Shown here: positions 1 to 64,000 of the stretch, piece after piece
How positions within the stretch are numbered: position 1 is the stretch's first letter
Layout of the letters: every line of letters starts with the position of its first letter
IMG/VR virus record: IMGVR_UViG_3300006056_000027
Location: 32,001-96,000 of that record
DNA: 64,000 nucleotides
DNA from: a virus
Lineage: Duplodnaviria; Caudoviricetes
Direction: 5' to 3' (one strand)
Made by a program: the position numbers and the translations under genes
Notes under the pieces: generated by a model
The model's input: only the letters and a program-made list of their open reading frames with translations
What the model was told of the DNA's origin: nothing
The model's database searches: none

Positions 1-2
1 AT

Positions 3-596
3 GGCGCTATAGGTAAAAATAATACTTTGCCTTGGCGAATTCCTAGTGAATTAAAACATTTTAAAAAATATACAGATGGCAAGATTGTTGTTTGTGGTAG
101 AAAAACTTTTGAATCTCTACCTTTCTTATTGAAGAATAGACATATGTTTGTCTTATCTAAAAATGAGAAAACTCTTGATCTCATGCAAGAACGTGCAGAT
201 TTGTTTAAAGAAAAGAATCAACAAGATCCTCCTTTCTGTGCATTAGTAAAATCTATGTCGCAATTTATTGAGACATATGATGGCTGGTTTGCAGATACTC
301 ATGAGGAGATATGTATTATAGGTGGAGCATTCATATATGAACTGTTTTACCCATATGCAGATAAAGTTGTTTATACGTTAGTGCATACTAGTATTGACGG
401 TGCTGATGCTTTTTTTGAAAAACCTAATAAGGCAATTTGGAGTATAACTAATACTCTGGCCACGCAGGTTCAGGAAGAAGGCGATGAATTTCCTTATTCA
501 ATTTATGAAGTAACGAAAAACAAATCGGCGGAAATTATTTCTATGAAAACACGTAAAGTGCTTACAGATGTGGAAATAATGAAATTAAGAATGTAA
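3..596 (+). CDS. folA: Dihydrofolate reductase (5'-truncated by window edge)
   Basis: Frame is open from base 3 (GAIGKNNTLPW). Motifs LPWRIPSELKHFK, VVCGRKTFESL, IIGGAFIY and DAFF are present. True start lies upstream of the window. Confidence 0.93.
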   Translation, partial: GAIGKNNTLPWRIPSELKHFKKYTDGKIVVCGRKTFESLPFLLKNRHMFVLSKNEKTLDLMQERADLFKEKNQQDPPFCALVKSMSQFIETYDGWFADTHEEICIIGGAFIYELFYPYADKVVYTLVHTSIDGADAFFEKPNKAIWSITNTLATQVQEEGDEFPYSIYEVTKNKSAEIISMKTRKVLTDVEIMKLRM

Positions 597-631
597 TTTT
601 TATTGTAAGTTTAGACGGTTAGGAGTAAAAT

Positions 632-1006
632 ATGGCATTGCCATTATTGAACGGTTCAGTTGTAAAAATTTGGCACGGCACACGTGGCCACGATTATGTT
701 GTTGTTTGTATTGATAGAAATGCTAAGAAAATTGGCCTATTGAAACACACCACAATTAACTATGATGGCTCTATTCACGGAGCAGTCACAGGTGTGCGTA
801 AATGGATTCCTTATGAAGAATTAGGAACACAAAAAATTGTCCCACGTATCGCGAGAGTGGTAGGCGTAAGACAAATTGATAGTACACAATTAGCAAACTT
901 CTTTAGCGAAATTGGCGTTACTAATGTTGCTGCTGTTGGCCATGTACACAATGTTGTAACTGCCATCGACACAGCTAATGATGCTCGTCAATTCGCTATG
1001 TTGTAA
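632..1006 (+). CDS. Hypothetical protein
   Basis: 124-aa ORF with AGGAG Shine-Dalgarno at 621-625; no family recognised. Confidence 0.7.
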   Translation: MALPLLNGSVVKIWHGTRGHDYVVVCIDRNAKKIGLLKHTTINYDGSIHGAVTGVRKWIPYEELGTQKIVPRIARVVGVRQIDSTQLANFFSEIGVTNVAAVGHVHNVVTAIDTANDARQFAML

Positions 1007-1020
1007 TACATAGGTAGATA

Positions 1021-1407
1021 ATGACTCAGAATATTTCTGTACAATATTTCCCGCCTAAAGGTGATGCAAAACCTTCAGATTTAGGTGGTGGATATGTTAC
1101 TAGTGGAATTTTAAAAACAAGTTTTAGACTTGTTAAGACAGATAAGAATGAACATGGATTCTTTCCTTCTTTCCCTAGTAAGAAAAACGAAACAACAGGT
1201 GAATGGAAAGAACTTGTTGAATTCCCTAATGGGGAAGCAAAAGAACAGTTTATTGCGCTCGTCAAGGATAAAATCCAAGCTGGCGGAGGTAATAGACCAA
1301 CTCAAGCTACAGGGCAACGTCCAGCTACGGCTGCTACTGCTAATAATATTGCTCGTCAAAAACCTCCAGCAATGGGCGTTCCTGGTGAGACTGGTATTCC
1401 TTGGTAA
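1021..1407 (+). CDS. SpoVG-like nucleic-acid-binding protein with disordered tail ending GIPW
   Basis: FRLVK..EHGFFPSFPSKK..TGEWKELVEFPNGEAKEQF resembles SpoVG (GLFVAMPSRK..GEFRDIAHPIN..RE). A low-complexity Gly/Ala/Thr linker and a terminal IPW resemble an SSB C-terminal tip. Confidence 0.6.
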   Translation: MTQNISVQYFPPKGDAKPSDLGGGYVTSGILKTSFRLVKTDKNEHGFFPSFPSKKNETTGEWKELVEFPNGEAKEQFIALVKDKIQAGGGNRPTQATGQRPATAATANNIARQKPPAMGVPGETGIPW

Positions 1408-1413
1408 TAGCTA

Positions 1414-1878
1414 ATGACGGATGTGCAAAAGAATTTAACTAGTTCACAATTCACATTATTTAAAGGTAAGTCTGCAATGAGAATGCAGCTCCAGAAACCA
1501 GAACGTCTCATTGAAGACAAGTATAAGACTGGCTGTATATTCTTGCAGATGGCTCCATTTAAAGAAGAAAAAAACGGAACACGCATATACTCTTGGGAAG
1601 ATCTAAAGATTTCAGTTAAACTTGGAATTAATGATTTAACTCAATTGATATACGCTTTTGATTCTGGCGGAGAAACTAATCTATTTCATCAATTTAACGA
1701 AAGCACTAAAACTATTGCTTTAAAAGTTAATGGTGATAGAGGATGGTTCTTATCTATTAATGAATCAAAAAAAGATGGAACTAAGTCAAACTTAAGCATT
1801 CCTGTTTCAAGGGAAGAAGGATACGCAGTATCTATAATGTTGAAAACAGCATTACCTCTTCTTCATAATTGGTTTTAA
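1414..1878 (+). CDS. Whirly-like ssDNA-binding protein
   Basis: FKGKSAM (Whirly KGKAAL), FLQMAP..RIYSW, LFH, GWFLSI, SIPVSREE and LPLLHNW are colinear with the recalled plant Whirly consensus. Confidence 0.75.
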   Translation: MTDVQKNLTSSQFTLFKGKSAMRMQLQKPERLIEDKYKTGCIFLQMAPFKEEKNGTRIYSWEDLKISVKLGINDLTQLIYAFDSGGETNLFHQFNESTKTIALKVNGDRGWFLSINESKKDGTKSNLSIPVSREEGYAVSIMLKTALPLLHNWF

Positions 1879-1900
1879 TTTTAATAGAAGGTAAATTTTC

Positions 1901-2167
1901 ATGGCTAATGAAAACAAAGCTCTTGCAAAACTGTCAGCAGCAGCAGCTCTAGCGGGTGTAAGTGCGGCAGCAAAAGCAGCAGCAGCAGCAAAGGTAGTAG
2001 CAGCAGCTGTTCCACAAAAAGCAAATCCGTTAGCGGCATTTGTTAAAACTACTCCTGCTGTCAAAGCGATTCAGGATTCAGTAAACGTATTTGATGTTCA
2101 AGCTGTTAAAAGCATTGAGATCATTGTACGTATTAATGGCAAAGACAACGTAGTGTTTTCACTATAA
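1901..2167 (+). CDS. Ala-rich hypothetical protein
   Basis: 88 aa with GCA-run-encoded Ala/Lys tracts; strong leader TAGAAGGTA at 1885-1893. Confidence 0.7.
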   Translation: MANENKALAKLSAAAALAGVSAAAKAAAAAKVVAAAVPQKANPLAAFVKTTPAVKAIQDSVNVFDVQAVKSIEIIVRINGKDNVVFSL

Positions 2168-2206
2168 TTGTCACAATCAATCAAAAATTTTTAGAAGGTA
2201 TTATTC

Positions 2207-2398
2207 ATGTCTAAGTCAATTCGCGTTATTTACGGTACAGAAATAGATCAAGTCGTTGATGGCGATTCAAAACCAGCAGATATCATTGCTGCATTAACCC
2301 CAACTTACAAAGAGTTAGCTGACTCCGAGTTCACATTGAAAGATGAAGGCGATTACAATGTAATGCGCATCACCTTGAAACAAGGCCGTAAAGCTTAA
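2207..2398 (+). CDS. Prokaryotic ubiquitin-like protein (PRTRC protein C / Prok_Ub-like)
   Basis: 63 aa. PADIIAALTPTYKELADSEF...ITLKQGRKA resembles PRTRC-C (PEQVR..YA..YPEL..A....F.RAVGTKG). Lies upstream of E2, JAB and E1 genes. Confidence 0.7.
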   Translation: MSKSIRVIYGTEIDQVVDGDSKPADIIAALTPTYKELADSEFTLKDEGDYNVMRITLKQGRKA

Positions 2399-2418
2399 TA
2401 AGCTGGTCTTGGGGGATT

Positions 2419-2447
2419 AAGGGGCGTAACTGCCCCTTTTATTTTTT
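2419..2447 (+). terminator. Rho-independent terminator after the Ubl gene
   Basis: AAGGGGC-GTAACT-GCCCCTT stem-loop followed by TTATTTTTT. Confidence 0.8.
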
Positions 2448-2744
2448 ATGCAAACTACACAATCCTTACTTGATTTATTTAAGACATTTTCCCATTCTTT
2501 GAAGGGCTCTAATCTACCACAGCAAGTTGTGGATTTTATTGAATTAATGTCCACTGCTAAATATTCAACCTTTTTAGATGAGGAAAAAACAAAAGTATAT
2601 AGCGAGCTAGATATTGTTGCTGCCATTAATGGTATGGGCGACTTTAATAGATCGTGTAAAGTATCTGTTCTTCACTTTTCTAGAATAAAAAAATATATAG
2701 CCAATCTCCCTTCCTTTACTGATCCTCAAGAGGATTACGTTTAA
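2448..2744 (+). CDS. Hypothetical protein in the Ubl cassette
   Basis: 98 aa; TAATG-coupled to the next gene. Confidence 0.65.
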   Translation: MQTTQSLLDLFKTFSHSLKGSNLPQQVVDFIELMSTAKYSTFLDEEKTKVYSELDIVAAINGMGDFNRSCKVSVLHFSRIKKYIANLPSFTDPQEDYV

Positions 2745-4090
2745 TGACAATTACCGCTAGGGACATTGTTAACTTTCCGAGTTACATGTCATTCTTTTTC
2801 ACTGGAGCGTATTCTAATTCTAATGGATACTCTACTAGGAACATCGCACCGAATCTCTCTGATATCAAAGATATCTGTAGTAAGACTTCAAAGCTACTAA
2901 ATAATATTGTAAAAACAAACTTAGATGCTGTTACTGGCATTAAAGACTCTTCAACTACTCCTGCTGTTCATATTAATAGATTCAATATTTCCTTATTTGA
3001 TCCAGAATTAACTTTGATTAAAAGTAGAAGAAGAACTGCCTCAACTTATCATGACGTCACTATGGGTGACTATTGCAATTATGAACTTACGTTTTCTTGT
3101 AAGCATCATATGTATGCACGTCTTGGCGCTAATCCAGTTGACTGTACGTCTCCTGATGCATTAAAGCTTATTCTTGCCAATATATTTGGATTTGATTTTT
3201 CTATTCAGAATGATTTTGGAAGATTTGATAACAAATATGAATATACAAATGTTCAGACCTATTATAAGAATGCTGTAGAGAAGATGAAAAAAGGCGAAGT
3301 ATTTATTTACGGATTCTTTTCTCCTGATGAGGCTATAGGTTTATTAACTAACCGTCAGAAATTAATAGGTTCTATTGACTCTTTAGCTGCTTCTAGTCTT
3401 AGACCAATGATGGACTTGTCTCATCTTAGCAATGTTACATTATCGCCTTTGATGTCTCCAAAAGGACTTTCAAGATCTTATTTTACTTCTAATGTGTCTG
3501 CTAATTTGACACCTCTTGATATTGTTAAGCCTACAACTATGGTTCCTTTAAGAGCTTCTAGGTACTTAATTGAGACTGGTCATTCAGATGTATTAAATTC
3601 TACTTATAAGATTTCAGATGTTGTAATTAATTTTAATTGTCAAAATATTAAAGATCATTTTGTTTTGTCTCCAAATATCTTTACCAAGATTAGTAAGTCC
3701 TTATTGTCTCTTCAGGAGACTACTCAAGTTCCTGATAACATGATGGTATTTGCTCCAGCTGCTGCTCGTAATTATAATAACAGATTGTCTTCTGAGTTCT
3801 TTAGAGCTATTACAGAAGAGAAGATGTATAACCGTGCTGCTGGTGGATATATCACTGCAAAGAATCTTTGCGATGTTTCTTTTGCACTTGGTGGTGGTAA
3901 GTTTGTTACATTTATTATTACTGATATACCTAATTTGTTTGATCATAAACTTGATCTTAGTGTCAGTATGAATCTTAAATTTCATAATGATTTTTTTAAA
4001 GATTCTAATTCCGTGTCACAAGGGATGACTTCATTGGTTGAAACTATAAATGAAGCATTTATAAAAAAGGAGCCTGTTACTAATGGCTAA
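2744..4090 (+). CDS. Hypothetical protein in the Ubl cassette
   Basis: 448-aa ORF coupled on both sides; no family recognised. Confidence 0.75.
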   Translation: MTITARDIVNFPSYMSFFFTGAYSNSNGYSTRNIAPNLSDIKDICSKTSKLLNNIVKTNLDAVTGIKDSSTTPAVHINRFNISLFDPELTLIKSRRRTASTYHDVTMGDYCNYELTFSCKHHMYARLGANPVDCTSPDALKLILANIFGFDFSIQNDFGRFDNKYEYTNVQTYYKNAVEKMKKGEVFIYGFFSPDEAIGLLTNRQKLIGSIDSLAASSLRPMMDLSHLSNVTLSPLMSPKGLSRSYFTSNVSANLTPLDIVKPTTMVPLRASRYLIETGHSDVLNSTYKISDVVINFNCQNIKDHFVLSPNIFTKISKSLLSLQETTQVPDNMMVFAPAAARNYNNRLSSEFFRAITEEKMYNRAAGGYITAKNLCDVSFALGGGKFVTFIITDIPNLFDHKLDLSVSMNLKFHNDFFKDSNSVSQGMTSLVETINEAFIKKEPVTNG

Positions 4091-4799
4091 AACTGTTTTT
4101 AATATGGAAATTCTTGATGATGGCTCTATGGTTATAGAATCAACTGATGGATCCGTTAAGTCTAAAAAGACAACATCTTTAGGTTACTTCCTAGAGACTT
4201 TTGGTAGTATGTTCAATAGTATTGAAACTCCTATATTGCCATTAAATTGTAGAAAAATTATCAAATCAAGTACCAATGAATTGTATATATTTGAGTATCC
4301 TTCTGCTTATAGAAGAATCACTTATGATGATGTTCATTATGAAAATGTGCTTTGTCCAAGAACTATCTTTATTGTTAAACTGGCCGTTGATGGTGCTGGT
4401 GCTAAAACTTTAGTTAAGGCTAATTTCTTTATTCCAGATAACATTAGTCCATTTAGTTTAGATATGCCTTTGCATACTTGGATCTTTAATAACTTTAAAG
4501 AAGGCACTATTTGTTGGGGCACCAATGAAAGTACCGCTAGAAAACTATTAACAAACGATCCATCTACGTATGCTGGTTTGTTTAATGTTTATATTGGTTC
4601 AAAATTTAATGACCATTGGCCTCAACAGGTTAATACTGCTGCGTTTATCAAAGATACTCCCGATGCTATTGGTCGTCCGCATATGTTAAAAATTATTTTA
4701 GGTTTGCAAAATAAACAGGTGTTTCCTGATTCTGCATTAACCAAAACTCCAATCACTTTAAGACAAATTGTTGTCGATTACAATTCTGGAAAATTTTAA
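4083..4799 (+). CDS. Prokaryotic E2-like conjugating enzyme (PRTRC protein B / Prok-E2_D-like)
   Basis: ETPILP, PRTIF, PLHTWIFNNFKEGTICWG (E2-type N..G.IC motif with putative catalytic Cys) and SKFN. Confidence 0.75.
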   Translation: MAKTVFNMEILDDGSMVIESTDGSVKSKKTTSLGYFLETFGSMFNSIETPILPLNCRKIIKSSTNELYIFEYPSAYRRITYDDVHYENVLCPRTIFIVKLAVDGAGAKTLVKANFFIPDNISPFSLDMPLHTWIFNNFKEGTICWGTNESTARKLLTNDPSTYAGLFNVYIGSKFNDHWPQQVNTAAFIKDTPDAIGRPHMLKIILGLQNKQVFPDSALTKTPITLRQIVVDYNSGKF

Positions 4800-5923
4800 T
4801 GTCCAATTTGATGTCTGTGCTCTTAGGTTCTAAGGGTGAATCTAAAATTGAAGATCTAGAATCTACTAAGCAATTTTGTACTGGTTTATTTAAAAATGGC
4901 TTATGGGAAAGACGTAAGACGGATTTAGGTTATTTTACTCATCAGCTAAATAATATTGAGATTCCGTATCTTACTAAGACCTGTACGCCAAAATTCGAAA
5001 TGTCTCTGCCTAAGATGCCTATTGGTATTTATAATGAGATTTTGAGATTCTTTTTACAGATCTATGGATCTGTTAAGTCTGAAGTTATTGTCCAAGTGTT
5101 TTGGAATTTAACTACTAAGAAGTATGAATTGTACGTTCCTGTACAAAAAGTTGCTGGCGCTTCTATCGTTCTAGAAAGAAATCTTGGGCCAATGATTGAT
5201 CCTAATATGGCATGGATTGCTGACATTCATAGTCATAATGTTATGGGTGCTGGATTCTCTGGTACTGATACGAATGATGAAAAATCTACTCGTTTGTTTG
5301 GTGTTATTGGTACTATTACTACTAAACCAACAAGTGCTTGGAGAGCTGGATGCAATCAGAAGTTTGTAACTTTACAAATGATTGATATCTTTGATTCCGA
5401 ATCTACAGAAGTGTTTGCTATTGATCCAGAGGCAATCAAAAACGTTACTGAATTTCGACCTGCCGTGGTTATAAGCTATCCGCCATTAGGTAATCGTATT
5501 CAAAGCCAAGCTACCGTAAGAGATGCTCATGGTAGAATTATTTCTCCTCATGTTAAGTATCCTGTTACTGGTGTTCCTATTAGTCCAGAGCGCTATCCAA
5601 AAGGCGACTTTGATTATATGGCGTATTTAGATTATCTATCCGACGGAGATGAGTCTGCTGATGAATGGGCCAAGCCAATTTATTATGATGCTGTAACTGA
5701 TTTTATTAAAACCTTTAAGGCTTGGGTTTCCTCTGTCAATGATGGAGATGATAGTCAGGCTATTAATAGACAGCTGATTTCAGATTTCTGCGATATGATT
5801 AGCGAATGCGATATGATGGAACAAGATTTTATTGAAGATGTTATTAACGAGCTATCATTACACGCCTCTAGTAGAGAGTGGATTGATATTGTTAAGCATG
5901 CATCAGACTTAGGAGGATTTTAA
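4799..5923 (+). CDS. JAB/MPN+ metallopeptidase (PRTRC protein A-like) with acidic C-terminal extension
   Basis: SEVIV (catalytic Glu), VPVQKVAGAS, DIHSHNVMGAGFSGTDTNDE (HxH..S..D) and FGVIG. Confidence 0.88.
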   Translation: MSNLMSVLLGSKGESKIEDLESTKQFCTGLFKNGLWERRKTDLGYFTHQLNNIEIPYLTKTCTPKFEMSLPKMPIGIYNEILRFFLQIYGSVKSEVIVQVFWNLTTKKYELYVPVQKVAGASIVLERNLGPMIDPNMAWIADIHSHNVMGAGFSGTDTNDEKSTRLFGVIGTITTKPTSAWRAGCNQKFVTLQMIDIFDSESTEVFAIDPEAIKNVTEFRPAVVISYPPLGNRIQSQATVRDAHGRIISPHVKYPVTGVPISPERYPKGDFDYMAYLDYLSDGDESADEWAKPIYYDAVTDFIKTFKAWVSSVNDGDDSQAINRQLISDFCDMISECDMMEQDFIEDVINELSLHASSREWIDIVKHASDLGGF

Positions 5924-7284
5924 TGGACGACGTACAATTAGAGAATATGAAAAGCTCTCTTGCTTATCAGATTAAAAATCATCAATCTTCTGTTATTGGT
6001 GTTCAACTAATACATAGCTCCTTGAATACTTTATTTAAACAATCTATTTTTAATAAAGCTATTACAGAAACCTTAATGCAGGGTTTGTTAGTTGACTCTA
6101 AAACTATTACATCAATTGTTATTAATGGATGTGGTGGCACTGGAGGCTGGTTCTTGCCTAAGCTTGTTAAGATTCTTAATGATGCTAAAGCAAAAGGAAA
6201 GCTTGCTGATGTTCTAGATATCTATCTTATTGATGGCGATAAGGTTTCAAGAAAGAATCTGATTAGACAGAATTTTATTGAAAGAGATATTGATAAAAAC
6301 AAAGCTGAAGTAATGTGTAATAGATATTCTGGTCTTTTATCTCGTGGCATAAATATGTGCTATATAGATAAATATGTTACTAGTAAATCTATTCTTGAAA
6401 CCTACAACCCTTTAATTGCTGGTAAGTTTGTAGATGTTCAAAGCTTGCCATATATGGGGACCAATAGAGGTGCTAATAGAAACACTGTTTTAATTCTTAA
6501 CTTTGTTGATAATGCTGTTAGTAGAAAAGTAATCCATCAAAGCGCTATCAATATTGGCAACACTGGCATGACCGATGCTGTTGTTATTGACGCTGGTAAC
6601 AACTCTTATAATGGACAGGTTATAGTCTCTTCCTATCCACATGTTTTACCTTCTAATTATTATATAAATTCTTCTGATGAATTGTATGATAATGAGGCTG
6701 TTAAACTAGAGAATTGTGCTGATGCTGATTTGGCTGCTAATAATCCTGAACAATTATTTAATGCAAACGATTTTTCGGCTGCTGTTACTGGTAATTTAAT
6801 TAACACCTTATTTGCTGAAAATAGAATTCATTACGGGCAAACTGGTTTCACGACTGGTAGTAATTTAACTATCACTCAAATATATCCGTTAATGTCATGT
6901 ATTTCTCATGGTAAGAATCTTCTTTATGCTTTAGCTACTGTAAATAAGATGCGTGTTAATGAACCTATTATTGAACAGTTTAAGACTGTTGATAATGCAA
7001 AATATCTTCAGTTGGTTCAGCAATACATTTTTAGTGGTTCAAATTATTACATTGGTAGCAATTTAGCAGTAGGGACTAATTTGTTCCTTACGAATATCCG
7101 TAAATACATTAATGATGTTTATATACCTAATGCAACTATGCAGCATTCTAGTAGCTCCTATATTTCATCAGCTGAAATGTTACAAGTTAGTCTAAAATTA
7201 TATGTACATTCGCTCGAACAGGCCAAACTTGCTCAGAAGGCAAAGCCTACAAACGAAGGGCAGCAGATTGCTCTTGCAGCCTAA
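5923..7284 (+). CDS. ThiF/E1-like activating enzyme (PRTRC ThiF-like)
   Basis: GCGGTGG nucleotide loop, DGDKVSRKNLIRQNF, NKAEV, VDN..SR, IDAGN..GQV and ENCAD..EQLFNAN (putative thioester Cys). Confidence 0.92.
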   Translation: MDDVQLENMKSSLAYQIKNHQSSVIGVQLIHSSLNTLFKQSIFNKAITETLMQGLLVDSKTITSIVINGCGGTGGWFLPKLVKILNDAKAKGKLADVLDIYLIDGDKVSRKNLIRQNFIERDIDKNKAEVMCNRYSGLLSRGINMCYIDKYVTSKSILETYNPLIAGKFVDVQSLPYMGTNRGANRNTVLILNFVDNAVSRKVIHQSAINIGNTGMTDAVVIDAGNNSYNGQVIVSSYPHVLPSNYYINSSDELYDNEAVKLENCADADLAANNPEQLFNANDFSAAVTGNLINTLFAENRIHYGQTGFTTGSNLTITQIYPLMSCISHGKNLLYALATVNKMRVNEPIIEQFKTVDNAKYLQLVQQYIFSGSNYYIGSNLAVGTNLFLTNIRKYINDVYIPNATMQHSSSSYISSAEMLQVSLKLYVHSLEQAKLAQKAKPTNEGQQIALAA

Positions 7285-7304
7285 ACATATAGATACTGGT
7301 CTTT

Positions 7305-7423
7305 CTTTTGAGTCTTTTCTTGGCCAGTTTTCTGGCCTTTTAGATTTGTATGTAGATGTTAATAGTCTATGCACAAAGATCTTGGTTAGCCCAGATATCT
7401 ATAAGACTGATAAGGCTCAAAAG
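7305..7423 (+). ncRNA. Candidate retron msr/msd non-coding RNA
   Basis: 12-bp inverted repeat CTTTTGAGTCTT (7305-7316) / AAGGCTCAAAAG (7412-7423, one G-U pair) encloses a perfect GGCCAG-TTTT-CTGGCC hairpin (7322-7337) and an imperfect long hairpin (7342-7382). It lies just upstream of in-frame RT ATG 7439. Confidence 0.45.
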
Positions 7424-7438
7424 TCTATTAAGTATTTG

Positions 7439-8554
7439 ATGGATAGGTTTGATATTCACTGCTTTATGCATTCTACTACAATCTCTAAATTTAAAGATTT
7501 ATCTGATAGATTTAAAAGATTAAAGACTATCTATCTTAAGATGCCAAATTGTCAGGATTATTATCTTGCCAAGATTCTTGATGTGGTTAGTCAGCTAATT
7601 CCATTGTTTAATTTATTATCTGAATTTACTGGTTCTGTTTCTAATACTTTTATGTATAGAAATATTAAAATTGGTGAAAGGGTTATATCTATTATTAATC
7701 CGTCTTTCTCTATTGTTTTTCAAAATGAGATTAAGAAAAATCAAATTGCTATACATAATTACTTCTATGATCTTAGTGATACTTTTATTAAGTATTATGG
7801 ATTATCTGAGAATGTGTATGGCTTTGTAAAGAACAAAAGCTGTATAAGCAATGCTCAATTTCATTTAGCTAATAAGCCTGAATCTGTAATTAATTTAGAT
7901 ATTAATAAATTTTTCAATAACTGTTCTTTGTATAAAATTATTAAGTATGGCAATCTTTCTGAATTATTTTCTTTGTTTGAATACAAGGATCGTCTACTGT
8001 TTTCTGGATACCAGATAGGTGTTCTATCTATACTATCTTTTGCTACACATAATTCTGTGTTTGCTACTGGTGCTAGATTTACTCCGACTTTATCTAACCT
8101 AATATTAATTCCTATGGATGTTAAGATTAAGGCCTTACTTAAAGAGTATGGTAGATTGAATAATGCAAATATTTGTTATTCTAGATATGCTGATGATATA
8201 ACAATATCTTCTAATAAAAGTAAATCTGATAATAACTTTATTCTTAATATAAGCCTTGTTAATTCTATAGAAGCAATTCTAAATGAATATGGGTTCTATA
8301 TTAATTATACCAAGACTAAAATTTGTGGTAAAAAAGATAGAAAGCAGGTTAATAATATCAACCTTGATATCGTAAATAATTGTCTGTCTTTTGGATCGGA
8401 TGAGAAATTGAAATATAAGATGCTATATAATAATCCAGATGCCTCTCAAGAGTCTAAAGATTATTTAAAGTGTCTACTGCCATATATTAAACAAATAAAT
8501 CCAAAACAATATGATTATATAATGAGTGATTTTAATGATACACATTTATCATAA
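7439..8554 (+). CDS. Retron-type reverse transcriptase (start uncertain: 7202, 7439 or later)
   Basis: YGFVKNKS, NAQFH (retron NAxxH, 7850-7864), LDINKFF, TGARFTPTLSNL, YSRYADDITIS (YADD 8186-8197), GFYINYTKT and KQVNNI (degenerate VTG region). Confidence 0.88.
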   Translation: MDRFDIHCFMHSTTISKFKDLSDRFKRLKTIYLKMPNCQDYYLAKILDVVSQLIPLFNLLSEFTGSVSNTFMYRNIKIGERVISIINPSFSIVFQNEIKKNQIAIHNYFYDLSDTFIKYYGLSENVYGFVKNKSCISNAQFHLANKPESVINLDINKFFNNCSLYKIIKYGNLSELFSLFEYKDRLLFSGYQIGVLSILSFATHNSVFATGARFTPTLSNLILIPMDVKIKALLKEYGRLNNANICYSRYADDITISSNKSKSDNNFILNISLVNSIEAILNEYGFYINYTKTKICGKKDRKQVNNINLDIVNNCLSFGSDEKLKYKMLYNNPDASQESKDYLKCLLPYIKQINPKQYDYIMSDFNDTHLS

Positions 8555-9272
8555 AGGCTTTTCTGCTGCTGACAAACAGGGCATATTAAAAATATTATCC
8601 TTTGTTCAGATTACTGCAGAAGAATGCTTATTTATAGATAGCACGATTGAAGATATTGATATCAAAGGTAAGGATTTTATCCTATGCTTTGGTTCTTATA
8701 AGGAAGTTACTAGGGCTTTGGTTGCTTCTGGATTTTTTAAAGTTGGCGACCTTCTGGGTAAAGATACTTATGATCCCTCTAGCTCATTCTCTTTAATTAA
8801 TATTCCATACGATATGACTCAGATCTTTTCTAAAGAAGAAGTTAAGCAGGTCGTATGGTCTAAACTTAGTAAGTTTGGTGAATACTATATTAATGTCTGT
8901 GAAAGGGGTGCAAGCAAGACTAAACAACCCTCTCAGCAAATGGAACTTCCTTTTGATGACGACATCTCTATGATAGCGCCTGTGCCTATTGTAGAAGATG
9001 CTGCATTAACTACGGTTGATGTAGAAACCTTAATGGCTGCCATATCTCAGACTATAGACTTATCCGATATAGGATTAGGTAAAAGTCTTTCTTTAAGCTC
9101 TAAGATTGAACTAGATACTCCATCTGGCAAATTAGTTATTTATCCTACCAATAGAATAGCTACACCAGATGCAAATAAAACTCACTTATCTTTTAAGGAT
9201 AGCTTGGCTTTGCTAAGACTAAGTATCATGTTTGATGCTACTAAGATAAGTTTTTTTAACGACGCCACATAA
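8535..9272 (+). CDS. Hypothetical two-domain protein overlapping the RT 3' end
   Basis: ORF 8526/8535-9272 with a central linker (QQMELPFDDD); function not recognised. Confidence 0.7.
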   Translation: MIHIYHKGFSAADKQGILKILSFVQITAEECLFIDSTIEDIDIKGKDFILCFGSYKEVTRALVASGFFKVGDLLGKDTYDPSSSFSLINIPYDMTQIFSKEEVKQVVWSKLSKFGEYYINVCERGASKTKQPSQQMELPFDDDISMIAPVPIVEDAALTTVDVETLMAAISQTIDLSDIGLGKSLSLSSKIELDTPSGKLVIYPTNRIATPDANKTHLSFKDSLALLRLSIMFDATKISFFNDAT

Positions 9273-9578
9273 ATGCATATTTTTATTGCTAAGCTGATAA
9301 AAACTTTCATCTCTACATTAATGATGTATTTGTCTAGAAAGTTAATCTATTACATAGATGATTATTTTAGCAGCAAAATAATGCAAGATACCCCTACCAT
9401 AACATGTGATTATTGCGGCTTTTCATTTGATAAAGAAATTGTATATTCTCTTTACCATAAAAAATGTCCGCAATGTCTAGCAAAATTCCAATGCGATTTT
9501 ATAGAATATGACAACGGATCAATCAACCGAACAAACCACTTCCACACCAATCAATATCACAAAGCAAATGTCCATTAG
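9273..9578 (+). CDS. Small Zn-ribbon protein
   Basis: CDYC...CPQC pair; hydrophobic N-terminus. Confidence 0.55.
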   Translation: MHIFIAKLIKTFISTLMMYLSRKLIYYIDDYFSSKIMQDTPTITCDYCGFSFDKEIVYSLYHKKCPQCLAKFQCDFIEYDNGSINRTNHFHTNQYHKANVH

Positions 9579-9828
9579 CCTTGATGAATCTAATCAGTTG
9601 AATTTTACCCTTAGCGATACTTGGTCTGTCCATGAAGCTTTTGGTGTTTTATTCCTTGCTGGTATTAATTTGTATATTAACAACTTAAGTCCAGTTAGAG
9701 GTCTTCATGAAAAGCTTGATCATTTGATTCAAACTAGCTCACAACCAGCAACTACTGGCGCGGCTACTCCTTCAATGTCTGACTTATTAATGGCTGCTGC
9801 TGAACAACTAAAGACTAATAATGATTGA
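9508..9828 (+). CDS. Hypothetical protein
   Basis: 106-aa ORF in the operon chain. Confidence 0.6.
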   Translation: MTTDQSTEQTTSTPINITKQMSISLDESNQLNFTLSDTWSVHEAFGVLFLAGINLYINNLSPVRGLHEKLDHLIQTSSQPATTGAATPSMSDLLMAAAEQLKTNND

Positions 9829-10396
9829 TACTGTATATTTTGCTGCTATAGATGCGTCAATAACTAGCACTGGTATTTCGATACTGTCTGTTACGGATGA
9901 GAACAAGTTTATCTTGCATGACAAGACCACTTTGTCAGTCGGCACCAAAAAATATAATGATCCAACTAAATTTAACAAGAAAATGGATATGTATAGATTG
10001 TTTAAGTTTTACTTTGACAATTTAAAATACAAAATATCCTTTGCTGTCTTTGAAAATTATTCATACCGTTCTAATGGTCAGTTGGCTGATATAGGTGAAC
10101 TTGGTGGACTGTATAAGTCTTATTTGCATCAAAATGATATCAGCTTTGATACTATTCCTCCTGCTAGCGTTAAGCTAATAATTACAGGAAATGGTAGAGC
10201 AGAGAAGACGGAAGTAGCGGAGGCTATAAGAAAGCATGTTATTAATATTGATAATTTTACTTTTAATAATTATGACGAGACAGACAGTGTAGCTGTTGGT
10301 ATTGCTTATTCATTAAAAATGTTAGAGATAATTGAAGATGAACCTAAACAAAATACAGTCAAAAATAAAAGAGTTCGTAGAGTCAAACCAAAATGA
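9821..10396 (+). CDS. ruvC: RuvC-like Holliday junction resolvase
   Basis: AIDASITSTG, FENY, PPASVKLIITGNGRAEKTEV and DETDSVAVG. Confidence 0.88.
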   Translation: MIDTVYFAAIDASITSTGISILSVTDENKFILHDKTTLSVGTKKYNDPTKFNKKMDMYRLFKFYFDNLKYKISFAVFENYSYRSNGQLADIGELGGLYKSYLHQNDISFDTIPPASVKLIITGNGRAEKTEVAEAIRKHVINIDNFTFNNYDETDSVAVGIAYSLKMLEIIEDEPKQNTVKNKRVRRVKPK

Positions 10397-10616
10397 TCTA
10401 CTTACCTCATCTGAGTATATAATTTATTGTGCTAACTTACTTTTAGCTTTGTCTGGAACGACTCTTGGGATGGATCCTAAGTATGCTAATTTAAGTCTTA
10501 CTGATTATTTTGCACTTGAAAAAGCATCTATAGATGACGATAGTCCTTATATATCTATTGCTATGCTTGCTCATGGCCTTATAGAGGTTTCTAGTAGGTT
10601 TGAAAATGACGAGTAG
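10338..10616 (+). CDS. Hypothetical protein
   Basis: Short helical ORF, ATG at 10338. Confidence 0.55.
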   Translation: MNLNKIQSKIKEFVESNQNDLLTSSEYIIYCANLLLALSGTTLGMDPKYANLSLTDYFALEKASIDDDSPYISIAMLAHGLIEVSSRFENDE

Positions 10617-11103
10617 TGTAGATTTAATTATAGACGCTTCGCAGATGCTTATTGATTGTGAAACCTTATGCTTGACTGGTATTCAGTTTAGAGAGAAAAC
10701 TTTGGCTCAATGGGAAGAAGATTTAAAGCTTCCCACTTTAAGTGACAATATGTCGTATGCGGATATACAAAAGTATAACTTTGCGTATGTAAGATTAAAC
10801 GAAGTTATTATGTCTAATTACTCTTATGCTAAGGCTATGTATAATTTTTCTAATTTAACTTATCAGGCTGCTATAAAAAGCAAAACTAAGCTTGCCTTGG
10901 ACGATATTAAAAAGGACGCCACTAAACGTGCTCCTGGAATGGACAGTTTAGAAAAGAATATTTCACTACAGTGTATAGAAGAATTTACTGCATTAAAGAT
11001 TAATGAAATATTTTTAGATTTCTGGAAAATATATTATGAAAAAATGCAGTTATTAGACTCTAGACTCTCTAATATTAACTACATGTATAAAGGTCAGATA
11101 TGA
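10606..11103 (+). CDS. Helical hypothetical protein (possible UvsY-like recombination mediator)
   Basis: All-helical, about 165 aa, between ruvC and recA. Function is inferred from context only. Confidence 0.45.
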   Translation: MTSSVDLIIDASQMLIDCETLCLTGIQFREKTLAQWEEDLKLPTLSDNMSYADIQKYNFAYVRLNEVIMSNYSYAKAMYNFSNLTYQAAIKSKTKLALDDIKKDATKRAPGMDSLEKNISLQCIEEFTALKINEIFLDFWKIYYEKMQLLDSRLSNINYMYKGQI

Positions 11104-11630
11104 AAATTGTTTTAGCTACCCCATACGATGGTATGAATCAATACATACTAGATAATCATTGCTCTATAAGAATCTTGCTATTAAGCAGTGAATCTTTTTT
11201 AGACTTAATTATTGATTTCTGTACGAAGTACGGAATTACCGAAGATCCATTTTGGATTATGAGGTCTGCTATTTCTAACGTTCATTACGCAAATAGATTG
11301 CCATTACTTAGTATTGATTTTGTATTTGCTGTATTTGATTATTTAATTTCTAAATACGATCATCTTATTCAAGATACTCACCTTATTCATGTTTTATATA
11401 TGCATGATGTGCGTACTATGATTCTTGATTCAGGAATGATTAATGCATATCTTTCTAAGAATGTTATTAGTGTTGTGGATGATTCTTTACACTTAAAGGG
11501 TATTGGTTTACATACCCGTGAATATGTTGCTATCGGTGCCGATAGATACTATTCATTGCGAAAAATTTGCGAGCTACTTAAGGTTCCGCCTGGTAGGTTC
11601 GTACATATAGATGGAAAATTAGAAACATAA
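11100..11630 (+). CDS. Hypothetical protein
   Basis: 176 aa; ATGA/TAATG coupled. Confidence 0.65.
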   Translation: MKIVLATPYDGMNQYILDNHCSIRILLLSSESFLDLIIDFCTKYGITEDPFWIMRSAISNVHYANRLPLLSIDFVFAVFDYLISKYDHLIQDTHLIHVLYMHDVRTMILDSGMINAYLSKNVISVVDDSLHLKGIGLHTREYVAIGADRYYSLRKICELLKVPPGRFVHIDGKLET

Positions 11631-12754
11631 TGGCAAAGAAAAAAGAAGTTGAAGTTAAACAGACCAATTTCTCTCCTGAAGAAAGGATGAAAATCTTATC
11701 TTCAATGAAGACTGTTTTAAAAAAGAAATTTGGTGAATCTGTTATTGCTGATCATCAAAAGTTAAAGATAGAATCTGTATCTACTGGATCTCCTTTGCTT
11801 GATGGTGCTATCACTGGCTTTGGTTATGCTAGAGGTAGATTTATTGAACTTAGTGGTGAGAATTCATCTGGTAAGACTACTACTGCAACATTAATGCTTA
11901 TTGAATCTCAAAGAGCATATCCCGATGAGCTGATTGGCTTTATTGATATTGAGCATGCCATTAATTTGGAATACGCTCAAATTCTTGGTCTGGATATTAG
12001 TCCTGAAAGATTCATCCTTAGTCAGCCAAGTAGTGCTGAAGAAGCGTTTGAAATTCTTGGTGCATTTTCTGAGTCTGGATTATTTAGTGCTATATGCTTC
12101 GATTCAATCGGTGCGTTGGTAACTCAAGATCAGTTAGATAAAGGTATGGATGAGAATACTATTGGTTCTGTTGGCCGCTTGATTGGTAAATCAATTAGTC
12201 GTATCAATATTGCTGCATGTGCTTCTAATACTACAATTATTTGGATTAACCAAATTAGAACAAAGATTTCTTTATTCGGATCTAGTGAAACTGTTGCTGG
12301 CGGTCGTGCATTGCCATTCTTCCATTCTACTAGAATTAAGATTAAGAAGATCAATGTAATCATGGTTAAAGATAAACCTGTTGGTCAAGTAGTTAAATAT
12401 GAGGTGACTAAAAATAAAGTCGGTACTCCTTTTGGAGTTATTGAAACGGCTATTTATTTTGGTATCGGATTTGACGAATACACAGAAACTATCGAAATAG
12501 CTTATAAGACTGGAATTATCCAGCCTGCTGGTGCTTGGTGCTATCTTGACAAAGGAACGCCTCAAGAGCTTAAATGGAACGGCAAGGCCGCTTGTATTCA
12601 ATGGTTCAGAGATAATCTAGAAGCATTTACTCCATTCAAGGTTAGAGTTTTGGAAGCTAATACTCCAGAAGTTGATATTGCCTTAGCGACAGAAGTTGAT
12701 GAAGCTACAGGATTAACAAATACAGAAGTTCAAGGACTCGAAGTAAATGAGTGA
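11630..12754 (+). CDS. recA: RecA/UvsX-family recombinase
   Basis: STGS..LD, GENSSGKTT (Walker A), FIDIEHA, DSIGAL, INQIR, GGRAL and KNKVG.PF. Confidence 0.96.
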   Translation: MAKKKEVEVKQTNFSPEERMKILSSMKTVLKKKFGESVIADHQKLKIESVSTGSPLLDGAITGFGYARGRFIELSGENSSGKTTTATLMLIESQRAYPDELIGFIDIEHAINLEYAQILGLDISPERFILSQPSSAEEAFEILGAFSESGLFSAICFDSIGALVTQDQLDKGMDENTIGSVGRLIGKSISRINIAACASNTTIIWINQIRTKISLFGSSETVAGGRALPFFHSTRIKIKKINVIMVKDKPVGQVVKYEVTKNKVGTPFGVIETAIYFGIGFDEYTETIEIAYKTGIIQPAGAWCYLDKGTPQELKWNGKAACIQWFRDNLEAFTPFKVRVLEANTPEVDIALATEVDEATGLTNTEVQGLEVNE

Positions 12755-13244
12755 TATGAATTTAGCGATTGCCGAAGCTATAAAGGCAAACCTACCAGAA
12801 GCAGTTGCTGGTGAAATGAAAAGATATCTTGACGAAGCTAAGGCTGCTATGTCTGATAATGTCAGGCTTAATAAAGCTTTAGCAGATGCTAGAGCTAGAA
12901 TTGCACAACTAGAAGAGTATTCTAGTAAGACTTCTCGTGAAAATGAGATTCTTAAAGATGCCGATATAAAAACTCAGGCTCTGGCTAAGGAATTACAGAA
13001 CAAGGAGATTGGTCATATTAAGCTTCTTGCTCGTAATGAGGCTGATATTGCTAATGCTGCAAAGAGTGCTGCGTTTGAAGTAATTGGGCTATTCTTAAGA
13101 AATCCATCTATCAGAACAGATATTCAGAGAACTGTTACGCATCCAGTAGAGGGAGTTCCTCCTTCTCAGTATAACTCTTCAGGATCTTGTGGTTTTGTTG
13201 GAAGCGGATTCGAAACTGAAAGTAAGACAGTAACCAATGAATAA
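12747..13244 (+). CDS. Coiled-coil hypothetical protein
   Basis: Heptad-rich central segment. Confidence 0.65.
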   Translation: MSDMNLAIAEAIKANLPEAVAGEMKRYLDEAKAAMSDNVRLNKALADARARIAQLEEYSSKTSRENEILKDADIKTQALAKELQNKEIGHIKLLARNEADIANAAKSAAFEVIGLFLRNPSIRTDIQRTVTHPVEGVPPSQYNSSGSCGFVGSGFETESKTVTNE

Positions 13245-13731
13245 AGAACTGCATTGCGAATTAGTGCCAAAGACTTGTTGGTATTCCAATATGAGAGATC
13301 ATTTAAAACAATCTCAATGGGATAAGATTCGTCGTTGGTGCTATGAACGTGCAGGCCATGTCTGTGAAATCTGTGGTGATTCTGGAAAGAATCAGGGACG
13401 TAATCATGCGGTTGAAGCCCATGAAATATGGCATTATGATGATCCTACTAAGACTCAAACCTTAAAAGGTCTTATTGCCTTATGTCCCGCCTGTCACAAT
13501 GTTAAGCATTATGGCAGGGCACAGATTGTTGGTACTGATAAATCTGCACGATTTCAACTTAAAAAAGTAAATACACATTGGTCTTGGAAGGACGTCTTTG
13601 CTCATTGCGAAGCGGCTATTAAGACTTATGAAGAAAGAAGTAATCACAACTGGACTTTAAATATGGATTATTTAAAGGCTGAGTTTGGATTAGATATAAA
13701 AATAAAAAGAGAAATTATTGAGAACAAATAG
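13237..13731 (+). CDS. HNH-family (Zn-binding) nuclease-like protein
   Basis: CEICG, EAHEIWHY and LIALCPACHNVKH. Confidence 0.8.
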   Translation: MNKELHCELVPKTCWYSNMRDHLKQSQWDKIRRWCYERAGHVCEICGDSGKNQGRNHAVEAHEIWHYDDPTKTQTLKGLIALCPACHNVKHYGRAQIVGTDKSARFQLKKVNTHWSWKDVFAHCEAAIKTYEERSNHNWTLNMDYLKAEFGLDIKIKREIIENK

Positions 13732-14200
13732 TCAATCCGTTAAGGATTTTATGATCATTTTTCAACAACCATTTTCATCGGTTCCTACTACTGATGTTCC
13801 ACTAGATACTATCAAGTTAAGATTAAGGCTATCGACGGAAGAACTGGAAGAGCTCTTTTTTGGGATTCTTGGGAAGGATGCTCAAAAGGCAGTTAACAAA
13901 TACTTCCATGATATTAATTCGTTTATTGATTCCTTATCTGAAAGTGATATTGATATTAAAATTGACGAAGTTGCAGACGCGTTAACCGATATTGACTATA
14001 TCAATAATGGTAATGCTGCTGTCTTTGGTGTTCCAATTGATGCAACCTTTGCAGAAGTGCATAGATCTAACCTTTCTAAGCTTGATGAGCTTGGTAGACC
14101 AATCTTCAGAGAAGATGGAAAGGTTATGAAAGGACCTAAGTATAGTCCTCCAAATCTTATGCCTATCTTAGAGGCTTATGGGTATAAGTCACATGAATGA
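13718..14200 (+). CDS. MazG-like NTP pyrophosphohydrolase (PRA-PH/dimeric dUTPase-like)
   Basis: EELEEL, EVADALTDIDY, EVHRSNLSK and REDGKVMKGP. Confidence 0.88.
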   Translation: MRTNSQSVKDFMIIFQQPFSSVPTTDVPLDTIKLRLRLSTEELEELFFGILGKDAQKAVNKYFHDINSFIDSLSESDIDIKIDEVADALTDIDYINNGNAAVFGVPIDATFAEVHRSNLSKLDELGRPIFREDGKVMKGPKYSPPNLMPILEAYGYKSHE

Positions 14201-14471
14201 TTTTGAATCCTTTTATGACAATCAAATAGAATCTGAAATTAACGAAGATGATTCTATTGCTGACTTACTACAACAAAAAGCACCAACAAACAATTTATGC
14301 TCCGCTATAGATCCTGACGGTGAAATAGTTGGCTTGTCTGGCAATGATGATATTTTCTCATCTCCACAAGCTGCATTTTTTGAATTCTTTAAAGCTCTAT
14401 ACCTGAACAAGGACAAACTTGTTTCTGATGTTTTAAATCAGTTAGGCGTAGATCTATATTATATAAAATAA
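14193..14471 (+). CDS. Acidic hypothetical protein
   Basis: D/E-rich ORF of about 92 aa. Confidence 0.6.
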   Translation: MNDFESFYDNQIESEINEDDSIADLLQQKAPTNNLCSAIDPDGEIVGLSGNDDIFSSPQAAFFEFFKALYLNKDKLVSDVLNQLGVDLYYIK

Positions 14472-14480
14472 GGAAATATT

Positions 14481-14789
14481 ATGTCATTAAAAGACGTTAT
14501 TAGTACCACTGCTGCACAGCAAGGTATTTCTAAAGCTAAAACAAAAAGAGTTGTAGACTCTGTACTTGCTGCAATTACTGCCAACTTATCTGCTGGTGAA
14601 TCTTTTAGATTTCCAGGTCTAGGGGTGTTTAAGGTAAGAGATAGCGCTGCTCGTGTTTGTCGTAATCCGCAAACTGGTGGAACTATTGATATTCCAGCAA
14701 GAAAAGTTCCAAAAATCTCTTTCTCTAAGAGTGTTAAAGATGTTGTAAGGAATCCTCCAGCTATAACTGCTGTTGCCTATCATGACTGA
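14481..14789 (+). CDS. hup: HU/IHF-family DNA-binding protein
   Basis: GLGVFKVRDSAARVCRNPQTGGTIDIPARKVPKISFSK; AGGA Shine-Dalgarno. Confidence 0.93.
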   Translation: MSLKDVISTTAAQQGISKAKTKRVVDSVLAAITANLSAGESFRFPGLGVFKVRDSAARVCRNPQTGGTIDIPARKVPKISFSKSVKDVVRNPPAITAVAYHD

Positions 14790-14988
14790 ATTTGACGAAG
14801 ATGAATACAAGCAGCTTTTAAATAAACTTCTTGAAGATTATCCAACTGGATTTAGATCTCGTTATTATGTCAGCACACGACCTAGTCATCCACGTCCACA
14901 AATAATTGATGGTAGAACTGAAGGTATTGAACCTATTCCGTTTGGCTATGATGGGTTATGCCCAGAGGTATTAAATGTCTCTAACTAA
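14782..14988 (+). CDS. Hypothetical protein
   Basis: Short ORF coupled to its neighbours. Confidence 0.5.
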   Translation: MTEFDEDEYKQLLNKLLEDYPTGFRSRYYVSTRPSHPRPQIIDGRTEGIEPIPFGYDGLCPEVLNVSN

Positions 14989-15205
14989 TAAATTAACTAT
15001 TGGTAAACTTAAAGAGCTTTTATCCGTCATTGATTCTAAGTGGGATGGAGCTATTATTAATTTGGTTTCTGAAGATAAGTTAGAGCCTGTTACATCTTTT
15101 AAGATTATTACCAATCGAGAGATGTCTCCTATCTTTCATCATGGTCAACAAATTGTTCGTGGTAAGACTGTAGCCTTTCTAGAAATTAAGAGTGAAAATT
15201 CATAA
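14975..15205 (+). CDS. Hypothetical protein
   Basis: 76 aa; TAATG-coupled to dnaE-N. Confidence 0.55.
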   Translation: MSLTNKLTIGKLKELLSVIDSKWDGAIINLVSEDKLEPVTSFKIITNREMSPIFHHGQQIVRGKTVAFLEIKSENS

Positions 15206-16527
15206 TGTTAAATGAAGATATCTTAGAGTCTGATATTGGTAAGTATACTAATCTTCATGCTCATAGTCGTATTGCAAGTCCATTGGATGGATTCTCTAAT
15301 ATAGATGATTATGTTAAAAGAGCTAAGGCAATGGGAATGACTAGTTGCGTGTTTACCGATCATGGACTGATGGGTGCTGCATATGAACTAGAAAAGGTGT
15401 GTAAGAAGAATGGAGTAAAGCCAATTTATGCAAATGAATTGTATTTTACTCCTAATGATCCCCTGATTAAAGAAAGGATTCCTGGCGTTAAGCCTAATTT
15501 TCATATTATTCTTATTGCGTATAATCAAGCTGGTTATCAGAATCTCTTAAAGTTATCTTCAGATGCTTGGACTAAGTATAGGTATTACAAACCTAGGGTT
15601 GGATTTGAGCAGTTAAAGGACCATGCAGAAGGTTTAATATGCCTTAGTGCTTGTCTTGGTGGATATCCACAGCAGCTTCTTTTAGAGGGCAAGGAAGAGG
15701 AATCTGAACTTGCTATCTTAAGATTTAAGAAAATATTTGGTGACAATTATTACTTAGAAAAGCAGTGGACTAATATCCCAGAACAAGATACAGTGAATGC
15801 CTTTTTCGATTTGATGTCTGATAAGCATGACATTAAGCAGGTTATCACTTGCGATTCTCATTACACATATGCTCATGAATCTGAACTGCATAGGGCTTTA
15901 GTTACCATTAATGTTAATGGTGTATTTAAAAGGCTCGCTGTTGCAAAGGAAGGCGAACTGATTGACGAGAATAAGGATACCGATGAAAGCGCTTTGTTTT
16001 ATACTCCTGGTCAGTATTACTTAAAGCCCTATCATGTTCTTAGAGAGTATTTTAATACAGACAGAGATCTTCTTGCATTTGATAATACAAATAAGATAGC
16101 TGAAATGTGTAATGTTAAGCTTCCTGTAGGATTAAAGATTTTTCCGCAACTTGTTGGCGATCCTGATAGTTTTATTATGAATCAATGTTATGAATTTATT
16201 GAGTCATATTGTAAAGATATGACTTCTGATAAAAAGCAGCTCTATCTTGACAGGCTTGAAGAAGAATCTTGGATCATTAAACGTATGGGATATTTTGACT
16301 ACTTTACGGTAGTTCAAGATGTAATTAATTATTGTAAGCGTAATAGCATTCTTACTGGCCTTGGTCGTGGGTCTGCTTCTGGTAGCCTAATATCGTTTTG
16401 TCTAGGCATAACTGGTATTGATCCGCTACTTTACAATTTGTTATTTTCAAGATTCTTAAGCTCATCTCGTGCTCCATATCCATTGATTGAGCTTGAGGAA
16501 TATCCTTTATCTGTTTGGAATAAATAA
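15205..16527 (+). CDS. dnaE: DNA polymerase III alpha, N-terminal fragment (PHP domain plus start of palm)
   Basis: LHAHS, TDHG, GYQNLLKLSS, LSACLGG, CDSHY and GRGSASGSL..LGIT.IDP..LLFSRFL; ends before PDxDxD. Confidence 0.93.
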   Translation: MLNEDILESDIGKYTNLHAHSRIASPLDGFSNIDDYVKRAKAMGMTSCVFTDHGLMGAAYELEKVCKKNGVKPIYANELYFTPNDPLIKERIPGVKPNFHIILIAYNQAGYQNLLKLSSDAWTKYRYYKPRVGFEQLKDHAEGLICLSACLGGYPQQLLLEGKEEESELAILRFKKIFGDNYYLEKQWTNIPEQDTVNAFFDLMSDKHDIKQVITCDSHYTYAHESELHRALVTINVNGVFKRLAVAKEGELIDENKDTDESALFYTPGQYYLKPYHVLREYFNTDRDLLAFDNTNKIAEMCNVKLPVGLKIFPQLVGDPDSFIMNQCYEFIESYCKDMTSDKKQLYLDRLEEESWIIKRMGYFDYFTVVQDVINYCKRNSILTGLGRGSASGSLISFCLGITGIDPLLYNLLFSRFLSSSRAPYPLIELEEYPLSVWNK

Positions 16528-17112
16528 ATGTCTGAAACAAAAACAATAATGAGATTGGCTACCTATGCCGATTTAGAATTTATTAAAGATTGTTATCATA
16601 ACTCTGCTACTTGTAATGAGTTTGTAGAAAGTTCTAGTGACTACTTTGATTCATTTACAACTCCTCAAGAAGAATTTGCTTACTATACAAAAATGCTTAA
16701 TGAAAGATCTTCATTGGATAAGTTGTATATAGTTAATAGGAATGGCTCCGACATATCTTTATTAGCTTCTCAGTTTAATGAGATTAGCAAAACTACTGGT
16801 GGCATTGTGTTTACTCATCCACGTGTATGTAAGATGTCTGTCATAGCTTCTTTAAAAATACTTACTATTCACAACTTCTTGTTGATCAAGAATGGTTATG
16901 CTGAATCTATCTATATGAAGGTTTGGCATCCATTAATGTCTCAAGCTGTTACCAATGTCATAAAAGATTTTAAGTCTATAAAGCTATACACAGCACATTA
17001 TGTATTGTTTTGTATGTCTTCTGAAATAAGAAATTCTTTCACTGAAGATTACATGAAGGAAGTCCAAGTGCGTAATATAGATCAGCATATGTGTTTTGAA
17101 TGTAGCCTATGA
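16528..17112 (+). CDS. Possible GNAT-fold protein between the dnaE halves
   Basis: IMRLATYADLEFI, LYIV.RNGS.I, VFTHP and G...IYMKV follow a GNAT pattern, but the RxxGxG motif is absent. Confidence 0.4.
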   Translation: MSETKTIMRLATYADLEFIKDCYHNSATCNEFVESSSDYFDSFTTPQEEFAYYTKMLNERSSLDKLYIVNRNGSDISLLASQFNEISKTTGGIVFTHPRVCKMSVIASLKILTIHNFLLIKNGYAESIYMKVWHPLMSQAVTNVIKDFKSIKLYTAHYVLFCMSSEIRNSFTEDYMKEVQVRNIDQHMCFECSL

Positions 17113-19628
17113 ATAAACAACTCAATTTAAGAGAAGTTATTGAAAATGCCTATATTGATAGCGATGTTTATAAGAAGTATAAGGAATGGATTGATTTTGA
17201 ATTAAACCATTTAGAGCTTCATGATTTAGATGATTATGTTTATAACCTAATTGCTATTGATGCAAAGGTTAGTGTTAATCCTAATAATTCTTCTATTCTG
17301 TACTTGCTAGGCATAACTTCTGTTCCTCCTACTGCAAAGATTTCTACGATGGGTGGCACTAAGCCAGATATTGATTCTGACATTGAGCACACCAAAAGAG
17401 AGCAAGTCTTTCAATATTTGAAGGGAAAGTATGGCAATGGATTTGCCCACATAGGTACGTTTTCTGTTTCACAAGGCAGAGGATTGTTTAAAGACGTTTG
17501 TAGAATCTTTGATGTTGAATTTAATAAGAGCAATGAAATTAGCAAGCTCCTACCAGAGAATGCTCATTATATTCCTATTAAAGAAGTCCTTGTTCAGAAT
17601 CCAGAATTCAAAAAGCATTACGATGAAGATCCTTTAATCAAGGAAGTAGTCGATTATGCTATTAAGATGGAAGGATGTGTTAAGTCTTTAGGCGTTCATG
17701 CTGCTGGAGTAATCTTGGCAGACGAACCTATTACTAATTACTTACCGCTATTCTGTTCTAAGGATGCTTCGGTTACCCAGTTTGATGCTGATACAGTTGA
17801 TAAGATTGGATTTAATAAATTAGACGTTCTTGGTCTTAAGACCTTATCTGTCTTGTCAGAAACGTTTAGATTTATTAAGGAAAGACACAATGTGGTTGTT
17901 ACTATGGAAAATATTCCATTAGATGACGAAGCTTCTTATAAAGTCTTCCCTGCAAAAAACACTCTTGGTATCTTTCAAATGGAAGATGTTGCTATCACTG
18001 AATTTGGTGCTAGGTGTAATCCTAAGACCATTTACGACATTAGTAATGTAATTTCATTATGGCGACCAGGCCCAATGTCTATGCCTAATTGTCTATCTAA
18101 CTATATTAAGGCTTGTAATGGTTATGAGAAATTTGATTTTCCATTTCCAGAATACAACTATATCTTTGATAAGACGTATAACTTCTTGGTTTATCAAGAA
18201 CAGTTGTCTAGACTATCAATGGATATGTGTGGATTTACTGGGCCTAGGGCAGACGAATTAAGGAAAGTTGTTTCAAAAAAGGATCGTGTTGCTTTGGTTG
18301 CTATGCGAGAAGAGTTTATAAATGGTGCTGTCAATAAAGGACATGACAAAGATAAGGTCGCTAAATTGTTTGACGATATGGAGGAATTTTCCAGGTATGC
18401 ATTTAACCTGTCTCATGGTATTTCATATTCTTATTTAACTTATTTTACTGCGTATCTTAAGACTCACTATCCTTCTGAATTCTTTGCTTCTGCAATTAGT
18501 CTAGAAGATGATCCTTCTCAAAAGTCTAAGTATATAGACGATGCTAGAAAGAACGGTCTCAATGTTTATCCTCCTGATATTAATCAGTCTAAGAATGGAT
18601 TTACTATTGGCACTGATGGCTCTATTCTTTTTGGATTCAATGGCATCAAGGGTCTTGGCCCTGCTGTTACTAAAAAGATATTAGATTCTCGTCCTTATTC
18701 TAGCTTTGGCGACTTTCTCATTAAGTCTACAATTATTAAAGGTGTCAATAAGAAAGCTATTGAGGCTCTGATTCATTCAGGTGCTTTAGATTGCTTTGGC
18801 TATAGACGCTCATGCATGATTAGATCTTTTGAAAAGTACATATTGGATTTTTCTGAAAACGGAAAACTTAAAGAATTCCCTAAAGAACGTATACAGGAGT
18901 ATATAAAACTTCAAGATGATTACTTTAAAGATAATTCTTTTGCTGAGTTTTCTATATTTGATATTCTTGAAAAAGAAAAAGAACTCATAGGAATTTACAT
19001 TTCTGGCAATCCATTTGATCTAATCGGATCAGTCGTGTCAGAAGATTATCATTCCTTTCAGAGTATTATTGATAGACTAACCCCTGGCAACAAGATAATT
19101 GAATACTCTCTATGTGAGATAGTTAAATTTAAGAAACATAAGACTCCTAAGGGTCAGGAAATGGCATTCCTTGACTGTAAAGACTCTGAAGGCACTAACA
19201 TGTCTTTAACTATGTTTCCTAATATATATGAAAAGTATAAGGATATGCTTAGGGATGGATTGTATATATTAGCCTCTGCTGAATTTAAAAAGGATTCCCG
19301 TGGTCTAGGTGGACTCGTATATAGTTTAACTAATATTTCTGAAAAGATTTCTACGATTAATATTAAAGATATTAAGAAGAAGTCTAGAAATACGATTGAG
19401 CTTCATATTATTGGCACTCCTTCAACAGTCAAGTGTAAGACGGTTTTTAGCAAAATATCTCAGTATGCAAATACTGATAACCTGGATTGTATTATAAATC
19501 TTTACGTCGATATAGATAAAACAAAGTATCTAATAAAATCTATTCCAGTTGTTTCTGTTGATATAGATGTTATTAGGGACTTGAATAAAATTCCTGATAT
19601 CTATGTGTCTAAAGCTAATGCAAGATGA
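17109..19628 (+). CDS. dnaE: DNA polymerase III alpha, C-terminal fragment (catalytic palm, fingers, HhH, OB)
   Basis: KPDIDSD, GVHAAGV, KLDVLGL, GIFQME, RPGP, VYQEQ, YAFNLSH, PPDINQS, IKGLG and EKELIG.YISG.P. Confidence 0.96.
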   Translation: MNKQLNLREVIENAYIDSDVYKKYKEWIDFELNHLELHDLDDYVYNLIAIDAKVSVNPNNSSILYLLGITSVPPTAKISTMGGTKPDIDSDIEHTKREQVFQYLKGKYGNGFAHIGTFSVSQGRGLFKDVCRIFDVEFNKSNEISKLLPENAHYIPIKEVLVQNPEFKKHYDEDPLIKEVVDYAIKMEGCVKSLGVHAAGVILADEPITNYLPLFCSKDASVTQFDADTVDKIGFNKLDVLGLKTLSVLSETFRFIKERHNVVVTMENIPLDDEASYKVFPAKNTLGIFQMEDVAITEFGARCNPKTIYDISNVISLWRPGPMSMPNCLSNYIKACNGYEKFDFPFPEYNYIFDKTYNFLVYQEQLSRLSMDMCGFTGPRADELRKVVSKKDRVALVAMREEFINGAVNKGHDKDKVAKLFDDMEEFSRYAFNLSHGISYSYLTYFTAYLKTHYPSEFFASAISLEDDPSQKSKYIDDARKNGLNVYPPDINQSKNGFTIGTDGSILFGFNGIKGLGPAVTKKILDSRPYSSFGDFLIKSTIIKGVNKKAIEALIHSGALDCFGYRRSCMIRSFEKYILDFSENGKLKEFPKERIQEYIKLQDDYFKDNSFAEFSIFDILEKEKELIGIYISGNPFDLIGSVVSEDYHSFQSIIDRLTPGNKIIEYSLCEIVKFKKHKTPKGQEMAFLDCKDSEGTNMSLTMFPNIYEKYKDMLRDGLYILASAEFKKDSRGLGGLVYSLTNISEKISTINIKDIKKKSRNTIELHIIGTPSTVKCKTVFSKISQYANTDNLDCIINLYVDIDKTKYLIKSIPVVSVDIDVIRDLNKIPDIYVSKANAR

Positions 19629-19932
19629 CAGTAATATGTCTGCGGAAGATTATGAGCTATTCAAACGCCTTAATCTTCTGTTTAAAAAATATTGTGGTGT
19701 TCCACTTACATTCTTAAAATATGAAATAGATAATCTGTCCAAGCGTGTTGAAATTATCGAAACAACATTCAAACAGACTATTCCTGTTATGGCCGCAACT
19801 ACTATTAAGGTAGAAGCTATATCTGCCAATCTTTGTGCAGACAATATAACTTCCGAAGCCAGACTTTCAGCTTTTTCGAAACAAATTTTAAATTCGTGTA
19901 ATAAAGAAGATGTATCTAAACGACTTACTTAA
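19618..19932 (+). CDS. Hypothetical protein
   Basis: About 104-aa ORF in the chain. Confidence 0.55.
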   Translation: MQDDSNMSAEDYELFKRLNLLFKKYCGVPLTFLKYEIDNLSKRVEIIETTFKQTIPVMAATTIKVEAISANLCADNITSEARLSAFSKQILNSCNKEDVSKRLT

Positions 19933-20851
19933 TAGTCATTTGACTTCTGGCTCTAAGCTAAAAGTTCAAAGATTTCCCGCTTTTTATCCATCGTCTGCAT
20001 CCTGTATTAGTAAGGCTGACGGTCAAACTGTAGTTGGGTCTTGTATAAGACAGCTATGGTATAGGTATAAAGGTTATCCAGAATCTAATCCTCCTACATT
20101 ATATTCACAATGGATCTTTGCATCTGGGAATATTTGGGAAGAGTATTTAATTGAAAAATTAAAAGAGATGGGATTATGGCTTGCCAATAGTGTTAGATTT
20201 AATAACCTAGAGTTATTTATGTCTGGTGAAATTGACATCCTAATTAAGGGACCAAAATATAATCCTGTTACTGGCACTGGTAAATGGATTGTAGAGAACA
20301 AAACTTACGGTGGCCAAAATTATACAATGAAGAAAGATCTTCTTGGGTCTAGAGATCAAAATCCTAAACCTAAAGATGCTAACTTACTTCAATCTTTTAT
20401 CTACTTATTAACTTTCAAAGAGCAGGCAGATACTGTAGTTCTAAATTATATTGATAGATCATGTAGTGGTCCTGAAAATAATAAAGAATTCCATATCACT
20501 ATTCATGAAGAAGGTGATGATCTTTTCCCATTGATTACTACAACTAATTTTTATGGTCAAGATTATGCATACGTAGATAGACGTATAAGTCTGAATGCAA
20601 TCAAGGAAAGATTCGCAGACCTTATTGAGTATTTAAAAAATGATGATCTTCCTTTACCAGAATTTCAGCATAAATATACCGATGAGCAAGTTGAAGAAAA
20701 ATATAGCCTTGGTTTGATTGTAAAAACTAAATATGAGGCATGGACAAAAAATCATGACAAGTTCCCTATTGGGGATTGGAATTGTAGCAATATCTATTGT
20801 AGCTTTTCTGATTTGTGTCGTGCTCAAAAAAACAAAGATGGACAACTATAA
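19910..20851 (+). CDS. Cas4-like PD-(D/E)XK exonuclease
   Basis: C.RQLWY, GEIDIL...ENKT, Q...Y and C-terminal C...YC.F..LC (Fe-S-type Cys arrangement). Confidence 0.78.
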   Translation: MYLNDLLNSHLTSGSKLKVQRFPAFYPSSASCISKADGQTVVGSCIRQLWYRYKGYPESNPPTLYSQWIFASGNIWEEYLIEKLKEMGLWLANSVRFNNLELFMSGEIDILIKGPKYNPVTGTGKWIVENKTYGGQNYTMKKDLLGSRDQNPKPKDANLLQSFIYLLTFKEQADTVVLNYIDRSCSGPENNKEFHITIHEEGDDLFPLITTTNFYGQDYAYVDRRISLNAIKERFADLIEYLKNDDLPLPEFQHKYTDEQVEEKYSLGLIVKTKYEAWTKNHDKFPIGDWNCSNIYCSFSDLCRAQKNKDGQL

Positions 20852-20863
20852 TTAGGAGTGTTC

Positions 20864-23407
20864 ATGTCTTTATATAAGATAAAAAATTTAGAAGATCAGC
20901 TTTTAAAAATTAAAATGTTTCTTCCAGAGTATCTCCAAGAAAATAAATTGGATGTTACGAATGGTAGAAAGATTACATGTTTGAGTCCTGCTCATAATGA
21001 TAACTCTCCTTCTATGTCTATGTTCAAATGTAAGGACACGGGCGTTCCGCTTATCAAATGTTGGTCTTGTGGCGTTGTTTACGACGTCTTTAATGTGTGT
21101 CATCTATTAGAGCATAGGCCTATTATTGGTCCAGGCTTTATTGATGATACTGTTATGTATTTATCAAAGAAATATGGTGTCCAATTAGAACTTGGTAAGA
21201 TGTCTGAAGATGAAATATACGAGATGAATGTTCTTCATCTCTATAGTAGTATTCATAAATACATTTCTCATCAAACTCCTAACGATGTCCAGCTCCAGGA
21301 GTTGCATAAGCGTGGGTGGTTACCTGAATTTGCTAAGTCGATTGGTATAGGCGTATGTCATTCAATAGATGATATGAAGCTATATTTAAAAGATTTGGGA
21401 TTTAGTTATAAGTTTATGGAGGAAAATGATCTTGATCATGAAAGATTGTTTAATCCTAATACTTTAATTTTTACGATATTTGATGAATATGCTCGTCCAG
21501 TATCGTTTGCTGCTCGCAATCTAAATTATAACGGTGTCAAGGATGATGCTGGTAGGTTAATCAATGGCACTAAGTTTATTAATTCTAAGGTTAATTCTCG
21601 TTGTGGCCTTGGTAAGAAGAATGAACTGTTATATATGTTCCATACCGCAAGACATAAGGCTACGCCTTTGTATATCTTCGAAGGTAATGCTGATGTTGTA
21701 ACTGCGCATTCTAATGGCTTATTTAATAGTGCTGCTATTTGTGGCCTTGGTTTAAATGAAAATCATCTGAACTTATGCAGACGAAGTGGCGTTTATGATG
21801 TCGTTGTATGTTTGGATAATGATAATGCTGGAATGATGAAGGCTAAACAGATCTTAGATGACTCTCTTAAAAAGGTTCATGATATTAAGATTAGGTTTAT
21901 CTTCTTACCAGATGCTGAAATAACTATTAATGGTGAAACCAAAATCATTAAGGTTGATCCAGATGAATTCATTAGAACCAATGGAATAGAAGAATTCTTG
22001 AAGTTGCCCAAAGTAGATCCATTTGCTTGGAGACTTCAGCAGTTTGATTTTGAGCAGGATGCTGATTCTGAATCAATCTGTTTTGCTATGATATCTATCA
22101 TTGCTGCTGACCCATCTCCTATCAAAAGAGAAGGTATGGTTAAAGAGCTTAGTGATTATACTGGCATTTCTGAAAAGTCAATCAGGGAAGAAGTTGAAAA
22201 GATCGTTAATGCAGATGAACAGAAGATTGCTAAAGCCAAGAGAGCCATTGCTGATGAAGTGATGAATCAACTTGGTGATAACAATATTAATTTTGAAACT
22301 GTATTAGCTGGTGCTTTGGATAAGATTCAGAACGTTGAAAAAGAGTATCGCACTGGAACTTTAGATACTGGTACTAGAATGGCTAACTTGTTGGCTATCA
22401 AAGAATATCAGGAATCTGAAGATGTTCATGTGAAATATAATTTTGGTGATGAGTTTAGAGTATTTAATCACGCTTTTGACGGCGACATGAGAGGCAAGGT
22501 TGTTTATTTAGGCGGTTCACCTAACAGCGGTAAGACATCATTCCTTATTAATCTTGGATGGAATATAGCATTACTAAATGAAAATGCTATGGTTGTTTGT
22601 TTAACTATTGATGATAGTGACAAGGAGTTCGTACCTAGATTGATTTGCTATGATATGGCTAAAAGGACTTATACTACTAACAGGGAGCTGTTTGAATTAA
22701 TTAGCATTAACAAAGTTGGATCTCCATTCCTCTACAAGGATTGTATTGAATACGATGCGATGATGGAAGAACGAGATAGGTCTTATAAAAACCTATTCTC
22801 TATGTCTGAAAAAGATAGGTTTGTATTATTAGATTCTAAGGACGGTAAAACCCTTGAGTTTATTAATACTACTATTAAGTATTATAGTGATAAGTATCCT
22901 GGCAGACATTTATTCTTCTTCTTGGACAACTTCCATTTAATTAATTGCCCGCAATACGAAGAAGGTCGCAGCAAATATAAATATCTTTCTCATGAGATCA
23001 AAGCTACTGCTGTTAAAAATAACTGTACTATTATTTCAACTGCTGAATATCGTAAATTGAATTTTGGTATTAAACCTAATAACTCTGACTTAGCTGAATC
23101 TGGTTCATTGGAATATGATTCTAATGCAATTATGCATATGTATAATGATTTGCATATTAAGCGCGAAGAATCCAATTTGTATCATTGGCCTGATGATATG
23201 ACTGAAAAGAAACCAGTGTGCGAACTTATTACTGGTAAGAATAAAATCACTAGCTTTAAAGGTAGCGTGTGGCTGAAGTTCTTCCCTGATAAGGCATACT
23301 TCCTTGAACTAACTGAACAAGCTTGTACAGATCTGAAAAATGCCAACAATCAAGAAAGACTTGAGGCGCAGACAGAAGAAGAGGATGACTTGGAGAAGTA
23401 TGGTTGA
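20864..23407 (+). CDS. Primase-helicase fusion (CHC2 Zn finger, TOPRIM, DnaB-like)
   Basis: C..PAH.D..PS..CWSC; EGNADV and LDNDNAG; GSPNSGKTS; LAESGSLEYDSN. AGGAG precedes ATG 20864. Confidence 0.93.
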   Translation: MSLYKIKNLEDQLLKIKMFLPEYLQENKLDVTNGRKITCLSPAHNDNSPSMSMFKCKDTGVPLIKCWSCGVVYDVFNVCHLLEHRPIIGPGFIDDTVMYLSKKYGVQLELGKMSEDEIYEMNVLHLYSSIHKYISHQTPNDVQLQELHKRGWLPEFAKSIGIGVCHSIDDMKLYLKDLGFSYKFMEENDLDHERLFNPNTLIFTIFDEYARPVSFAARNLNYNGVKDDAGRLINGTKFINSKVNSRCGLGKKNELLYMFHTARHKATPLYIFEGNADVVTAHSNGLFNSAAICGLGLNENHLNLCRRSGVYDVVVCLDNDNAGMMKAKQILDDSLKKVHDIKIRFIFLPDAEITINGETKIIKVDPDEFIRTNGIEEFLKLPKVDPFAWRLQQFDFEQDADSESICFAMISIIAADPSPIKREGMVKELSDYTGISEKSIREEVEKIVNADEQKIAKAKRAIADEVMNQLGDNNINFETVLAGALDKIQNVEKEYRTGTLDTGTRMANLLAIKEYQESEDVHVKYNFGDEFRVFNHAFDGDMRGKVVYLGGSPNSGKTSFLINLGWNIALLNENAMVVCLTIDDSDKEFVPRLICYDMAKRTYTTNRELFELISINKVGSPFLYKDCIEYDAMMEERDRSYKNLFSMSEKDRFVLLDSKDGKTLEFINTTIKYYSDKYPGRHLFFFLDNFHLINCPQYEEGRSKYKYLSHEIKATAVKNNCTIISTAEYRKLNFGIKPNNSDLAESGSLEYDSNAIMHMYNDLHIKREESNLYHWPDDMTEKKPVCELITGKNKITSFKGSVWLKFFPDKAYFLELTEQACTDLKNANNQERLEAQTEEEDDLEKYG

Positions 23408-24224
23408 ATACAATTATAAATACGAAGAAAGAAACAAAGTAAGGATTCCAAAGCAAAAGATATTAAGTCTTACTCCTGCTTTGGATTCTATTTGTCCTAA
23501 GATATCTACTTATCCAGATTACGATATTAGGTTTAAGAATCTAATATCTAATTATGATTTTGTAAGTGTTGCTAATTATATTGATGATCCTTATAAGGCT
23601 TCTGCATTGATTATTAAAATAGTCTTAAATGATTTTCTTGATAATCCCTCAATGTCTTTAATGGCTATAGAGAATCTGTTTAATAAATATTTTTTCTCAA
23701 TATACGATTCAATGAACAAGGAGCATGTAAGTATTGCTGCCAAGTCTTTTATTAGGCTTACTCAAATACATGAAATGATTTTCCCAGTTCTTAATCAGTA
23801 TAAGCATATAGCTTCCAATATTGATTTTTATACAACCTTAGGCATAAGACCAAGAAACGCTTATCAAACTTGTATTGATGCTGTTCTGGTTAATGAAAAG
23901 ACTAATGATATTTTGTTAATTAATAAAAGCTCATCTTCTCTTATGCTTAATTCTGTTATCAATCCTAAGGTATTGGCTGCTTTAGATTATTGCAAGGAAG
24001 CATCCATTAAGATCTCTAGTATCTTTATTCTTAGCTATGATTTTGTTTCTTTAGAAAGATTGCCATTATTAAAGCAGTATAGTGTTACTGATATTGTTAA
24101 TCAGCTTTCTACATCTTATATGGCTACAGTGTTTCCCAATAGGTTAAACATATCATACTGCGGTATGTGTCCATATAATTCATCTTGCTCATCTGCAACA
24201 GAATACATTAAAGGAGTTTACTAA
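23400..24224 (+). CDS. Degenerate PD-(D/E)XK/AddB-like protein
   Basis: IDAVL..LLINK and C-terminal YCGMCPY...C; catalytic E/D appears lost. GGAG precedes ATG 23400. Confidence 0.5.
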   Translation: MVEYNYKYEERNKVRIPKQKILSLTPALDSICPKISTYPDYDIRFKNLISNYDFVSVANYIDDPYKASALIIKIVLNDFLDNPSMSLMAIENLFNKYFFSIYDSMNKEHVSIAAKSFIRLTQIHEMIFPVLNQYKHIASNIDFYTTLGIRPRNAYQTCIDAVLVNEKTNDILLINKSSSSLMLNSVINPKVLAALDYCKEASIKISSIFILSYDFVSLERLPLLKQYSVTDIVNQLSTSYMATVFPNRLNISYCGMCPYNSSCSSATEYIKGVY

Positions 24225-24541
24225 TGAGACTTAAGTTTCTTTACGATCCTAAAGATGGCCTACCTGTCTCTGATTCGTTTGGTCATCAAAAAATTATTGC
24301 ATCCATTATAGATGACGGAAGTATTATAGTTTGTTTTGTTGATAATCTTGCTTCTAGTTATTATATAGAACGAGTTATTAATAAGTTCCTACCTGATATG
24401 TTTCAGTCTAGTAATTTTCAAGCTATATCCGATGAAGAATGGAACACTTATAACGATTTTCTTTTAGCAAATGGAATGTTTAAGAATCATAATAAAAATA
24501 AATTGAGTGAGGATGAAATAATTGCCACTTCCAGACAATAG
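24224..24541 (+). CDS. Hypothetical protein
   Basis: 105 aa; TAATG coupled. Confidence 0.6.
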   Translation: MRLKFLYDPKDGLPVSDSFGHQKIIASIIDDGSIIVCFVDNLASSYYIERVINKFLPDMFQSSNFQAISDEEWNTYNDFLLANGMFKNHNKNKLSEDEIIATSRQ

Positions 24542-24986
24542 AGGTAGCGCTCCACAAAGACTTCTTTATGATTATTGTGTTTCTATATATGGCATGGATA
24601 GTGTTATATGGGAACAGGTTATACCAGAGCTTGAACAAAGATTTGATATCTTTTTAAAGTACCTAGGTATAGCTATTGAATTTGATGGTAGACAGCATAG
24701 TCACTATGTTGAACATTTTCATAAGGATATGAACGGATATATTAATTCTAAGAACCTAGATAATAAAAAGAATGAGTGGGCTAAGTTGCATAATATAACG
24801 GTCATCAGATTCGATGATTCAAATATGCCTAAATCCGCTCAGGATCTTAGAACGATAATAATAAAATCATTGTCCGATTCACCTAATGACGAATATTCCT
24901 TTTCATCTTTTGATGTTGAGAAGTCTCAACGACTTGTTGATGCGTCCAATTATAGAAAAGATCTTTATAGAAAAAATAAGAAATGA
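24522..24986 (+). CDS. DUF559/Vsr-like endonuclease
   Basis: RFDIFL..LGIAIEFDGRQH...D.KKNEWAK..NITVIRF. Confidence 0.78.
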   Translation: MPLPDNRGSAPQRLLYDYCVSIYGMDSVIWEQVIPELEQRFDIFLKYLGIAIEFDGRQHSHYVEHFHKDMNGYINSKNLDNKKNEWAKLHNITVIRFDDSNMPKSAQDLRTIIIKSLSDSPNDEYSFSSFDVEKSQRLVDASNYRKDLYRKNKK

Positions 24987-26098
24987 CAGATATTAGAATA
25001 TTTCCAAAACTGTACGGCACGTCTTCGTCTGGCAAGATTAAAGAGTGGCAAATTACCGTAGAGGAAGTAAATGGTGTTGGTGCTATCAATACTTATCATG
25101 GCTATGTTGGCCAAAAGATTACGCACAATATTAAGTATATCTATACTGGTAAAAATATTGGTAAGAAGAATGAAACATCTCCTTATGAACAAGCGGTCTC
25201 TGAAGCACAAAGCACTTACAATAAGAAGATTGATGAACAGTACAAATTAAATTACAATGACCCTATCTTAGTTAACGAAATTCCTTTGCCTATGCTGGCA
25301 CATGAGTTTTCAAAGCGAGGTAAGTCAATTGTATATCCCTGCTGCGTACAGCCAAAACTTAATGGCGTTCGTTGCTTAATTACTAGGCTTACTGATCGTA
25401 TGCGCGCTACTAGTCGCGGTGGTAAAGAATATAAAGCCATTTTTAAAATCCTTGAAATATTAAACAACAAGCTATGCGTACATAACATGCTTGATGGGGA
25501 ACTTTATTCCCATAATTTAACCTTTCAAGAGATTGTTTGCGCTATTAAGAATGAAACAGAGTTAGATATTAATTTAGACAAGATTGAATATTGGGTATAT
25601 GACTATCCAGTTGAAAATGTTTCGTTTGCTGCTCGTTATGAGATGCTTGTCGCATTTACAAATCTTGTTAATGATCCATTGATCAAACTTGTTCCAACTT
25701 ATATTGTAAACAATGAAGAAGAGTTGATGCAAAAACATCTTGAGTTTGTTAATGCAGGATATGAAGGCACAATGATTCGTAATACTCTTGGCTTGTATAC
25801 CTTTAAGCATCGTAGCGTTGACTTGCAAAAGTTAAAAGACTTTATGGATGATGAGTTTGAAATAATAGGTGGCGAAGAAGGCTGTGGACTTGCTGAAGGA
25901 CAATGTATATTTATTTGTCAGACTGCAAAAGAACAACCATTTAGAGTTCGCTGTATAGGGCCTAATTCTATTCGTGAAGAACAATGGAATCACTTAAAAG
26001 ATTATATCGGTAAAATGGTTACTGTTAAATATCAATGCTTAAGTGATGATGGTATTCCTATATTCCCTGTTGGCATTGGAGTTCGATATCTTGACTAA
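24983..26098 (+). CDS. ATP-dependent DNA ligase with WGR-like N-terminus
   Basis: PMLA, QPKLNGVR (motif I), LDGELY, YWVYD, GYEGTMIR, LQKLKDF and PIFPV. Confidence 0.93.
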   Translation: MTDIRIFPKLYGTSSSGKIKEWQITVEEVNGVGAINTYHGYVGQKITHNIKYIYTGKNIGKKNETSPYEQAVSEAQSTYNKKIDEQYKLNYNDPILVNEIPLPMLAHEFSKRGKSIVYPCCVQPKLNGVRCLITRLTDRMRATSRGGKEYKAIFKILEILNNKLCVHNMLDGELYSHNLTFQEIVCAIKNETELDINLDKIEYWVYDYPVENVSFAARYEMLVAFTNLVNDPLIKLVPTYIVNNEEELMQKHLEFVNAGYEGTMIRNTLGLYTFKHRSVDLQKLKDFMDDEFEIIGGEEGCGLAEGQCIFICQTAKEQPFRVRCIGPNSIREEQWNHLKDYIGKMVTVKYQCLSDDGIPIFPVGIGVRYLD

Positions 26099-26136
26099 GT
26101 ACATTTATAATAAAATAATATTCTTTGGATATTATA

Positions 26137-28374
26137 GTGATAACAAAATTAAAGAAAAGAAATGGTACTGTTCAGGATTTTAATCCAGACAAATTAAATA
26201 AGTGGGCTGAATGGGCTGCTAATCTTAATGTGGAGTGGGCATCGGTTGCCCTTGGCGCTTATAAGAAGTGCTACGACGGGTGTACGTCAGCCGAATTGCA
26301 GGACGCAATGATTTCAGAGTGCCTTGATAGAGAAGACACTCCACATTTAAAGATGGCTGGTAGACTTTATGTTGGCAATATTTATAAAAATGCTTTCGGG
26401 CATCAAGATAATATTCCTACATTAAAAGAAATGTATTACAGAATGCATCTCCAAGGTCTTTGGGCCAATATGAGATATTCTGATGCCGAACTTGATGAGC
26501 TTGAAAGTGTTATTGATCACAGTTTAGATTTGAATTGTGTTCATTCAGAAGTTAAACAGTTAGCTACTAAGTATACTGCTTCTGATAAAACTACTGGCAA
26601 GATTTTTGAGTCTCCGCAATTTGTTTATATGCGTGTTGCTTTAGGCGTGATGAATATTCAGCCTGCCGAAAGACGTATTCAGGATGTTAAAGAAGCTTAT
26701 TACTTTTTAAGTCGTAAGATATTAAACGCTCCTAGTCCAAATATGCTTCATCTAGGTACTATGCATATGGGATTAGCTTCCTGTTGTATTTATACTGCTG
26801 GAGATAATTTGCCTTCACTGGCTGCTGGTGACCATATAGCTTATATGATGACTGCTGCTTCTGCAGGTATTGGATCTCATTTAATGACTCGTAGTGTTCT
26901 TGATCCAGTCCGTAAAGGCTCGATTAAGCATCAAGGTAAGTTACCCTACTACCGTGTTATTGAGAAGTCTGTATTAGCGAACATGCAAGGTGGAAGAGGT
27001 GGCTCTGCTACCGTTCATTATAATGTTCTTGATCCAGAAATTGAAGATTTGATTCATCTACGTAATCCTACTTCTGTTAATGAAAAGAAAATTAAAGAGC
27101 TAGATTATAGTGTTGGTTATAATTCCTTCTTTGCTAAAAAGGTTGCCAAGAACAAACAGTGGATGAGTATTAGTTATCTATATGCTCAAGACTTATGGCA
27201 TGCAATGTATCAAGGTGATCAATCTGAATTTGAACGCTTATACAAAAAGTATGATGCTGATCCGAATGTTCCAACTAAAAAATATATGTCTGCTCGTAAG
27301 CTGGCATTACGCTTTTTAACTGAAGCTGTTGAAACTGGTCGTCAGTATATTCATGCTATTGATGAGATGAATCGTCATACTCCGTTCTACGATATTATTT
27401 GGTCTTCTAACCTATGTCAGGAAATTGGCTTACCAACCAAAGCATTTAAGAATGTTATGGATGTTTATAGTAAAGACTCTCAAGGTGAAATTGCTTTATG
27501 TAATCTAATGGCTATTTGTTTAGGAAAGGTAACTCCTCAAACCTACGAAAAGGCTGCCTATTACGCATTGTTAATGGTTGATAATGTTATTGAGATTATG
27601 GATTATCCGTTCCCAAGTTTAGAGCGTACTGCTAAAGCTAGACGTTCTGCTGGTATTGGTGTTATGAATCTTGCATATGATATGGCTAATAAAGGTCTTA
27701 CATATGATTGTCAAGCTGGCAAAGATTATATGCACAGACTTGCTGAACAGCATTCCTATTGGCTGCATCGTGCTTCATTGAAGCTTGGTAAAGAAAAAGG
27801 TAATTGTGAATGGACTCATAAGACTAAATATCCTGATGGCTGGCTACCTATAGATACTTATAAGAAATCTGTTGATCAAATTACTTCTCAAAAGAATATG
27901 TTTGATTGGGAGACTTTAAGAATAGAGATTGTAGAAAACAAAGGTCTACGTCATTCTGTATTAGAAGCATTTATGCCTGGAGAGTCTTCAAGTGTTGCTA
28001 GCAATACTACTAATGGGTTGTATCCTATTAGACAAGGTATTGTAATCAAGATGAATGGCACAGAGAAAAATGTGTTCATTGCTCCTGAATGGGAGGAGTT
28101 GAAGTATCAGTATCAATTGGCTTGGGATATTAAAACCAGAGACATGATTGATACCTATGCTATTTGGCAAAAATGGTGTGGTCAAGGTATATCAGCTGAT
28201 CTATATATTAAGTTCTCGGATGCTAATAATCGTAAGGTTAGTGGCAAACAGTTAATTATGGACTTCCTGTATGCTACAGAAAAGGGTCTTAAAACAAGAT
28301 ATTATTATAATAGTGCTACTGGTACTATTGAATCAGAAGAACGTGGTTGTGCAGGAGGTGGTTGCGTGTTGTAA
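26137..28374 (+). CDS. nrdA: Ribonucleotide reductase class Ia, alpha subunit
   Basis: ATP-cone KKRNG, ESPQ, ASCC, SNLCQEI, ALCNL, MPGESSS and C-terminal CAGGGC. Likely GTG start at 26137. Confidence 0.96.
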   Translation: MITKLKKRNGTVQDFNPDKLNKWAEWAANLNVEWASVALGAYKKCYDGCTSAELQDAMISECLDREDTPHLKMAGRLYVGNIYKNAFGHQDNIPTLKEMYYRMHLQGLWANMRYSDAELDELESVIDHSLDLNCVHSEVKQLATKYTASDKTTGKIFESPQFVYMRVALGVMNIQPAERRIQDVKEAYYFLSRKILNAPSPNMLHLGTMHMGLASCCIYTAGDNLPSLAAGDHIAYMMTAASAGIGSHLMTRSVLDPVRKGSIKHQGKLPYYRVIEKSVLANMQGGRGGSATVHYNVLDPEIEDLIHLRNPTSVNEKKIKELDYSVGYNSFFAKKVAKNKQWMSISYLYAQDLWHAMYQGDQSEFERLYKKYDADPNVPTKKYMSARKLALRFLTEAVETGRQYIHAIDEMNRHTPFYDIIWSSNLCQEIGLPTKAFKNVMDVYSKDSQGEIALCNLMAICLGKVTPQTYEKAAYYALLMVDNVIEIMDYPFPSLERTAKARRSAGIGVMNLAYDMANKGLTYDCQAGKDYMHRLAEQHSYWLHRASLKLGKEKGNCEWTHKTKYPDGWLPIDTYKKSVDQITSQKNMFDWETLRIEIVENKGLRHSVLEAFMPGESSSVASNTTNGLYPIRQGIVIKMNGTEKNVFIAPEWEELKYQYQLAWDIKTRDMIDTYAIWQKWCGQGISADLYIKFSDANNRKVSGKQLIMDFLYATEKGLKTRYYYNSATGTIESEERGCAGGGCVL

Positions 28375-28391
28375 GACATGTGCTAAATATT

Positions 28392-28952
28392 ATGCCTAAA
28401 GCTAAAAATACTTCACATATAAATTGGTCAGAATATTTTCAATATGATGACTCATCACCTTCACACCTTCGTCATTTACTCTCTAAGGGCGGCATTAAGT
28501 CTGGTTCTGTTGCTGGCTATATACATCATACAGGATACTACATAGTTAAGCTTAATAGTTTCCAATATAGAGTGCATAGAATTATTTGGGAAATGCACAA
28601 TCCTCCTTTAAGTGAGAATGAAAAGGTTGATCATATTGATGGAAACAAGTTAAATAATAAAATATCTAATCTTAGAGCTGTTTCGGAAACTTTAAACATT
28701 AGAAATGGTAGAATGCGTAATACTAATACTACTGGAGTTACTGGTGTTTCTGTCAATATGTTTAAAGAATATAAATATTATATGGCACATTCTGTTAATT
28801 TGAATGGCAAACAGAAATCTGTTTATTTTTCTGTGTCCAAACTTGGAGAAGAGAAAGCATTTGAAATGGCTTGTAATAAAAGAAAAGAAATGATAGATGC
28901 CCTTAATCTACAAGGTGCAGGCTATACGGAAAGACATGGAGTTGCAGCATAA
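28392..28952 (+). CDS. Free-standing HNH homing endonuclease (HNH plus AP2-like domain)
   Basis: YRVHRIIW, VDHIDGNKLNNKISNL, NTTGVTGV and FSVSKLG.E.AF; lies between nrdA and nrdB. Confidence 0.88.
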   Translation: MPKAKNTSHINWSEYFQYDDSSPSHLRHLLSKGGIKSGSVAGYIHHTGYYIVKLNSFQYRVHRIIWEMHNPPLSENEKVDHIDGNKLNNKISNLRAVSETLNIRNGRMRNTNTTGVTGVSVNMFKEYKYYMAHSVNLNGKQKSVYFSVSKLGEEKAFEMACNKRKEMIDALNLQGAGYTERHGVAA

Positions 28953-30043
28953 TGTCTAGTATTTTTAATATAGATAATGATGAGTGGCGTACTGGAGAGG
29001 GATCATTAATTCTTGGTCAAGCTCCTGGCCTTTACGATAGTATCAATGTGAGACATCCACCTTTGTTTAACTTGTATAAGTTGCAGAAGTCTATGGATTG
29101 GGCTGAAGATGAAATAAGTCTTGAGCAGGCCCGTGTCGATTTGGCCACATGCCCTAAAGCTATTAGGGATATTATGTTAATGAATATTGCATTTCAATGG
29201 CCTACAGATAGCGTTGCTGCTAGATCTGTTGCTCCTTTGTTTGCTCCGTTCATTACTAATTCTGAATTCTGGGCAGGGATGCTTAAGAATTGTGAAATAG
29301 AAGTTTTACATGCCTTAACTTATTCTGAAATTGTAAGACAATGTATTCCTGATCCTACTGAAGCATTTGAACTCATCTTAAAAAATGATGAGGTAATGGT
29401 TCGTCTTGCGCCAGTCCTTAAACACTTTGAGGCATTGGCAAAAGCAGGTGCTGAGTATAATCTTGGTATTAGAAAGAACGATCAAGAAACTTACAATATT
29501 GTTATGACTGCTTTGGTTGCATTATACGTAATGGAACGTTTGCAGTTTATGTCTTCGTTTGCTCATACCTTTGCCGTTGTTGAACAGGGTTATGCTTTAC
29601 CTATTGGCAAGTACGTACAAAAGATTATGCTTGATGAGTTAACTTGTCATTCTGAACTTATACGTACTGCTTTAGAGATTGAGTTTAAAACTGCTCGTGG
29701 TCAGATCTTCTTAGAACAATGTCGTGATATAATTGATAGCATCTTTTATACAATCAGGCAATGTGAATATGATTGGAATGCTCACACCTTCAGCGAAGGT
29801 CGATCTATTGTTGGCTTAAATGAAAATCTTGCCAATGGTTGGTCTGATCATAATGCTTATTTTGTTGCAGTAGTTTTACGTATTGATTTTCCATTCGTTC
29901 CTAATCCATTAAAATATATGGACAACTGGATTGATATTGATAAAATACAAAATGCTCAACAAGAAGAGTCTGGTAATAACTATGCTCTTAATTCCGTCGT
30001 AGATGATATGACTGAAGATGAAATCTTTGCATTTGAAGAATAA
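28952..30043 (+). CDS. nrdB: Ribonucleotide reductase class Ia, beta subunit
   Basis: W..DEI, DSVAAR, EVLHALTY (radical Tyr), ERLQFMSSF, DELTCH and QEEE..NY. Confidence 0.94.
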   Translation: MSSIFNIDNDEWRTGEGSLILGQAPGLYDSINVRHPPLFNLYKLQKSMDWAEDEISLEQARVDLATCPKAIRDIMLMNIAFQWPTDSVAARSVAPLFAPFITNSEFWAGMLKNCEIEVLHALTYSEIVRQCIPDPTEAFELILKNDEVMVRLAPVLKHFEALAKAGAEYNLGIRKNDQETYNIVMTALVALYVMERLQFMSSFAHTFAVVEQGYALPIGKYVQKIMLDELTCHSELIRTALEIEFKTARGQIFLEQCRDIIDSIFYTIRQCEYDWNAHTFSEGRSIVGLNENLANGWSDHNAYFVAVVLRIDFPFVPNPLKYMDNWIDIDKIQNAQQEESGNNYALNSVVDDMTEDEIFAFEE

Positions 30044-30068
30044 CATAAGCTATTAGTAGCTAAAAATT

Positions 30069-30090
30069 AGGGGTGCTTTGCATCCCTTTT
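30069..30090 (+). terminator. Rho-independent terminator after nrdB
   Basis: AGGGGTGC-TTT-GCATCCCT stem followed by a T-run. Confidence 0.72.
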
Positions 30091-30104
30091 GAGTTTTATA
30101 ATTA

Positions 30105-30539
30105 ATGAATAAACAACAAGTCCCAACACAACTAGAATTTGATTTTCAAGATTCTATACATCCATCTGTATCTGATCAGCTTATTAGCCTTAACTTAGGT
30201 GTAGTTAATAATCCAAATATGACGCATACCACTGGTTTTCTTACTACTACTGGTGTCAAGTATGATTCTTCTAAAATAAGATTGTCATTGTATCCTGCTG
30301 AAGCTATGTATAAGATTGCTGAAGTTCTTGAGTTTGGTGCTAAGAAGTATGCTGTTGATAATTGGAAATATGTCCAACCAATTGAAAGATACTTTGATGC
30401 TGCTCTTCGTCATTTGATGGCAATTAAGACTGGCGAATTAAATGATCCAGAAAGTGGGCTAAGTCATTTAGCGCATGCTGGTACATGTATTGCGTTTATG
30501 CTATATCACGAATCTAAAGGTTTAAATCTAAAACTTTAA
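30105..30539 (+). CDS. dATP/dGTP diphosphohydrolase domain protein (DUF5664-like)
   Basis: KYDSSK.RLSL.P, VLEFGAKKY..DNW, AALRHL and DPESGLSHLAHA. Confidence 0.88.
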   Translation: MNKQQVPTQLEFDFQDSIHPSVSDQLISLNLGVVNNPNMTHTTGFLTTTGVKYDSSKIRLSLYPAEAMYKIAEVLEFGAKKYAVDNWKYVQPIERYFDAALRHLMAIKTGELNDPESGLSHLAHAGTCIAFMLYHESKGLNLKL

Positions 30540-30540
30540 T

Positions 30541-30753
30541 ATGTCAGAAGTTCAAATATTAGAAATGGAATATGAAGCTGTAGGTCCTAGTATGGATCTT
30601 GTAAGCTCGTCTTCCTCTTGCTATCTTAACGATGAACAGGCCATGTCCGTAAGGTCTGCCTTTTCAACTATTCAAGTTAGATTTGAGTATGATCCAGTTT
30701 GGGGATATTCAAAGATCATTGCTGTAAATGGAATGTTAGTAAATGTCATATGA
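30541..30753 (+). CDS. Hypothetical protein
   Basis: 70-aa ORF in the chain. Confidence 0.5.
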   Translation: MSEVQILEMEYEAVGPSMDLVSSSSSCYLNDEQAMSVRSAFSTIQVRFEYDPVWGYSKIIAVNGMLVNVI

Positions 30754-30985
30754 TGGTATCTTATGGAAGGATGTTGATCCCGATCTTCATTATGAGTCCA
30801 TAGAAGACGTTCTTATGACGTGCTGTCACATATGTGGTGAGCGTCTTGAATGGGATGTTAAGACTACTTACAACTCATATATGGATGCTCCTACTATAAA
30901 AGGTGAGTCATTCAGTTGTGGTGTTAAGTATATGTTTGAATACGATCATGTCGATTCTTGTTATAAGATAATGGTTTATTACTAA
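30743..30985 (+). CDS. Small Cys-rich hypothetical protein
   Basis: CHICG...SCG; possible Zn ribbon. Confidence 0.55.
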   Translation: MSYDGILWKDVDPDLHYESIEDVLMTCCHICGERLEWDVKTTYNSYMDAPTIKGESFSCGVKYMFEYDHVDSCYKIMVYY

Positions 30986-31756
30986 ATGTCAGAACAATCT
31001 AATCACACAATACTTCCTTACAAAGAAAGGCTTGAGAAATTCAAACTTAAGCAAGAACGTAAGAATAAAAGGGAAGCTCTTAAACTGCTTCCTAAACGTC
31101 CTCGTGGTCGTCCTAAAAAAGAAAAGCCTCCTAAGACTCCTAAGCCTCCAAGAGTTTATCCTCCTAAGAAGCAAAGAAAAGATGGATGCATAATGATATC
31201 TCCCATTTTAAATATTGGCCAGTTTAATAGACTGATCTATAAGACGGTTGATATTATGATGTTTGATAGAGATAAGACTGCTGCGGTAATATGGAATGCT
31301 TATAAGGATTATGAGTATTTGCTACGAAGAGAATTGACTGGATATCAGGACGATACCTTTCATGACATCTTGGTAACTATTAACTATTACCACGACCAAA
31401 ATATTCGTGATCGACTTCATATCGACTGGATAGAAGTATTAGGTATTACTATATGTAAGTGGCTTATAGAGGTTGAGACAAGTTATAAAACTAAAGGCCC
31501 AGGACGTACTGGGTCTAGCTTATATAATTTCTTTCTTCATGCTTTTGCCAGAATATTTCAAAAGTCTTATATAGATTACTGTAGGCTTATGTACAAGGAA
31601 TATGTTCCTCGACTATCTTATGCTCAACGATATGAGTATTTAGACGTAGATGTCGATGAGATTCCTAGTCTTACTAATCCAGCTATATTTGATAATGAGC
31701 TTTTCTATCATATACAAAAACGAATGGAGCCGTTAGGCCCCATTGTTTGCAGTTAG
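30986..31756 (+). CDS. AT-hook-containing putative DNA-binding protein
   Basis: KRPRGRPKK (31094-31120) within a Lys/Pro-rich N-terminus. Confidence 0.6.
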   Translation: MSEQSNHTILPYKERLEKFKLKQERKNKREALKLLPKRPRGRPKKEKPPKTPKPPRVYPPKKQRKDGCIMISPILNIGQFNRLIYKTVDIMMFDRDKTAAVIWNAYKDYEYLLRRELTGYQDDTFHDILVTINYYHDQNIRDRLHIDWIEVLGITICKWLIEVETSYKTKGPGRTGSSLYNFFLHAFARIFQKSYIDYCRLMYKEYVPRLSYAQRYEYLDVDVDEIPSLTNPAIFDNELFYHIQKRMEPLGPIVCS

Positions 31757-32176
31757 TTCTAAGATTTTAATCTTATCTATCAATGGTGCTATTACTACTG
31801 ACATCTCTTCTTTAGAGATTCTGTTCATAAGTGCCTTATTGATATTCTTAATTGATCCATTTATTGCATCAATTGATTCCATGATGCCAATTAGTTTGGC
31901 AACATCCCACGGTTTTAGACCTTCTAATGCCGTACTTGCCAGTTCAATGGATTCATCATTGTAGTCGTAATACACTATAATCTTGGATCCGTTTTCTGGC
32001 ACTTCTGTGGTTTGATAAAACCCATTCCCTATCTCGCTTACTGTTAAACTATGTAAGCTCCTATCTGCTTTATTCTCAAAAGCTACTATGCTTCCATCTA
32101 CAAAGGTTGTAGGTACTTGAAATAAAACTGTTGCGCCGTCTGGTGTCGTATCAGTATAAATTTTATTTACTATCAT
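31733..32176 (-). CDS. Virion-associated protein (beta domain plus C-terminal coil)
   Basis: DG...FQVP..F..GSI.AF.N pattern seen in tail-associated domains; last gene of the - arm. Confidence 0.55.
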   Translation of the reverse strand: MIVNKIYTDTTPDGATVLFQVPTTFVDGSIVAFENKADRSLHSLTVSEIGNGFYQTTEVPENGSKIIVYYDYNDESIELASTALEGLKPWDVAKLIGIMESIDAINGSIKNINKALMNRISKEEMSVVIAPLIDKIKILELTANNGA

Positions 32177-33948
32177 TCTGCTCTCACTATTATTCTAGAA
32201 ATTTCTGGTATTATTAAATTGTTTGTTGACTTCAATGTTCCTCTGATTTGTATTTTATCTACAAATGAATATAGATTATAAAAACAGCAATACACTTCCT
32301 TCACTTCCTTATCCGTACTTATTACTAAGTTATTGTCAGTTCTTTCTAATTTAATATCATTCACTTCAAATAGTTCTTTTCCAAATACAAAATCAACATT
32401 TTCCTCTATTAGCAATTTAATATTATAAGGATACATTGTATCTGTAATTGTTGTTGAGCCAGAAGCTAGTTCTATTGTAATTAGGTTTCCGTTTATACTG
32501 TATGACTTGACTAAGGCTTTGTTAAATAATTTTAAGAAGTCATCTGCCAAGATACCTATCTTTGTTAGCCCTTTTGGAATCGTTACAACTCCAGTGTATT
32601 CTATGTCATTTATATAAATTGTTTTTATGCCAACATCTATCGTCTTTTCGGTATATGAAAGTACATGTGCGGTATAGATATATTCTTCGTATGACCAATC
32701 TTGATTTTTAGTAAAATATCTTGTCTTGTTAGATATTAAGAATGGTTGAGGTATTTCTAGGTTAAATCTATTTCTACCATCTACAAGATCTCTTTCTGCT
32801 ATCTTGATAATCTTATTGTCGAATATCTCTTGGCAATTAATGATTGAGCTCAATCTTCTATTCTTTGTTTTGTTGACAGGCCTGATTGTTTGCCATTCTT
32901 TGTCGTTTACTTTGATTTCATAATTGATGTTGATATTGTTGTCATCGTACATATCTTTAGTATCAATAATAATCTTTGATAGGTTGGCGGCTAAGTCTAT
33001 ACTTTTTGTAGTAAACTTAACTTCCTTCTTTTCAAATTCTGATGATATCTTAATCTGCGTCAATGGAACTTCGTAAACGTATTTGTTTCCGTTCTTGAAT
33101 GATGCATCATCTTTGTATACTATCAATCTAATAAACTGGACTGGTTCTCTTTCTGTTGTGAATGTCGTATCAATGGAAATAGTCTTGCTTGTGATTGTTG
33201 TGTATGTAATTCCATCTTTTGATTTTAGAATCTTTACCACTTCTGGTCCAACAAATACTGGGCATATTGATTCTATATCTGTCTTCTTATTCAGATTGAT
33301 ATCTATAGTAATCTTCTTTTTGCCATTGAATCTTGTTTCACATTTGGCTTTATATGTTCCCGATGCTTCTATAATCGTATCTATGCCAACTATATTCCAG
33401 CCATTACCTGCCTTGTTATAAATGTATCCATACACATCCTGTCCGTTGTCATCAATCTGAACAGACAATGATTCCATTCTTATAGACGATGTATCTATAA
33501 TTTTGTTTGCACCATTGTTCTCAGATGATATCCCAAGTAGCTTGTTTGACATAATAGCTGCTGTCGTATTATCCATGTCGAAAGAATGTGCAGAGATATC
33601 AATTATTTTTGTTATAGATTCATTAGACATATTGGATTCTAATAGTCTTGCTGCTTTTATCTTCTCATACGTAACTGTTCTAATTCTTCTATTCAAAATA
33701 TCAAATGAGCTTTCAATATCTTCTAAAAGATTTTCTGCTCTTTGTGACTTCTCATTAAACTCCATAAAGATAGCCATCATATTGATAACGTATTTGTACA
33801 AATCCAATTCGTTAGCAAATGAAAATGTTGACATATCAATCTCAAACGTAGACTGGATCAAGTCGATCATCTCGTCTACGGTCTTAACTGTAACTGGTGC
33901 ATTTTGTATTCTCACCAAGTTTTCTGCGTTTCTACTTAAAAAATCCAT
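32173..33948 (-). CDS. Putative virion structural protein
   Basis: N-terminal coil then beta-rich domains; ATG 33948 lies next to the upstream stop. Confidence 0.6.
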   Translation of the reverse strand: MDFLSRNAENLVRIQNAPVTVKTVDEMIDLIQSTFEIDMSTFSFANELDLYKYVINMMAIFMEFNEKSQRAENLLEDIESSFDILNRRIRTVTYEKIKAARLLESNMSNESITKIIDISAHSFDMDNTTAAIMSNKLLGISSENNGANKIIDTSSIRMESLSVQIDDNGQDVYGYIYNKAGNGWNIVGIDTIIEASGTYKAKCETRFNGKKKITIDINLNKKTDIESICPVFVGPEVVKILKSKDGITYTTITSKTISIDTTFTTEREPVQFIRLIVYKDDASFKNGNKYVYEVPLTQIKISSEFEKKEVKFTTKSIDLAANLSKIIIDTKDMYDDNNININYEIKVNDKEWQTIRPVNKTKNRRLSSIINCQEIFDNKIIKIAERDLVDGRNRFNLEIPQPFLISNKTRYFTKNQDWSYEEYIYTAHVLSYTEKTIDVGIKTIYINDIEYTGVVTIPKGLTKIGILADDFLKLFNKALVKSYSINGNLITIELASGSTTITDTMYPYNIKLLIEENVDFVFGKELFEVNDIKLERTDNNLVISTDKEVKEVYCCFYNLYSFVDKIQIRGTLKSTNNLIIPEISRIIVRAE

Positions 33949-33949
33949 C

Positions 33950-36517
33950 TTACACCATGTAATAAATATTAATGTCTTTAATGATTGGAGATGACTGTAC
34001 AATTCTTAGACCCTTTTCTTTAGGCTCTAGTTGAATATAGTATTTTCCATCTTCTCCGTTAATGATAATACTACTACCTGTATTTATGTATACGCTGTCA
34101 TCAACTGGTTTAACCGCATTGTATGATGCATAGACTAATGAGTATTGATATGTAATATTTATTCCGCCATCTATTGGCATTTCTGTATATAGAATACCAT
34201 TTGCATAATCTATAGAGAATAGTCCAGATGCATGATATGCGGATATAGAGTCAAATCTAATTTCTGTTTCTACGAATTGAGATGGGAATATATCGGTTGG
34301 AAGCTTAATCTTGTTTCCGTCAATCATATAGTCGCCTTCCTCGATTAGCTCGTCTGAAGAATATACTCTGTTGATAAATAACTCTACTTGTCCATAGAAG
34401 CTGAACTCTGAATTGCTAGCTATCCTATGGCCAAACTGTTCTATGTCTATAACAGTCAAGTTATCAACAACGTCATACTGTCCTAGAATCTTAATAGATG
34501 TGGTGGACTTAATAATAAACTCTTCGCGACCATCCTTGTATTCGACTTCTTTATTCACACTTACAATTGATGCGCCAGAGCTATCTACTACGACTGTTCC
34601 TGGAATGATATTGGTATGACCTAGTTTACATATTCTATTATATTCTGCAGGCGCTAATGATTGAGTGTTCTTCCCTTTCTTTGTAAATGCTAATTTAGCA
34701 CTTTTACTTCCAGTGAAAATCTCTTCATCTTTAATGATTTTATCTGGATGAATAACGAATGCATGGATGTCTTTAGATATGTTTCCTGATCTTACGATCT
34801 TGTTCTTACTAATAGAATATTTATTTACATTTTCTATAACTGGATAGTATTTGTTAAAGTATGTATCTGGGATTGGTTCAAAGAACACGTCGTATAAAGA
34901 CATGATATATTTCCCGCCAACGATAGCAGAGTTAACTGTTGCTATTAAGTCGCCAATAGAATTGTAGATATGGAATATATCTCCGTCTTTAGCTTCGTAA
35001 TTAAATCTATCTATCGAACCAGCAAATCCATTTCTTAGATCGAATGTAAATACGGTATCATTGTATATCGCTCTATAAACGTCATGAGCAACCTTTAGCT
35101 TCAAACATACACTATCAGTGCTTCCAGTTCCAATCGTCTGGTATATCGGCGTAGAGATACCGTAGAATGCTACCTCTTTATCAATGTAATCGTATGCTGT
35201 ATATACTGAATTATTATAGATAGAAACTTTTTCATAGTCGTAGAACACTCTTGTTGGTGTTGTTGACTCTTCTGAAAGAGATAGTTTTTTATTGTCATAC
35301 AATCCATATATTGTTTGTATTCCGTCAAGGCTGTCTTCTGTTTTAATTTTACCAAATGCTTTATCCGCATAGATGTATACGCCCTGAACTTCATAGTCGG
35401 CGTTGTATCCGTAATCTATATAACCATTGATTGTCTCTACGATATTGAATAGTTTTGGTAGCTTTCTAAAATTGATTGTTTCTGATACTGATGAAAGTTC
35501 GAACTTTACATAAAACTTTTTAACTGAATCTGTATTAAAAATTGAATCTTTGTCTACGTTGTTGAAGTTAATTATCTTCTTTGTTTGTGAGATGGAGTTG
35601 GATTGAGATATTGGTAGCCAATTTACTGCATCTACTGAGACAGATGTATTTACATTTTTATAGTGATCGTTTATTACGCTGTATTGTAAAGCTATCTTAA
35701 GAACGTCTAAGTCTGATGTTATTGGGCCGATTATGATATCGCCGTTAGAGAATGTATCAGCACTAATTACATTTATTTTTTTAAAATCTATACGACTAGT
35801 TATTGTTCCGTTTACTAGCTCTGAATCATCTTGTACTAGTGAAATGATTATTTTCTTTGCCATCACTGGCTCTATCAATAATCTAGAATCATCATTTAGA
35901 AGTTGTTTTGACTGAGTGTTAGTATTTTGGAATGTGCACTTACTAAATGTGCCATTGCCACGAATAGCTGTTACTGACTTAATCTTTGGTAAGTTGATAC
36001 CATTATTATTGATGTTGATATCTATTGCAGAAACTAATTCCTCTGCGATAAAAGCTATCTCAATTTCAAGATTCATAAATGGCTTGGTGTTCGTTAATAG
36101 AAGGCCATTGCCGTTTATAAGATCTGCCGTGTCAATGTATTTAGATTTATCAAAGTTGCCATCAAGCTTGATCTCTCTTGTCAGGATAACTTTCTTATCC
36201 TTTTGATCAAGATACATTGTTAAGTCAAATCCATTAAGGACTATATTGTTTGATTGAGATTTAACATTACTCTGAAATGGTGATGCTGTTTTAGCCAATG
36301 CTCCGCCAACAATCACTACGTCTTGTAATTGATTTGCCAAGATTGATAAATTGGATGTTATTAAGTCTGCATATGAAATAGATTTGTCTACAATGGACAG
36401 CATCGTATTATTAGTTTGATTTATGTTTTCAATGGCGTCATTAATACTAAGTCCTGCACTTCTTATATATTCAAGCAGTCCTGTTTTTGTTTTATTACTA
36501 ATCTGCTTTACTATCAT
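33950..36517 (-). CDS. Putative virion structural protein
   Basis: 855 aa, beta-rich, with an FSIDYANGILY-type repeat; structural context. Confidence 0.6.
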   Translation of the reverse strand: MIVKQISNKTKTGLLEYIRSAGLSINDAIENINQTNNTMLSIVDKSISYADLITSNLSILANQLQDVVIVGGALAKTASPFQSNVKSQSNNIVLNGFDLTMYLDQKDKKVILTREIKLDGNFDKSKYIDTADLINGNGLLLTNTKPFMNLEIEIAFIAEELVSAIDININNNGINLPKIKSVTAIRGNGTFSKCTFQNTNTQSKQLLNDDSRLLIEPVMAKKIIISLVQDDSELVNGTITSRIDFKKINVISADTFSNGDIIIGPITSDLDVLKIALQYSVINDHYKNVNTSVSVDAVNWLPISQSNSISQTKKIINFNNVDKDSIFNTDSVKKFYVKFELSSVSETINFRKLPKLFNIVETINGYIDYGYNADYEVQGVYIYADKAFGKIKTEDSLDGIQTIYGLYDNKKLSLSEESTTPTRVFYDYEKVSIYNNSVYTAYDYIDKEVAFYGISTPIYQTIGTGSTDSVCLKLKVAHDVYRAIYNDTVFTFDLRNGFAGSIDRFNYEAKDGDIFHIYNSIGDLIATVNSAIVGGKYIMSLYDVFFEPIPDTYFNKYYPVIENVNKYSISKNKIVRSGNISKDIHAFVIHPDKIIKDEEIFTGSKSAKLAFTKKGKNTQSLAPAEYNRICKLGHTNIIPGTVVVDSSGASIVSVNKEVEYKDGREEFIIKSTTSIKILGQYDVVDNLTVIDIEQFGHRIASNSEFSFYGQVELFINRVYSSDELIEEGDYMIDGNKIKLPTDIFPSQFVETEIRFDSISAYHASGLFSIDYANGILYTEMPIDGGINITYQYSLVYASYNAVKPVDDSVYINTGSSIIINGEDGKYYIQLEPKEKGLRIVQSSPIIKDINIYYMV

Positions 36518-37270
36518 TTAATATCCAACTACGCTTATTCTTTTTATTACTGGTGTATGATCTGTCTTTGCAAACTCTATGTTTATAATATCAACTGTAA
36601 TGGAAATCTTAATAAAAGATGCTTTTGCTTTTACTTTGATTAATCTGCCATCTGTATAAATAAGCTGGTTAGATTGCTTAGGAATTCCGAACTTAAATAG
36701 CTCCTTAGAATTACTTTGTAAAAGCAAAATGTCATCTATATACTTATTGTCTATATAACCGTACAGATTATTATAATCTTCCAAATTGTCGTTATTAACA
36801 TAAACAGTATCAGAAGATACAGGTAATCTAACATCTTGTCCTGTGACTTGTTGCAAATTTTCATCTAGTAATCCTATGCTGCATACAGCACTTATATGTG
36901 CATCACCAATATTATCATAATCAATATTTACCTTAATATTTTCTTTATATGGAATAATCTGCTCAATTGTTTTAAACGATCCGTGCTTACCATATTTAGA
37001 ATAAGAAGGAATAATAGCAATATGTCTTACGATATCTTCTGGAGTTAACGTGTGTTGGTAATATATTCTTATCTTTTTAGATAGTGATAGTTTATATACA
37101 ATGCTTGAAGAACCAAATATTGTATTGAAAACATCTGATAATACCACCTCGGATCCATCCAAGTCTATACACGTTATTTTCTCTATAAATAAATCCTCTA
37201 ATTGAGTTTTAATTGATATTATATTATGGGCATCCACTAGGATATTCTTGTCCAATATATAGGATGGCAT
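36518..37270 (-). CDS. Putative virion protein
   Basis: 250 aa; C-terminal TPVIKRI resembles the neighbours' SPIIKDI and IPEISRI. Confidence 0.55.
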   Translation of the reverse strand: MPSYILDKNILVDAHNIISIKTQLEDLFIEKITCIDLDGSEVVLSDVFNTIFGSSSIVYKLSLSKKIRIYYQHTLTPEDIVRHIAIIPSYSKYGKHGSFKTIEQIIPYKENIKVNIDYDNIGDAHISAVCSIGLLDENLQQVTGQDVRLPVSSDTVYVNNDNLEDYNNLYGYIDNKYIDDILLLQSNSKELFKFGIPKQSNQLIYTDGRLIKVKAKASFIKISITVDIINIEFAKTDHTPVIKRISVVGY

Positions 37271-37647
37271 TATTTTGTCTCCAGTATAATTCCAACATTA
37301 GATATAAATGTTGTTCCATTTTTTACAGTATTATTTAAATCGAATGATACACATATTCCATCCTTATCTGGAGGGATTTGATTCTTTGATGCTATTAAGC
37401 TGTCTGCTAAATCTTCTATGTATTTAATTTTATTACTAATTCCATTAAAGATCAGATGATATACGGATTCAATTTCATCAAGATACGTAGATAGCGTTTC
37501 TATTTTTGCAGAACTTAAATCATTGACAGACTTGAACTGATCAAGTGCCACCTGCATAGATGGCGCTCCGTCCAAACTAGTTAGATTTTGCGCATATGTT
37601 TTTCTATCTAAAAATAGACCTGCTCTATTTTCTAAATACTCTTTCAT
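37270..37647 (-). CDS. Putative virion protein
   Basis: 125 aa; coupled to both neighbours. Confidence 0.55.
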   Translation of the reverse strand: MKEYLENRAGLFLDRKTYAQNLTSLDGAPSMQVALDQFKSVNDLSSAKIETLSTYLDEIESVYHLIFNGISNKIKYIEDLADSLIASKNQIPPDKDGICVSFDLNNTVKNGTTFISNVGIILETK

Positions 37648-39410
37648 ACATTTATTCCATATGAACTAATCTTGCCATTATATGATACGAATATCTTTGT
37701 GTCTGCCCTATTTTCTACAACTGCGAATAATTCTTTTGTTGTACTATTAAAGAACAACTCTGGATCTACTGTGTCAATGTCACCGTTGCTTTCCATAAAG
37801 GCTATCTTAATCTTTTCCTTATCATATGACCAATCAGTGTTAATGAAATCTATGCCTTGTACGAAGGCTAGAACATCAACATCTGTCGTAACTAGTGATC
37901 CTATGTAGTCTTCTAGACCTGATACGTCTATTGAGATAGATATAAAATCATCTGTTTTGTTATCAATAAAGAAATCAATTGGTAAAATATTACCACTTAC
38001 GACTCCAATTCCAGCGCCAGCCTTAACAACCGCGTCAGTATTAACCTTAACAATAGAGCCTGAGTAATACTTGTATTGATCAAAATCAGTATTTACAATT
38101 CCAGCAACCCTACCTATTGATTCAATTTCTTCGTCTATTCCATTTTCTATTCTAAATGCTCCACATGATTTAAGGTTTATACTGTTTAGGTATTTGTCTA
38201 TATCGTCTGTTTGAGATATGTAGAATTCGGATATCATATTTGGAGAAGCTATCTGGATTGATGAAGTGTCTTGATAGTCGAATGAGTAGTTTGGGCCAGC
38301 CTGTGTCACAGTAAATGATAGATCGTCGATATTAGTTGCAGTGATAAATTCGTTGCTGTATGTAATAAATCTTAAATCTTTTCTATGTACTTCATCTGCT
38401 ACTGAAGGCTTTTTGATTAGTGTAGGATGTATAAAGATTTGATGAGAAGTGTTGTAATCTATGTTCGCGTATCCTAGGTTTCCACTGGGCTTAAAGATTG
38501 ATAGGTATGAGTAGGTTATTTCTATTTCATCTCCTACGCCTATAGCGTTTGAGTTTACAAGTTGTTCTAATGAGACAAATCCAGTTGACTGGTTGATAGC
38601 AAAAGTTAGCCCTATATTTGTGGCAAATCCATTAATCAACGATACCTTACAATCATCTAGCTTGATATTTCTATTAGCCAATTTAACACACAGGTCGTTC
38701 TTAACATAAAATGTTTCTTTATTGTTTAGTACAAGATTGTGCGGATTGTTTAGATAGTTGTATTCAACTAGTGCGTTTACATTGCCTATCTTCTTAGACT
38801 CTGAATATATAAATTCGTCTACAAGATATGTAAAGTAAGTTTCGTTAAATTCAATTCTTGTATCAAATATACTTCCAGCCTTATTCACAATGTCAGTAAT
38901 ATCCTTACTAAAAGAAACCCTTACGCTATTGCCAGCTTTCTTTGGAGTATATGTTTTGCCATCAAGGTCATAAACATATTTAAGATCAAGTCTTCTACTG
39001 TCTATAAATACTGGAAAGAAATCTACGATAATAGAGGAGTGAATAACGTCTGCCACATATATTGTTACTAATCCTGTTTTGTTTTTCGAATACACAAAAT
39101 TAGTATCTTCAAATTCTGGCGTATCGCCATTGACAGTAATAAGACTTGCACCAACATACTTTGGATACTTATAAAAATATCCATCAATATCTGTTGCAAG
39201 CATATCTGTGTAATTTGATTCGACTTGTTTTGAAGATAATTCTTTTATATAGAAGGGGATAGAGTCCGAAGACTCTACCGTTATTTTTCTTAGGCCGTTA
39301 TCAATATCAAAAAACTTCTTTGATACTGATCGAGTATGTAGTTCGCAGTTTTGTGTTTCGAAGAACTGGAGCTTCTTTAGAAGCCCCATATCGTATGATT
39401 TTTCTATCAT
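37644..39410 (-). CDS. Putative virion protein
   Basis: About 588 aa; ATGA overlap with the fibre gene stop. Confidence 0.6.
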   Translation of the reverse strand: MIEKSYDMGLLKKLQFFETQNCELHTRSVSKKFFDIDNGLRKITVESSDSIPFYIKELSSKQVESNYTDMLATDIDGYFYKYPKYVGASLITVNGDTPEFEDTNFVYSKNKTGLVTIYVADVIHSSIIVDFFPVFIDSRRLDLKYVYDLDGKTYTPKKAGNSVRVSFSKDITDIVNKAGSIFDTRIEFNETYFTYLVDEFIYSESKKIGNVNALVEYNYLNNPHNLVLNNKETFYVKNDLCVKLANRNIKLDDCKVSLINGFATNIGLTFAINQSTGFVSLEQLVNSNAIGVGDEIEITYSYLSIFKPSGNLGYANIDYNTSHQIFIHPTLIKKPSVADEVHRKDLRFITYSNEFITATNIDDLSFTVTQAGPNYSFDYQDTSSIQIASPNMISEFYISQTDDIDKYLNSINLKSCGAFRIENGIDEEIESIGRVAGIVNTDFDQYKYYSGSIVKVNTDAVVKAGAGIGVVSGNILPIDFFIDNKTDDFISISIDVSGLEDYIGSLVTTDVDVLAFVQGIDFINTDWSYDKEKIKIAFMESNGDIDTVDPELFFNSTTKELFAVVENRADTKIFVSYNGKISSYGINV

Positions 39411-42400
39411 GTCACTCTTATCCATATTGCTGCAACAGTGTATGGTTGCATGTTATTATGCGCAGCTCCAGACCCAGAAGAGCTAGTAGTAAGTGTGGCA
39501 GTAGACGTTATTGCGTTACCACCACCACTTCCGTCTTGACCAACGTATGTCATTCCGTTAACCCCATTAAAAGTATGAGTATGTGGTGTTAGCTCTGAAA
39601 GCGTAAGTGTGTGCGAATACTCTCCTGCGGATGCACCATTTACGAAAGTCCTAGATTCCATGTTGGAGTCAGTATATTGCCCGCTGCCTATAATAGTTTT
39701 CCCTTCTGCAAAAGGCGACCAGGTTCCAAATGCATGATTGCCAAATGGTCCGCTTTGTAGTCCTGGATTCTGCTGATTGATTTGATTTGAATATATTGTT
39801 CCAATAGGATATATAGCCTTTAATAACGATAATCTCAAAACTCCTTTTATTTCATTTATAACAAACTCTCTATTTACTGCATCCTTAGGATTAGTAATAG
39901 CCGCTACTGGAACAATATCGTAGTCATACGGGAGGTCTTCAACTTCTAGGTTTCTAATATAGCCATTGCCACAGTTGATAGGATTGCCGCCAGCCATTTC
40001 AAGTGTGTCATATATCTTTGTTGGTTCTCCGCCAAATCCAAGAACTGTTTCACCGTATGAGGTAAATTTACCATTAGCTCTTATGTCGCCATTAATTGTT
40101 GCATTTCCAGTAGTTTCTATTTCACCACAACTAATTTTGTTAGTAGTCGTAAAGTTTGTATCAATAACCAATGAATGAAAAACTGCGTTACCAGTAATTG
40201 TTAATGATGTTCCATTTATAATGTTTGCATTAATAATAGAGCTAGATGTAACTGTTCCGCTTACTGTTATTTCATTTGCTGTAATTGCATTATTAAAGAA
40301 TGTATTGTCAGAGAATGTAACTGGTTGTGTAAATTCGGATGATACATTTGACTGGAATGATCCAATATTTAAAAGTGTGGATCCATTAATAGTATTGGTA
40401 GAAGTAGCATCGCCAGCTGTTATGCCTTTTGATATAATTACTGTTCCGCCAATTGTTGTGTTGCCGCCAATTGTTGTGTTGCCACCTATTGTTGCTGTTC
40501 CTGTAACATTTAAGTTGGTCCCAACTGATAGGGCACCATTTGCCTCAAGTGAAGGTCCAGAGATAGCCCCGTCTACACTTAGGCTGCCACCTAACGTTGT
40601 ATTACCACTAACGATTAGAGTGTTGATTGTTGCAACAGCTGTGATTGCTACATCGTCATTAAATGCAATTGAATTACCGAAGATTACATTACCATAGAAG
40701 GTAGATGTCGAATCTAGGTTTGTTGTGAACGATTCAGATATAACAACTTCTGTAGCTGTTACTTTGTCAAATACCACATCACCAGCAAACGTAGATGTTC
40801 CAGAGATGTTTAGATTGCCAACGCCAGTAATATTTTTAGCTTTAATGTCTGAATAAACAACATTGTTAAAGTCTATATCATTACCCTGTGTGAAGAATAC
40901 GCCATTAGGAGATTCAACTACCAAAGCATTTCCTGGATATAGGGCATTAGAAGATGTTGCAAATATATTTATTGGCCCACCAAATGCTATACCATTTCTA
41001 ATTGTGCCGTCACTCTTGTTGAGAGTTGTACTATTTAATATAGCGGACTTAGCAAAAACGCTAACTCTTGGCCACTCTGTAAGATTATCTATTCTTGTTT
41101 CTTCATTCGACTGGAATGAATACTGAACACCATCTTCTTCTTGAATACTATCAGTTGGCTTAATTAAGTATAGTCCACCATCTGTAATCTCAATGAATCC
41201 GTTATTATTACTTAGGGATGCCGCTGAACCATTTTCCGCTGATGCATACAATGTTAAATATCTGCTTGCATCTTCTTGGAAGTTTAACCCTGTTAATCTA
41301 CCAGTATTTCTAATATCTAAAGTAAAGTTAGAAACGTATACGCATTTATTATCCACTGTTGTGAAATAGGAACTGTTTGGAGCTAGACTTGTTCCGAATA
41401 GAATCTTAGATCCTTCCTCTAATGCAAGTGTTTTAACTGTTAAGTTATCTATTGTAGCTTCTTCTGATTCAATATTTAGAGAAGAAATAATCCTAGATAG
41501 TCCATATGATGAAGTTATTACAAGATTGTTACTGATTGCGGATAGAGAAATTACGCCAAGCTGAATAGATCCATTTACTGGGAGCGTCAGCTTATTGTTA
41601 ATTGTTGCAAAATTAAAGTTTAACGAGCCACCCTTAATGTCGTGTAATGTTCCGTTTAGGTCACCGAATGTCGTTAAATGCGGATCATTAAGGGCTGGTA
41701 CGGCTTTCTTATTAGATGTAATAAACAGTCCATCATTCTTATTTGCAAGATTATGATTATTAATTCTTAGCCCATAGTCGTAGTCATCTGAGTTATAAGA
41801 TATGGATACGCCATTAGCTGTAGACGCTACATTAAGATCTTCTTCTGTATATCTTCTTTTTACAACATGACCAGAGTCAGTTGAGCCGAAGATAAGAGAG
41901 TAGGAGTCATCATCTGCATTATTAAATAAGTTATTATCACTTTGAGATGAGATAAGAACGTCCCCAACAATCGCATTGTTTAATGTTGCTGGATCTTCCG
42001 TGTAGCCTTCTCTGTTGAAATAGTTTGGGTGGTCATTACCTGGAATTGAAGACTTGCCATACTTAACATTAGTCCTAATTCCTTTTACAATTAAATCTAA
42101 TAGGTTTGCATGTGACAACGGTGTAGAAATATCGCTTCCATCATGACTGTGAGTCTGCATAGTTCTAAGCATGACTTCAACATATTGCCACAAGGACATG
42201 TTTGCAATTGATATAACAATAATGTCTGTTGCAAGATTAATAGTATCCGATGTTGCAATTTCATAAATATTATTAGCAACAATATAAATTGATTCTGAAT
42301 CTATTTTTACATACGTATCATTTCCAGAATCGTATTTGTAGGCACTAATATATTCCTTTGGACACACAATGTTGCCGCTACCATCTATAAATTGTTGCAA

Positions 42401-43075
42401 GTAGTCACTTAGAACAATGTCGTATGCGCCATCAAGATCGGTATTAACGTTATGCCCATTGGCAGTTCCGACTGATACTCTAATTCTTCCATTTACTTCT
42501 AATGTAAGTGTTGGCTTATTTAAGCTGTTTACTGTATTAGGATTAGGAATTACGTTTGGCATGTAGCCATTATCCAAACCTTCAACTGTAGGATAGTTAC
42601 CACTATAGGTGATTGAGAATGGACTTGTTGGTGGAGTTTGGAATATTAACTCTCGATTAGTTACGGTAAAGTCATTAACATTAAGTAGCTCTTCTGGTGT
42701 TGCAACTAGATTCCAGAACGATGTTGAATTTACGCCATCATCAATTGTGAAGCTTGCCCCAATATCTGGAACGAGTGTAAGTGTAAATGTTTTATAATTT
42801 GTTAGAACTCCACTATCTGTGAAGCTGCTAAACGATTGACCGAATGGTGCCGCTGGATCATTCTTTCTTGATCCTATATCTGTGGCAATACTATTAGTGA
42901 ATTTAGTATCGTCAAATTGATAATCACCAAGTCCATACAAGTTACCAATTGCATCGCCTACTTCGTTTAGGGAAGTCTCAATACCGTAAGCAATGCTTAG
43001 CATGTTTTCTTCTGATACGAATCCATCCACAGTTACTACTGGTGGTAGATTGAAGTCTTGTGTTAGCTGACTCAT
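39407..43075 (-). CDS. Tail fibre/baseplate protein with beta-helical shaft and T4 gp10/gp12-like C-terminal domain
   Basis: THSHDG, G/T/N-rich beta repeats, and IYPIGTIY..NPG..FGTW..G...IG..GEYSHTLT..E..PHTH..AHNNMQPY..W.RV. Confidence 0.82.
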   Translation of the reverse strand: MSQLTQDFNLPPVVTVDGFVSEENMLSIAYGIETSLNEVGDAIGNLYGLGDYQFDDTKFTNSIATDIGSRKNDPAAPFGQSFSSFTDSGVLTNYKTFTLTLVPDIGASFTIDDGVNSTSFWNLVATPEELLNVNDFTVTNRELIFQTPPTSPFSITYSGNYPTVEGLDNGYMPNVIPNPNTVNSLNKPTLTLEVNGRIRVSVGTANGHNVNTDLDGAYDIVLSDYLQQFIDGSGNIVCPKEYISAYKYDSGNDTYVKIDSESIYIVANNIYEIATSDTINLATDIIVISIANMSLWQYVEVMLRTMQTHSHDGSDISTPLSHANLLDLIVKGIRTNVKYGKSSIPGNDHPNYFNREGYTEDPATLNNAIVGDVLISSQSDNNLFNNADDDSYSLIFGSTDSGHVVKRRYTEEDLNVASTANGVSISYNSDDYDYGLRINNHNLANKNDGLFITSNKKAVPALNDPHLTTFGDLNGTLHDIKGGSLNFNFATINNKLTLPVNGSIQLGVISLSAISNNLVITSSYGLSRIISSLNIESEEATIDNLTVKTLALEEGSKILFGTSLAPNSSYFTTVDNKCVYVSNFTLDIRNTGRLTGLNFQEDASRYLTLYASAENGSAASLSNNNGFIEITDGGLYLIKPTDSIQEEDGVQYSFQSNEETRIDNLTEWPRVSVFAKSAILNSTTLNKSDGTIRNGIAFGGPINIFATSSNALYPGNALVVESPNGVFFTQGNDIDFNNVVYSDIKAKNITGVGNLNISGTSTFAGDVVFDKVTATEVVISESFTTNLDSTSTFYGNVIFGNSIAFNDDVAITAVATINTLIVSGNTTLGGSLSVDGAISGPSLEANGALSVGTNLNVTGTATIGGNTTIGGNTTIGGTVIISKGITAGDATSTNTINGSTLLNIGSFQSNVSSEFTQPVTFSDNTFFNNAITANEITVSGTVTSSSIINANIINGTSLTITGNAVFHSLVIDTNFTTTNKISCGEIETTGNATINGDIRANGKFTSYGETVLGFGGEPTKIYDTLEMAGGNPINCGNGYIRNLEVEDLPYDYDIVPVAAITNPKDAVNREFVINEIKGVLRLSLLKAIYPIGTIYSNQINQQNPGLQSGPFGNHAFGTWSPFAEGKTIIGSGQYTDSNMESRTFVNGASAGEYSHTLTLSELTPHTHTFNGVNGMTYVGQDGSGGGNAITSTATLTTSSSGSGAAHNNMQPYTVAAIWIRVT
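40446..40499. repeat. 18-bp tandem repeat (2 exact plus 1 degenerate) encoding (N)TTIGG beta-helix turns
   Basis: CCGCCAATTGTTGTGTTG twice, then CCACCTATTGTTGCTGTT. Confidence 0.85.
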
Positions 43076-43089
43076 TTATTATTCCTGTG

Positions 43090-44811
43090 CTATAATATTA
43101 TTAGCATTGTTATAAGCGATGACTTATATTCGCCAAGTGTTTTGGCTATGTATTCTTTTGAAACATTGAGAAGAATGTTATCACTATTTAAATAATAGTT
43201 GCTATTGCCTTCTTTGTCTGTTGATGAATAGGTAATTGTGATTGTTTTCTTACCTAAGATTAATAGTCCTGTCAGGGTGTTGTATTCTACAAATGGATCG
43301 CCACCTGTTAACAATCTTATAAATCCTGGTTCTACTTCTTTGATGATTGGGCTAATAAAGCTTGTGTAGGTTATTCTGTACGATTTGTTTGGATCAATTT
43401 TGCTTACATCAAATGATACTACATCTGGTTGAAAATATGTGTAATCAGTGAATGTGGCTGATCCAGATAGATCATATTCTGTTACCACAAGCGTACCTAT
43501 ATTTACTGCTGATGGTAAAGCAAATTCATATCCATACTTATCAAAGTCAACTTCTACCAATATGTCAAATAGGTACGTCGTCTCTGCTATTGATCCGTTA
43601 TAGCTAGTTGCAAGTGTTCCAGCATATGTGCCATCTAAGTATTGTTCATAGTCAGAAGAATCATCTGTTCCTACTGATAATGCAGATAATCTAATTTGAT
43701 TATTGTAATTAAATATTCCATATACAGCAACATCTATATTATCTTGGTCGTCATTAATTGTTATGGAATAATCTGGCCCAGCCACGTGCGCAGTAGGATA
43801 CATATTGTCCATGATATTTGTTGATGCGGATAATGTAATGCTTAGATCGTTGACATGTTTAGAGTTGGTATTTTCATTGCCTATTCTTAACGGAGAGGAT
43901 AGTTCGATTGTTCTGTTTTGGTTGTTGTTGTCTATTGATAGTGTTATTTTGTCTGAGCCTGGATATGGATTAAGCGTATTACTAGATAGATTAGTCTCTA
44001 TTACCGCTATCGTATCCATTGATTTGTATTCGACAAACTTATAATCAGGAGTGGATGACTTAGTTACAACAATATCGCTCTTTCCAATTGCAACTGGTCT
44101 TAAGAAATAAAAGACTCCTAGTTTTGTTGCTGTAGTATTTGTGAGGATTATCTCTCCAGTTTCTTGATAAACTGATTCTATTAAATTTGTAACATCTGTC
44201 CATCCTGTATCGTAGGCGTATACTGCAATATTACCACCAATCGGAAAGTGATCCGTTTTCAAGTATAGCTTGCCAGATACTATGATTGGGTCATGTCGCT
44301 CCATAGAGTCAATTACTTCAGCCTGATTAGTAGATAGATAGTTTGCCTCATTTGAATGTAGAACGTATCTCTTGGATCCGTTTAGGTTTGCACAACTAGT
44401 ATTATCTTTATCAATTGATATGATATTCTCATCCAAATATGATTCTTTAACAAAGTTATAGTATTGATATATTTTGATTTGATCTTTATACCTGATAAAT
44501 GATACGACATTCTGAAGGATATCTAGGTTTGCATGATCGTCTGTGGCGTAATAATAGGCGCCGTCTTTAAGAATGAAGCTATTAAGTAATGCATAACTGC
44601 CACCAATACTTCCATTCATAATGAACTTATCATCAATATAATCCGTATTACTTAGGCCATCTGTTTGATTATTATGCCAAGATTCATTTCTAACTGTCTT
44701 GAATGGAACTGACTTAACTTGCTCTATATCTAGTGATAGATACGCTTGTTTGCCAGTGTCAAATTTAGAGACAGTCTCTACGTCTAGGCTATAACTTTTA
44801 TTAATTGTCAT
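43090..44811 (-). CDS. Putative baseplate/virion protein
   Basis: 573 aa, beta-rich; baseplate context. Confidence 0.55.
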   Translation of the reverse strand: MTINKSYSLDVETVSKFDTGKQAYLSLDIEQVKSVPFKTVRNESWHNNQTDGLSNTDYIDDKFIMNGSIGGSYALLNSFILKDGAYYYATDDHANLDILQNVVSFIRYKDQIKIYQYYNFVKESYLDENIISIDKDNTSCANLNGSKRYVLHSNEANYLSTNQAEVIDSMERHDPIIVSGKLYLKTDHFPIGGNIAVYAYDTGWTDVTNLIESVYQETGEIILTNTTATKLGVFYFLRPVAIGKSDIVVTKSSTPDYKFVEYKSMDTIAVIETNLSSNTLNPYPGSDKITLSIDNNNQNRTIELSSPLRIGNENTNSKHVNDLSITLSASTNIMDNMYPTAHVAGPDYSITINDDQDNIDVAVYGIFNYNNQIRLSALSVGTDDSSDYEQYLDGTYAGTLATSYNGSIAETTYLFDILVEVDFDKYGYEFALPSAVNIGTLVVTEYDLSGSATFTDYTYFQPDVVSFDVSKIDPNKSYRITYTSFISPIIKEVEPGFIRLLTGGDPFVEYNTLTGLLILGKKTITITYSSTDKEGNSNYYLNSDNILLNVSKEYIAKTLGEYKSSLITMLIIL

Positions 44812-45415
44812 TTTTATTTAATTCCTGAATAACAATATTGTGTATTGTTGTTGTGGTGTTATCTAAAATATTTTCACTATTAAACACCTTACCATCTTGT
44901 ACTAGAATAAAGTATTTTGTATATCTTTCTTCTATCATTGCACTAATCTTGTTTTTTGATATTGCAAATATTGTTTTATTCACAACCTCATAATTGACCG
45001 CGCCTTCTACGTCATATACACCAAGCACGTTGTATGTGATGTCTTCCGTATTCATTAAATGTGCTGGATCGTGAGTACCAGATAGAATCATTTCATATGG
45101 ACTGATATCTACTTCGTTCACTGAAAGACTTCTATTGGAAAAATCTTTACACATAGCAGCTGGATAAGCTGTGTATTGAGCAGATGTCAGCCATACGTTT
45201 GGAGTGTATGTAGCAATCAATTGCACTAAATCTAGTATTGTCATACCAGACAAGTCGTAGACGTCATCGCTTATAGTAAATTTTATACCATCTATTTCTA
45301 GGTTAACATCTGATTCGATATAAATTGCTGGAGCTGTCTTAAATTGTTTATTGAGTTTTTTAAGGCTTGGTGTTGTTTGTACTAACTTACTGTCGTCTAG
45401 ATTAATATATTCCAT
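44801..45415 (-). CDS. Putative baseplate/virion protein
   Basis: 204 aa; context only. Confidence 0.55.
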   Translation of the reverse strand: MEYINLDDSKLVQTTPSLKKLNKQFKTAPAIYIESDVNLEIDGIKFTISDDVYDLSGMTILDLVQLIATYTPNVWLTSAQYTAYPAAMCKDFSNRSLSVNEVDISPYEMILSGTHDPAHLMNTEDITYNVLGVYDVEGAVNYEVVNKTIFAISKNKISAMIEERYTKYFILVQDGKVFNSENILDNTTTTIHNIVIQELNKNDN

Positions 45416-45417
45416 AG

Positions 45418-46881
45418 TTATTCCTGCAGATCTAATTGACTATCTGTATATAGATATTGGCCATCATGCGTATAGCAAAGCCTAATCGGTGACACTTTAA
45501 AACTTGTAGTTGTTAATAGGCTATCTGGCAATGTTTCTATAAGCTCATCATCTGCATCTATAAGTATGTCTCTCCCTAGTCCTACGTTGCTTAAAAAGAA
45601 TGATGCTGCATTTGACGTAGTTATATACAAGCTGCCATTGTTAATAACTATCGTACTAACATCATCGAGAAGCTTATAAGAAGCTATCATATTATTTGTA
45701 ACGCCACAGAAATAGCTTTCTTCTATATTGCTCATCTCTAATTTAAAGACATAGGACAGGTTATCTACACGAGGAATGGTAAACTTAAATGAGTTACCAT
45801 ATTGATTAGCATTGATCAGGACTGGGGTAAGCCCAAGTATTCCATCAGCATCAAAATATTGCTCAATGCCGTTATGAATCATGGACACCTTGTAGGTGTA
45901 ATCCATTCGCTTAATCATATCATTATTTACAACTAATACAATATCATCACCAATTCTTGTTTCTGTATCTGTCACATTTATTAGTTTGTTATTATTAAAT
46001 GTAGAATTACTAGCCAAGATTTCTGGAACATTAAGATAAGGCTTGGATGCATATAGATCTCCTGCTGACAAGAAGTATATATCTAAATGATCTGTAACAA
46101 ATATTTCTCCATCATCAATTACTCTGTCCATATAGAAGTTGTAAACCTCTCTGTCGTTACTTGTAACAGAGATGTATCTAAACTCATCTACGGTAAACAC
46201 TGGTTCGAAGTATGCGCCATCCTTGTCTGTTATTCTTTTAAAATCTAAATACTTAGACTTGTACGATGCAGTAATACAGTAGTTTGTAATTGTCAGACTT
46301 ACTTCTGAGTAGATCTTAATGATTGATTTGAATCTATTAATCGTCATGTGACTATTGTAGGACTCAAGGTTGATTGTTTCCTTAATTACTTTGCCGTCAA
46401 TACCTAGTCCAACTAATTGTATTTGTGCCAATGCATCTGGTGGAGTTATGTATACGAATGTTTCTTCTGGAAAGATAATTGGTTGAAAAACTTGAGTTAC
46501 TGAGAATGAACGAATGATGTTTGAGAATGATAATACTGGCTCTAGGTAACACGCAGAAACTGGATATGAATCTATCCATGCATCTGATAGCTGTCCTATG
46601 TTTTCTGCCAGATCCCAAATCAAATCTACTTCTTGTTTAAGCTCTACATATGGCTGTCTGTATAGTCTGCACTTTTTAAAGTCTATCGTCTTGTTTGCAT
46701 TTATCAAATTTGCAGCAGAACTATAAAACGCTTTTGACTGAGCATCGCAGATAGATTGATATATTGGTTCGAATATTTTTGCTACATTAGAGTTGTGACT
46801 TTGACTAGCAAATGACCACTTAGGGAAATAAGATAGAAATCTGTATAGTTCTAGATTTGATCTTTGTCTATGCACTGTCAT
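45418..46881 (-). CDS. Putative baseplate wedge protein
   Basis: Follows the J-like gene; FLSYFPKW N-terminus is typical of wedge partners. Confidence 0.5.
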   Translation of the reverse strand: MTVHRQRSNLELYRFLSYFPKWSFASQSHNSNVAKIFEPIYQSICDAQSKAFYSSAANLINANKTIDFKKCRLYRQPYVELKQEVDLIWDLAENIGQLSDAWIDSYPVSACYLEPVLSFSNIIRSFSVTQVFQPIIFPEETFVYITPPDALAQIQLVGLGIDGKVIKETINLESYNSHMTINRFKSIIKIYSEVSLTITNYCITASYKSKYLDFKRITDKDGAYFEPVFTVDEFRYISVTSNDREVYNFYMDRVIDDGEIFVTDHLDIYFLSAGDLYASKPYLNVPEILASNSTFNNNKLINVTDTETRIGDDIVLVVNNDMIKRMDYTYKVSMIHNGIEQYFDADGILGLTPVLINANQYGNSFKFTIPRVDNLSYVFKLEMSNIEESYFCGVTNNMIASYKLLDDVSTIVINNGSLYITTSNAASFFLSNVGLGRDILIDADDELIETLPDSLLTTTSFKVSPIRLCYTHDGQYLYTDSQLDLQE

Positions 46882-46882
46882 C

Positions 46883-48058
46883 TTAAACCCCTACAAGGAT
46901 ATTGGTTTTTTGTAATAGTAGGTACGACTTATGATCTAAGGTAATAGATGTTTGATCGGTTGATACGTATGCAGACAATGCTGTGTCGTATATAGAAAAA
47001 CTATTAATCTTAATTGATGATCCATATTGATATGTTTCTGATAGGATCTGATTTAATGTACCAGTTGTAATAACTTGATTGTCAGAATATCTATAAAAGT
47101 CTCTAAATATAAAAGCTATAATGCCTTGCACTGTTGTGTCTGTTAAAGTTAAAAGAGAGTTTGTTACGTTCATGTGAAGTTCTAATTGCTTGGGCAAGAT
47201 TACGTCGTATGTAACGCCAGACTGTAAATTAGATTTTAATGCACCAATTACATATCGTGCTAAATCTTGGTATGACGTATCAAATCCTACAGTCTTCATT
47301 AGAGATGTTAAAAAATACACATTAAAGAAACCAGAACCATTTTCATTAGACTTAACAACAAATTCTGCCGTACCTGGGATTGATTGTATTAGACTTCCAA
47401 CAAATTGCTCAGATGTTGTAGAGGTAAGAATCTTTGCTGCCTGTATCCTGTTTCTATAAGTATCGTCATCAATCTTGTCAACTGTAAATGATACTGGCTT
47501 ACCAAACTTTAAGCTAATAAAGCTTGTGTATGGATTTGTATAGTTTGACATTTCATATATAGAGTCTTGATCAATACTTAGATTGCTTAGGTTTGCAATC
47601 GGCTTAATCTTAACAAAGACAGCTACGTCCTGAAACTTATTGGTAATAACTACAGATTCTAAGAATAGAACTATATATGATCCATCTATTTCAAATTCTT
47701 CACCAGCACTAATGATTTGATTATTAACAATGATATCGTCGAATCCTAGCGTCTCATTAAGTGGAGAGATAAATACTACGTTATCATCTTTTAATAAATT
47801 AACCGCTGGTACAAATGTTCTATAGATGCCATGCTCAGATCCGTTAATATCCAATGCGTCACCTGTTGCGGTAGTAGTATAAACTCTTGACAACACTTCA
47901 CTGATATTTGTATTTGTATTAAAGACCTCTTCTGCAAAGGCATCAGATAATAGTTTGATCTTAGAAGAAGACGAAGAGTTATCAATGCCAGTATTAAGAT
48001 TAATAGAATTGATTAAGTTTACGCTTGTTGTGTTTTTATTAAATTGTTCAATAGACAT
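46883..48058 (-). CDS. Baseplate J-like wedge protein
   Basis: TTATGDALD..G..HGIYR, DDDTYRNRI, IPG....V and GSGFFNVY. Confidence 0.8.
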   Translation of the reverse strand: MSIEQFNKNTTSVNLINSINLNTGIDNSSSSSKIKLLSDAFAEEVFNTNTNISEVLSRVYTTTATGDALDINGSEHGIYRTFVPAVNLLKDDNVVFISPLNETLGFDDIIVNNQIISAGEEFEIDGSYIVLFLESVVITNKFQDVAVFVKIKPIANLSNLSIDQDSIYEMSNYTNPYTSFISLKFGKPVSFTVDKIDDDTYRNRIQAAKILTSTTSEQFVGSLIQSIPGTAEFVVKSNENGSGFFNVYFLTSLMKTVGFDTSYQDLARYVIGALKSNLQSGVTYDVILPKQLELHMNVTNSLLTLTDTTVQGIIAFIFRDFYRYSDNQVITTGTLNQILSETYQYGSSIKINSFSIYDTALSAYVSTDQTSITLDHKSYLLLQKTNILVGV

Positions 48059-48461
48059 TTATTATTCCAGATATCATATTTATTGTTGCTGTTATATTAA
48101 TTTGAGTAGATGTAAAGCCAGACAGGAGTGTTGCTATAGACACCTTAATTACCATTGACTGATTTTTAATCAGTGCAATTACTTCTATGCTGTTTCCGTC
48201 TAAGAAGCCATCTTCTGTTAATGAATTAGTTATATTTGATACTGCGATATCTTCTAATGTGTTTGAAGTTTTGCGACCTATCAATGATGCTAGATCGGCA
48301 CCGAATGAATTATATAAAGGATAATCATACTTGGCAGATCTAATTCTATCTACAGCATTTTGTCTTATAATTTCAGTCTTGTTATGTATTAATTTAATAT
48401 CCTTATTAGATATCTCTATATCGCCAAAGTCATTAAATTTTATATCTCTTAATATTTCCAT
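48048..48461 (-). CDS. gp25/W-like baseplate protein
   Basis: GDIEI...DI, IRQ....RI, Y..FGADL..LIG and I..SL..DG; 137 aa next to the J-like gene. Confidence 0.72.
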   Translation of the reverse strand: MEILRDIKFNDFGDIEISNKDIKLIHNKTEIIRQNAVDRIRSAKYDYPLYNSFGADLASLIGRKTSNTLEDIAVSNITNSLTEDGFLDGNSIEVIALIKNQSMVIKVSIATLLSGFTSTQINITATINMISGIINVY

Positions 48462-48466
48462 TGTAT

Positions 48467-48778
48467 TTATACCGTAGATAATATCATGCCAGCTAATGCA
48501 GCATATGCTATAGCATGTTTTGCTGGTATATCAAATATAAAAGTTGATATTGGTGTAACTAGCGTTGAAGGAATACAGCTTGCTGTTAATGGATTGAATT
48601 TGAATATTGGCCCAAACCTAATACTGCTTAGCCCAGAACTAATTGATACTGGTCCATTAATGAATGTCCCACCCTGCCTATCTGTTGTTACAGACATTGG
48701 GCCTGATGCTATTCTTGCGAATGCCGTTCCTGCTTCTAGGAATGAAGTGGAATCAATTGAGTCTTTAATAATGCTCAT
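48467..48778 (-). CDS. Putative baseplate/spike-associated protein
   Basis: 103 aa; context only. Confidence 0.5.
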   Translation of the reverse strand: MSIIKDSIDSTSFLEAGTAFARIASGPMSVTTDRQGGTFINGPVSISSGLSSIRFGPIFKFNPLTASCIPSTLVTPISTFIFDIPAKHAIAYAALAGMILSTV

Positions 48779-49458
48779 TTTGCACTAAATGCTCCTATAT
48801 GTAAATGACATGTTTTAGTTTTAAGTCTGCCTTCTGGTAATCCTGTTACCGAATCAAGCGATACCTTTTTAGATATATCTGCCTCTTTATTACCATCTGA
48901 TACCGATACTTTATTTTGTGTAACATAATCGCCATAAGATATAATCTTTCCACTAACGCCCAATCCTTCATAGTAGCTTTGATTAAGATCTATAATATCT
49001 AGATTCGTATATCCTTTACTCTTGAGGTACTCAATAGCTTCCACACTCGCCACATCTCCAGTATCGGATATCATTCTGGCTTCTATAATATGTAGTGGTG
49101 CTATTGTTCTGGCATGTCCAATTGTCCCAGCTATGTAGGCCATAACTGGGCGATCATTAATTAACTCTACCTTAACTTCTCTTCCGATAAGCACATTATA
49201 ATTAAACTTGGATATATCCGTAGACATATCCAATGGTATCAATATTTCATGAAGCGATACTAATGTTTCGGGCAGATTAAATATGTTACCAAAAAGACCA
49301 GTATTGATCTTTACAGTTTCTAGCTCCATATCTATAACATCATCACCTTTTCTTCTTACGACTGCATATATGCCATATCCTTGTGGAGATATGGACTCTA
49401 TAATGCCAACCTCGAAAGTTGGCGCGCTATTTACGTTGTATCCGTTTCCATTCTTCAT
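48775..49458 (-). CDS. Putative baseplate spike-associated (OB-like N-terminus) protein
   Basis: VGIIESI...IGREVKVELINDRP pattern, directly downstream of the hub gene. Confidence 0.45.
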   Translation of the reverse strand: MKNGNGYNVNSAPTFEVGIIESISPQGYGIYAVVRRKGDDVIDMELETVKINTGLFGNIFNLPETLVSLHEILIPLDMSTDISKFNYNVLIGREVKVELINDRPVMAYIAGTIGHARTIAPLHIIEARMISDTGDVASVEAIEYLKSKGYTNLDIIDLNQSYYEGLGVSGKIISYGDYVTQNKVSVSDGNKEADISKKVSLDSVTGLPEGRLKTKTCHLHIGAFSAK

Positions 49459-49460
49459 AA

Positions 49461-52400
49461 TTAAATACCAGACTTGCCAGCAGATGTTATTGATACAGTG
49501 TTTTTTGCTTCTAAGGCATTATTTAGTTGGTACAGATTTCCGCCAGATAATATTTGTCCAACAACATTATCTCTTGCTGTTCTAATTGCGTCCATATTTG
49601 TCTCATAGTTTTTAAACTTAGAATCTATATAGCTATTCATTTCAAATCCTGAAATACCGCCAAGGTATGGAGATCCATTATTCAGCAATGGAAATAGTCT
49701 AACTGGTTCTCTAGTTTGCTCTATTTCTACAATAGTATCATGAACTGCTATTCCAACAAATGCCACACCAAGCAATAAGAATGAACTAACTGGATTTGTT
49801 AATGCAATTGATCCTATTTGCAGACCAGTTCTTAATACTACTCTAGAGGCTACCTTGCCAACCGTTCCAAAGAATCCACCAGCTTCTATTTTTGTTAGAT
49901 GAATAGCTGCCTCTACAAGACTTCTAGAGACAGCAGGTATTGCTCTAACGAATTTAACTGTAGAGTTTCTAGCGGCATTTGCTAATACTCTTACTGGTCC
50001 TGCGTCTGCTGCTAATGCCTCTGCTGGTAATAATGCACCTTGCACAAAGCTATAAAGCATACGTATAGAGAATGCAGTGAATGCGGCAGGAGCTGCAAAT
50101 TGCATAGTTCTAGCAGTTAAGCTCTTATCTGAATTCATAATATCTCTAAGCTGTCTGGACTGTACTAGTCCAAGCATTGAAGATATTGTAGTCATTTTCT
50201 TATTATCAAAATATCCACTTTGTGTTTCAAGCTTAATCTTGTTAGAGATAAGCGCCCATCCAATACCAAGTTTAGTAAATAGATTTGAGTAGTTATACAT
50301 AGATGCCTCAGTATAAAGACCTGGAGTTATTACTGTTACGTATCCATCATTTTCATTAAAGATATGAGAACATTCTCTAATTTTAATAATACCATTTAAT
50401 CCTCTGAATGAATCTGCAAGATATGCATAGTCACCAGCTTTCATATTTGGATTGCCAATAATTACAATCTTGCCTTGATACATCTTCTCCGCTTGATTTT
50501 TTAATTCAGCAGTACCATATCTGTAAGCTGTAAACTTATGGTCGCAACCATTCATTTCTAACTCCATACTTCTTATAGAGTTATTTTTTAGATTGTCATC
50601 TAGCAGCATATTGTAGTATTTGAATCCAGTACCAGTTCTTAAATCGTCAGCATCTGGATTGTCATCAAAGTATCTAATGTTAATTTTTGTTTTAAATCCA
50701 GAACTTATTTTTAACTGATTAGAAATAATATGATTTTCACTTGTTATTAAATGAAACTCTGCTGCTGGTTTTAAATCTTTCCATCTTAAAGCTTCTACGT
50801 CTTTATCAACTATTTGATATGCTGTTGGCTGATTTGCCTTGTATAGATAAACTGGAGGATCTCTAAATATGAAAAGCTGTTCCTTGATTCCGAAGAATAA
50901 AGAAGCTCTTTCTTTATAATTCATAACATTCATCCAAGTTCCTGGATGTCTATAATTCATTTCCTTAACTACTTCCCAAACTGTAGAATTGAAAATAGGG
51001 AAGTTGACTAAAATGCCTCTATCCATTGATACTACCGCACTAACTCTATCTCTCCAGCTTCCGTCTAATGAGAAGTGGTTATCTACTGCTTCAATAGAAG
51101 GTGAGTAAATGTTTGTAAACACTTCACTATTAGTGTCCCACCAAACTCCAAACAAGAAGTCGTTCGATGCTTCGCCTCTATCGGTTCCGCCAGTTGTTCC
51201 GTTAAGATTGGATTTTGAATTAGCCCCTCTTAGGATTGATCTAGCATAAGGATTTCTAGAGTTAACAACATAGTATGTTTGTCCAAAGTGATAGATTTCT
51301 TCCGATCTTAATATTTCATTTAGAGTGCCACTGGTAGAAGCATTTAGAATACCAGATGCTTTACTAATACCTTCTTGGTTGTGAGTAACAGCAATAAGCT
51401 CTCTTCCGTATCCCTCTGCAACAATCTCTAATAATGTTTCACCTTCTACTTCTGTAATCTCTCCGTTGAATACTGTTTCAAGTTCATTAGGATCATTCGA
51501 ATACCCAATTCTTACATGCAATCTTGTCCCTGCTGTAAGTCTAACCTTACCAATCTTATCTCTGTAATCTGCATTGCTATTAAGTTTTGCATAGTCAAAT
51601 TTTCCTTCAAAGTTCTTTGCTATAGCAGCAGCATCGGTATAGATGGCTCCTGGATTAGCTACGGTAAATGCCATAACAGCTACTGGATTATCATTGTCAG
51701 CAGTTTGAATCCTTACATCGGATATACCGAATACTTCATATAGATTTGTATCTCTGTTAGGAATAAAAGAAATTCGAGCATACTTATCATCTCTGAGTCC
51801 TTCTACCATGTATATTTTAATAGTAGGCACAGCCATATCCAATCCTGTAGACATGTAGTTGCCAGTTCTTAATGCCCTATATTGAGCTTGATGAGCCTCA
51901 TTGAATAGATTAATTCCAGATGTTTCCATTCCTTTAAAGGTAAACTTTCTATCTGTCGTTAAGAATCCAGCAGGCTTTCTTATGTCTGGATTTTTAGCTA
52001 GCTCAATTCCGTCTACCACAACTCCACCGTTATCAATAACTGCTTGTGACTTAGTAGGGATATCATCAAATCCAACTCCATTAGGTAACTTGATTGAGTC
52101 TATAGTTGTCAATGAAGGATTACGATTGTTGTTTATGTTTTCTTCTGGGGCTTGCGATCCAGAATATAAACCTATCTTATCTCGTTGAGCTAGAATGTTT
52201 CCTTGGTTATAGAACTTAGCTTTCTCTGGAACCTTTTTAGCAAATACTGGTTCTAGTTCTGCAAGGCCACTACGAAGCATTTCATAGTTAAAGTCTACTC
52301 CGTTAGAGTCAATGATATTGGCAACATCCCTTGCACCTGAATCGTTTAGTGCTGGATACTTATAAACCTTAATTGGATACTTAGCGTTATCAAATAATTG

Positions 52401-55400
52401 TTGCAATCTCATTCTAGCTTCTATGCCAAACTTGCCAGGTTTTCCTGAGTAGCTTATTTGCTTTTGATCTAAAGGATCTCTCTTTAAGGTTTCAGGAGTA
52501 TCTACACCAAACACCCTTACAGTTAATCTTCCGTAGTTATTAATCTTATTATTAACTTCTGTAAGAAGACTTACATTAATAATATTCTGAGTCATTGATA
52601 CAGTGTCACCGTCGGTAATTGATGCACCCTTTCTTAGAATGGTTGCATATAATTGAGCGTCTGGTGCTGGCTTAACTCCCTTTGTTACTGCTGGATATTT
52701 TGAACCAAGCTTATCTGATGTAACTTTACCATGTGCTGGCGGTGGAACATCTGCATCAGATAAGCTAGATATCGCTGCTGGCAATCCAGTTTTTCTTGTA
52801 AATAGCGCAGACCATCCTTCAACAAAATTTCTATACGATATTCTGTTGTTGATATAATTTTGTTCTTTAGATAATCTTTTGTCTCTTCCTTTGATCGGAT
52901 TATTTGCTGCCATCATTGTTCTAAGAGTTAGTTTGCCGAACTTGATAGAAGGGTCCGCAATTGTTTCTCTTAGTGCAATATTATTATATCCCTTTAATAT
53001 TTTTGGCCATGCATAACCTTGTTGGTGCGTCATGTACAAATTAAATGTTGTTAATGGAAGTCTATTATCTGCCAGAGCCTTCATTACAAAGCTATACCAA
53101 AAATTCATAGCTGCATATGTGTTTAACTTAACATCTGCATATTGAGAAGGGGATGCGCCTATAGCTTTCAATTTATCATCACTAACTTGAAATAATCCTT
53201 TGTATAGACCGTTAACTGGATTAATTAATGTTGGATCTAAAGTTCCCCCTGTTTCTATCTTAGCCATTGCTATAGCCATCTCTGGTGTTATAAGTGGTTT
53301 GCTTCCAATTGCCTTTGCGTTTAAGAAGTTGTACGAATTAACGGCAGCAATAATTTGCTCCACAACTGTTTGCTGTTTACCAGATAAGGCTAATTGGGCT
53401 CCTACGGATACAGCTCCAAGGATTTGTTGCGTAGCGTTATTTGCGCCTTCAGTTAAGGCTTTAGATCTTACAACTAAAGAATCTATATATCCGTCTGTCA
53501 TGTTTTCCATGTTGACAGAAGATTTAAGTATGTCTTTTGTAGACTTATCCGCAAACTGATACGCAGCATTAAATGACGATGCGTCCACATATATGTTTTG
53601 ATGAATAAAAAAGAACGGAGAAAATCTTTTACCGTCACCTTCTCCAAGATAAGACATTTTCTTTGCAGAATTTAATTGTCCTTTTGCTGCAACTAATGAG
53701 CTAAATATTCCTAGGTCTTGAATTGCTTCTGCATCAATCTCTTTAATCTCTGTTTTAATAATGGATTGTTGCAATGAATCCAATATTTTTGCTGCAACGT
53801 TTCCATACTGTTGTTGCTTTTGATCTTTTGAATAATTCTGTAAGTTTAAAAATCTAGTAACAACATTGTCCATAGTATGAATTAGGGTTTGATATTCATC
53901 ATGTCTCTCATCTACCTTTTTCTCTTCTACTAATTTTGCAATGTAATCGTACAGCTTAATACTTTTTCTTAAATCATCTCCATAAACCTTAGAGAACGTA
54001 GCTGGTTCTTTGCCATGTACTCTTTCATAATAAATCTCAGCACCAACAAACGCCTTCATTAGGATAGCTTCTATGCTGGCGTCCGAATCTAAGAATGATT
54101 TAACTTGAGTGGATAGAGCATTAATATATGTTTTTGTTTTATTTAGTATTGGCTTTAATGTAGGATGACTTTCTAATTGCGCATTTGCAACAGCCTTTGC
54201 CCTTGCTTCAACTTCTGCAATATAGTTGCTTCCCGTTTTTAACAGCTTATCTGCTACGTCTTTATTACCATTTAACACCTTACCTTCTGGAGTAACAAAC
54301 TGATAAGAATGATGTTCCTTTTCTAAGAAAGCTTCTGTAACTGACTTGATAACTTTAATCATAGTTAAAACATCGAAGTCGTAATCCTTAACGCCAGCAG
54401 GTTTAAGTTTATTCTTGCCGATAAGTTTGGTTAGATCAGATTCAACAAATGATAGGCTAGCAATTTGAAGGCCTTGATCTTCTGCTGATTCAAATGATGT
54501 TTCTGAATCAAGAACAAAGTAATGAGAGTCCGCCAACAAAGTTAGAAGATTTCTTATACGCAATGACTTGAATGGAAGTATCTTATTCGTAGCAACAACC
54601 TGAAGTCTTTCTGCTTCTCTAAGCATGTTGGTTAATATTTCATATGGCTTAGGTGCGTCATCGTTGTATGACAGGTTTGAGTTGTTGATAGACAGGTCAA
54701 TCTTTAATTGCGCTGGTGACTTACCAAGATATTGCACAAATGGAAAGTCGTACATTTGCATTGTTTGAATAGCAATCGTATTGCGCTTAGTAATGCTTAC
54801 AGATCTAACTTCATATGCTGAGTGTCCACTAATCTCATTGATTCCATCCAAAATATTAATATCTTGATAGACAAGCCAGAAGTTTCCAGAAGCATTTTCT
54901 ATATCTGTCGCTGCATCGTAATATGTGTTAACAAATGTAAGCTCTTTAAAGTCTTGATCTGTAAATCCAGAACTGAAAACGTTATTTTCTAAGATTTCTT
55001 TGGGCTTGTCATCAAACTGAGGAGATGCTTGCATCATTAATGGTCTACCAAATGTAAGTGAGGTAGTGTTGAATTTAGCCATTAATGTATTGAATTTCTT
55101 AGTACAGTTTTTATTATCAGCAGCAAAGTAGTCTGCAAACACATTTGATTCTTCTAATGAGTCTACTGTTTTTAATACGAAATCCTTCAACTCGATTGGA
55201 GCATTCTTAGCTCTTGGAGTTTTACTTGCTTCTTTATGCTCATCGTAGGCTAGGAAAGACCATGATTTGACATATGGTATATGACTAAAATAATACATAT
55301 CAAATGTTAAAAAGATAACCTTCTTCACGTTTGAGTCTATTTTCATAGTCCATTCTTTTATAGCAAATGCAGTATACTCATTTGTTTTGGTTCCTATAGG

Positions 55401-55679
55401 CGTTATAAATTGATTCAATCTATTTGATTTAATCCAAACGAATGGATACTTTCTTAATTCAACAGAAAGCTTAATTAGATTATTCACATCAATTTGACTA
55501 TTAAGATCAAAGGCTATGGTAACGCTATACGTCGCCACAGCACTGTTTGATGAATATGCATATGTAGAATTTTCTCTAATGAACGTACTGACATCAACAA
55601 ACTTCTGATTGAATGCTTGGATATCTGTTGGGTTCACTCTAAGAGTAATATCATTAATAATGAATTGTTCTGTTGACAT
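49461..55679 (-). CDS. Giant baseplate hub protein with lytic transglycosylase and SNase-like nuclease domains
   Basis: SLT: AKIETGG, GLFQ, YMTHQQG. SNase: DGDT, VRVFGVDTPE, NYEMLRSGLA, AQRDKIGLY. Hub: VRIGYS..ETVFNGEITEV and IIGNPNMKAGD..L....GIIKIRECSHIF..GYVT. Confidence 0.8.
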   Translation of the reverse strand: MSTEQFIINDITLRVNPTDIQAFNQKFVDVSTFIRENSTYAYSSNSAVATYSVTIAFDLNSQIDVNNLIKLSVELRKYPFVWIKSNRLNQFITPIGTKTNEYTAFAIKEWTMKIDSNVKKVIFLTFDMYYFSHIPYVKSWSFLAYDEHKEASKTPRAKNAPIELKDFVLKTVDSLEESNVFADYFAADNKNCTKKFNTLMAKFNTTSLTFGRPLMMQASPQFDDKPKEILENNVFSSGFTDQDFKELTFVNTYYDAATDIENASGNFWLVYQDINILDGINEISGHSAYEVRSVSITKRNTIAIQTMQMYDFPFVQYLGKSPAQLKIDLSINNSNLSYNDDAPKPYEILTNMLREAERLQVVATNKILPFKSLRIRNLLTLLADSHYFVLDSETSFESAEDQGLQIASLSFVESDLTKLIGKNKLKPAGVKDYDFDVLTMIKVIKSVTEAFLEKEHHSYQFVTPEGKVLNGNKDVADKLLKTGSNYIAEVEARAKAVANAQLESHPTLKPILNKTKTYINALSTQVKSFLDSDASIEAILMKAFVGAEIYYERVHGKEPATFSKVYGDDLRKSIKLYDYIAKLVEEKKVDERHDEYQTLIHTMDNVVTRFLNLQNYSKDQKQQQYGNVAAKILDSLQQSIIKTEIKEIDAEAIQDLGIFSSLVAAKGQLNSAKKMSYLGEGDGKRFSPFFFIHQNIYVDASSFNAAYQFADKSTKDILKSSVNMENMTDGYIDSLVVRSKALTEGANNATQQILGAVSVGAQLALSGKQQTVVEQIIAAVNSYNFLNAKAIGSKPLITPEMAIAMAKIETGGTLDPTLINPVNGLYKGLFQVSDDKLKAIGASPSQYADVKLNTYAAMNFWYSFVMKALADNRLPLTTFNLYMTHQQGYAWPKILKGYNNIALRETIADPSIKFGKLTLRTMMAANNPIKGRDKRLSKEQNYINNRISYRNFVEGWSALFTRKTGLPAAISSLSDADVPPPAHGKVTSDKLGSKYPAVTKGVKPAPDAQLYATILRKGASITDGDTVSMTQNIINVSLLTEVNNKINNYGRLTVRVFGVDTPETLKRDPLDQKQISYSGKPGKFGIEARMRLQQLFDNAKYPIKVYKYPALNDSGARDVANIIDSNGVDFNYEMLRSGLAELEPVFAKKVPEKAKFYNQGNILAQRDKIGLYSGSQAPEENINNNRNPSLTTIDSIKLPNGVGFDDIPTKSQAVIDNGGVVVDGIELAKNPDIRKPAGFLTTDRKFTFKGMETSGINLFNEAHQAQYRALRTGNYMSTGLDMAVPTIKIYMVEGLRDDKYARISFIPNRDTNLYEVFGISDVRIQTADNDNPVAVMAFTVANPGAIYTDAAAIAKNFEGKFDYAKLNSNADYRDKIGKVRLTAGTRLHVRIGYSNDPNELETVFNGEITEVEGETLLEIVAEGYGRELIAVTHNQEGISKASGILNASTSGTLNEILRSEEIYHFGQTYYVVNSRNPYARSILRGANSKSNLNGTTGGTDRGEASNDFLFGVWWDTNSEVFTNIYSPSIEAVDNHFSLDGSWRDRVSAVVSMDRGILVNFPIFNSTVWEVVKEMNYRHPGTWMNVMNYKERASLFFGIKEQLFIFRDPPVYLYKANQPTAYQIVDKDVEALRWKDLKPAAEFHLITSENHIISNQLKISSGFKTKINIRYFDDNPDADDLRTGTGFKYYNMLLDDNLKNNSIRSMELEMNGCDHKFTAYRYGTAELKNQAEKMYQGKIVIIGNPNMKAGDYAYLADSFRGLNGIIKIRECSHIFNENDGYVTVITPGLYTEASMYNYSNLFTKLGIGWALISNKIKLETQSGYFDNKKMTTISSMLGLVQSRQLRDIMNSDKSLTARTMQFAAPAAFTAFSIRMLYSFVQGALLPAEALAADAGPVRVLANAARNSTVKFVRAIPAVSRSLVEAAIHLTKIEAGGFFGTVGKVASRVVLRTGLQIGSIALTNPVSSFLLLGVAFVGIAVHDTIVEIEQTREPVRLFPLLNNGSPYLGGISGFEMNSYIDSKFKNYETNMDAIRTARDNVVGQILSGGNLYQLNNALEAKNTVSITSAGKSGI

Positions 55680-55680
55680 A

Positions 55681-58600
55681 TTAGTATCTTTGTTCTCGTT
55701 TATCTCTTATGTTGACATTGGTTCTACTACCACCTTTGTCACCAAATAATGTTCTTTGTAGATTTGAAACTTTTTGACCGTCTCGTTTTGATTGGCCGTT
55801 GATATTAGTTGTTTGTCCGTATCCAGACTTTTTATAGGTAGGTGCATTCTCGGATTGCAATGGACCAAGTATACCATCGCTTGTTGAGAATGGTACAGCT
55901 TCTTTTGTCATCTCTGGTGTTTCAGCTCCTACGAACATAGCCGTTGCAGCAAGTGCAGCAGCACCAACACTTAGTGGCATTCTATTTTTATACATATTTC
56001 TTTTAGCGGCATGAAATATATCAGATCCTCTTTGGCCAATACTCTTAATTCTAGCTTCAGTATTAGCTGCTAATTCTTCAGACTCTATCATGTTTGCATT
56101 TGCCATAGTTTGCAAATACTCAATCATCTTATCGAATGAATGCACATCTCTAGCGTCTTTAATTCTTGCACCAGATCTTTCTATTTGATGAGCAAACTCT
56201 ACAGTTCCTTCGATTACGTCAGAAATACCTTGATTGTAATTCTTCATAATATTGTCAGCTAAATCAATATGTCCTTCCGCTCTCTTACCTTCTGCAAATG
56301 ATTTTACTTTATTTCCAAGCAAGTTTTCTAGAGCCTGTTTAGTTTGTTCTCTATACTCTCTTGTATTTCCACCTAGTAATTTCTTATAGGCACTTTGTAA
56401 TGTTTCAATTTCTGAAACACCCATAGTTCTTCTTATATCTTCATTTGATCTATGAGCTGACTTAATTAGACTTTCTGTAATGTTATGGATTACTGTTCTT
56501 CCAGTAATACTTCTAGACATTCTTTCTTCTGCAGATAATGTAGTATCACTATCAAGCCTATGAATTAACATATCCGTCATATTCATTGCAAGGTAAGTTG
56601 CTGGTGCCGCTAAGATCTTTCTTTGTCTTCCTTTAAATGAAGATGTAGCTTGGTCTGCGTAATATGCTGCGGCTGAATTGTAATCGCCTAAGAATGATTT
56701 AGGATTGATTGCGCCATTCTTTTGTTTAGATGCCATAGCATCCATTAAATGTTGTGACTCATCAAACGCTTTATTTTGAGTGGCCATCATAGCTTCAAAC
56801 ATTTTCTTATGTTCTGGATTCTTAAAGTCTATACCTGTCACCCTAATAGTGTCATAGTCATAGTCGGTAAATTGGCCTTTTTCAAAGATGTTTTTATTGC
56901 TGTTATGAGCAAACCCAACTTCGTCCTTGCCTAATTGTGCTGAAGGATCAAAGTATGCATCACCACTAATAATAGAGAAGGCGCCTTGTGATGGTTCACG
57001 AGTCCACATATTTCTAAGCGGCCTTATGTTGCCCTTCTTATCTTTAATCATGGCCTGCTGAATGCCACCATGACCGACATCTTCCCAATGAATGCTCTTG
57101 CTATCAATACCCATTCTTTCTGCAAGGCCGTATATTGTTGCTTTAGAATAAGCAGCGCCAGCATTCTTCGCTGCACCACTTTCCATGAATGATGCAAAGT
57201 TTCCGCCAACACTTCTAGCTCTCATAAATGAGCTACCATCTACAGTTGACTTAGAAGCAGCCTTAGCAATATTGCCATCCCCTTTAAGAAGTCTAACGTG
57301 CATCTCTTCAACTTGTGAAAGTACATCCATATATCTAGCAGCATATGCCTTCTTATGAGCTGGTTCAGCATTGATATATTCTAAGTCTGCCTTGATTAAA
57401 TCTCTTCTCTTTTTGTCTAGCTTACTAAGTATGTCTGCTTCGCCAACTTGTAAATGTCCAGTTCTATTAGTAGTTAAAAAGGATATTGGCACACTTTTAA
57501 TTTTGCCACCCTTCTTGCCATATTCTTCTGGAGTTGACAGGTTGTAGGACAGGAAGTCTCCTTGAGCGGTTAACGCGCCTTTAAGTGCATTCTTTCTATT
57601 CTCTGGAATAAAATCAAATGAATCAACTATTTGATTACCATGCGTAGCTTTAATATTGTCAGGTATTTCCTTATCAATAGCAGCCATAGACTGAATCATT
57701 CTTAATTCAAATGCTGCATCAGCACTAGGTCTAGTAATTACACCAAGCATGTCATCAGTCCATCCAGAAGCTTTTAATTGCTTTCTTTCTAGCCATGACA
57801 TTGAACCAACGTTTCCGATACCATGCAATCCTTCTCCTAGGTCAGCAACAACTCTGGTTTGTAATGCTGCTACATCTGACATTGACTTAACATTTCTATC
57901 AATTACACTACGTAATGCATTTTCAGCAACATCTCTATTCTCAACTAATAGTCTTCCGCCGCGAAGATTATCTAAATCCTGTAAGCCTTTTGTATCATTG
58001 TTTTTAGATGCAAGGTTTCTTAGCGTTACAAACAGATCAGAATTGCCTTTAAAGTCCATCTGAGACTGAATGAATATAGATGCCTTGGTTTTAGATAGCT
58101 CGTCGCTTTTCGCATCCTGGAGTATCTTAACGGCATTCCCAAATAGTCCTTTCTCATTAAGCTTGTTGGCATCTGTAAGAGTTTGTATAAGCTTGTTGTG
58201 GTCATATAGTGCATCAGCTCCAGAGTCTTTTGCTCCAAGCATAATATCGCCAGCTATCCCAAATCTATTTACAAGATGCTTTGCAGCGCCATCTATATTT
58301 CCAGATGTCATTAATGAATTGATTTGTAGTTTTGCAACATCAGCATTTGCTGTATAGCCTTTTAGTGCGTATCTTTTTCTTCTTAATTCTAAGACATAAT
58401 CTTTGAAGCCTTTAGACTTTTCATCAATTGAATATCCAGAAGCACTTGAGTCGAATGAAATAATACCTGACCTTCTTAGGTTCTCCATTGTTGATATGGC
58501 TTTAAACTGGCTATCTGTAACTGATGTGTAACCAGCTTTAGAAGATGTACCAAATAGTTTTAACCATCTTTGTATTGATGCGTCAAATGATGCTTCTACG

Positions 58601-60456
58601 TTTATTTTTAATGCAGAGTTGTTTGTCCAAGCAGATTTAATTATTCCACCTGTGTAAACATTTCCAATCCTTGATTCCTTGCCAAGCTTATCAAATCCTA
58701 CGACGTCATTTGCTCCAAGTTTAATATTCTCAAGCATTGCCTGTCTCTTGGTTAAGTCACTTTCCGACATAGCTTTTGCAAGTTCTTCATGGATAATTGG
58801 ATAAAGACCATTCTCTCCTTTTGCTATTTCTAAAGAGATGTGTTGCTTCTCTGACAGTCTAGCAAGAGATTCTTCGTTAATAAGACCAGCACCATCTGCA
58901 ATACTTACATGTCCTCCAAATAATTTAGAGATATAACTACTCATTCCTGAATCAATATCTACTCTTGAAACTATCTTTTCATTACCAGCACCGAGTCTGG
59001 CCCCAGGCTCTTCAATGTATCCTCTGCCAGTTACGACATCTGTAGCACGTTCCATCGTCGGTACAAAGGCATCATCCAAGGCTAGGTTCTTAAAGTCCAA
59101 TGCAGAGAAGTATCCAACAGTGTTTAGTCCTTGTCCAGCTAATGGATTATACCCTTCGTGCGCGAACTCATTGCCTAGTCTTCTTAATAGGTTGCTCATC
59201 TCTGATGCGCTACCGTTCTCAGAAATAGACTTAATTTTGTTTAATTTCATTAAGCCGTCGTCTTTAATTTCAATAGCGTCTTCAAAGTATACGGATGCAC
59301 CAGATAGCCTTCTCATATATTCTGAAAACTTACTATCAGGCATCGAAGTAAGATCTCCTAGTTTGTTATAGGCAAGTGGAGAGTCTGCAGCAACATACTG
59401 CATTTGCTTCATTGTTTTTTCATACCAGTCCGCTATATTAACCTTGCCATCTTTCTTTTCCATGAAGCCTATAATGTCTTCTGGAGCCATCTTCGTCTTA
59501 ATAAGTTCAGATATATTATCTGATCCCATAATGTCTTTTAGTAGTGGTTCATTAAAATATGCTTGGCCATTGGCGTAGAGTCTTCCAAATGGATTAATTG
59601 GCTTTGATGCGTATAGCGTATCTCCAATTTTTGCAAAGCGAGCACTACCACCTTTGTTTTGAACTGTTAGTGGAATCTCATGCGCTACACCATTTTGTTG
59701 AGCTATTAATGTGCTTCCTTTCACAACAAAATCTGTACCATGAAGGCCATGCAATAACAGTCCTGCTTTTCTAGTAGCTTCTTCTTTGCCATATCCTAAT
59801 TGATTAATAAAATGACTAGACAGTATATTGAGACTATTTGCCTTATTTGAGGTTGAGTTTATATGTACTGTTTTAAGTGTTTCTTGGAACTTATTATCTG
59901 CGGCATCTACTAATTGGATTTTAGTATCTAACTTTCTAGCATTACTAATTGCCGATATAGCTTTTTCTTCTGTGTCAGATCCCATAATAAACTTAGAAAG
60001 ATTATCTAGGTAATCATTAGAATTAGATCCAAGCTCTGCTGGTAGCGTAACACCTCTAGCGCTAGCAAGTGTCAATACGTTGTGTTGCAATATTTCTATT
60101 CTTGATTTAAGCCTATCAACGTGATTAATAGCTCTATCTAGCTTCTTGGCATTGTTTCTAGTTTGTTTCCATCCACCTATTGCAACTACAAGATTCTCAG
60201 CTTTCTTTAACTTGGAATTAAGTCCTGTAACCTTATCTGATAAGTTTTGACGATCAAATTGTTTAGACATAAGCATAGAGCTGTCATATTTGAATACAGC
60301 ATTCTTTTTAGAAAAAGGAGATACCACTTTTGAGTAAGAAGAATAATACGCAGTAGCAGCTCCTATACCGCTACCTAATATTCCAGCGATAGGATGATCA
60401 AGTGGATCTTGTGATAGGCCACCTATAGCAGCCCCTGTTAATAATTTTAATGACAT
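55681..60456 (-). CDS. Putative single-chain two-barrel (beta-beta' fused) virion RNA polymerase
   Basis: Colinear motifs ADGAGLIN, KLFGTSSKAG, GDIMLG, GSMSWLERKQLKASG, LLKGDG..VDGS, TREPSQ and TDYDYD (56851-56865). Confidence 0.7.
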   Translation of the reverse strand: MSLKLLTGAAIGGLSQDPLDHPIAGILGSGIGAATAYYSSYSKVVSPFSKKNAVFKYDSSMLMSKQFDRQNLSDKVTGLNSKLKKAENLVVAIGGWKQTRNNAKKLDRAINHVDRLKSRIEILQHNVLTLASARGVTLPAELGSNSNDYLDNLSKFIMGSDTEEKAISAISNARKLDTKIQLVDAADNKFQETLKTVHINSTSNKANSLNILSSHFINQLGYGKEEATRKAGLLLHGLHGTDFVVKGSTLIAQQNGVAHEIPLTVQNKGGSARFAKIGDTLYASKPINPFGRLYANGQAYFNEPLLKDIMGSDNISELIKTKMAPEDIIGFMEKKDGKVNIADWYEKTMKQMQYVAADSPLAYNKLGDLTSMPDSKFSEYMRRLSGASVYFEDAIEIKDDGLMKLNKIKSISENGSASEMSNLLRRLGNEFAHEGYNPLAGQGLNTVGYFSALDFKNLALDDAFVPTMERATDVVTGRGYIEEPGARLGAGNEKIVSRVDIDSGMSSYISKLFGGHVSIADGAGLINEESLARLSEKQHISLEIAKGENGLYPIIHEELAKAMSESDLTKRQAMLENIKLGANDVVGFDKLGKESRIGNVYTGGIIKSAWTNNSALKINVEASFDASIQRWLKLFGTSSKAGYTSVTDSQFKAISTMENLRRSGIISFDSSASGYSIDEKSKGFKDYVLELRRKRYALKGYTANADVAKLQINSLMTSGNIDGAAKHLVNRFGIAGDIMLGAKDSGADALYDHNKLIQTLTDANKLNEKGLFGNAVKILQDAKSDELSKTKASIFIQSQMDFKGNSDLFVTLRNLASKNNDTKGLQDLDNLRGGRLLVENRDVAENALRSVIDRNVKSMSDVAALQTRVVADLGEGLHGIGNVGSMSWLERKQLKASGWTDDMLGVITRPSADAAFELRMIQSMAAIDKEIPDNIKATHGNQIVDSFDFIPENRKNALKGALTAQGDFLSYNLSTPEEYGKKGGKIKSVPISFLTTNRTGHLQVGEADILSKLDKKRRDLIKADLEYINAEPAHKKAYAARYMDVLSQVEEMHVRLLKGDGNIAKAASKSTVDGSSFMRARSVGGNFASFMESGAAKNAGAAYSKATIYGLAERMGIDSKSIHWEDVGHGGIQQAMIKDKKGNIRPLRNMWTREPSQGAFSIISGDAYFDPSAQLGKDEVGFAHNSNKNIFEKGQFTDYDYDTIRVTGIDFKNPEHKKMFEAMMATQNKAFDESQHLMDAMASKQKNGAINPKSFLGDYNSAAAYYADQATSSFKGRQRKILAAPATYLAMNMTDMLIHRLDSDTTLSAEERMSRSITGRTVIHNITESLIKSAHRSNEDIRRTMGVSEIETLQSAYKKLLGGNTREYREQTKQALENLLGNKVKSFAEGKRAEGHIDLADNIMKNYNQGISDVIEGTVEFAHQIERSGARIKDARDVHSFDKMIEYLQTMANANMIESEELAANTEARIKSIGQRGSDIFHAAKRNMYKNRMPLSVGAAALAATAMFVGAETPEMTKEAVPFSTSDGILGPLQSENAPTYKKSGYGQTTNINGQSKRDGQKVSNLQRTLFGDKGGSRTNVNIRDKREQRY

Positions 60457-63400
60457 TATGCACCAATGTTAAAGTTTAAATTGTCTGTCTTGCTTATATG
60501 GAATTGTACGCTATCAACGTCTACTCCACGTTTATATAGTTCACTTTTAATACTAGCGGAAGATCTTTTTTCTTCCTTGATGGAATTTTTGATCTGCTCG
60601 ATTTGTCCAGTAACTTGTTTTTCTTGTTGAACTATTGATAATCTTCTTAGTCTATTCTCATCGCTATCCCAAAAGCCATACTCTCTTACATCTTCTTTGC
60701 CAATTGATAATGTTTGTAGCTTGATATCTTTCATATCTATCCTAGGATCCCATCCAGCAAAGTTTCTATCTGGAACGCCAGTTGTTCTTTTTACATAACT
60801 TTCTACTTCTTTATCTTGTACAAATTCAGAGAATGAAGATGATTCTTTTTCATTACTTCTTTTGTATTGTTCGTATAGGCCTCTATTATCTGATATTAAG
60901 TCTGACTCTTCATTGCTAACTATATTCATAACAGCAGCAGTTTGAGCTTCTGGACTTGAGGCTCCAGCGATAGCGTCTCTACGTTTCCACAACTTGCTAT
61001 ATAAATTTGCTATATCTGTAGGAACCATATCAACTATTTGAGATCTTTCTTCTGAACTAGTAGCTCCTGAGAATGCTGCGAAGTACGCTTTCTGTCTATC
61101 TGGTAATGCTATGTAAGCTCTGGTCACTTCCATATTCTCATCTAAGCCAGTAGTCAATGCCCCAGTAACGGTTGCTTGATATTTCTTTTTATACTCATGT
61201 GCGTTGCCATCTCCGCTTGCCACAGACTCTTTGTATAGATTTCTATACTTCATATACTCTAATCTGTCAAAATATGTATCTATAGCATTTCTTTCTTGTG
61301 CTTCTTCTGGCATATCATTTGACGGATCTAGCTTATTAGCAAACGGTTTAAGGAAATGATCGTATGGCTTTGTCCACATACCGACATCAGAACCTTCTAT
61401 TTGTGTTGCTATATAATCTTCTGTAGCTGTTCTTTGATGTATAAACTTAGCTGCTGGTCTAAAGAATGTTAATGTTTCTGTTGGAGCTTCAGCAAGACGT
61501 GATGAGACGCTCCACAATGACGATAGAGCCGTGTCAACGAATCCAGCATCTTGCATATCCTCTTTGGTTAAAGGTGTGGCAAAACGCTTCTGTATGGATC
61601 TCTGAGACTCTTGATCCTTGATTGTGGAATACATTCCTTGTTCATAGTCTGTTAATTGACCCTGAACAGATCTTGCTTCCATAATATCTTTGTATTGATA
61701 GTATTCGTCACTACCTAAAGCGACATCTGAAAGGATTTTATACTTGAAGATATCTGGATAATCTTTTGGATCAATACCTTTAAGTTCTGGGAATAATTCA
61801 GAATAGCCTTCGCCAGGAAGTCTATAGTATCCTCTATCTACTTTTGAATAAGGGTCGCCAATAGAGAAGTCTTGCCAGTAATTATTAGGATCATGAGGTA
61901 GCCATTCTGGCATTAAGTTTCTTAAAGGGTTTGCAGAATCAACAATAGATCCTGAGTTTGTAGGAATAAATCTTCTAAGTGATTCACCTATTGGACCCAT
62001 ACCGCCGAGATTTCTTTCTAATAAGTCTCTAGCTATATTATTGCTTTCACCAGATCTAGCTAGTTGTAATCCAGAATCACCAACTCCAGTATGGGTATAG
62101 TCGTTCATCAACGACACAGCCCAACCTTTTAAGCCAGCAAAGTCTGTTAAAGCATTATAAGATCCATCTGCAAGTTCTCTATTCAGATTCATCTTTGCAT
62201 TTTCAGGGGCTAACATTTTGCCTTCCTGAACTAAAGATGCTTCCTCGTCTGTCACTTTCTGCTTAAGAGATACGCCCTGTTCTGAATCTAAAGATCCGCC
62301 ATCAACATATTCACTTAGTCTTTCATTAACTAAGTCAGGCTTAATTACTCTTCCAATTGTTCCTTCAAATATTTTACCGAATACACCAGCATGAGATACT
62401 GACATTCCCCAAACTGGATATGGAGATCTTTCTTGGTTAAGTTCTTCGTATCTGTATGGGTTTCTTAAATAATCAAATGGATGTAGGAATGGATTAAGAT
62501 CGCTCTTTGTTTCTTGATCGCCGTACTTACCAACTGTTTCGGCATCGTTCATTAACTGTGAATACCAAGACTTTGTAAAATACTTAATCTTACCGCCTTC
62601 ATATTCAGTACCACCAGATGTCCAGAATCTTGTTGATCTGATTGCTACATCTTCTTCACCAGAATATTCTTTTCTTAATTGCTCTGAAGACTCACCTACT
62701 AGTGCTCCTGGAAGGAATGGTAATGCTGGAATTGCACCGACTATAGCACCTAATGCTGCGAGTTTCTTAACCTTGGTCAGCTTAACTCCGTCTGCTGGAT
62801 CTCTAAGTAAAACCTTATTAACTAGAGAAGACTCTGTTTCTCTAGCAAAGATCTTTTCCGTTTCTGCAAAGCCTCTAATCGCTGTTGAGGCAAGTCTTGT
62901 TGAATAACCTACAGTACCACCAAACATGGCACCAGCTAATGGAAAACCTGCTAATGCAATTACGCTAGTAGACCCAGGCGCATAATATTCTTGTCTTTCT
63001 TTATATCCCTGAAAGTTATCAGACCATGCAGATGCAACACCAACTCTAGCAGTTGTATATCCAGTTGCTAATCCAGGAAGTATCCCTTTATCAAATGGAG
63101 AAGACTGATCTGCTACTGATTTAACTACTTCATTAAGAATGCTTAAACCAGCTCCAGCCATCAATGATGCTTTTGCTATATTGCCAGCACTCATTGCAAA
63201 TGATCTAGGAACAGACTTTGTATAATCTCCTTTAGTGCCTAAGCCTAAGCTAAGACTATCTCTAACGCCATGAAGGAAATTGTACTTCTGAGGAAGACCA
63301 GTTTTATCTATTAGTTCTGCAAAGAAGTCTAATGGCTTATCAAATATCTTAAAGCCAGGCTCTATAGATAATCTACCAAAAGCCCTAGACCATCCAAGCA

Positions 63401-63998
63401 TCATGTCACTTTGACTCTTACCAGCTATAACACCTAATTTTCCATTCTCTGATAAAGCAGCGTTATAGAATCTAGAAGCATCTTCTACTCCCATAACATT
63501 TCTAAACTTTTCATATACTCTGTTTAGGAATGGAGAGCTTTTTTCACCAAGACCTTTATCTACATCTGGAGACAGGGAAACGATTCTTGCATGCTCAAGT
63601 AAGGTTGATGACATATCTGCCGAGTATAATTTACCAGATTGATATACGGCACCACTTCTAAATACTTCATCTATTACTTGTGGATGTAGATTATTACCCT
63701 TCTCTGCAAATAGTTTTCTAAAATATTCTTCATCTAGAAACAATTGCGTTGCAGTTATGTTAATTGGAACTGTGTCTTTTGGAAGATTAGTTACCGATAA
63801 CAGACTTGATGTATGAAAGGTTCTTAGGATTTTAAATGGAGATAGTTCTTCAGCACCTTTAGCGAATGCAAGGCTTAGGTCACCAAGAGTAACCTTTCTT
63901 TTAATAGCAAGATCTGACCATGCCGTATCATTATATCTAATATAATCATTTAAGATGTTTAACTTAAACAACCTAGACGCAGCAGACTGACCTATATC
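60456..63998 (-). CDS. Large virion/ejection-type protein (5'-truncated by window edge)
   Basis: Frame stays open to the window end; several Gly/Ala-rich hydrophobic segments; TAATG-coupled to the RNAP-like gene. Confidence 0.65.
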   Translation of the reverse strand, partial: DIGQSAASRLFKLNILNDYIRYNDTAWSDLAIKRKVTLGDLSLAFAKGAEELSPFKILRTFHTSSLLSVTNLPKDTVPINITATQLFLDEEYFRKLFAEKGNNLHPQVIDEVFRSGAVYQSGKLYSADMSSTLLEHARIVSLSPDVDKGLGEKSSPFLNRVYEKFRNVMGVEDASRFYNAALSENGKLGVIAGKSQSDMMLGWSRAFGRLSIEPGFKIFDKPLDFFAELIDKTGLPQKYNFLHGVRDSLSLGLGTKGDYTKSVPRSFAMSAGNIAKASLMAGAGLSILNEVVKSVADQSSPFDKGILPGLATGYTTARVGVASAWSDNFQGYKERQEYYAPGSTSVIALAGFPLAGAMFGGTVGYSTRLASTAIRGFAETEKIFARETESSLVNKVLLRDPADGVKLTKVKKLAALGAIVGAIPALPFLPGALVGESSEQLRKEYSGEEDVAIRSTRFWTSGGTEYEGGKIKYFTKSWYSQLMNDAETVGKYGDQETKSDLNPFLHPFDYLRNPYRYEELNQERSPYPVWGMSVSHAGVFGKIFEGTIGRVIKPDLVNERLSEYVDGGSLDSEQGVSLKQKVTDEEASLVQEGKMLAPENAKMNLNRELADGSYNALTDFAGLKGWAVSLMNDYTHTGVGDSGLQLARSGESNNIARDLLERNLGGMGPIGESLRRFIPTNSGSIVDSANPLRNLMPEWLPHDPNNYWQDFSIGDPYSKVDRGYYRLPGEGYSELFPELKGIDPKDYPDIFKYKILSDVALGSDEYYQYKDIMEARSVQGQLTDYEQGMYSTIKDQESQRSIQKRFATPLTKEDMQDAGFVDTALSSLWSVSSRLAEAPTETLTFFRPAAKFIHQRTATEDYIATQIEGSDVGMWTKPYDHFLKPFANKLDPSNDMPEEAQERNAIDTYFDRLEYMKYRNLYKESVASGDGNAHEYKKKYQATVTGALTTGLDENMEVTRAYIALPDRQKAYFAAFSGATSSEERSQIVDMVPTDIANLYSKLWKRRDAIAGASSPEAQTAAVMNIVSNEESDLISDNRGLYEQYKRSNEKESSSFSEFVQDKEVESYVKRTTGVPDRNFAGWDPRIDMKDIKLQTLSIGKEDVREYGFWDSDENRLRRLSIVQQEKQVTGQIEQIKNSIKEEKRSSASIKSELYKRGVDVDSVQFHISKTDNLNFNIGA

Positions 63999-64000
63999 TG

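Follow-up and report, generated by a model that had tools for sequence, protein, structure and literature searches.

To our knowledge, ubiquitin-like protein (Ubl) conjugation in bacteria has been studied so far as host defence against phages, in the CBASS, Bil and Bub systems. A further type of operon with these components, type 6d of Iyer, Burroughs and Aravind (2006, PMC1779556), is found on plasmids, ICEs and genomic islands and corresponds to PRTRC (NCBIfam TIGR03734-03742); the literature that we searched on PRTRC held no experimentally established function. We describe here a six-gene cassette in a large uncultured wastewater phage (record of 120.6 kb, CheckV completeness 66%) for which the best reading of the sequence is that of a distant, ParB-less relative of PRTRC (type 6d) operons. 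We propose, with a probability of roughly 70% given the sequence and the models, that it is a phage-owned ubiquitin-like protein-conjugation cascade. No paper describing phage Ubl cassettes or phage poly-Ubl genes was found in the literature.

The cassette lies at positions 2207-7284 of the window (the whole stretch of 64,000 nucleotides that was analysed), with the six genes in the order Ubl63, p98, p448, E2, JAB and E1. The features of the region are as follows.

1901..2167, + strand: g88, 88 aa, Ala-rich at the N-terminus and conserved over the last ~35 aa
2207..2398, + strand: Ubl63, predicted ubiquitin-like beta-grasp modifier, 63 aa (model, fold matches, family alignment)
2419..2438, + strand: GC-rich hairpin and U-tract in the gap from the Ubl stop to the p98 start, resembling a terminator or attenuator
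2448..2744, + strand: p98, small conserved protein (AKYSTF motif, invariant C70 and acidic-aromatic C-terminus ..QEDYV, from alignment)
2744..4090, + strand: p448, 448 aa, fast-evolving (21-27% identity to relatives in alignment)
4083..4799, + strand: E2-like carrier protein, 238 aa (Prok-E2_D-related family, UBC-like model matches)
4799..5923, + strand: JAB/JAMM metallopeptidase, 374 aa (JAMM motif, PRTRC_A match)
5923..7284, + strand: ThiF-type E1, 453 aa, with a single ThiF-type domain (PF00899, PRTRC_ThiF, alignment)
7322..7337, + strand: GC hairpin and U-tract, 38 nt past the E1 stop
7202-8554, + strand: retron-type reverse transcriptase (RT) ORF (RVT_1 1.3e-14, retron RT models), a neighbour and not core
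8526-9272, + strand: p248, a neighbour and not core

The ORF coordinates bear out an earlier note on this DNA, which had placed genes for a Ubl, an E2, a JAB and an E1 here, and the apparent catalytic motifs that it reported for E1, E2 and JAB are all present and invariant among relatives; its list of components lacked p98 and p448, two conserved genes between the tag and E2. The p98, p448, E2, JAB and E1 ORFs overlap successively by 1-8 nt (p98 ends on the base that opens the start codon of p448), and are therefore translationally coupled. The same note was right that neither ParB nor sulfur-transfer genes lie alongside: PF02195 has no match across the whole 120.6-kb record, which is 66% complete by CheckV, with control genomes matching, and the neighbours of the cassette are DHFR, a Whirly-like protein, RuvC and UvsX, with no rhodanese domain, cysteine desulfurase or sulfur-acceptor enzyme on E1 or among the neighbouring genes. 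The phage that carries the cassette is a lytic-type large myophage, and the cassette contains no recognisable E3. The g88 gene is directly 5' of the Ubl gene in all close relatives (L006, L007, L008, L016, L017 and L018, by tblastn and HMM synteny); it has no family match and no counterpart was seen in cultured phages, and its membership of the cassette is uncertain.

The six-gene order is kept in 11 other metagenomic contigs at protein identities of 21-66%, and of 50,697 phage records JAB and E1 match the same 10 and no others, so the cassette is not a chance arrangement. The ten phage records with E2, JAB and E1 comprise Acinetobacter ME3, the Vibrio D69 group, Salmonella Arash, three Bacillus jumbo phages and one gut contig, and the three genes adjoin one another in ME3, D69, Arash, WH1, Edson and KLEB27-3. 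A tag gene was not found in Vibrio D69 or Salmonella Arash with the tag profile. In GenBank the E1 and E2 of Arash and the poly-Ubl of WH1 are called 'structural protein'; should this annotation derive from mass spectrometry of virions, the virion may carry the enzymes or the tag.

The earlier note had set a beta-grasp fold as a check on the 63-aa protein, and the Ubl63 model shows one: at pLDDT 81 it runs beta-beta-alpha-beta-beta and ends in a flexible tail. Ubiquitin, SUMO, ISG15, MoaD and protein G/L, beta-grasp proteins without exception, match the model best, although the matches are modest (Z 5.0-5.8; Foldseek E 0.05-0.3). At the sequence level there is no match to Prok_Ub, none to PRTRC_C at E ≤ 1, and no detectable similarity to ubiquitin. 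The C-terminus reads L57-K-Q-G60-R-K62-A63 and is followed by a double stop (TAA TAA). Across the tag family (18 sequences) G60 never varies and K62 and A63 show 90% conservation or more, with 0-10 variable residues as a cap after them. The modelled fold, the flexible tail, the conserved Gly-x-Lys-Ala and, in relatives, the variable caps are those of a beta-grasp modifier. It is unusual for a Ubl to end in Ala; for E1/E2 conjugation through a terminal Gly or Ala, the cGAS of CBASS is a precedent (PMC10097602).

Independent support for Ubl conjugation comes from the Bacillus phages, in which the tag is encoded as a poly-Ubl. KLEB27-3 gp199 consists of four head-to-tail units of 57 aa, identical but for a few substitutions, each with a Met start and ending ..KAGVKG, the last being capped by MPRIVVK, and WH1 gp211 and Edson_2080 contain five tag units ending ..QAGTKG. 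Ubl63 aligns with the repeat units, with A63 at the position of their terminal Gly; these unit boundaries put the reactive C-terminus at Ala63, and Ubl63 is therefore encoded in an uncapped, mature form. The hairpin that follows the tag gene in the window has an 8-bp stem with 5 GC pairs and then TTATTTTTTA, and its folding score is only z -1.2; a GC-rich stem-loop of other sequence occupies the same position in L006, L008, L016, L017 and L018, with z of -2.3 to -4.4. Production of the tag appears to exceed that of the cassette enzymes, since a terminator-like hairpin lies 3' of its gene here and tandem tag units occur in the Bacillus phages, and such an excess would fit a tag that is consumed rather than a carrier that is recycled.

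The protein encoded at 4083-4799 was to be UBC-like if the earlier note was correct, and both its family and its model point that way. Among representative proteins it has 52 relatives, and in the family alignment (51 sequences) P92, C144 and G146 do not vary, with W145 conserved at 90% or more; C144 (codon 4512-4514, within I-C-W-G) is the candidate catalytic residue. PF14460 Prok-E2_D is matched by 29 of the 51 phmmer-collected family members (best E 7e-13), spanning the Cys region; the window E2 itself has no PF14460 match, and the link to Prok-E2_D runs via more distant members of the family. Against PRTRC_B it gives E 0.008 and 15.6 bits (cut-off 131.45). Residues 1-48 form an extra N-terminal beta-beta-alpha domain, and residues 49-230 of the model (pLDDT 94) match mainly UBC E2 enzymes, weakly (Z 3.5-4.5), with UBC enzymes making up about half of the best 50 VIA-align rows; Foldseek gave no match to the PDB.

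The zinc site of a JAB/JAMM peptidase (E..HxH..S..D) is complete in the 374-aa protein, and E95, H144-S-H146, S154 and D157 are all invariant in the alignment of relatives, as are the Trp and Arg (W36, R39) of its JAB-N domain. It matches PRTRC_A at E 1.6e-9 (37.6 bits, cut-off 101.8) and Prok-JAB PF14464 at E 4e-4, where 20.7 bits is under the gathering score of 25, so membership of JAB/JAMM is based on the motif and PRTRC_A; no Cap3 or Bil model is among its matches. In E1, the adenylation domain (~60-322) scores 31.7 bits against PF00899 ThiF, above the cut-off of 28.1, and the residues invariant in seven sequences (G69-x-G71-G72-T-G74-G75, R115-Q-N-F118, D196 and C265) include the Gly motif, Arg finger (R115) and Mg-binding Asp (D196) of the ThiF/E1 superfamily together with the candidate catalytic Cys, C265 in ENCAD (codon 6715-6717). 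E1 also matches PRTRC_ThiF (E 8e-18, 64.6 bits against a cut-off of 144.75, profile positions 12-225 of 245), the ThiF/ThiS-adenylyltransferase model TIGR02356 (5e-6) and, weakly, PADLOC E1-E2 (Cap2-type) models (1.6e-5). C-terminal extensions of about 130-150 aa had been noted for both proteins; this holds for E1, whose variable tail of ~130 aa (residues ~323-453) is poorly conserved and ends ..IALAA, but that of JAB is longer, at ~180 aa (residues ~192-374).

Proteins at the position of p98 end ..DDFI or ..SDFI in Bacillus phages KLEB27-3 and WH1 and ..DNDYV in Vibrio D69_0305; no HMM match joins p98 to these proteins of cultured phages, and only the C-terminal motif is in common. We regard p98 as a candidate adaptor. 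p448 is conserved only in its N-terminal ~55 aa and C-terminal ~40 aa and has no match worth naming in Pfam, NCBIfam, PHROG or PADLOC, nor did the protein Atlas yield anything of use; the Bacillus phages have a gene for 510-560 aa at the equivalent position, and p448 is a candidate specificity or E3-like factor.

In the proposed cascade, E1 would adenylate the C-terminal Ala63 of the tag (Gly in the Bacillus-phage versions), which would then be held as a thioester on C265 of E1, be passed to C144 of E2, and be transferred to lysines of target proteins, with the hypervariable p448 and p98 as the likeliest specificity factors. In relatives, JAB would trim the 1-10-residue caps after the Gly-x-Lys-Ala/Gly tail and cut poly-Ubl precursors into units, and because the window tag has no cap, JAB in this phage would most likely be an isopeptidase, editing or reversing conjugates. 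With a Gly-x-Lys-Ala/Gly tail, tryptic digestion is expected to leave one Ala (+71.04 Da) or one Gly (+57.02 Da) on modified lysines. As to purpose, we see an even chance that large lytic phages of Proteobacteria and Firmicutes run their own Ubl tagging for their own benefit, producing the tag in bulk, by way of a terminator after the gene or of tandem genes in the manner of polyubiquitin, and attaching it to host or virion proteins during infection.

The cassette could instead be a counter-defence device, mainly there to undo or jam the Ubl immunity of the host (Bil, type II CBASS): JAB would strip host conjugates off phage proteins, with the tag, E1 and E2 of the phage serving as decoys or competitors. 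Bacteria do use E1/E2/JAB systems against phages, and in Bil the tag goes onto a phage tail protein (summarised in PMC11601596); moreover, the window tag needs no trimming, yet JAB retains all of its catalytic residues. A lone peptidase would however be enough for stripping, whereas six genes are kept together across phages of Proteobacteria and Firmicutes, the apparent excess of tag points to productive tagging, and JAB groups with PRTRC_A, with no Cap3 or Bil model among its matches, so we consider this purpose unlikely. It is compatible with the same Ubl conjugation chemistry.

Small proteins such as ThiS, MoaD, CysO and QbsE are used as sulfur carriers in the form of thiocarboxylates, and E1 might similarly make a small-protein thiocarboxylate for a phage-specific thio-modification of RNA, DNA or a cofactor, with JAB only trimming. 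The TIGR02356 match of E1 would suit this role and JAB-trimmed sulfur carriers have precedent (PMC1779556), but none of the sulfur-transfer functions sought on E1 or among its neighbours is present, and an E2-like protein with an invariant Cys always is. Tandem poly-tag genes and a terminator after the tag likewise fit a consumed tag and not a catalytic carrier. No sulfur carrier made as a polyprotein is known to us, and we rate this reading as slightly less probable again. Least probable of all is that the tagging cassette forms one system with the downstream retron-type RT, p248 and p101, in which, for example, the RT or what it makes would carry the tag. The ORFs of E1 and RT do overlap, and RT (with p248 where the contig reaches) follows E1 in nine of nine related contigs that extend past E1. 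All nine are syntenic relatives, so the linkage may reflect shared ancestry only, and ME3, D69, Arash and WH1 lack an RT within 7 kb of their cassettes; judging from these records, the linkage is confined to the clade of the window phage. A terminator-like hairpin (7322..7337) also separates the E1 stop from the likely RT start; it is not conserved in L006 and is a possible, if weak, candidate for the operon end.

With PRTRC/6d operons (PMC1779556) the cassette shares a small Ubl that keeps a small residue at its C-terminus, an E2-like protein, linked to Prok-E2_D, with a conserved Cys, a JAB with the conserved Trp and Arg of JAB-N, a single-domain ThiF-type E1 and fast-evolving proteins without assigned function, and PRTRC models are the best family matches of E1, JAB and E2. 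The scores nevertheless fall far below the equivalog cut-offs (64.6 against 144.8 bits for E1, 37.6 against 101.8 for JAB and 15.6 against 131.5 for E2). The cassette has no ParB-related protein in the record, no PRTRC_ThiF or PRTRC_A score above cut-off, and no qualifying PRTRC_B or PRTRC_C match; none of the PRTRC families matches p98 or p448, both JAB and E1 have long C-terminal extensions, and the setting is a lytic-type large myophage. The earlier description as 'PRTRC-like' is therefore apt, where 'PRTRC' would not be, as E1 (8e-18) and JAB (1.6e-9) are both under the curated cut-offs. Cultured carriers (Bacillus KLEB27-3, WH1 and Edson, Acinetobacter ME3, Salmonella Arash and the Vibrio D69 group) make the question of phage tagging directly testable, and an answer would give a first function for the PRTRC/6d class, predicted in 2006.

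By analogy, the tags of KLEB27-3, WH1 and Edson resemble polyubiquitin of the UBI4/UBB/UBC type, with four to five head-to-tail units, reactive Gly ends and a short final cap, and would employ the same gene-dosage trick as in eukaryotes, whereas the window tag gene is one uncapped unit ending in Ala. Type II CBASS Cap2/Cap3 is alike in its E1/E2 chemistry, a substrate C-terminus of Gly or Ala and a JAB that reverses conjugation (PMC10097602), but Cap2 is an E2-E1 fusion that conjugates the enzyme cGAS and not a beta-grasp tag, within a host defence system. Type II Bil (BilABCD), like the cassette, has separate Ubl, E2, JAB and E1 genes and Cys-based conjugation to proteins (PMC10557695, PMC11601596). 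No Bil models are among the cassette matches, and the E1, E2 and Ubl of Bil are reported to resemble canonical eukaryotic ones (PMC10557695), whereas the cassette E1 has one ThiF-type domain and its tag is a single minimal 63-aa beta-grasp domain. Bil is a bacterial antiphage defence that tags phage tail proteins; here a complete Ubl kit is phage-owned and conserved across a wide host span. If it does tag for the benefit of the phage, it would be the first Ubl cascade encoded in full by a virus of prokaryotes, and would mirror, on the phage side, the Bil and CBASS defences of bacteria.

The window covers bases 32001-96000 of a source record of 120,647 bp that CheckV estimates to be 66% complete, and the cassette is embedded there among plus-strand genes for replication, recombination and nucleotide metabolism. 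Its ORFs and the neighboring features are arranged as follows.

Features of the cassette and its surroundings (window positions)
27-596, plus strand: DHFR, from family search
1414-1878, plus strand: Whirly-like ssDNA-binding protein, from family search
2207-2398, plus strand: Ubl63, the 63-aa tag, ORF
2419-2438, plus strand: GC-rich hairpin and U-tract between the Ubl63 stop and the p98 start codon
2448-2744, plus strand: p98, accessory gene, ORF
2744-4090, plus strand: p448, accessory gene, ORF
4083-4799, plus strand: E2 candidate, ORF
4799-5923, plus strand: JAB, ORF
5923-7284, plus strand: E1, ORF
9821-10396, plus strand: RuvC, from family search
11630-12754, plus strand: UvsX, from family search

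The earlier note described a four-component cassette at 2207-7284, and all four components are present, but the ORFs number six, p98 and p448 being additional. The ORFs from p98 through E1 overlap successively by 1-8 nt, indicating translational coupling, and the Ubl63 gene is set apart from these five and terminates with a double stop. Rfam reports no RNA family within window positions 1-12000, and a DNA search with 2207-9272 against 50,697 phage records gave no match.

The E1 protein matches Pfam ThiF at 31.7 bits, over the gathering score of 28.1, and its top NCBIfam match is PRTRC_ThiF (E 8e-18), although at 64.6 bits this is under the cut-off of 144.75; it also weakly matches the PADLOC E1-E2 (Cap2-type) models (1.6e-5). 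The glycine-rich ATP loop (G69-G75), R115-Q-N-F, D196 and C265 (in N-C-A-D) are invariant in an alignment with seven homologues, and residues ~323-453 are weakly conserved. The top match of JAB is the NCBIfam model PRTRC_A (1.6e-9), with a sub-threshold match to Pfam Prok-JAB (4e-4). Its alignment shows E95, H144-S-H146, S154 and D157 to be invariant, so that the JAMM zinc site is intact; W36 and R39 of the N-terminal domain do not vary either. About 180 residues lie C-terminal to the JAB catalytic domain, the last ~80 of which are conserved.

Alone, the E2 candidate matches only PRTRC_B (NCBIfam, E 0.008). When 1.84 billion representative proteins were searched exhaustively with phmmer, 52 relatives of 210-256 aa were recovered; the family alignment shows no variation at P92, C144 and G146 and very little at W145. 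Pfam Prok-E2_D is matched by 29 of 51 family sequences (best E 7e-13), and these matches span the cysteine region. An AlphaFold model built on the family alignment (pLDDT 94, pTM 0.80) has no clear match in the PDB by Foldseek. When the model was compared with 48,161 chains in an all-against-all VIA-align search, UBC ubiquitin-conjugating enzymes made up about half of the best 50 rows, matching residues 49-230 with Z values of 3.5-4.5 that are low by VIA-align's own caution, 107-135 aligned residues and an rmsd of ~4 A; in the remaining rows the match is confined to the additional 48 residues at the N-terminus. Because these Z values are low, we regard the fold evidence as supportive rather than decisive and give more weight to the Prok-E2_D sequence bridge, and it is chiefly on the latter that 4083-4799 is taken to be UBC-like. 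The catalytic residues proposed in the earlier note (the Gly loop, RQNF and the Cys of ENCAD in E1, E..HSH..S..D in JAB, and the Cys of GTICWG in E2, here C144) are thus all invariant among homologues. The C-terminal extensions of about 130-150 aa that it ascribed to both E1 and JAB fit the E1 tail, but that of JAB is longer. Separately, a search of PDB sequences with the E2 family profile brings up papillomavirus L1 capsid proteins alone (E ~0.05), through a shared 'GICWG' that we take as chance.

The JAB gene is uninterrupted in the window but split in several relatives, at or just past the catalytic HxH (window residues ~144-147). Split sites are at 2798-3034 in contig L004, 11141-11376 in contig L006 and 4904-5240 in Acinetobacter phage ME3, each with a group I intron in the gap (Rfam, 79-81 bits), and there are gaps also in L003 (~1705-2016) and L018 (~8373-9414). 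The two halves in ME3 carry separate gene annotations, one as 'PRTRC system protein A' and the other as a hypothetical protein, and a tRNA-Met and small ORFs occupy the interval. In L007 (10710-11860) the JAB gene changes frame around residue 100, with tblastn pieces overlapping at 11009-11015, owing to a frameshift or else to faulty assembly.

Ubl63 alone has no family match beyond noise in Pfam, NCBIfam, PHROGs or PADLOC, nor has any of the 18 family members, a single-sequence word search found no relatives, and a further word search, for longer or fused forms, was likewise negative. A profile seeded with homologues from syntenic loci recovers 20 proteins of 41-68 aa, and in an alignment of 18 sequences G60 is invariant, conservation is at least 90% at K62 and A63, and 0-10 variable residues, mostly Ala-terminated, follow A63. 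The predicted structure is beta-beta-alpha-beta-beta with a disordered tail (pLDDT 81), and its Foldseek list consists almost entirely of ubiquitin, SUMO, ISG15, NEDD8-type and UBX/PB1 domains (TM 0.5-0.59, E 0.05-0.3), including the Ubl of the bacterial E1-E2-Ubl complex 8tyz. VIA-align gives Z values of 5.0-5.8 to SUMO, MoaD, FAT10, parkin-Ubl and protein G/L, all beta-grasp, so that model and both structure comparisons bear out a beta-grasp fold for the 63-aa protein.

Bacillus phages carry, where the tag gene would be, a tandem array whose units are all matched by the tag profile. KLEB27-3 gp199 has four 57-aa units, identical but for a few substitutions, which start M-[AT]-R-T-V-K-Y-G and end K-A-G-V-K-G, with a cap, MPRIVVK, after the last; WH1 gp211 and Edson_2080 have five units each, ending Q-A-G-T-K-G. 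This is the layout of eukaryotic polyubiquitin, and it implies that the units are cut apart behind their terminal Gly, with the neighboring JAB as the evident candidate protease. Alignment of ..K-A-G-V-K-G with the ..K-Q-G-R-K-A of the window leads us to read A63 as the putative reactive residue, and a Gly or Ala C-terminus has precedent in the cGAS proteins conjugated by Cap2 (PMC10097602). Since A63 is terminal in Ubl63, the window tag would be made mature, whereas most relatives would need trimming (..KALAFA, ..KAAVIA, ..KAV). That JAB is nonetheless intact in the window suggests that it also reverses or edits conjugates.

Two side observations concern C-terminal ends. The E1 C-terminus, otherwise variable, is usually Ala-Ala (..IALAA at window 7270-7284; ..SRAA, ..LIAA, ..SKAA and ..EQQA in relatives), the ALAA of the window is reminiscent of how the ssrA degradation tag ends, and the tag caps are often Ala-terminated (..LAFA, ..LALA); these Ala-rich ends may be an intrinsic signal for proteolysis or a coincidence. 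In addition, WH1 encodes a second, solitary Ubl-like domain (gp146, 82 aa; L027:4835-5083; tag profile E 3.4e-5) without the Gly-x-Lys-Gly tail, which may be a non-conjugatable paralogue.

A beta-grasp protein with an E1-like partner might instead serve as a recycled sulfur carrier, and the expression of the tag bears on this. A GC-rich stem-loop lies 3' of the tag gene in the window and in contigs L006, L008, L016, L017 and L018, constant in position although the sequences differ, with folding z values of -2.3 to -4.4 for the relatives, against -1.2 for the window. The stem-loop and the tandem arrays of the Bacillus phages would be two distinct ways of making more tag than enzyme, as suits a tag that is consumed, and this speaks against a recycled carrier. 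The lack of any rhodanese or desulfurase gene near the cassette, in agreement with the earlier note's claim that no sulfur-transfer genes are adjacent, likewise speaks against it.

Eleven related contigs (L002-L009, L016-L018) were recovered from a metagenome scan and a genome-collection scan; searches of viral contigs with E1 and with the E2 alignment found no related loci. By tblastn and HMM, a single gene order holds as far as the contigs extend: Whirly, g88 (an 88-aa protein upstream of the tag), Ubl, p98, p448, E2, JAB, E1, RT (a retron-type reverse transcriptase), p248 and p101. Protein identities to the window are 56-66% for the tag, 35-51% for E2, 41-45% for JAB, 40-45% for E1, 34-42% for p98 and 21-27% for p448. 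Among 50,697 GenBank phage records, tblastn with E1 and with JAB finds exactly the same ten: Acinetobacter phage ME3 (two records), Vibrio phages D69, D181 and D148, Salmonella phage Arash, Bacillus phages WH1, Edson and KLEB27-3, and one human-gut contig. The E2 gave no tblastn match to phage records, where its homologues were detected by HMMs; using HMMs built here, E2, JAB and E1 are adjacent in all six cultured genomes examined. Some of these homologues are already annotated as 'PRTRC system protein A', 'PRTRC_A domain-containing' or 'ThiF family adenylyltransferase'. A literature search turned up no paper that describes a Ubl/E1/E2/JAB cassette carried by a phage and none about phages Arash, WH1 or KLEB27-3, and the cassette genes go unmentioned in the genome note for ME3. 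ME3 is the closest cultured carrier of E1 (34% identity) and the sole GenBank phage match of a 1591-aa tail-module protein (window 55681-60456, minus strand; KU935715.1:34645-35172, 26% over 175 aa, E 1e-6), and so may be the nearest cultured relative. GenBank labels the E1 and E2 homologues of Arash (gp246c, gp248c) 'structural protein' and the five-unit tag precursor WH1 gp211 'virion structural protein'; if these labels derive from virion mass spectrometry, enzymes or tag would be in the particle.

The reverse transcriptase follows E1 in all nine relatives that reach past E1, but these contigs are syntenic throughout and the linkage may reflect shared ancestry only. ME3, D69, Arash and WH1 have no reverse transcriptase within 7 kb of the cassette, and we do not count the gene as a core part. 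A terminator-like hairpin at 7322-7337, between E1 and the likely RT start, is not conserved in L006.

The roles of p98 and p448 are less clear. Conserved in p98 are an AKYSTF motif, C70 and an acidic-aromatic C-terminus (..EDYV, ..DDYV, ..DDFV), and proteins at the same position in cultured phages end similarly (..DDFI in KLEB27-3 gp198, ..SDFI in WH1 gp212, ..DNDYV in Vibrio D69_0305), a shared motif for which homology is without HMM support; profiles of p98, p448, g88 and p248 have no match in the cultured-phage loci. Only the two ends of p448 are conserved, it has no match in the family libraries or the protein Atlas (Atlas model pLDDT 0.29), and its position in Bacillus phages is held by a 510-560-aa gene. 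A 'rapidly diverging' unknown protein is also reported in type 6d operons by Iyer et al. (PMC1779556). We infer only that p98 and p448 are candidate specificity or adaptor factors.

Taken together, these data confirm the observation of the earlier note and support its reading as a Ubl/E1/E2/JAB tagging pathway. The likeliest mechanism, to which we assign a probability of roughly 0.7, is a cysteine-based cascade in which E1 and then E2 would conjugate the beta-grasp tag Ubl63 through Ala63, with JAB maturing the tag in relatives and probably also editing conjugates. Among known systems, Bil differs in being a host defence, with components described as like canonical eukaryotic E1, E2 and Ubl (PMC10557695), Bub in forming oxyesters and lacking catalytic cysteines (PMC11601596), and CBASS Cap2 in being an E2-E1 fusion with cGAS as substrate. 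Composition and best matches place the cassette beside PRTRC (type 6d), but it falls under every equivalog cut-off, the tag does not match PRTRC_C, and no ParB is present in the whole 120,647-bp record (66% complete), extending the earlier note's remark that none is adjacent. The cassette is a distant ParB-less sister of PRTRC rather than a member and, relative to the public literature, a new virus-owned variant of a class so far only predicted.

Follow-up and report, generated by a model that had tools for sequence, protein, structure and literature searches.

The window analysed here comprises 64,000 nucleotides of a viral record (IMGVR_UViG_3300006056_000027:32001-96000) and carries on its minus strand an ATG-initiated open reading frame for a protein of 1591 residues, hereafter the target; the frame itself and all peptides quoted from it in the original prediction are present in the translation (Table 1). 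The source is a large uncultured wastewater phage, contractile-tailed and with a genome of ~180 kb, in which the gene is a "hypothetical" one among the tail genes.

Setting in the tail module and protein family

The contractile-tail module runs in the order sheath, tubes, small ORFs, a 1228-aa protein, the target and the baseplate hub, which places the target second after the small ORFs at the chaperone position and directly before the hub. Both neighbours are virion-type genes: the homolog of the upstream gene in Acinetobacter phage ME3, ME3_35, is annotated in the ME3 record as sharing homology with a virion structural protein of 0305phi8-36 (YP_001429636), and the downstream hub-like gene combines a staphylococcal-nuclease domain with a lysozyme-type region. 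The stop codon of the upstream gene overlaps the start of the target (TAATG), and the hub-like gene begins 1 nt after the stop of the target. Gene order in the tail module of ME3 is identical, and the slot between the two virion-type genes is kept in 7/7 loci examined (ME3, L002-L006 and L015 being syntenic).

Among the 40 best-supported strain differences in the gene, collected from four public runs, 33 are synonymous and 31 fall at third codon positions, and the two indels seen among natural strains (6 and 3 nt) both preserve the reading frame; natural populations thus keep the gene under purifying selection. A search among 1.84 billion proteins returned 81 relatives of about 1450-2400 aa; ME3 is the only cultured carrier found and the only match among 50,697 phage records. 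Sequence and profile searches of Pfam, PHROGs, NCBIfam and the PDB gave no match, PHROG families of the crAss-like gp66 type included, and the PF05183 HMM (RdRP, QDE-1/YonO type) had no hit above cut-off in the target or in the whole phage record. We found no paper describing the family.

Table 1. Features of the target gene, its neighbours and its motifs (window coordinates; residues of the target unless stated otherwise).
Feature	Window position	Strand	Residues	Basis or remark
Whole gene P0001	55681..60456	-	1591 aa	stop codon at 55681-55683 included
Upstream gene, ME3_35 homolog	60456..64000	-	1228 aa (own protein)	runs to 64142 in full record
Downstream gene, baseplate-hub-like, ME3_37 homolog	49461..55679	-	2072 aa (own protein)	
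N-terminal Gly/Ala-rich hydrophobic motif	60322..60456	-	1-45	
N-terminal region	59050..60321	-	46-469	outside modelled 470-1400
Predicted two-barrel RNA polymerase core	56257..59049	-	470-1400	AF2 model, Foldseek, VIA
ADGAG motif			520	
IGNVYTGG motif			597	
KLFGTSSKAG motif			633-642	
DPBB-B (beta-like barrel) lysine pair K633, K640	58537..58560	-	633, 640	in and after strand 631-635; position as originally given
Helical insertion within DPBB-B	57871..58413	-	682-862	model helices 213-393
GDIMLG motif			736	
GSMSW motif			884	
DPBB-B closing element GSMSWxE..QL..SG	57763..57807	-	884-898	conservation, motif comparison
LDKKRR motif			1013	
KGDGNI motif			1058	
DPBB-A (beta'-like barrel)	56827..57249	-	1070-1210	isolated-DPBB alignments, strand pattern
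TREPSQ motif			1152	
R1153-E-P1155, counterpart of beta' NRAP	56992..57000	-	1153-1155	R and P 75/75
Predicted metal-binding triad D1198-Y-D1200-Y-D1202 (DYDYD motif)	56851..56865	-	1198-1202	loop ahead of strand 1203-1209
Bridge-helix-like 42-residue helix	56548..56673	-	1262-1303	model, conservation
Trigger-loop-like loop between two helices	56452..56475	-		model, conservation
Sole strongly hydrophobic segment	55918..55980	-	1493-1513	candidate membrane anchor/insertion segment
Conserved C-terminal tail	55684..55917	-	1514-1591	PEMTKE, QSENA, YKK, terminal RTNxxxRD

Predicted fold and conserved residues

A template-free AlphaFold2 model of residues 470-1400 (931 residues), built from 35 sequences, reached a pLDDT of 84.2 and a pTM of 0.83. 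It depicts a globular enzyme, not an extended helix, and contains the anticipated pair of double-psi beta-barrels (DPBBs), the beta-like one first and the beta'-like one second, joined by an ordered connector of ~170 residues. In a Foldseek search of the PDB the best 50 matches were all two-barrel RNA polymerases (RNAPs), with weak E-values of 3e-3 and worse. On re-alignment with VIA-align, 533 of 992 chains scored Z >= 8, and all 50 matches listed were RNA polymerase chains; phi14:2 gp66 (6VR4) was absent among the structural matches listed. The highest scores, which at Z 8-12 are just moderately over the background stated for VIA, belong to QDE-1 (12.0 over 340 residues, both barrels covered), RDR2 (11.7), E. 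coli beta' (11.1 over 368 aa, model 456-931 against beta' 25-1251, reaching the end of the model) and P74-26 gp62 (10.0), followed by beta' fragments of AR9 and phiKZ (8.3-9.1) and P23-45 gp96 (7.9). The single-chain enzymes QDE-1, RDR2, gp62 and gp96 align over model 1-900, and isolated DPBB domains (CDC48-N, designed DPBB proteins) over model 605-760 at Z 7-8.8.

For the motif comparison, positions in E. coli rpoB and rpoC were read from the genome record. Eleven motifs of the target are collinear with beta (FEDS 812, K1065/K1073, GEME 1271) and beta' (DLYRR 267, KQGRFR 334, NRAPT 424, DFDGD 460), in agreement with the bacterial order claimed at the outset. K633 and K640 are spaced like K1065 and K1073 of E. 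coli beta, and the motifs of the beta'-like barrel are 94 and 46 residues apart versus 90 and 36 in beta'. One proposed pairing, of GDIMLG with VDIVLN, was rejected as unsupported because GDIMLG sits in the poorly conserved helical insertion, 103 residues past K633 versus 29 past K1065 in beta. The insertion also varies in length among homologs, and HMM matches break there.

Conservation was counted over 75 family members, most of which share about 17-25% identity with the target, the closest 35-44%. The Asp triad is near-invariant (D1198 74/75, D1200 and D1202 75/75 each), as are R1153 and P1155 (both 75/75, with E1154 in 70/75) and the lysines K633 (75/75) and K640 (70/75). Further kept positions are D521 (72/75), G522 (74/75), K1065 of the target (73/75) and, in the closing element that occupies the place of beta GEMEVWALEAYG, S887 (75/75), W888 (64/75) and G898 (72/75). 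Within the bridge-helix-like helix R1279 and K1280 are 97% and T1287 94% conserved (compare beta' ARKGLADTALKTA at 779), and in the trigger-loop-like loop E1328 and K1332 are 100% and H1335 92% conserved (compare beta' R933-T-F-H936). Since they persist across such distant homologs, the core motifs go beyond chance. DYDYD is thus conserved in its aspartates and variable in its fourth position: position 1201 is Q24/A17/Y9/G8 within the family, hence the motif D[FY]DxD, and the Tyr-for-Gly replacement noted in the original prediction is nothing special and no mark of the lineage. Gly is likewise missing in accepted viral RNAPs (DVDID, DNDKD, DQDPD), and the target passes the published RNAP filter [RK]xPx{20,100}DxDxD with R1153-E-P1155, 42 residues and D1198-Y-D-Y-D1202 (Supplementary Data 4, PMC10770324).

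At the sequence level, no link to known RNAPs reached significance with sequence or profile methods. When the family was compared by hhalign with single sequences of gp96 or E. coli beta', the Asp loop alone aligned (E 0.05-0.12), DYDYD being set onto the DFDGD of either protein. This shortfall, together with a first model from 4 sequences that was unusable (pLDDT 52.6), might suggest that chance motifs and a misleading AlphaFold model have produced a spurious resemblance. We regard this as highly improbable, since the template-free model from 35 sequences has a pTM of 0.83, near-exclusive RNAP matches and both barrels in the right order, and the motif conservation is independent of any model. 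The two-barrel model, the RNAP structural matches and the near-invariant Asp triad together support the original prediction of a fused beta-beta' RNAP; we predict with good confidence that the target condenses the core of cellular RNA polymerase into one chain and retains the catalytic residues. It would represent a previously undescribed family of single-chain two-barrel RNA polymerases.

Would such a protein still be an enzyme? The target occupies the tape measure slot (orf146) of the 0305phi8-36 papers and diverges faster than its neighbours (22-26% versus 29-33% identity to ME3), as might be expected of a polymerase-derived tape measure or tube-lumen/needle component that has lost catalysis. 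However, three Asp, two Lys, R-x-P, the R-K of the bridge-helix-like helix and the K/H of the trigger-loop-like loop remain unchanged, whereas identity elsewhere falls to ~20%. These are exactly the residues that catalysis needs, and we take the pattern to mark an enzyme rather than a scaffold. A purely structural role is quite improbable, and the target is probably catalytically active.

Relation to known polymerases

The best structural match is to the cellular RNAi polymerases QDE-1 and RDR2, which carry both barrels on one chain in the same order. Their phage relatives, YonO and 0305phi8-36 gp99, belong to PF05183, which the target does not match, and the target differs from this type in its tail-module context and its extra N- and C-terminal regions; orf99 of 0305phi8-36 lies on the right arm of that phage, away from the tail genes (PMC2147016). 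As QDE-1 and RDR2 (Z 11.7-12.0) are dual-specificity RdRP/DdRP enzymes, the target could be an active virion polymerase with a job other than early DNA-templated transcription, possibly RNA-templated synthesis as by QDE-1, the making of replication primers or a motor function in which it would draw the ~180-kb genome into the cell; polymerase-mediated injection was floated as an idea by the 0305phi8-36 authors. No repeated promoter-like motif was found in 120 kb of the ~66% complete phage record, which fits this reading, nor did a second RNAP of non-virion kind appear there. Nevertheless, another job is unlikely: the phage two-barrel enzymes gp96, gp64, crAss gp66, phiKZ and AR9 are all described as DNA-dependent RNAPs, and because the Z-scores of QDE-1, beta' and gp62 are just about 1-2 units apart, structure scores leave the template preference unsettled.

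The original prediction had cited crAss-like phages and YonO; the closest functional precedent is not crAss gp66 or YonO but the tape-measure-fused virion RNAP gp96 of Thermus phage P23-45. Enzymes of the gp96 type also occur in P74-26, G20c and TSP4 (PDB 8H2M/8H2N; PMC10770324). Like the core predicted for the target, that of gp96 is a single-chain two-barrel one of ~800-900 residues, and both genes lie in the tape-measure region of a tail module. The two proteins further share a hydrophobic segment of membrane type, the presumed role of transcribing first-entering genes, and a loop of the form D-aromatic-D-x-D-T-[LI]-x-V (DFDGDTLVV in gp96, DYDYDTIRV in the target). In contrast, sequence homology is not detectable (the family profile found nothing in the whole P23-45 genome, and hhalign against gp96 aligned 21 columns at E 0.054), and the structural likeness, at just Z 7.9, lies below that to QDE-1 and beta'. 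Moreover, gp96 is the N-terminus of a 5002-aa siphovirus tape measure that includes a metallopeptidase domain, whereas the target is a separate 1591-aa gene of a contractile-tailed phage in which domain searches found no peptidase domain, and the connector is short and disordered ("clampless") in gp96 but ordered in the target. The crAss-like phi14:2 gp66 (PDB 6VR4) is also a virion-packaged, single-chain, two-barrel enzyme with a DFDxD of variable fourth position, encoded like the target beside other giant virion proteins; it differs in its 2180 aa and its podovirus-type phages, and the target has neither a PHROG nor a sequence match to it.

A putative tail-borne early polymerase

Taken together, we propose, with a probability of roughly 0.6, that the target is a single-chain two-barrel RNAP which is packaged in the tail, injected, and transcribes the first-entering genes. 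Residues about 470-1400 would form the catalytic core, to which the beta-like barrel would contribute K633 and K640 and the beta'-like barrel the R-x-P element and the putative metal ligands D1198, D1200 and D1202, followed by the bridge-helix-like helix and then the trigger-loop-like helix-loop-helix. The gene, tightly packed against the late tail genes, would be co-transcribed with them, and its product would become part of the virion's tail or baseplate; upon sheath contraction the protein would leave with the DNA or ahead of it. The conserved hydrophobic N- and C-terminal segments perhaps anchor it. In the N-terminal one, G8, G12 and G32 are kept in 86-94% of the 75 homologs, and close relatives show no variation at Q16, D17 and P18. 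Beyond that segment, residues ~50-200 gave insignificant weak matches to coiled-coil chains (HA2, adhesin-stalk type; E 0.2-0.7), and the C-terminal tail is possibly a docking or membrane-proximal element. For the infected cell we infer DNA-templated early transcription, by which the first-entering phage genes would be transcribed without the host polymerase, as by P23-45 gp96, for which a tail-borne two-barrel virion RNAP has been demonstrated (PMC10770324).

Gene position and precedent make packaging and injection rather likely, while it is not obvious how a folded core of ~100 kDa would fit into the tail-tube lumen, which counts against packaging. An active RNAP that is merely encoded inside the tail gene block and stays out of the virion would be in line with the ordered, clamp-like connector of the model, as the non-virion gp64/gp62 enzyme has a clamp, and with the higher score of P74-26 gp62 over gp96 (Z 10.0 versus 7.9). 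Yet such an enzyme is improbable: all seven loci keep the slot, where stop and start codons overlap or adjoin, a polymerase produced only alongside late genes would serve chiefly as cargo for a following infection, and a soluble enzyme would leave the conserved hydrophobic termini unexplained. Experimental proof for the carrying and injection of a polymerase of this kind comes from only one, very different group, the Thermus phages.

The virion RNAPs of phiKZ/AR9 and N4 follow the same strategy as proposed for the tail-borne target, being made late, packaged and injected so that infection starts independently of the host enzyme. These polymerases travel in the head, and their genes lie outside the tail module; the phiKZ and AR9 enzymes are split multi-subunit ones and that of N4 is T7-like with an unrelated right-hand fold, whereas the target is a single chain.

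Predicted fold and catalytic residues

The 1591-aa protein, encoded by the middle one of three giant co-oriented ORFs in the window, is predicted to adopt the two-barrel (DPBB) fold of RNA polymerases (RNAPs), and we put the probability of this reading at roughly 93%. AlphaFold2 with four sequences gave a pLDDT of 52.6 and an unusable model, and a prediction of aa 470-1400 from a 35-row alignment and without templates reached a pLDDT of 84.2 and a pTM of 0.83 (core model; model residue + 469 = protein residue). Using this model in a Foldseek search of the PDB, we found exclusively two-barrel RNAPs among the top 50 matches, including QDE-1, beta and beta' of Thermus and E. coli, AR9, poxvirus, Pol II and Pol III, with weak E-values (3e-3 to 2e-2) and probabilities of 0.54-0.99. 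VIA-align, an independent all-against-representatives structure search with the same model, had as its leading matches QDE-1 (Z 11.5, 309 aa aligned, model 6-889), P74-26 gp62, which is the non-virion RNAP of the P23-45 group (Z 10.0, 283 aa, model 1-889), maize RDR2 (Z 9.9, 325 aa, model 1-889), the largest subunits of Pol I, Pol II, vaccinia, archaeal and mycobacterial RNAPs (Z 8.9-9.6, 283-352 aa, model ~453-931) and P23-45 gp96 (Z 7.9, 266 aa, model 5-912); isolated DPBB domains aligned to model 605-760. A second-look alignment yielded Z 12.0 for QDE-1 (340 aa) and Z 11.1 for E. coli beta' (368 aa, beta' 25-1251). As far as the model goes, the protein appears to group structurally with the single-chain RNAP clade.

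In the model, K633 lies within a strand and K640 immediately ahead of the next one, a 180-residue helical insertion follows, and the first barrel is completed by the GSMSW element. The Asp loop stands immediately ahead of the last strand of the second barrel, and this barrel is followed by a helix of 42 residues and then by a helix-loop-helix with K1332 and H1335. Given the structural matches to RNAPs and this secondary structure, the model therefore contains the paired DPBBs on which the original prediction had staked its fused beta-beta' polymerase. Every peptide quoted there was recovered at its position, and the motif series is collinear with that of E. coli, whose rpoB and rpoC motif positions we read from the genome record for comparison. 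The bridge-helix-like and trigger-loop-like elements are additional to the motifs listed originally.

Positions of the giant ORFs, of motifs and segments within their proteins and of one rejected candidate; conservation is given as counts in the 75-member alignment or as percentages in the family alignment
Feature	Window (strand)	Residues	E. coli motif at the same place in the order	Conservation
Upstream protein, 1228 aa (full-record length)	60456-64000 (-), extends to 64142 in record			
Hydrophobic segments of upstream protein		28-46, 393-412, 458-485		
RNAP-like protein, 1591 aa (ATG start)	55681-60456 (-)			
D521		521	beta FEDS 812	
Lysine pair		K633/K640	beta K1065/K1073	K633 75/75, K640 70/75
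GSMSW		884	beta GEME 1271	S887 75/75
LDKKRR		1013	beta' DLYRR 267	
KGDGNI		1058	beta' KQGRFR 334	
K1065		1065		73/75
Second barrel (model)		1070-1210		
R-E-P element		1153	beta' NRAPT 424	R1153 75/75, E1154 70/75, P1155 75/75
DYDYD (Asp triad)		1198	beta' DFDGD 460	D1198 74/75, D1200 75/75, D1202 75/75
Bridge-helix-like		R1279-K1280	beta' ARKG 779	R1279 and K1280 97%
Trigger-loop-like		K1332..H1335	beta' RTFH 933	E1328 and K1332 100%, H1335 92%
Single hydrophobic segment		1493-1513		
Hub-like protein, 2072 aa	49461-55679 (-)			
Staphylococcal-nuclease domain (Pfam E 8e-9)		1053-1173		
Lysozyme/endolysin-type region (phrog_20474)		1376-1668		
Hydrophobic segment near C-terminus of hub-like protein		1955-1987		
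256-aa ORF, rejected candidate	30986-31756 (+)			

A word-based search found only four full-length relatives (33-42% identity); with a profile run against 1.84 billion representative proteins the number rose to 81, counted as clusters at 50% identity and mostly 1450-2400 aa long. We aligned the 75 long relatives with MAFFT FFT-NS-2, separately from the 35-row alignment (A3) used for modelling. Across these sequences the bulk of the protein has drifted to ~20% identity, and a small set of positions is near-constant. In two-barrel RNAPs one barrel contributes an Asp triad to catalysis and the other a pair of basic residues (PMC7824862), and, judging from the alignment, this catalytic inventory is what the near-constant residues of the family represent. 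The RNAP motif filter of an earlier study also retains the protein (PMC10770324). Conservation of the Asp motif in homologs, a second point on which the original prediction depended, is borne out by a triad present in 74-75 of 75 sequences. The replacement of Gly by Tyr, which had been taken for a special trait, did not hold up: family members have Q, A, Y or G between the second Asp and the third, which makes Tyr one of several residues seen at a variable site. Taken as a whole, the protein is likely to be catalytically active as an RNA polymerase.

A family apart from known polymerases

The protein has no match in Pfam, PHROGs or NCBIfam, and none of these libraries names the family. Searching the PDB by phmmer gave no match and by family profile coiled-coil noise only, and the ESM Atlas returned no usable match. 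When the family was compared by hhalign with single sequences of gp96 or E. coli beta', the Asp loop alone was aligned at a non-significant E of 0.05-0.12, which shows register only; E. coli beta returned an unrelated weak segment, and the family profile found nothing in the P23-45 genome. These empty searches agree with the statement that RNAP families have little in common outside the DxDxD region (PMC10770324), and on sequence criteria the protein founds a family of its own. Our literature search found no paper describing this family and a single one tying two-barrel RNAPs to tape measures (PMC10770324); a jumbo-phage survey names Acinetobacter phage vB_AbaM_ME3 (ME3), which encodes a homolog, solely for a Ter system (PMC7824862).

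Position in the tail module and proposed role

The record (120,647 bp, estimated 66% complete, with the window at bases 32001-96000) carries a minus-strand module encoding, in this order, the large terminase, portal, major capsid protein, tail sheath, two tube-like proteins, two small ORFs, the 1228-aa protein, the RNAP-like protein, the hub-like protein with its nuclease and lysozyme-type parts, a baseplate wedge and fibres. This order is gene-for-gene identical in ME3 (ME3_29 to ME3_37), where ME3_36 is the homolog of 1603 aa, and six IMG/VR contigs also keep it. One of these six, L015, was reached through a degenerate DNA pattern for REPAQGP...D[FY]DxD. For related-locus searching, alignment A3 offered no conserved stretch, and protein P0030 gave no match. 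The start of the polymerase-like gene overlaps the upstream stop (TAATG), and its stop lies 1 nt from the ATG of the hub gene.

No library searched contains a family match for the 1228-aa protein, which shares 33% identity with ME3_35 over its full length and is a candidate for the true tape measure or for a second ejected protein. No paralogy was found between the RNAP-like protein and its two giant neighbours. A nuclease within a baseplate hub is unusual. The ME3 record annotation likens ME3_35 to a virion structural protein and ME3_37 to the hub of Bacillus phage 0305phi8-36. Between those two genes, 0305phi8-36 has orf146, which was named tape measure by position and length, and the genes around it encode virion proteins (PMC2147016). 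Annotators should not by default treat a “hypothetical” giant gene ahead of the hub in phages of this kind as a passive tape measure.

Packaging a polymerase for the next infection is the logic of the virion RNAPs of N4, phiKZ/AR9, crAss and P23-45, and a polymerase made only with the late structural genes would be sensible chiefly if packaged in this way. In P23-45, residues 327-1124 of gp96 form an active two-barrel RNAP, and gp96, which virions contain as a component of the tape measure, transcribes pre-early genes (PMC10770324). Late-gene logic and this precedent underlie our proposal of a tail-borne, injected enzyme, which would be assembled into tail or baseplate, released by contraction and then transcribe the DNA that enters first. 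The Gly-rich conserved N-terminus, the hydrophobic segment and the conserved C-terminal tail could provide tail docking or membrane insertion. By analogy, packaging in the virion and injection seem reasonably probable to us. Unlike gp96, the ~100-kDa folded core has an ordered ~170-residue inter-barrel connector in the model.

To our knowledge, virion-delivered two-barrel RNAPs have been shown by experiment in few groups only (phiKZ/AR9, crAss-like and P23-45-like phages), and the only tail-borne example we know of is a handful of Thermus siphoviruses. Beside this one lineage with a tail-module virion two-barrel RNAP, the present family is distinct, much more widespread and located in contractile-tailed phages. 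In a far-reaching scenario, which we consider rather unlikely in its entirety, this large phage family (81 clusters, ME3 cultured) would keep a complete cellular-type RNAP in its tail or baseplate as the first protein into the cell, membrane-anchored by its hydrophobic ends, where it would start host-independent transcription and help to draw in the long genome; such an injection-coupled machine would have an evolutionary origin separate from that of the Thermus siphovirus case and of all RNAP families described. Since ME3 is a cultured member, rifampicin-independent early transcription, the stowage and passage of a ~100-kDa enzyme in a contractile tail and the place of the family in RNAP evolution are testable.

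Distribution and further candidates

ME3 is the sole carrier of the family among 50,697 phage records. The proteins in the tape-measure slot of Bacillus phage WH1 and Moorella phage MTATph1 gave no family-profile match, and there is therefore no obvious sign of the enzyme in these tail-module relatives. Thirteen studies from 2017-2025 yielded wastewater, freshwater and sludge runs with near-identical gene copies (at least half of sampled words), which indicates a persistent and widespread phage lineage. The family is a separate group of predicted RNAPs, invisible to sequence methods, in large myoviruses recurring in wastewater and freshwater.

Concerning a second (non-virion) RNAP, the record (120 kb, ~66% complete) contains no PF05183 or PF00623, and RxP...DxDxD occurs in none of its other large ORFs. 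The 256-aa ORF has RxP...DVDVD and is too small for a two-barrel enzyme, and its match is probably chance. An exact 10-mer enrichment scan of the intergenic regions recovered tRNA T-loops only and no candidate promoter.

In BFVD, the core model matched two ME3 proteins, ME3_36 and A0A172Q0S6 (the latter 798 aa, E 2e-3, probability 0.99), together with a ‘minor tail protein’ of Siphoviridae sp. ctnpt50 (E 2e-7) and giant proteins of the Microcystis phages Ma-LMM01 (E 5.5e-5) and MaMV-DC (E 3e-3). At the level of predicted structures, these matches suggest that more RNAP-like proteins, tail-linked or non-virion, have gone unrecognised. ME3_309 (798 aa), considered as the second ME3 match, lacks the Asp triad.

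Strain variation in nature, as seen in four public runs, is mostly silent: 33 of the 40 best-supported differences are synonymous and both indels are in frame. The sequences from public runs are contigs, and RNA-library contigs with the gene (runs X8 and X19) are no proof of transcription. The contig from a wastewater metatranscriptome library (X19) has deletions of 6 and 3 bases at window 57508 and 57518, which keep the frame and fall at ~aa 980-983, in the inter-barrel connector.
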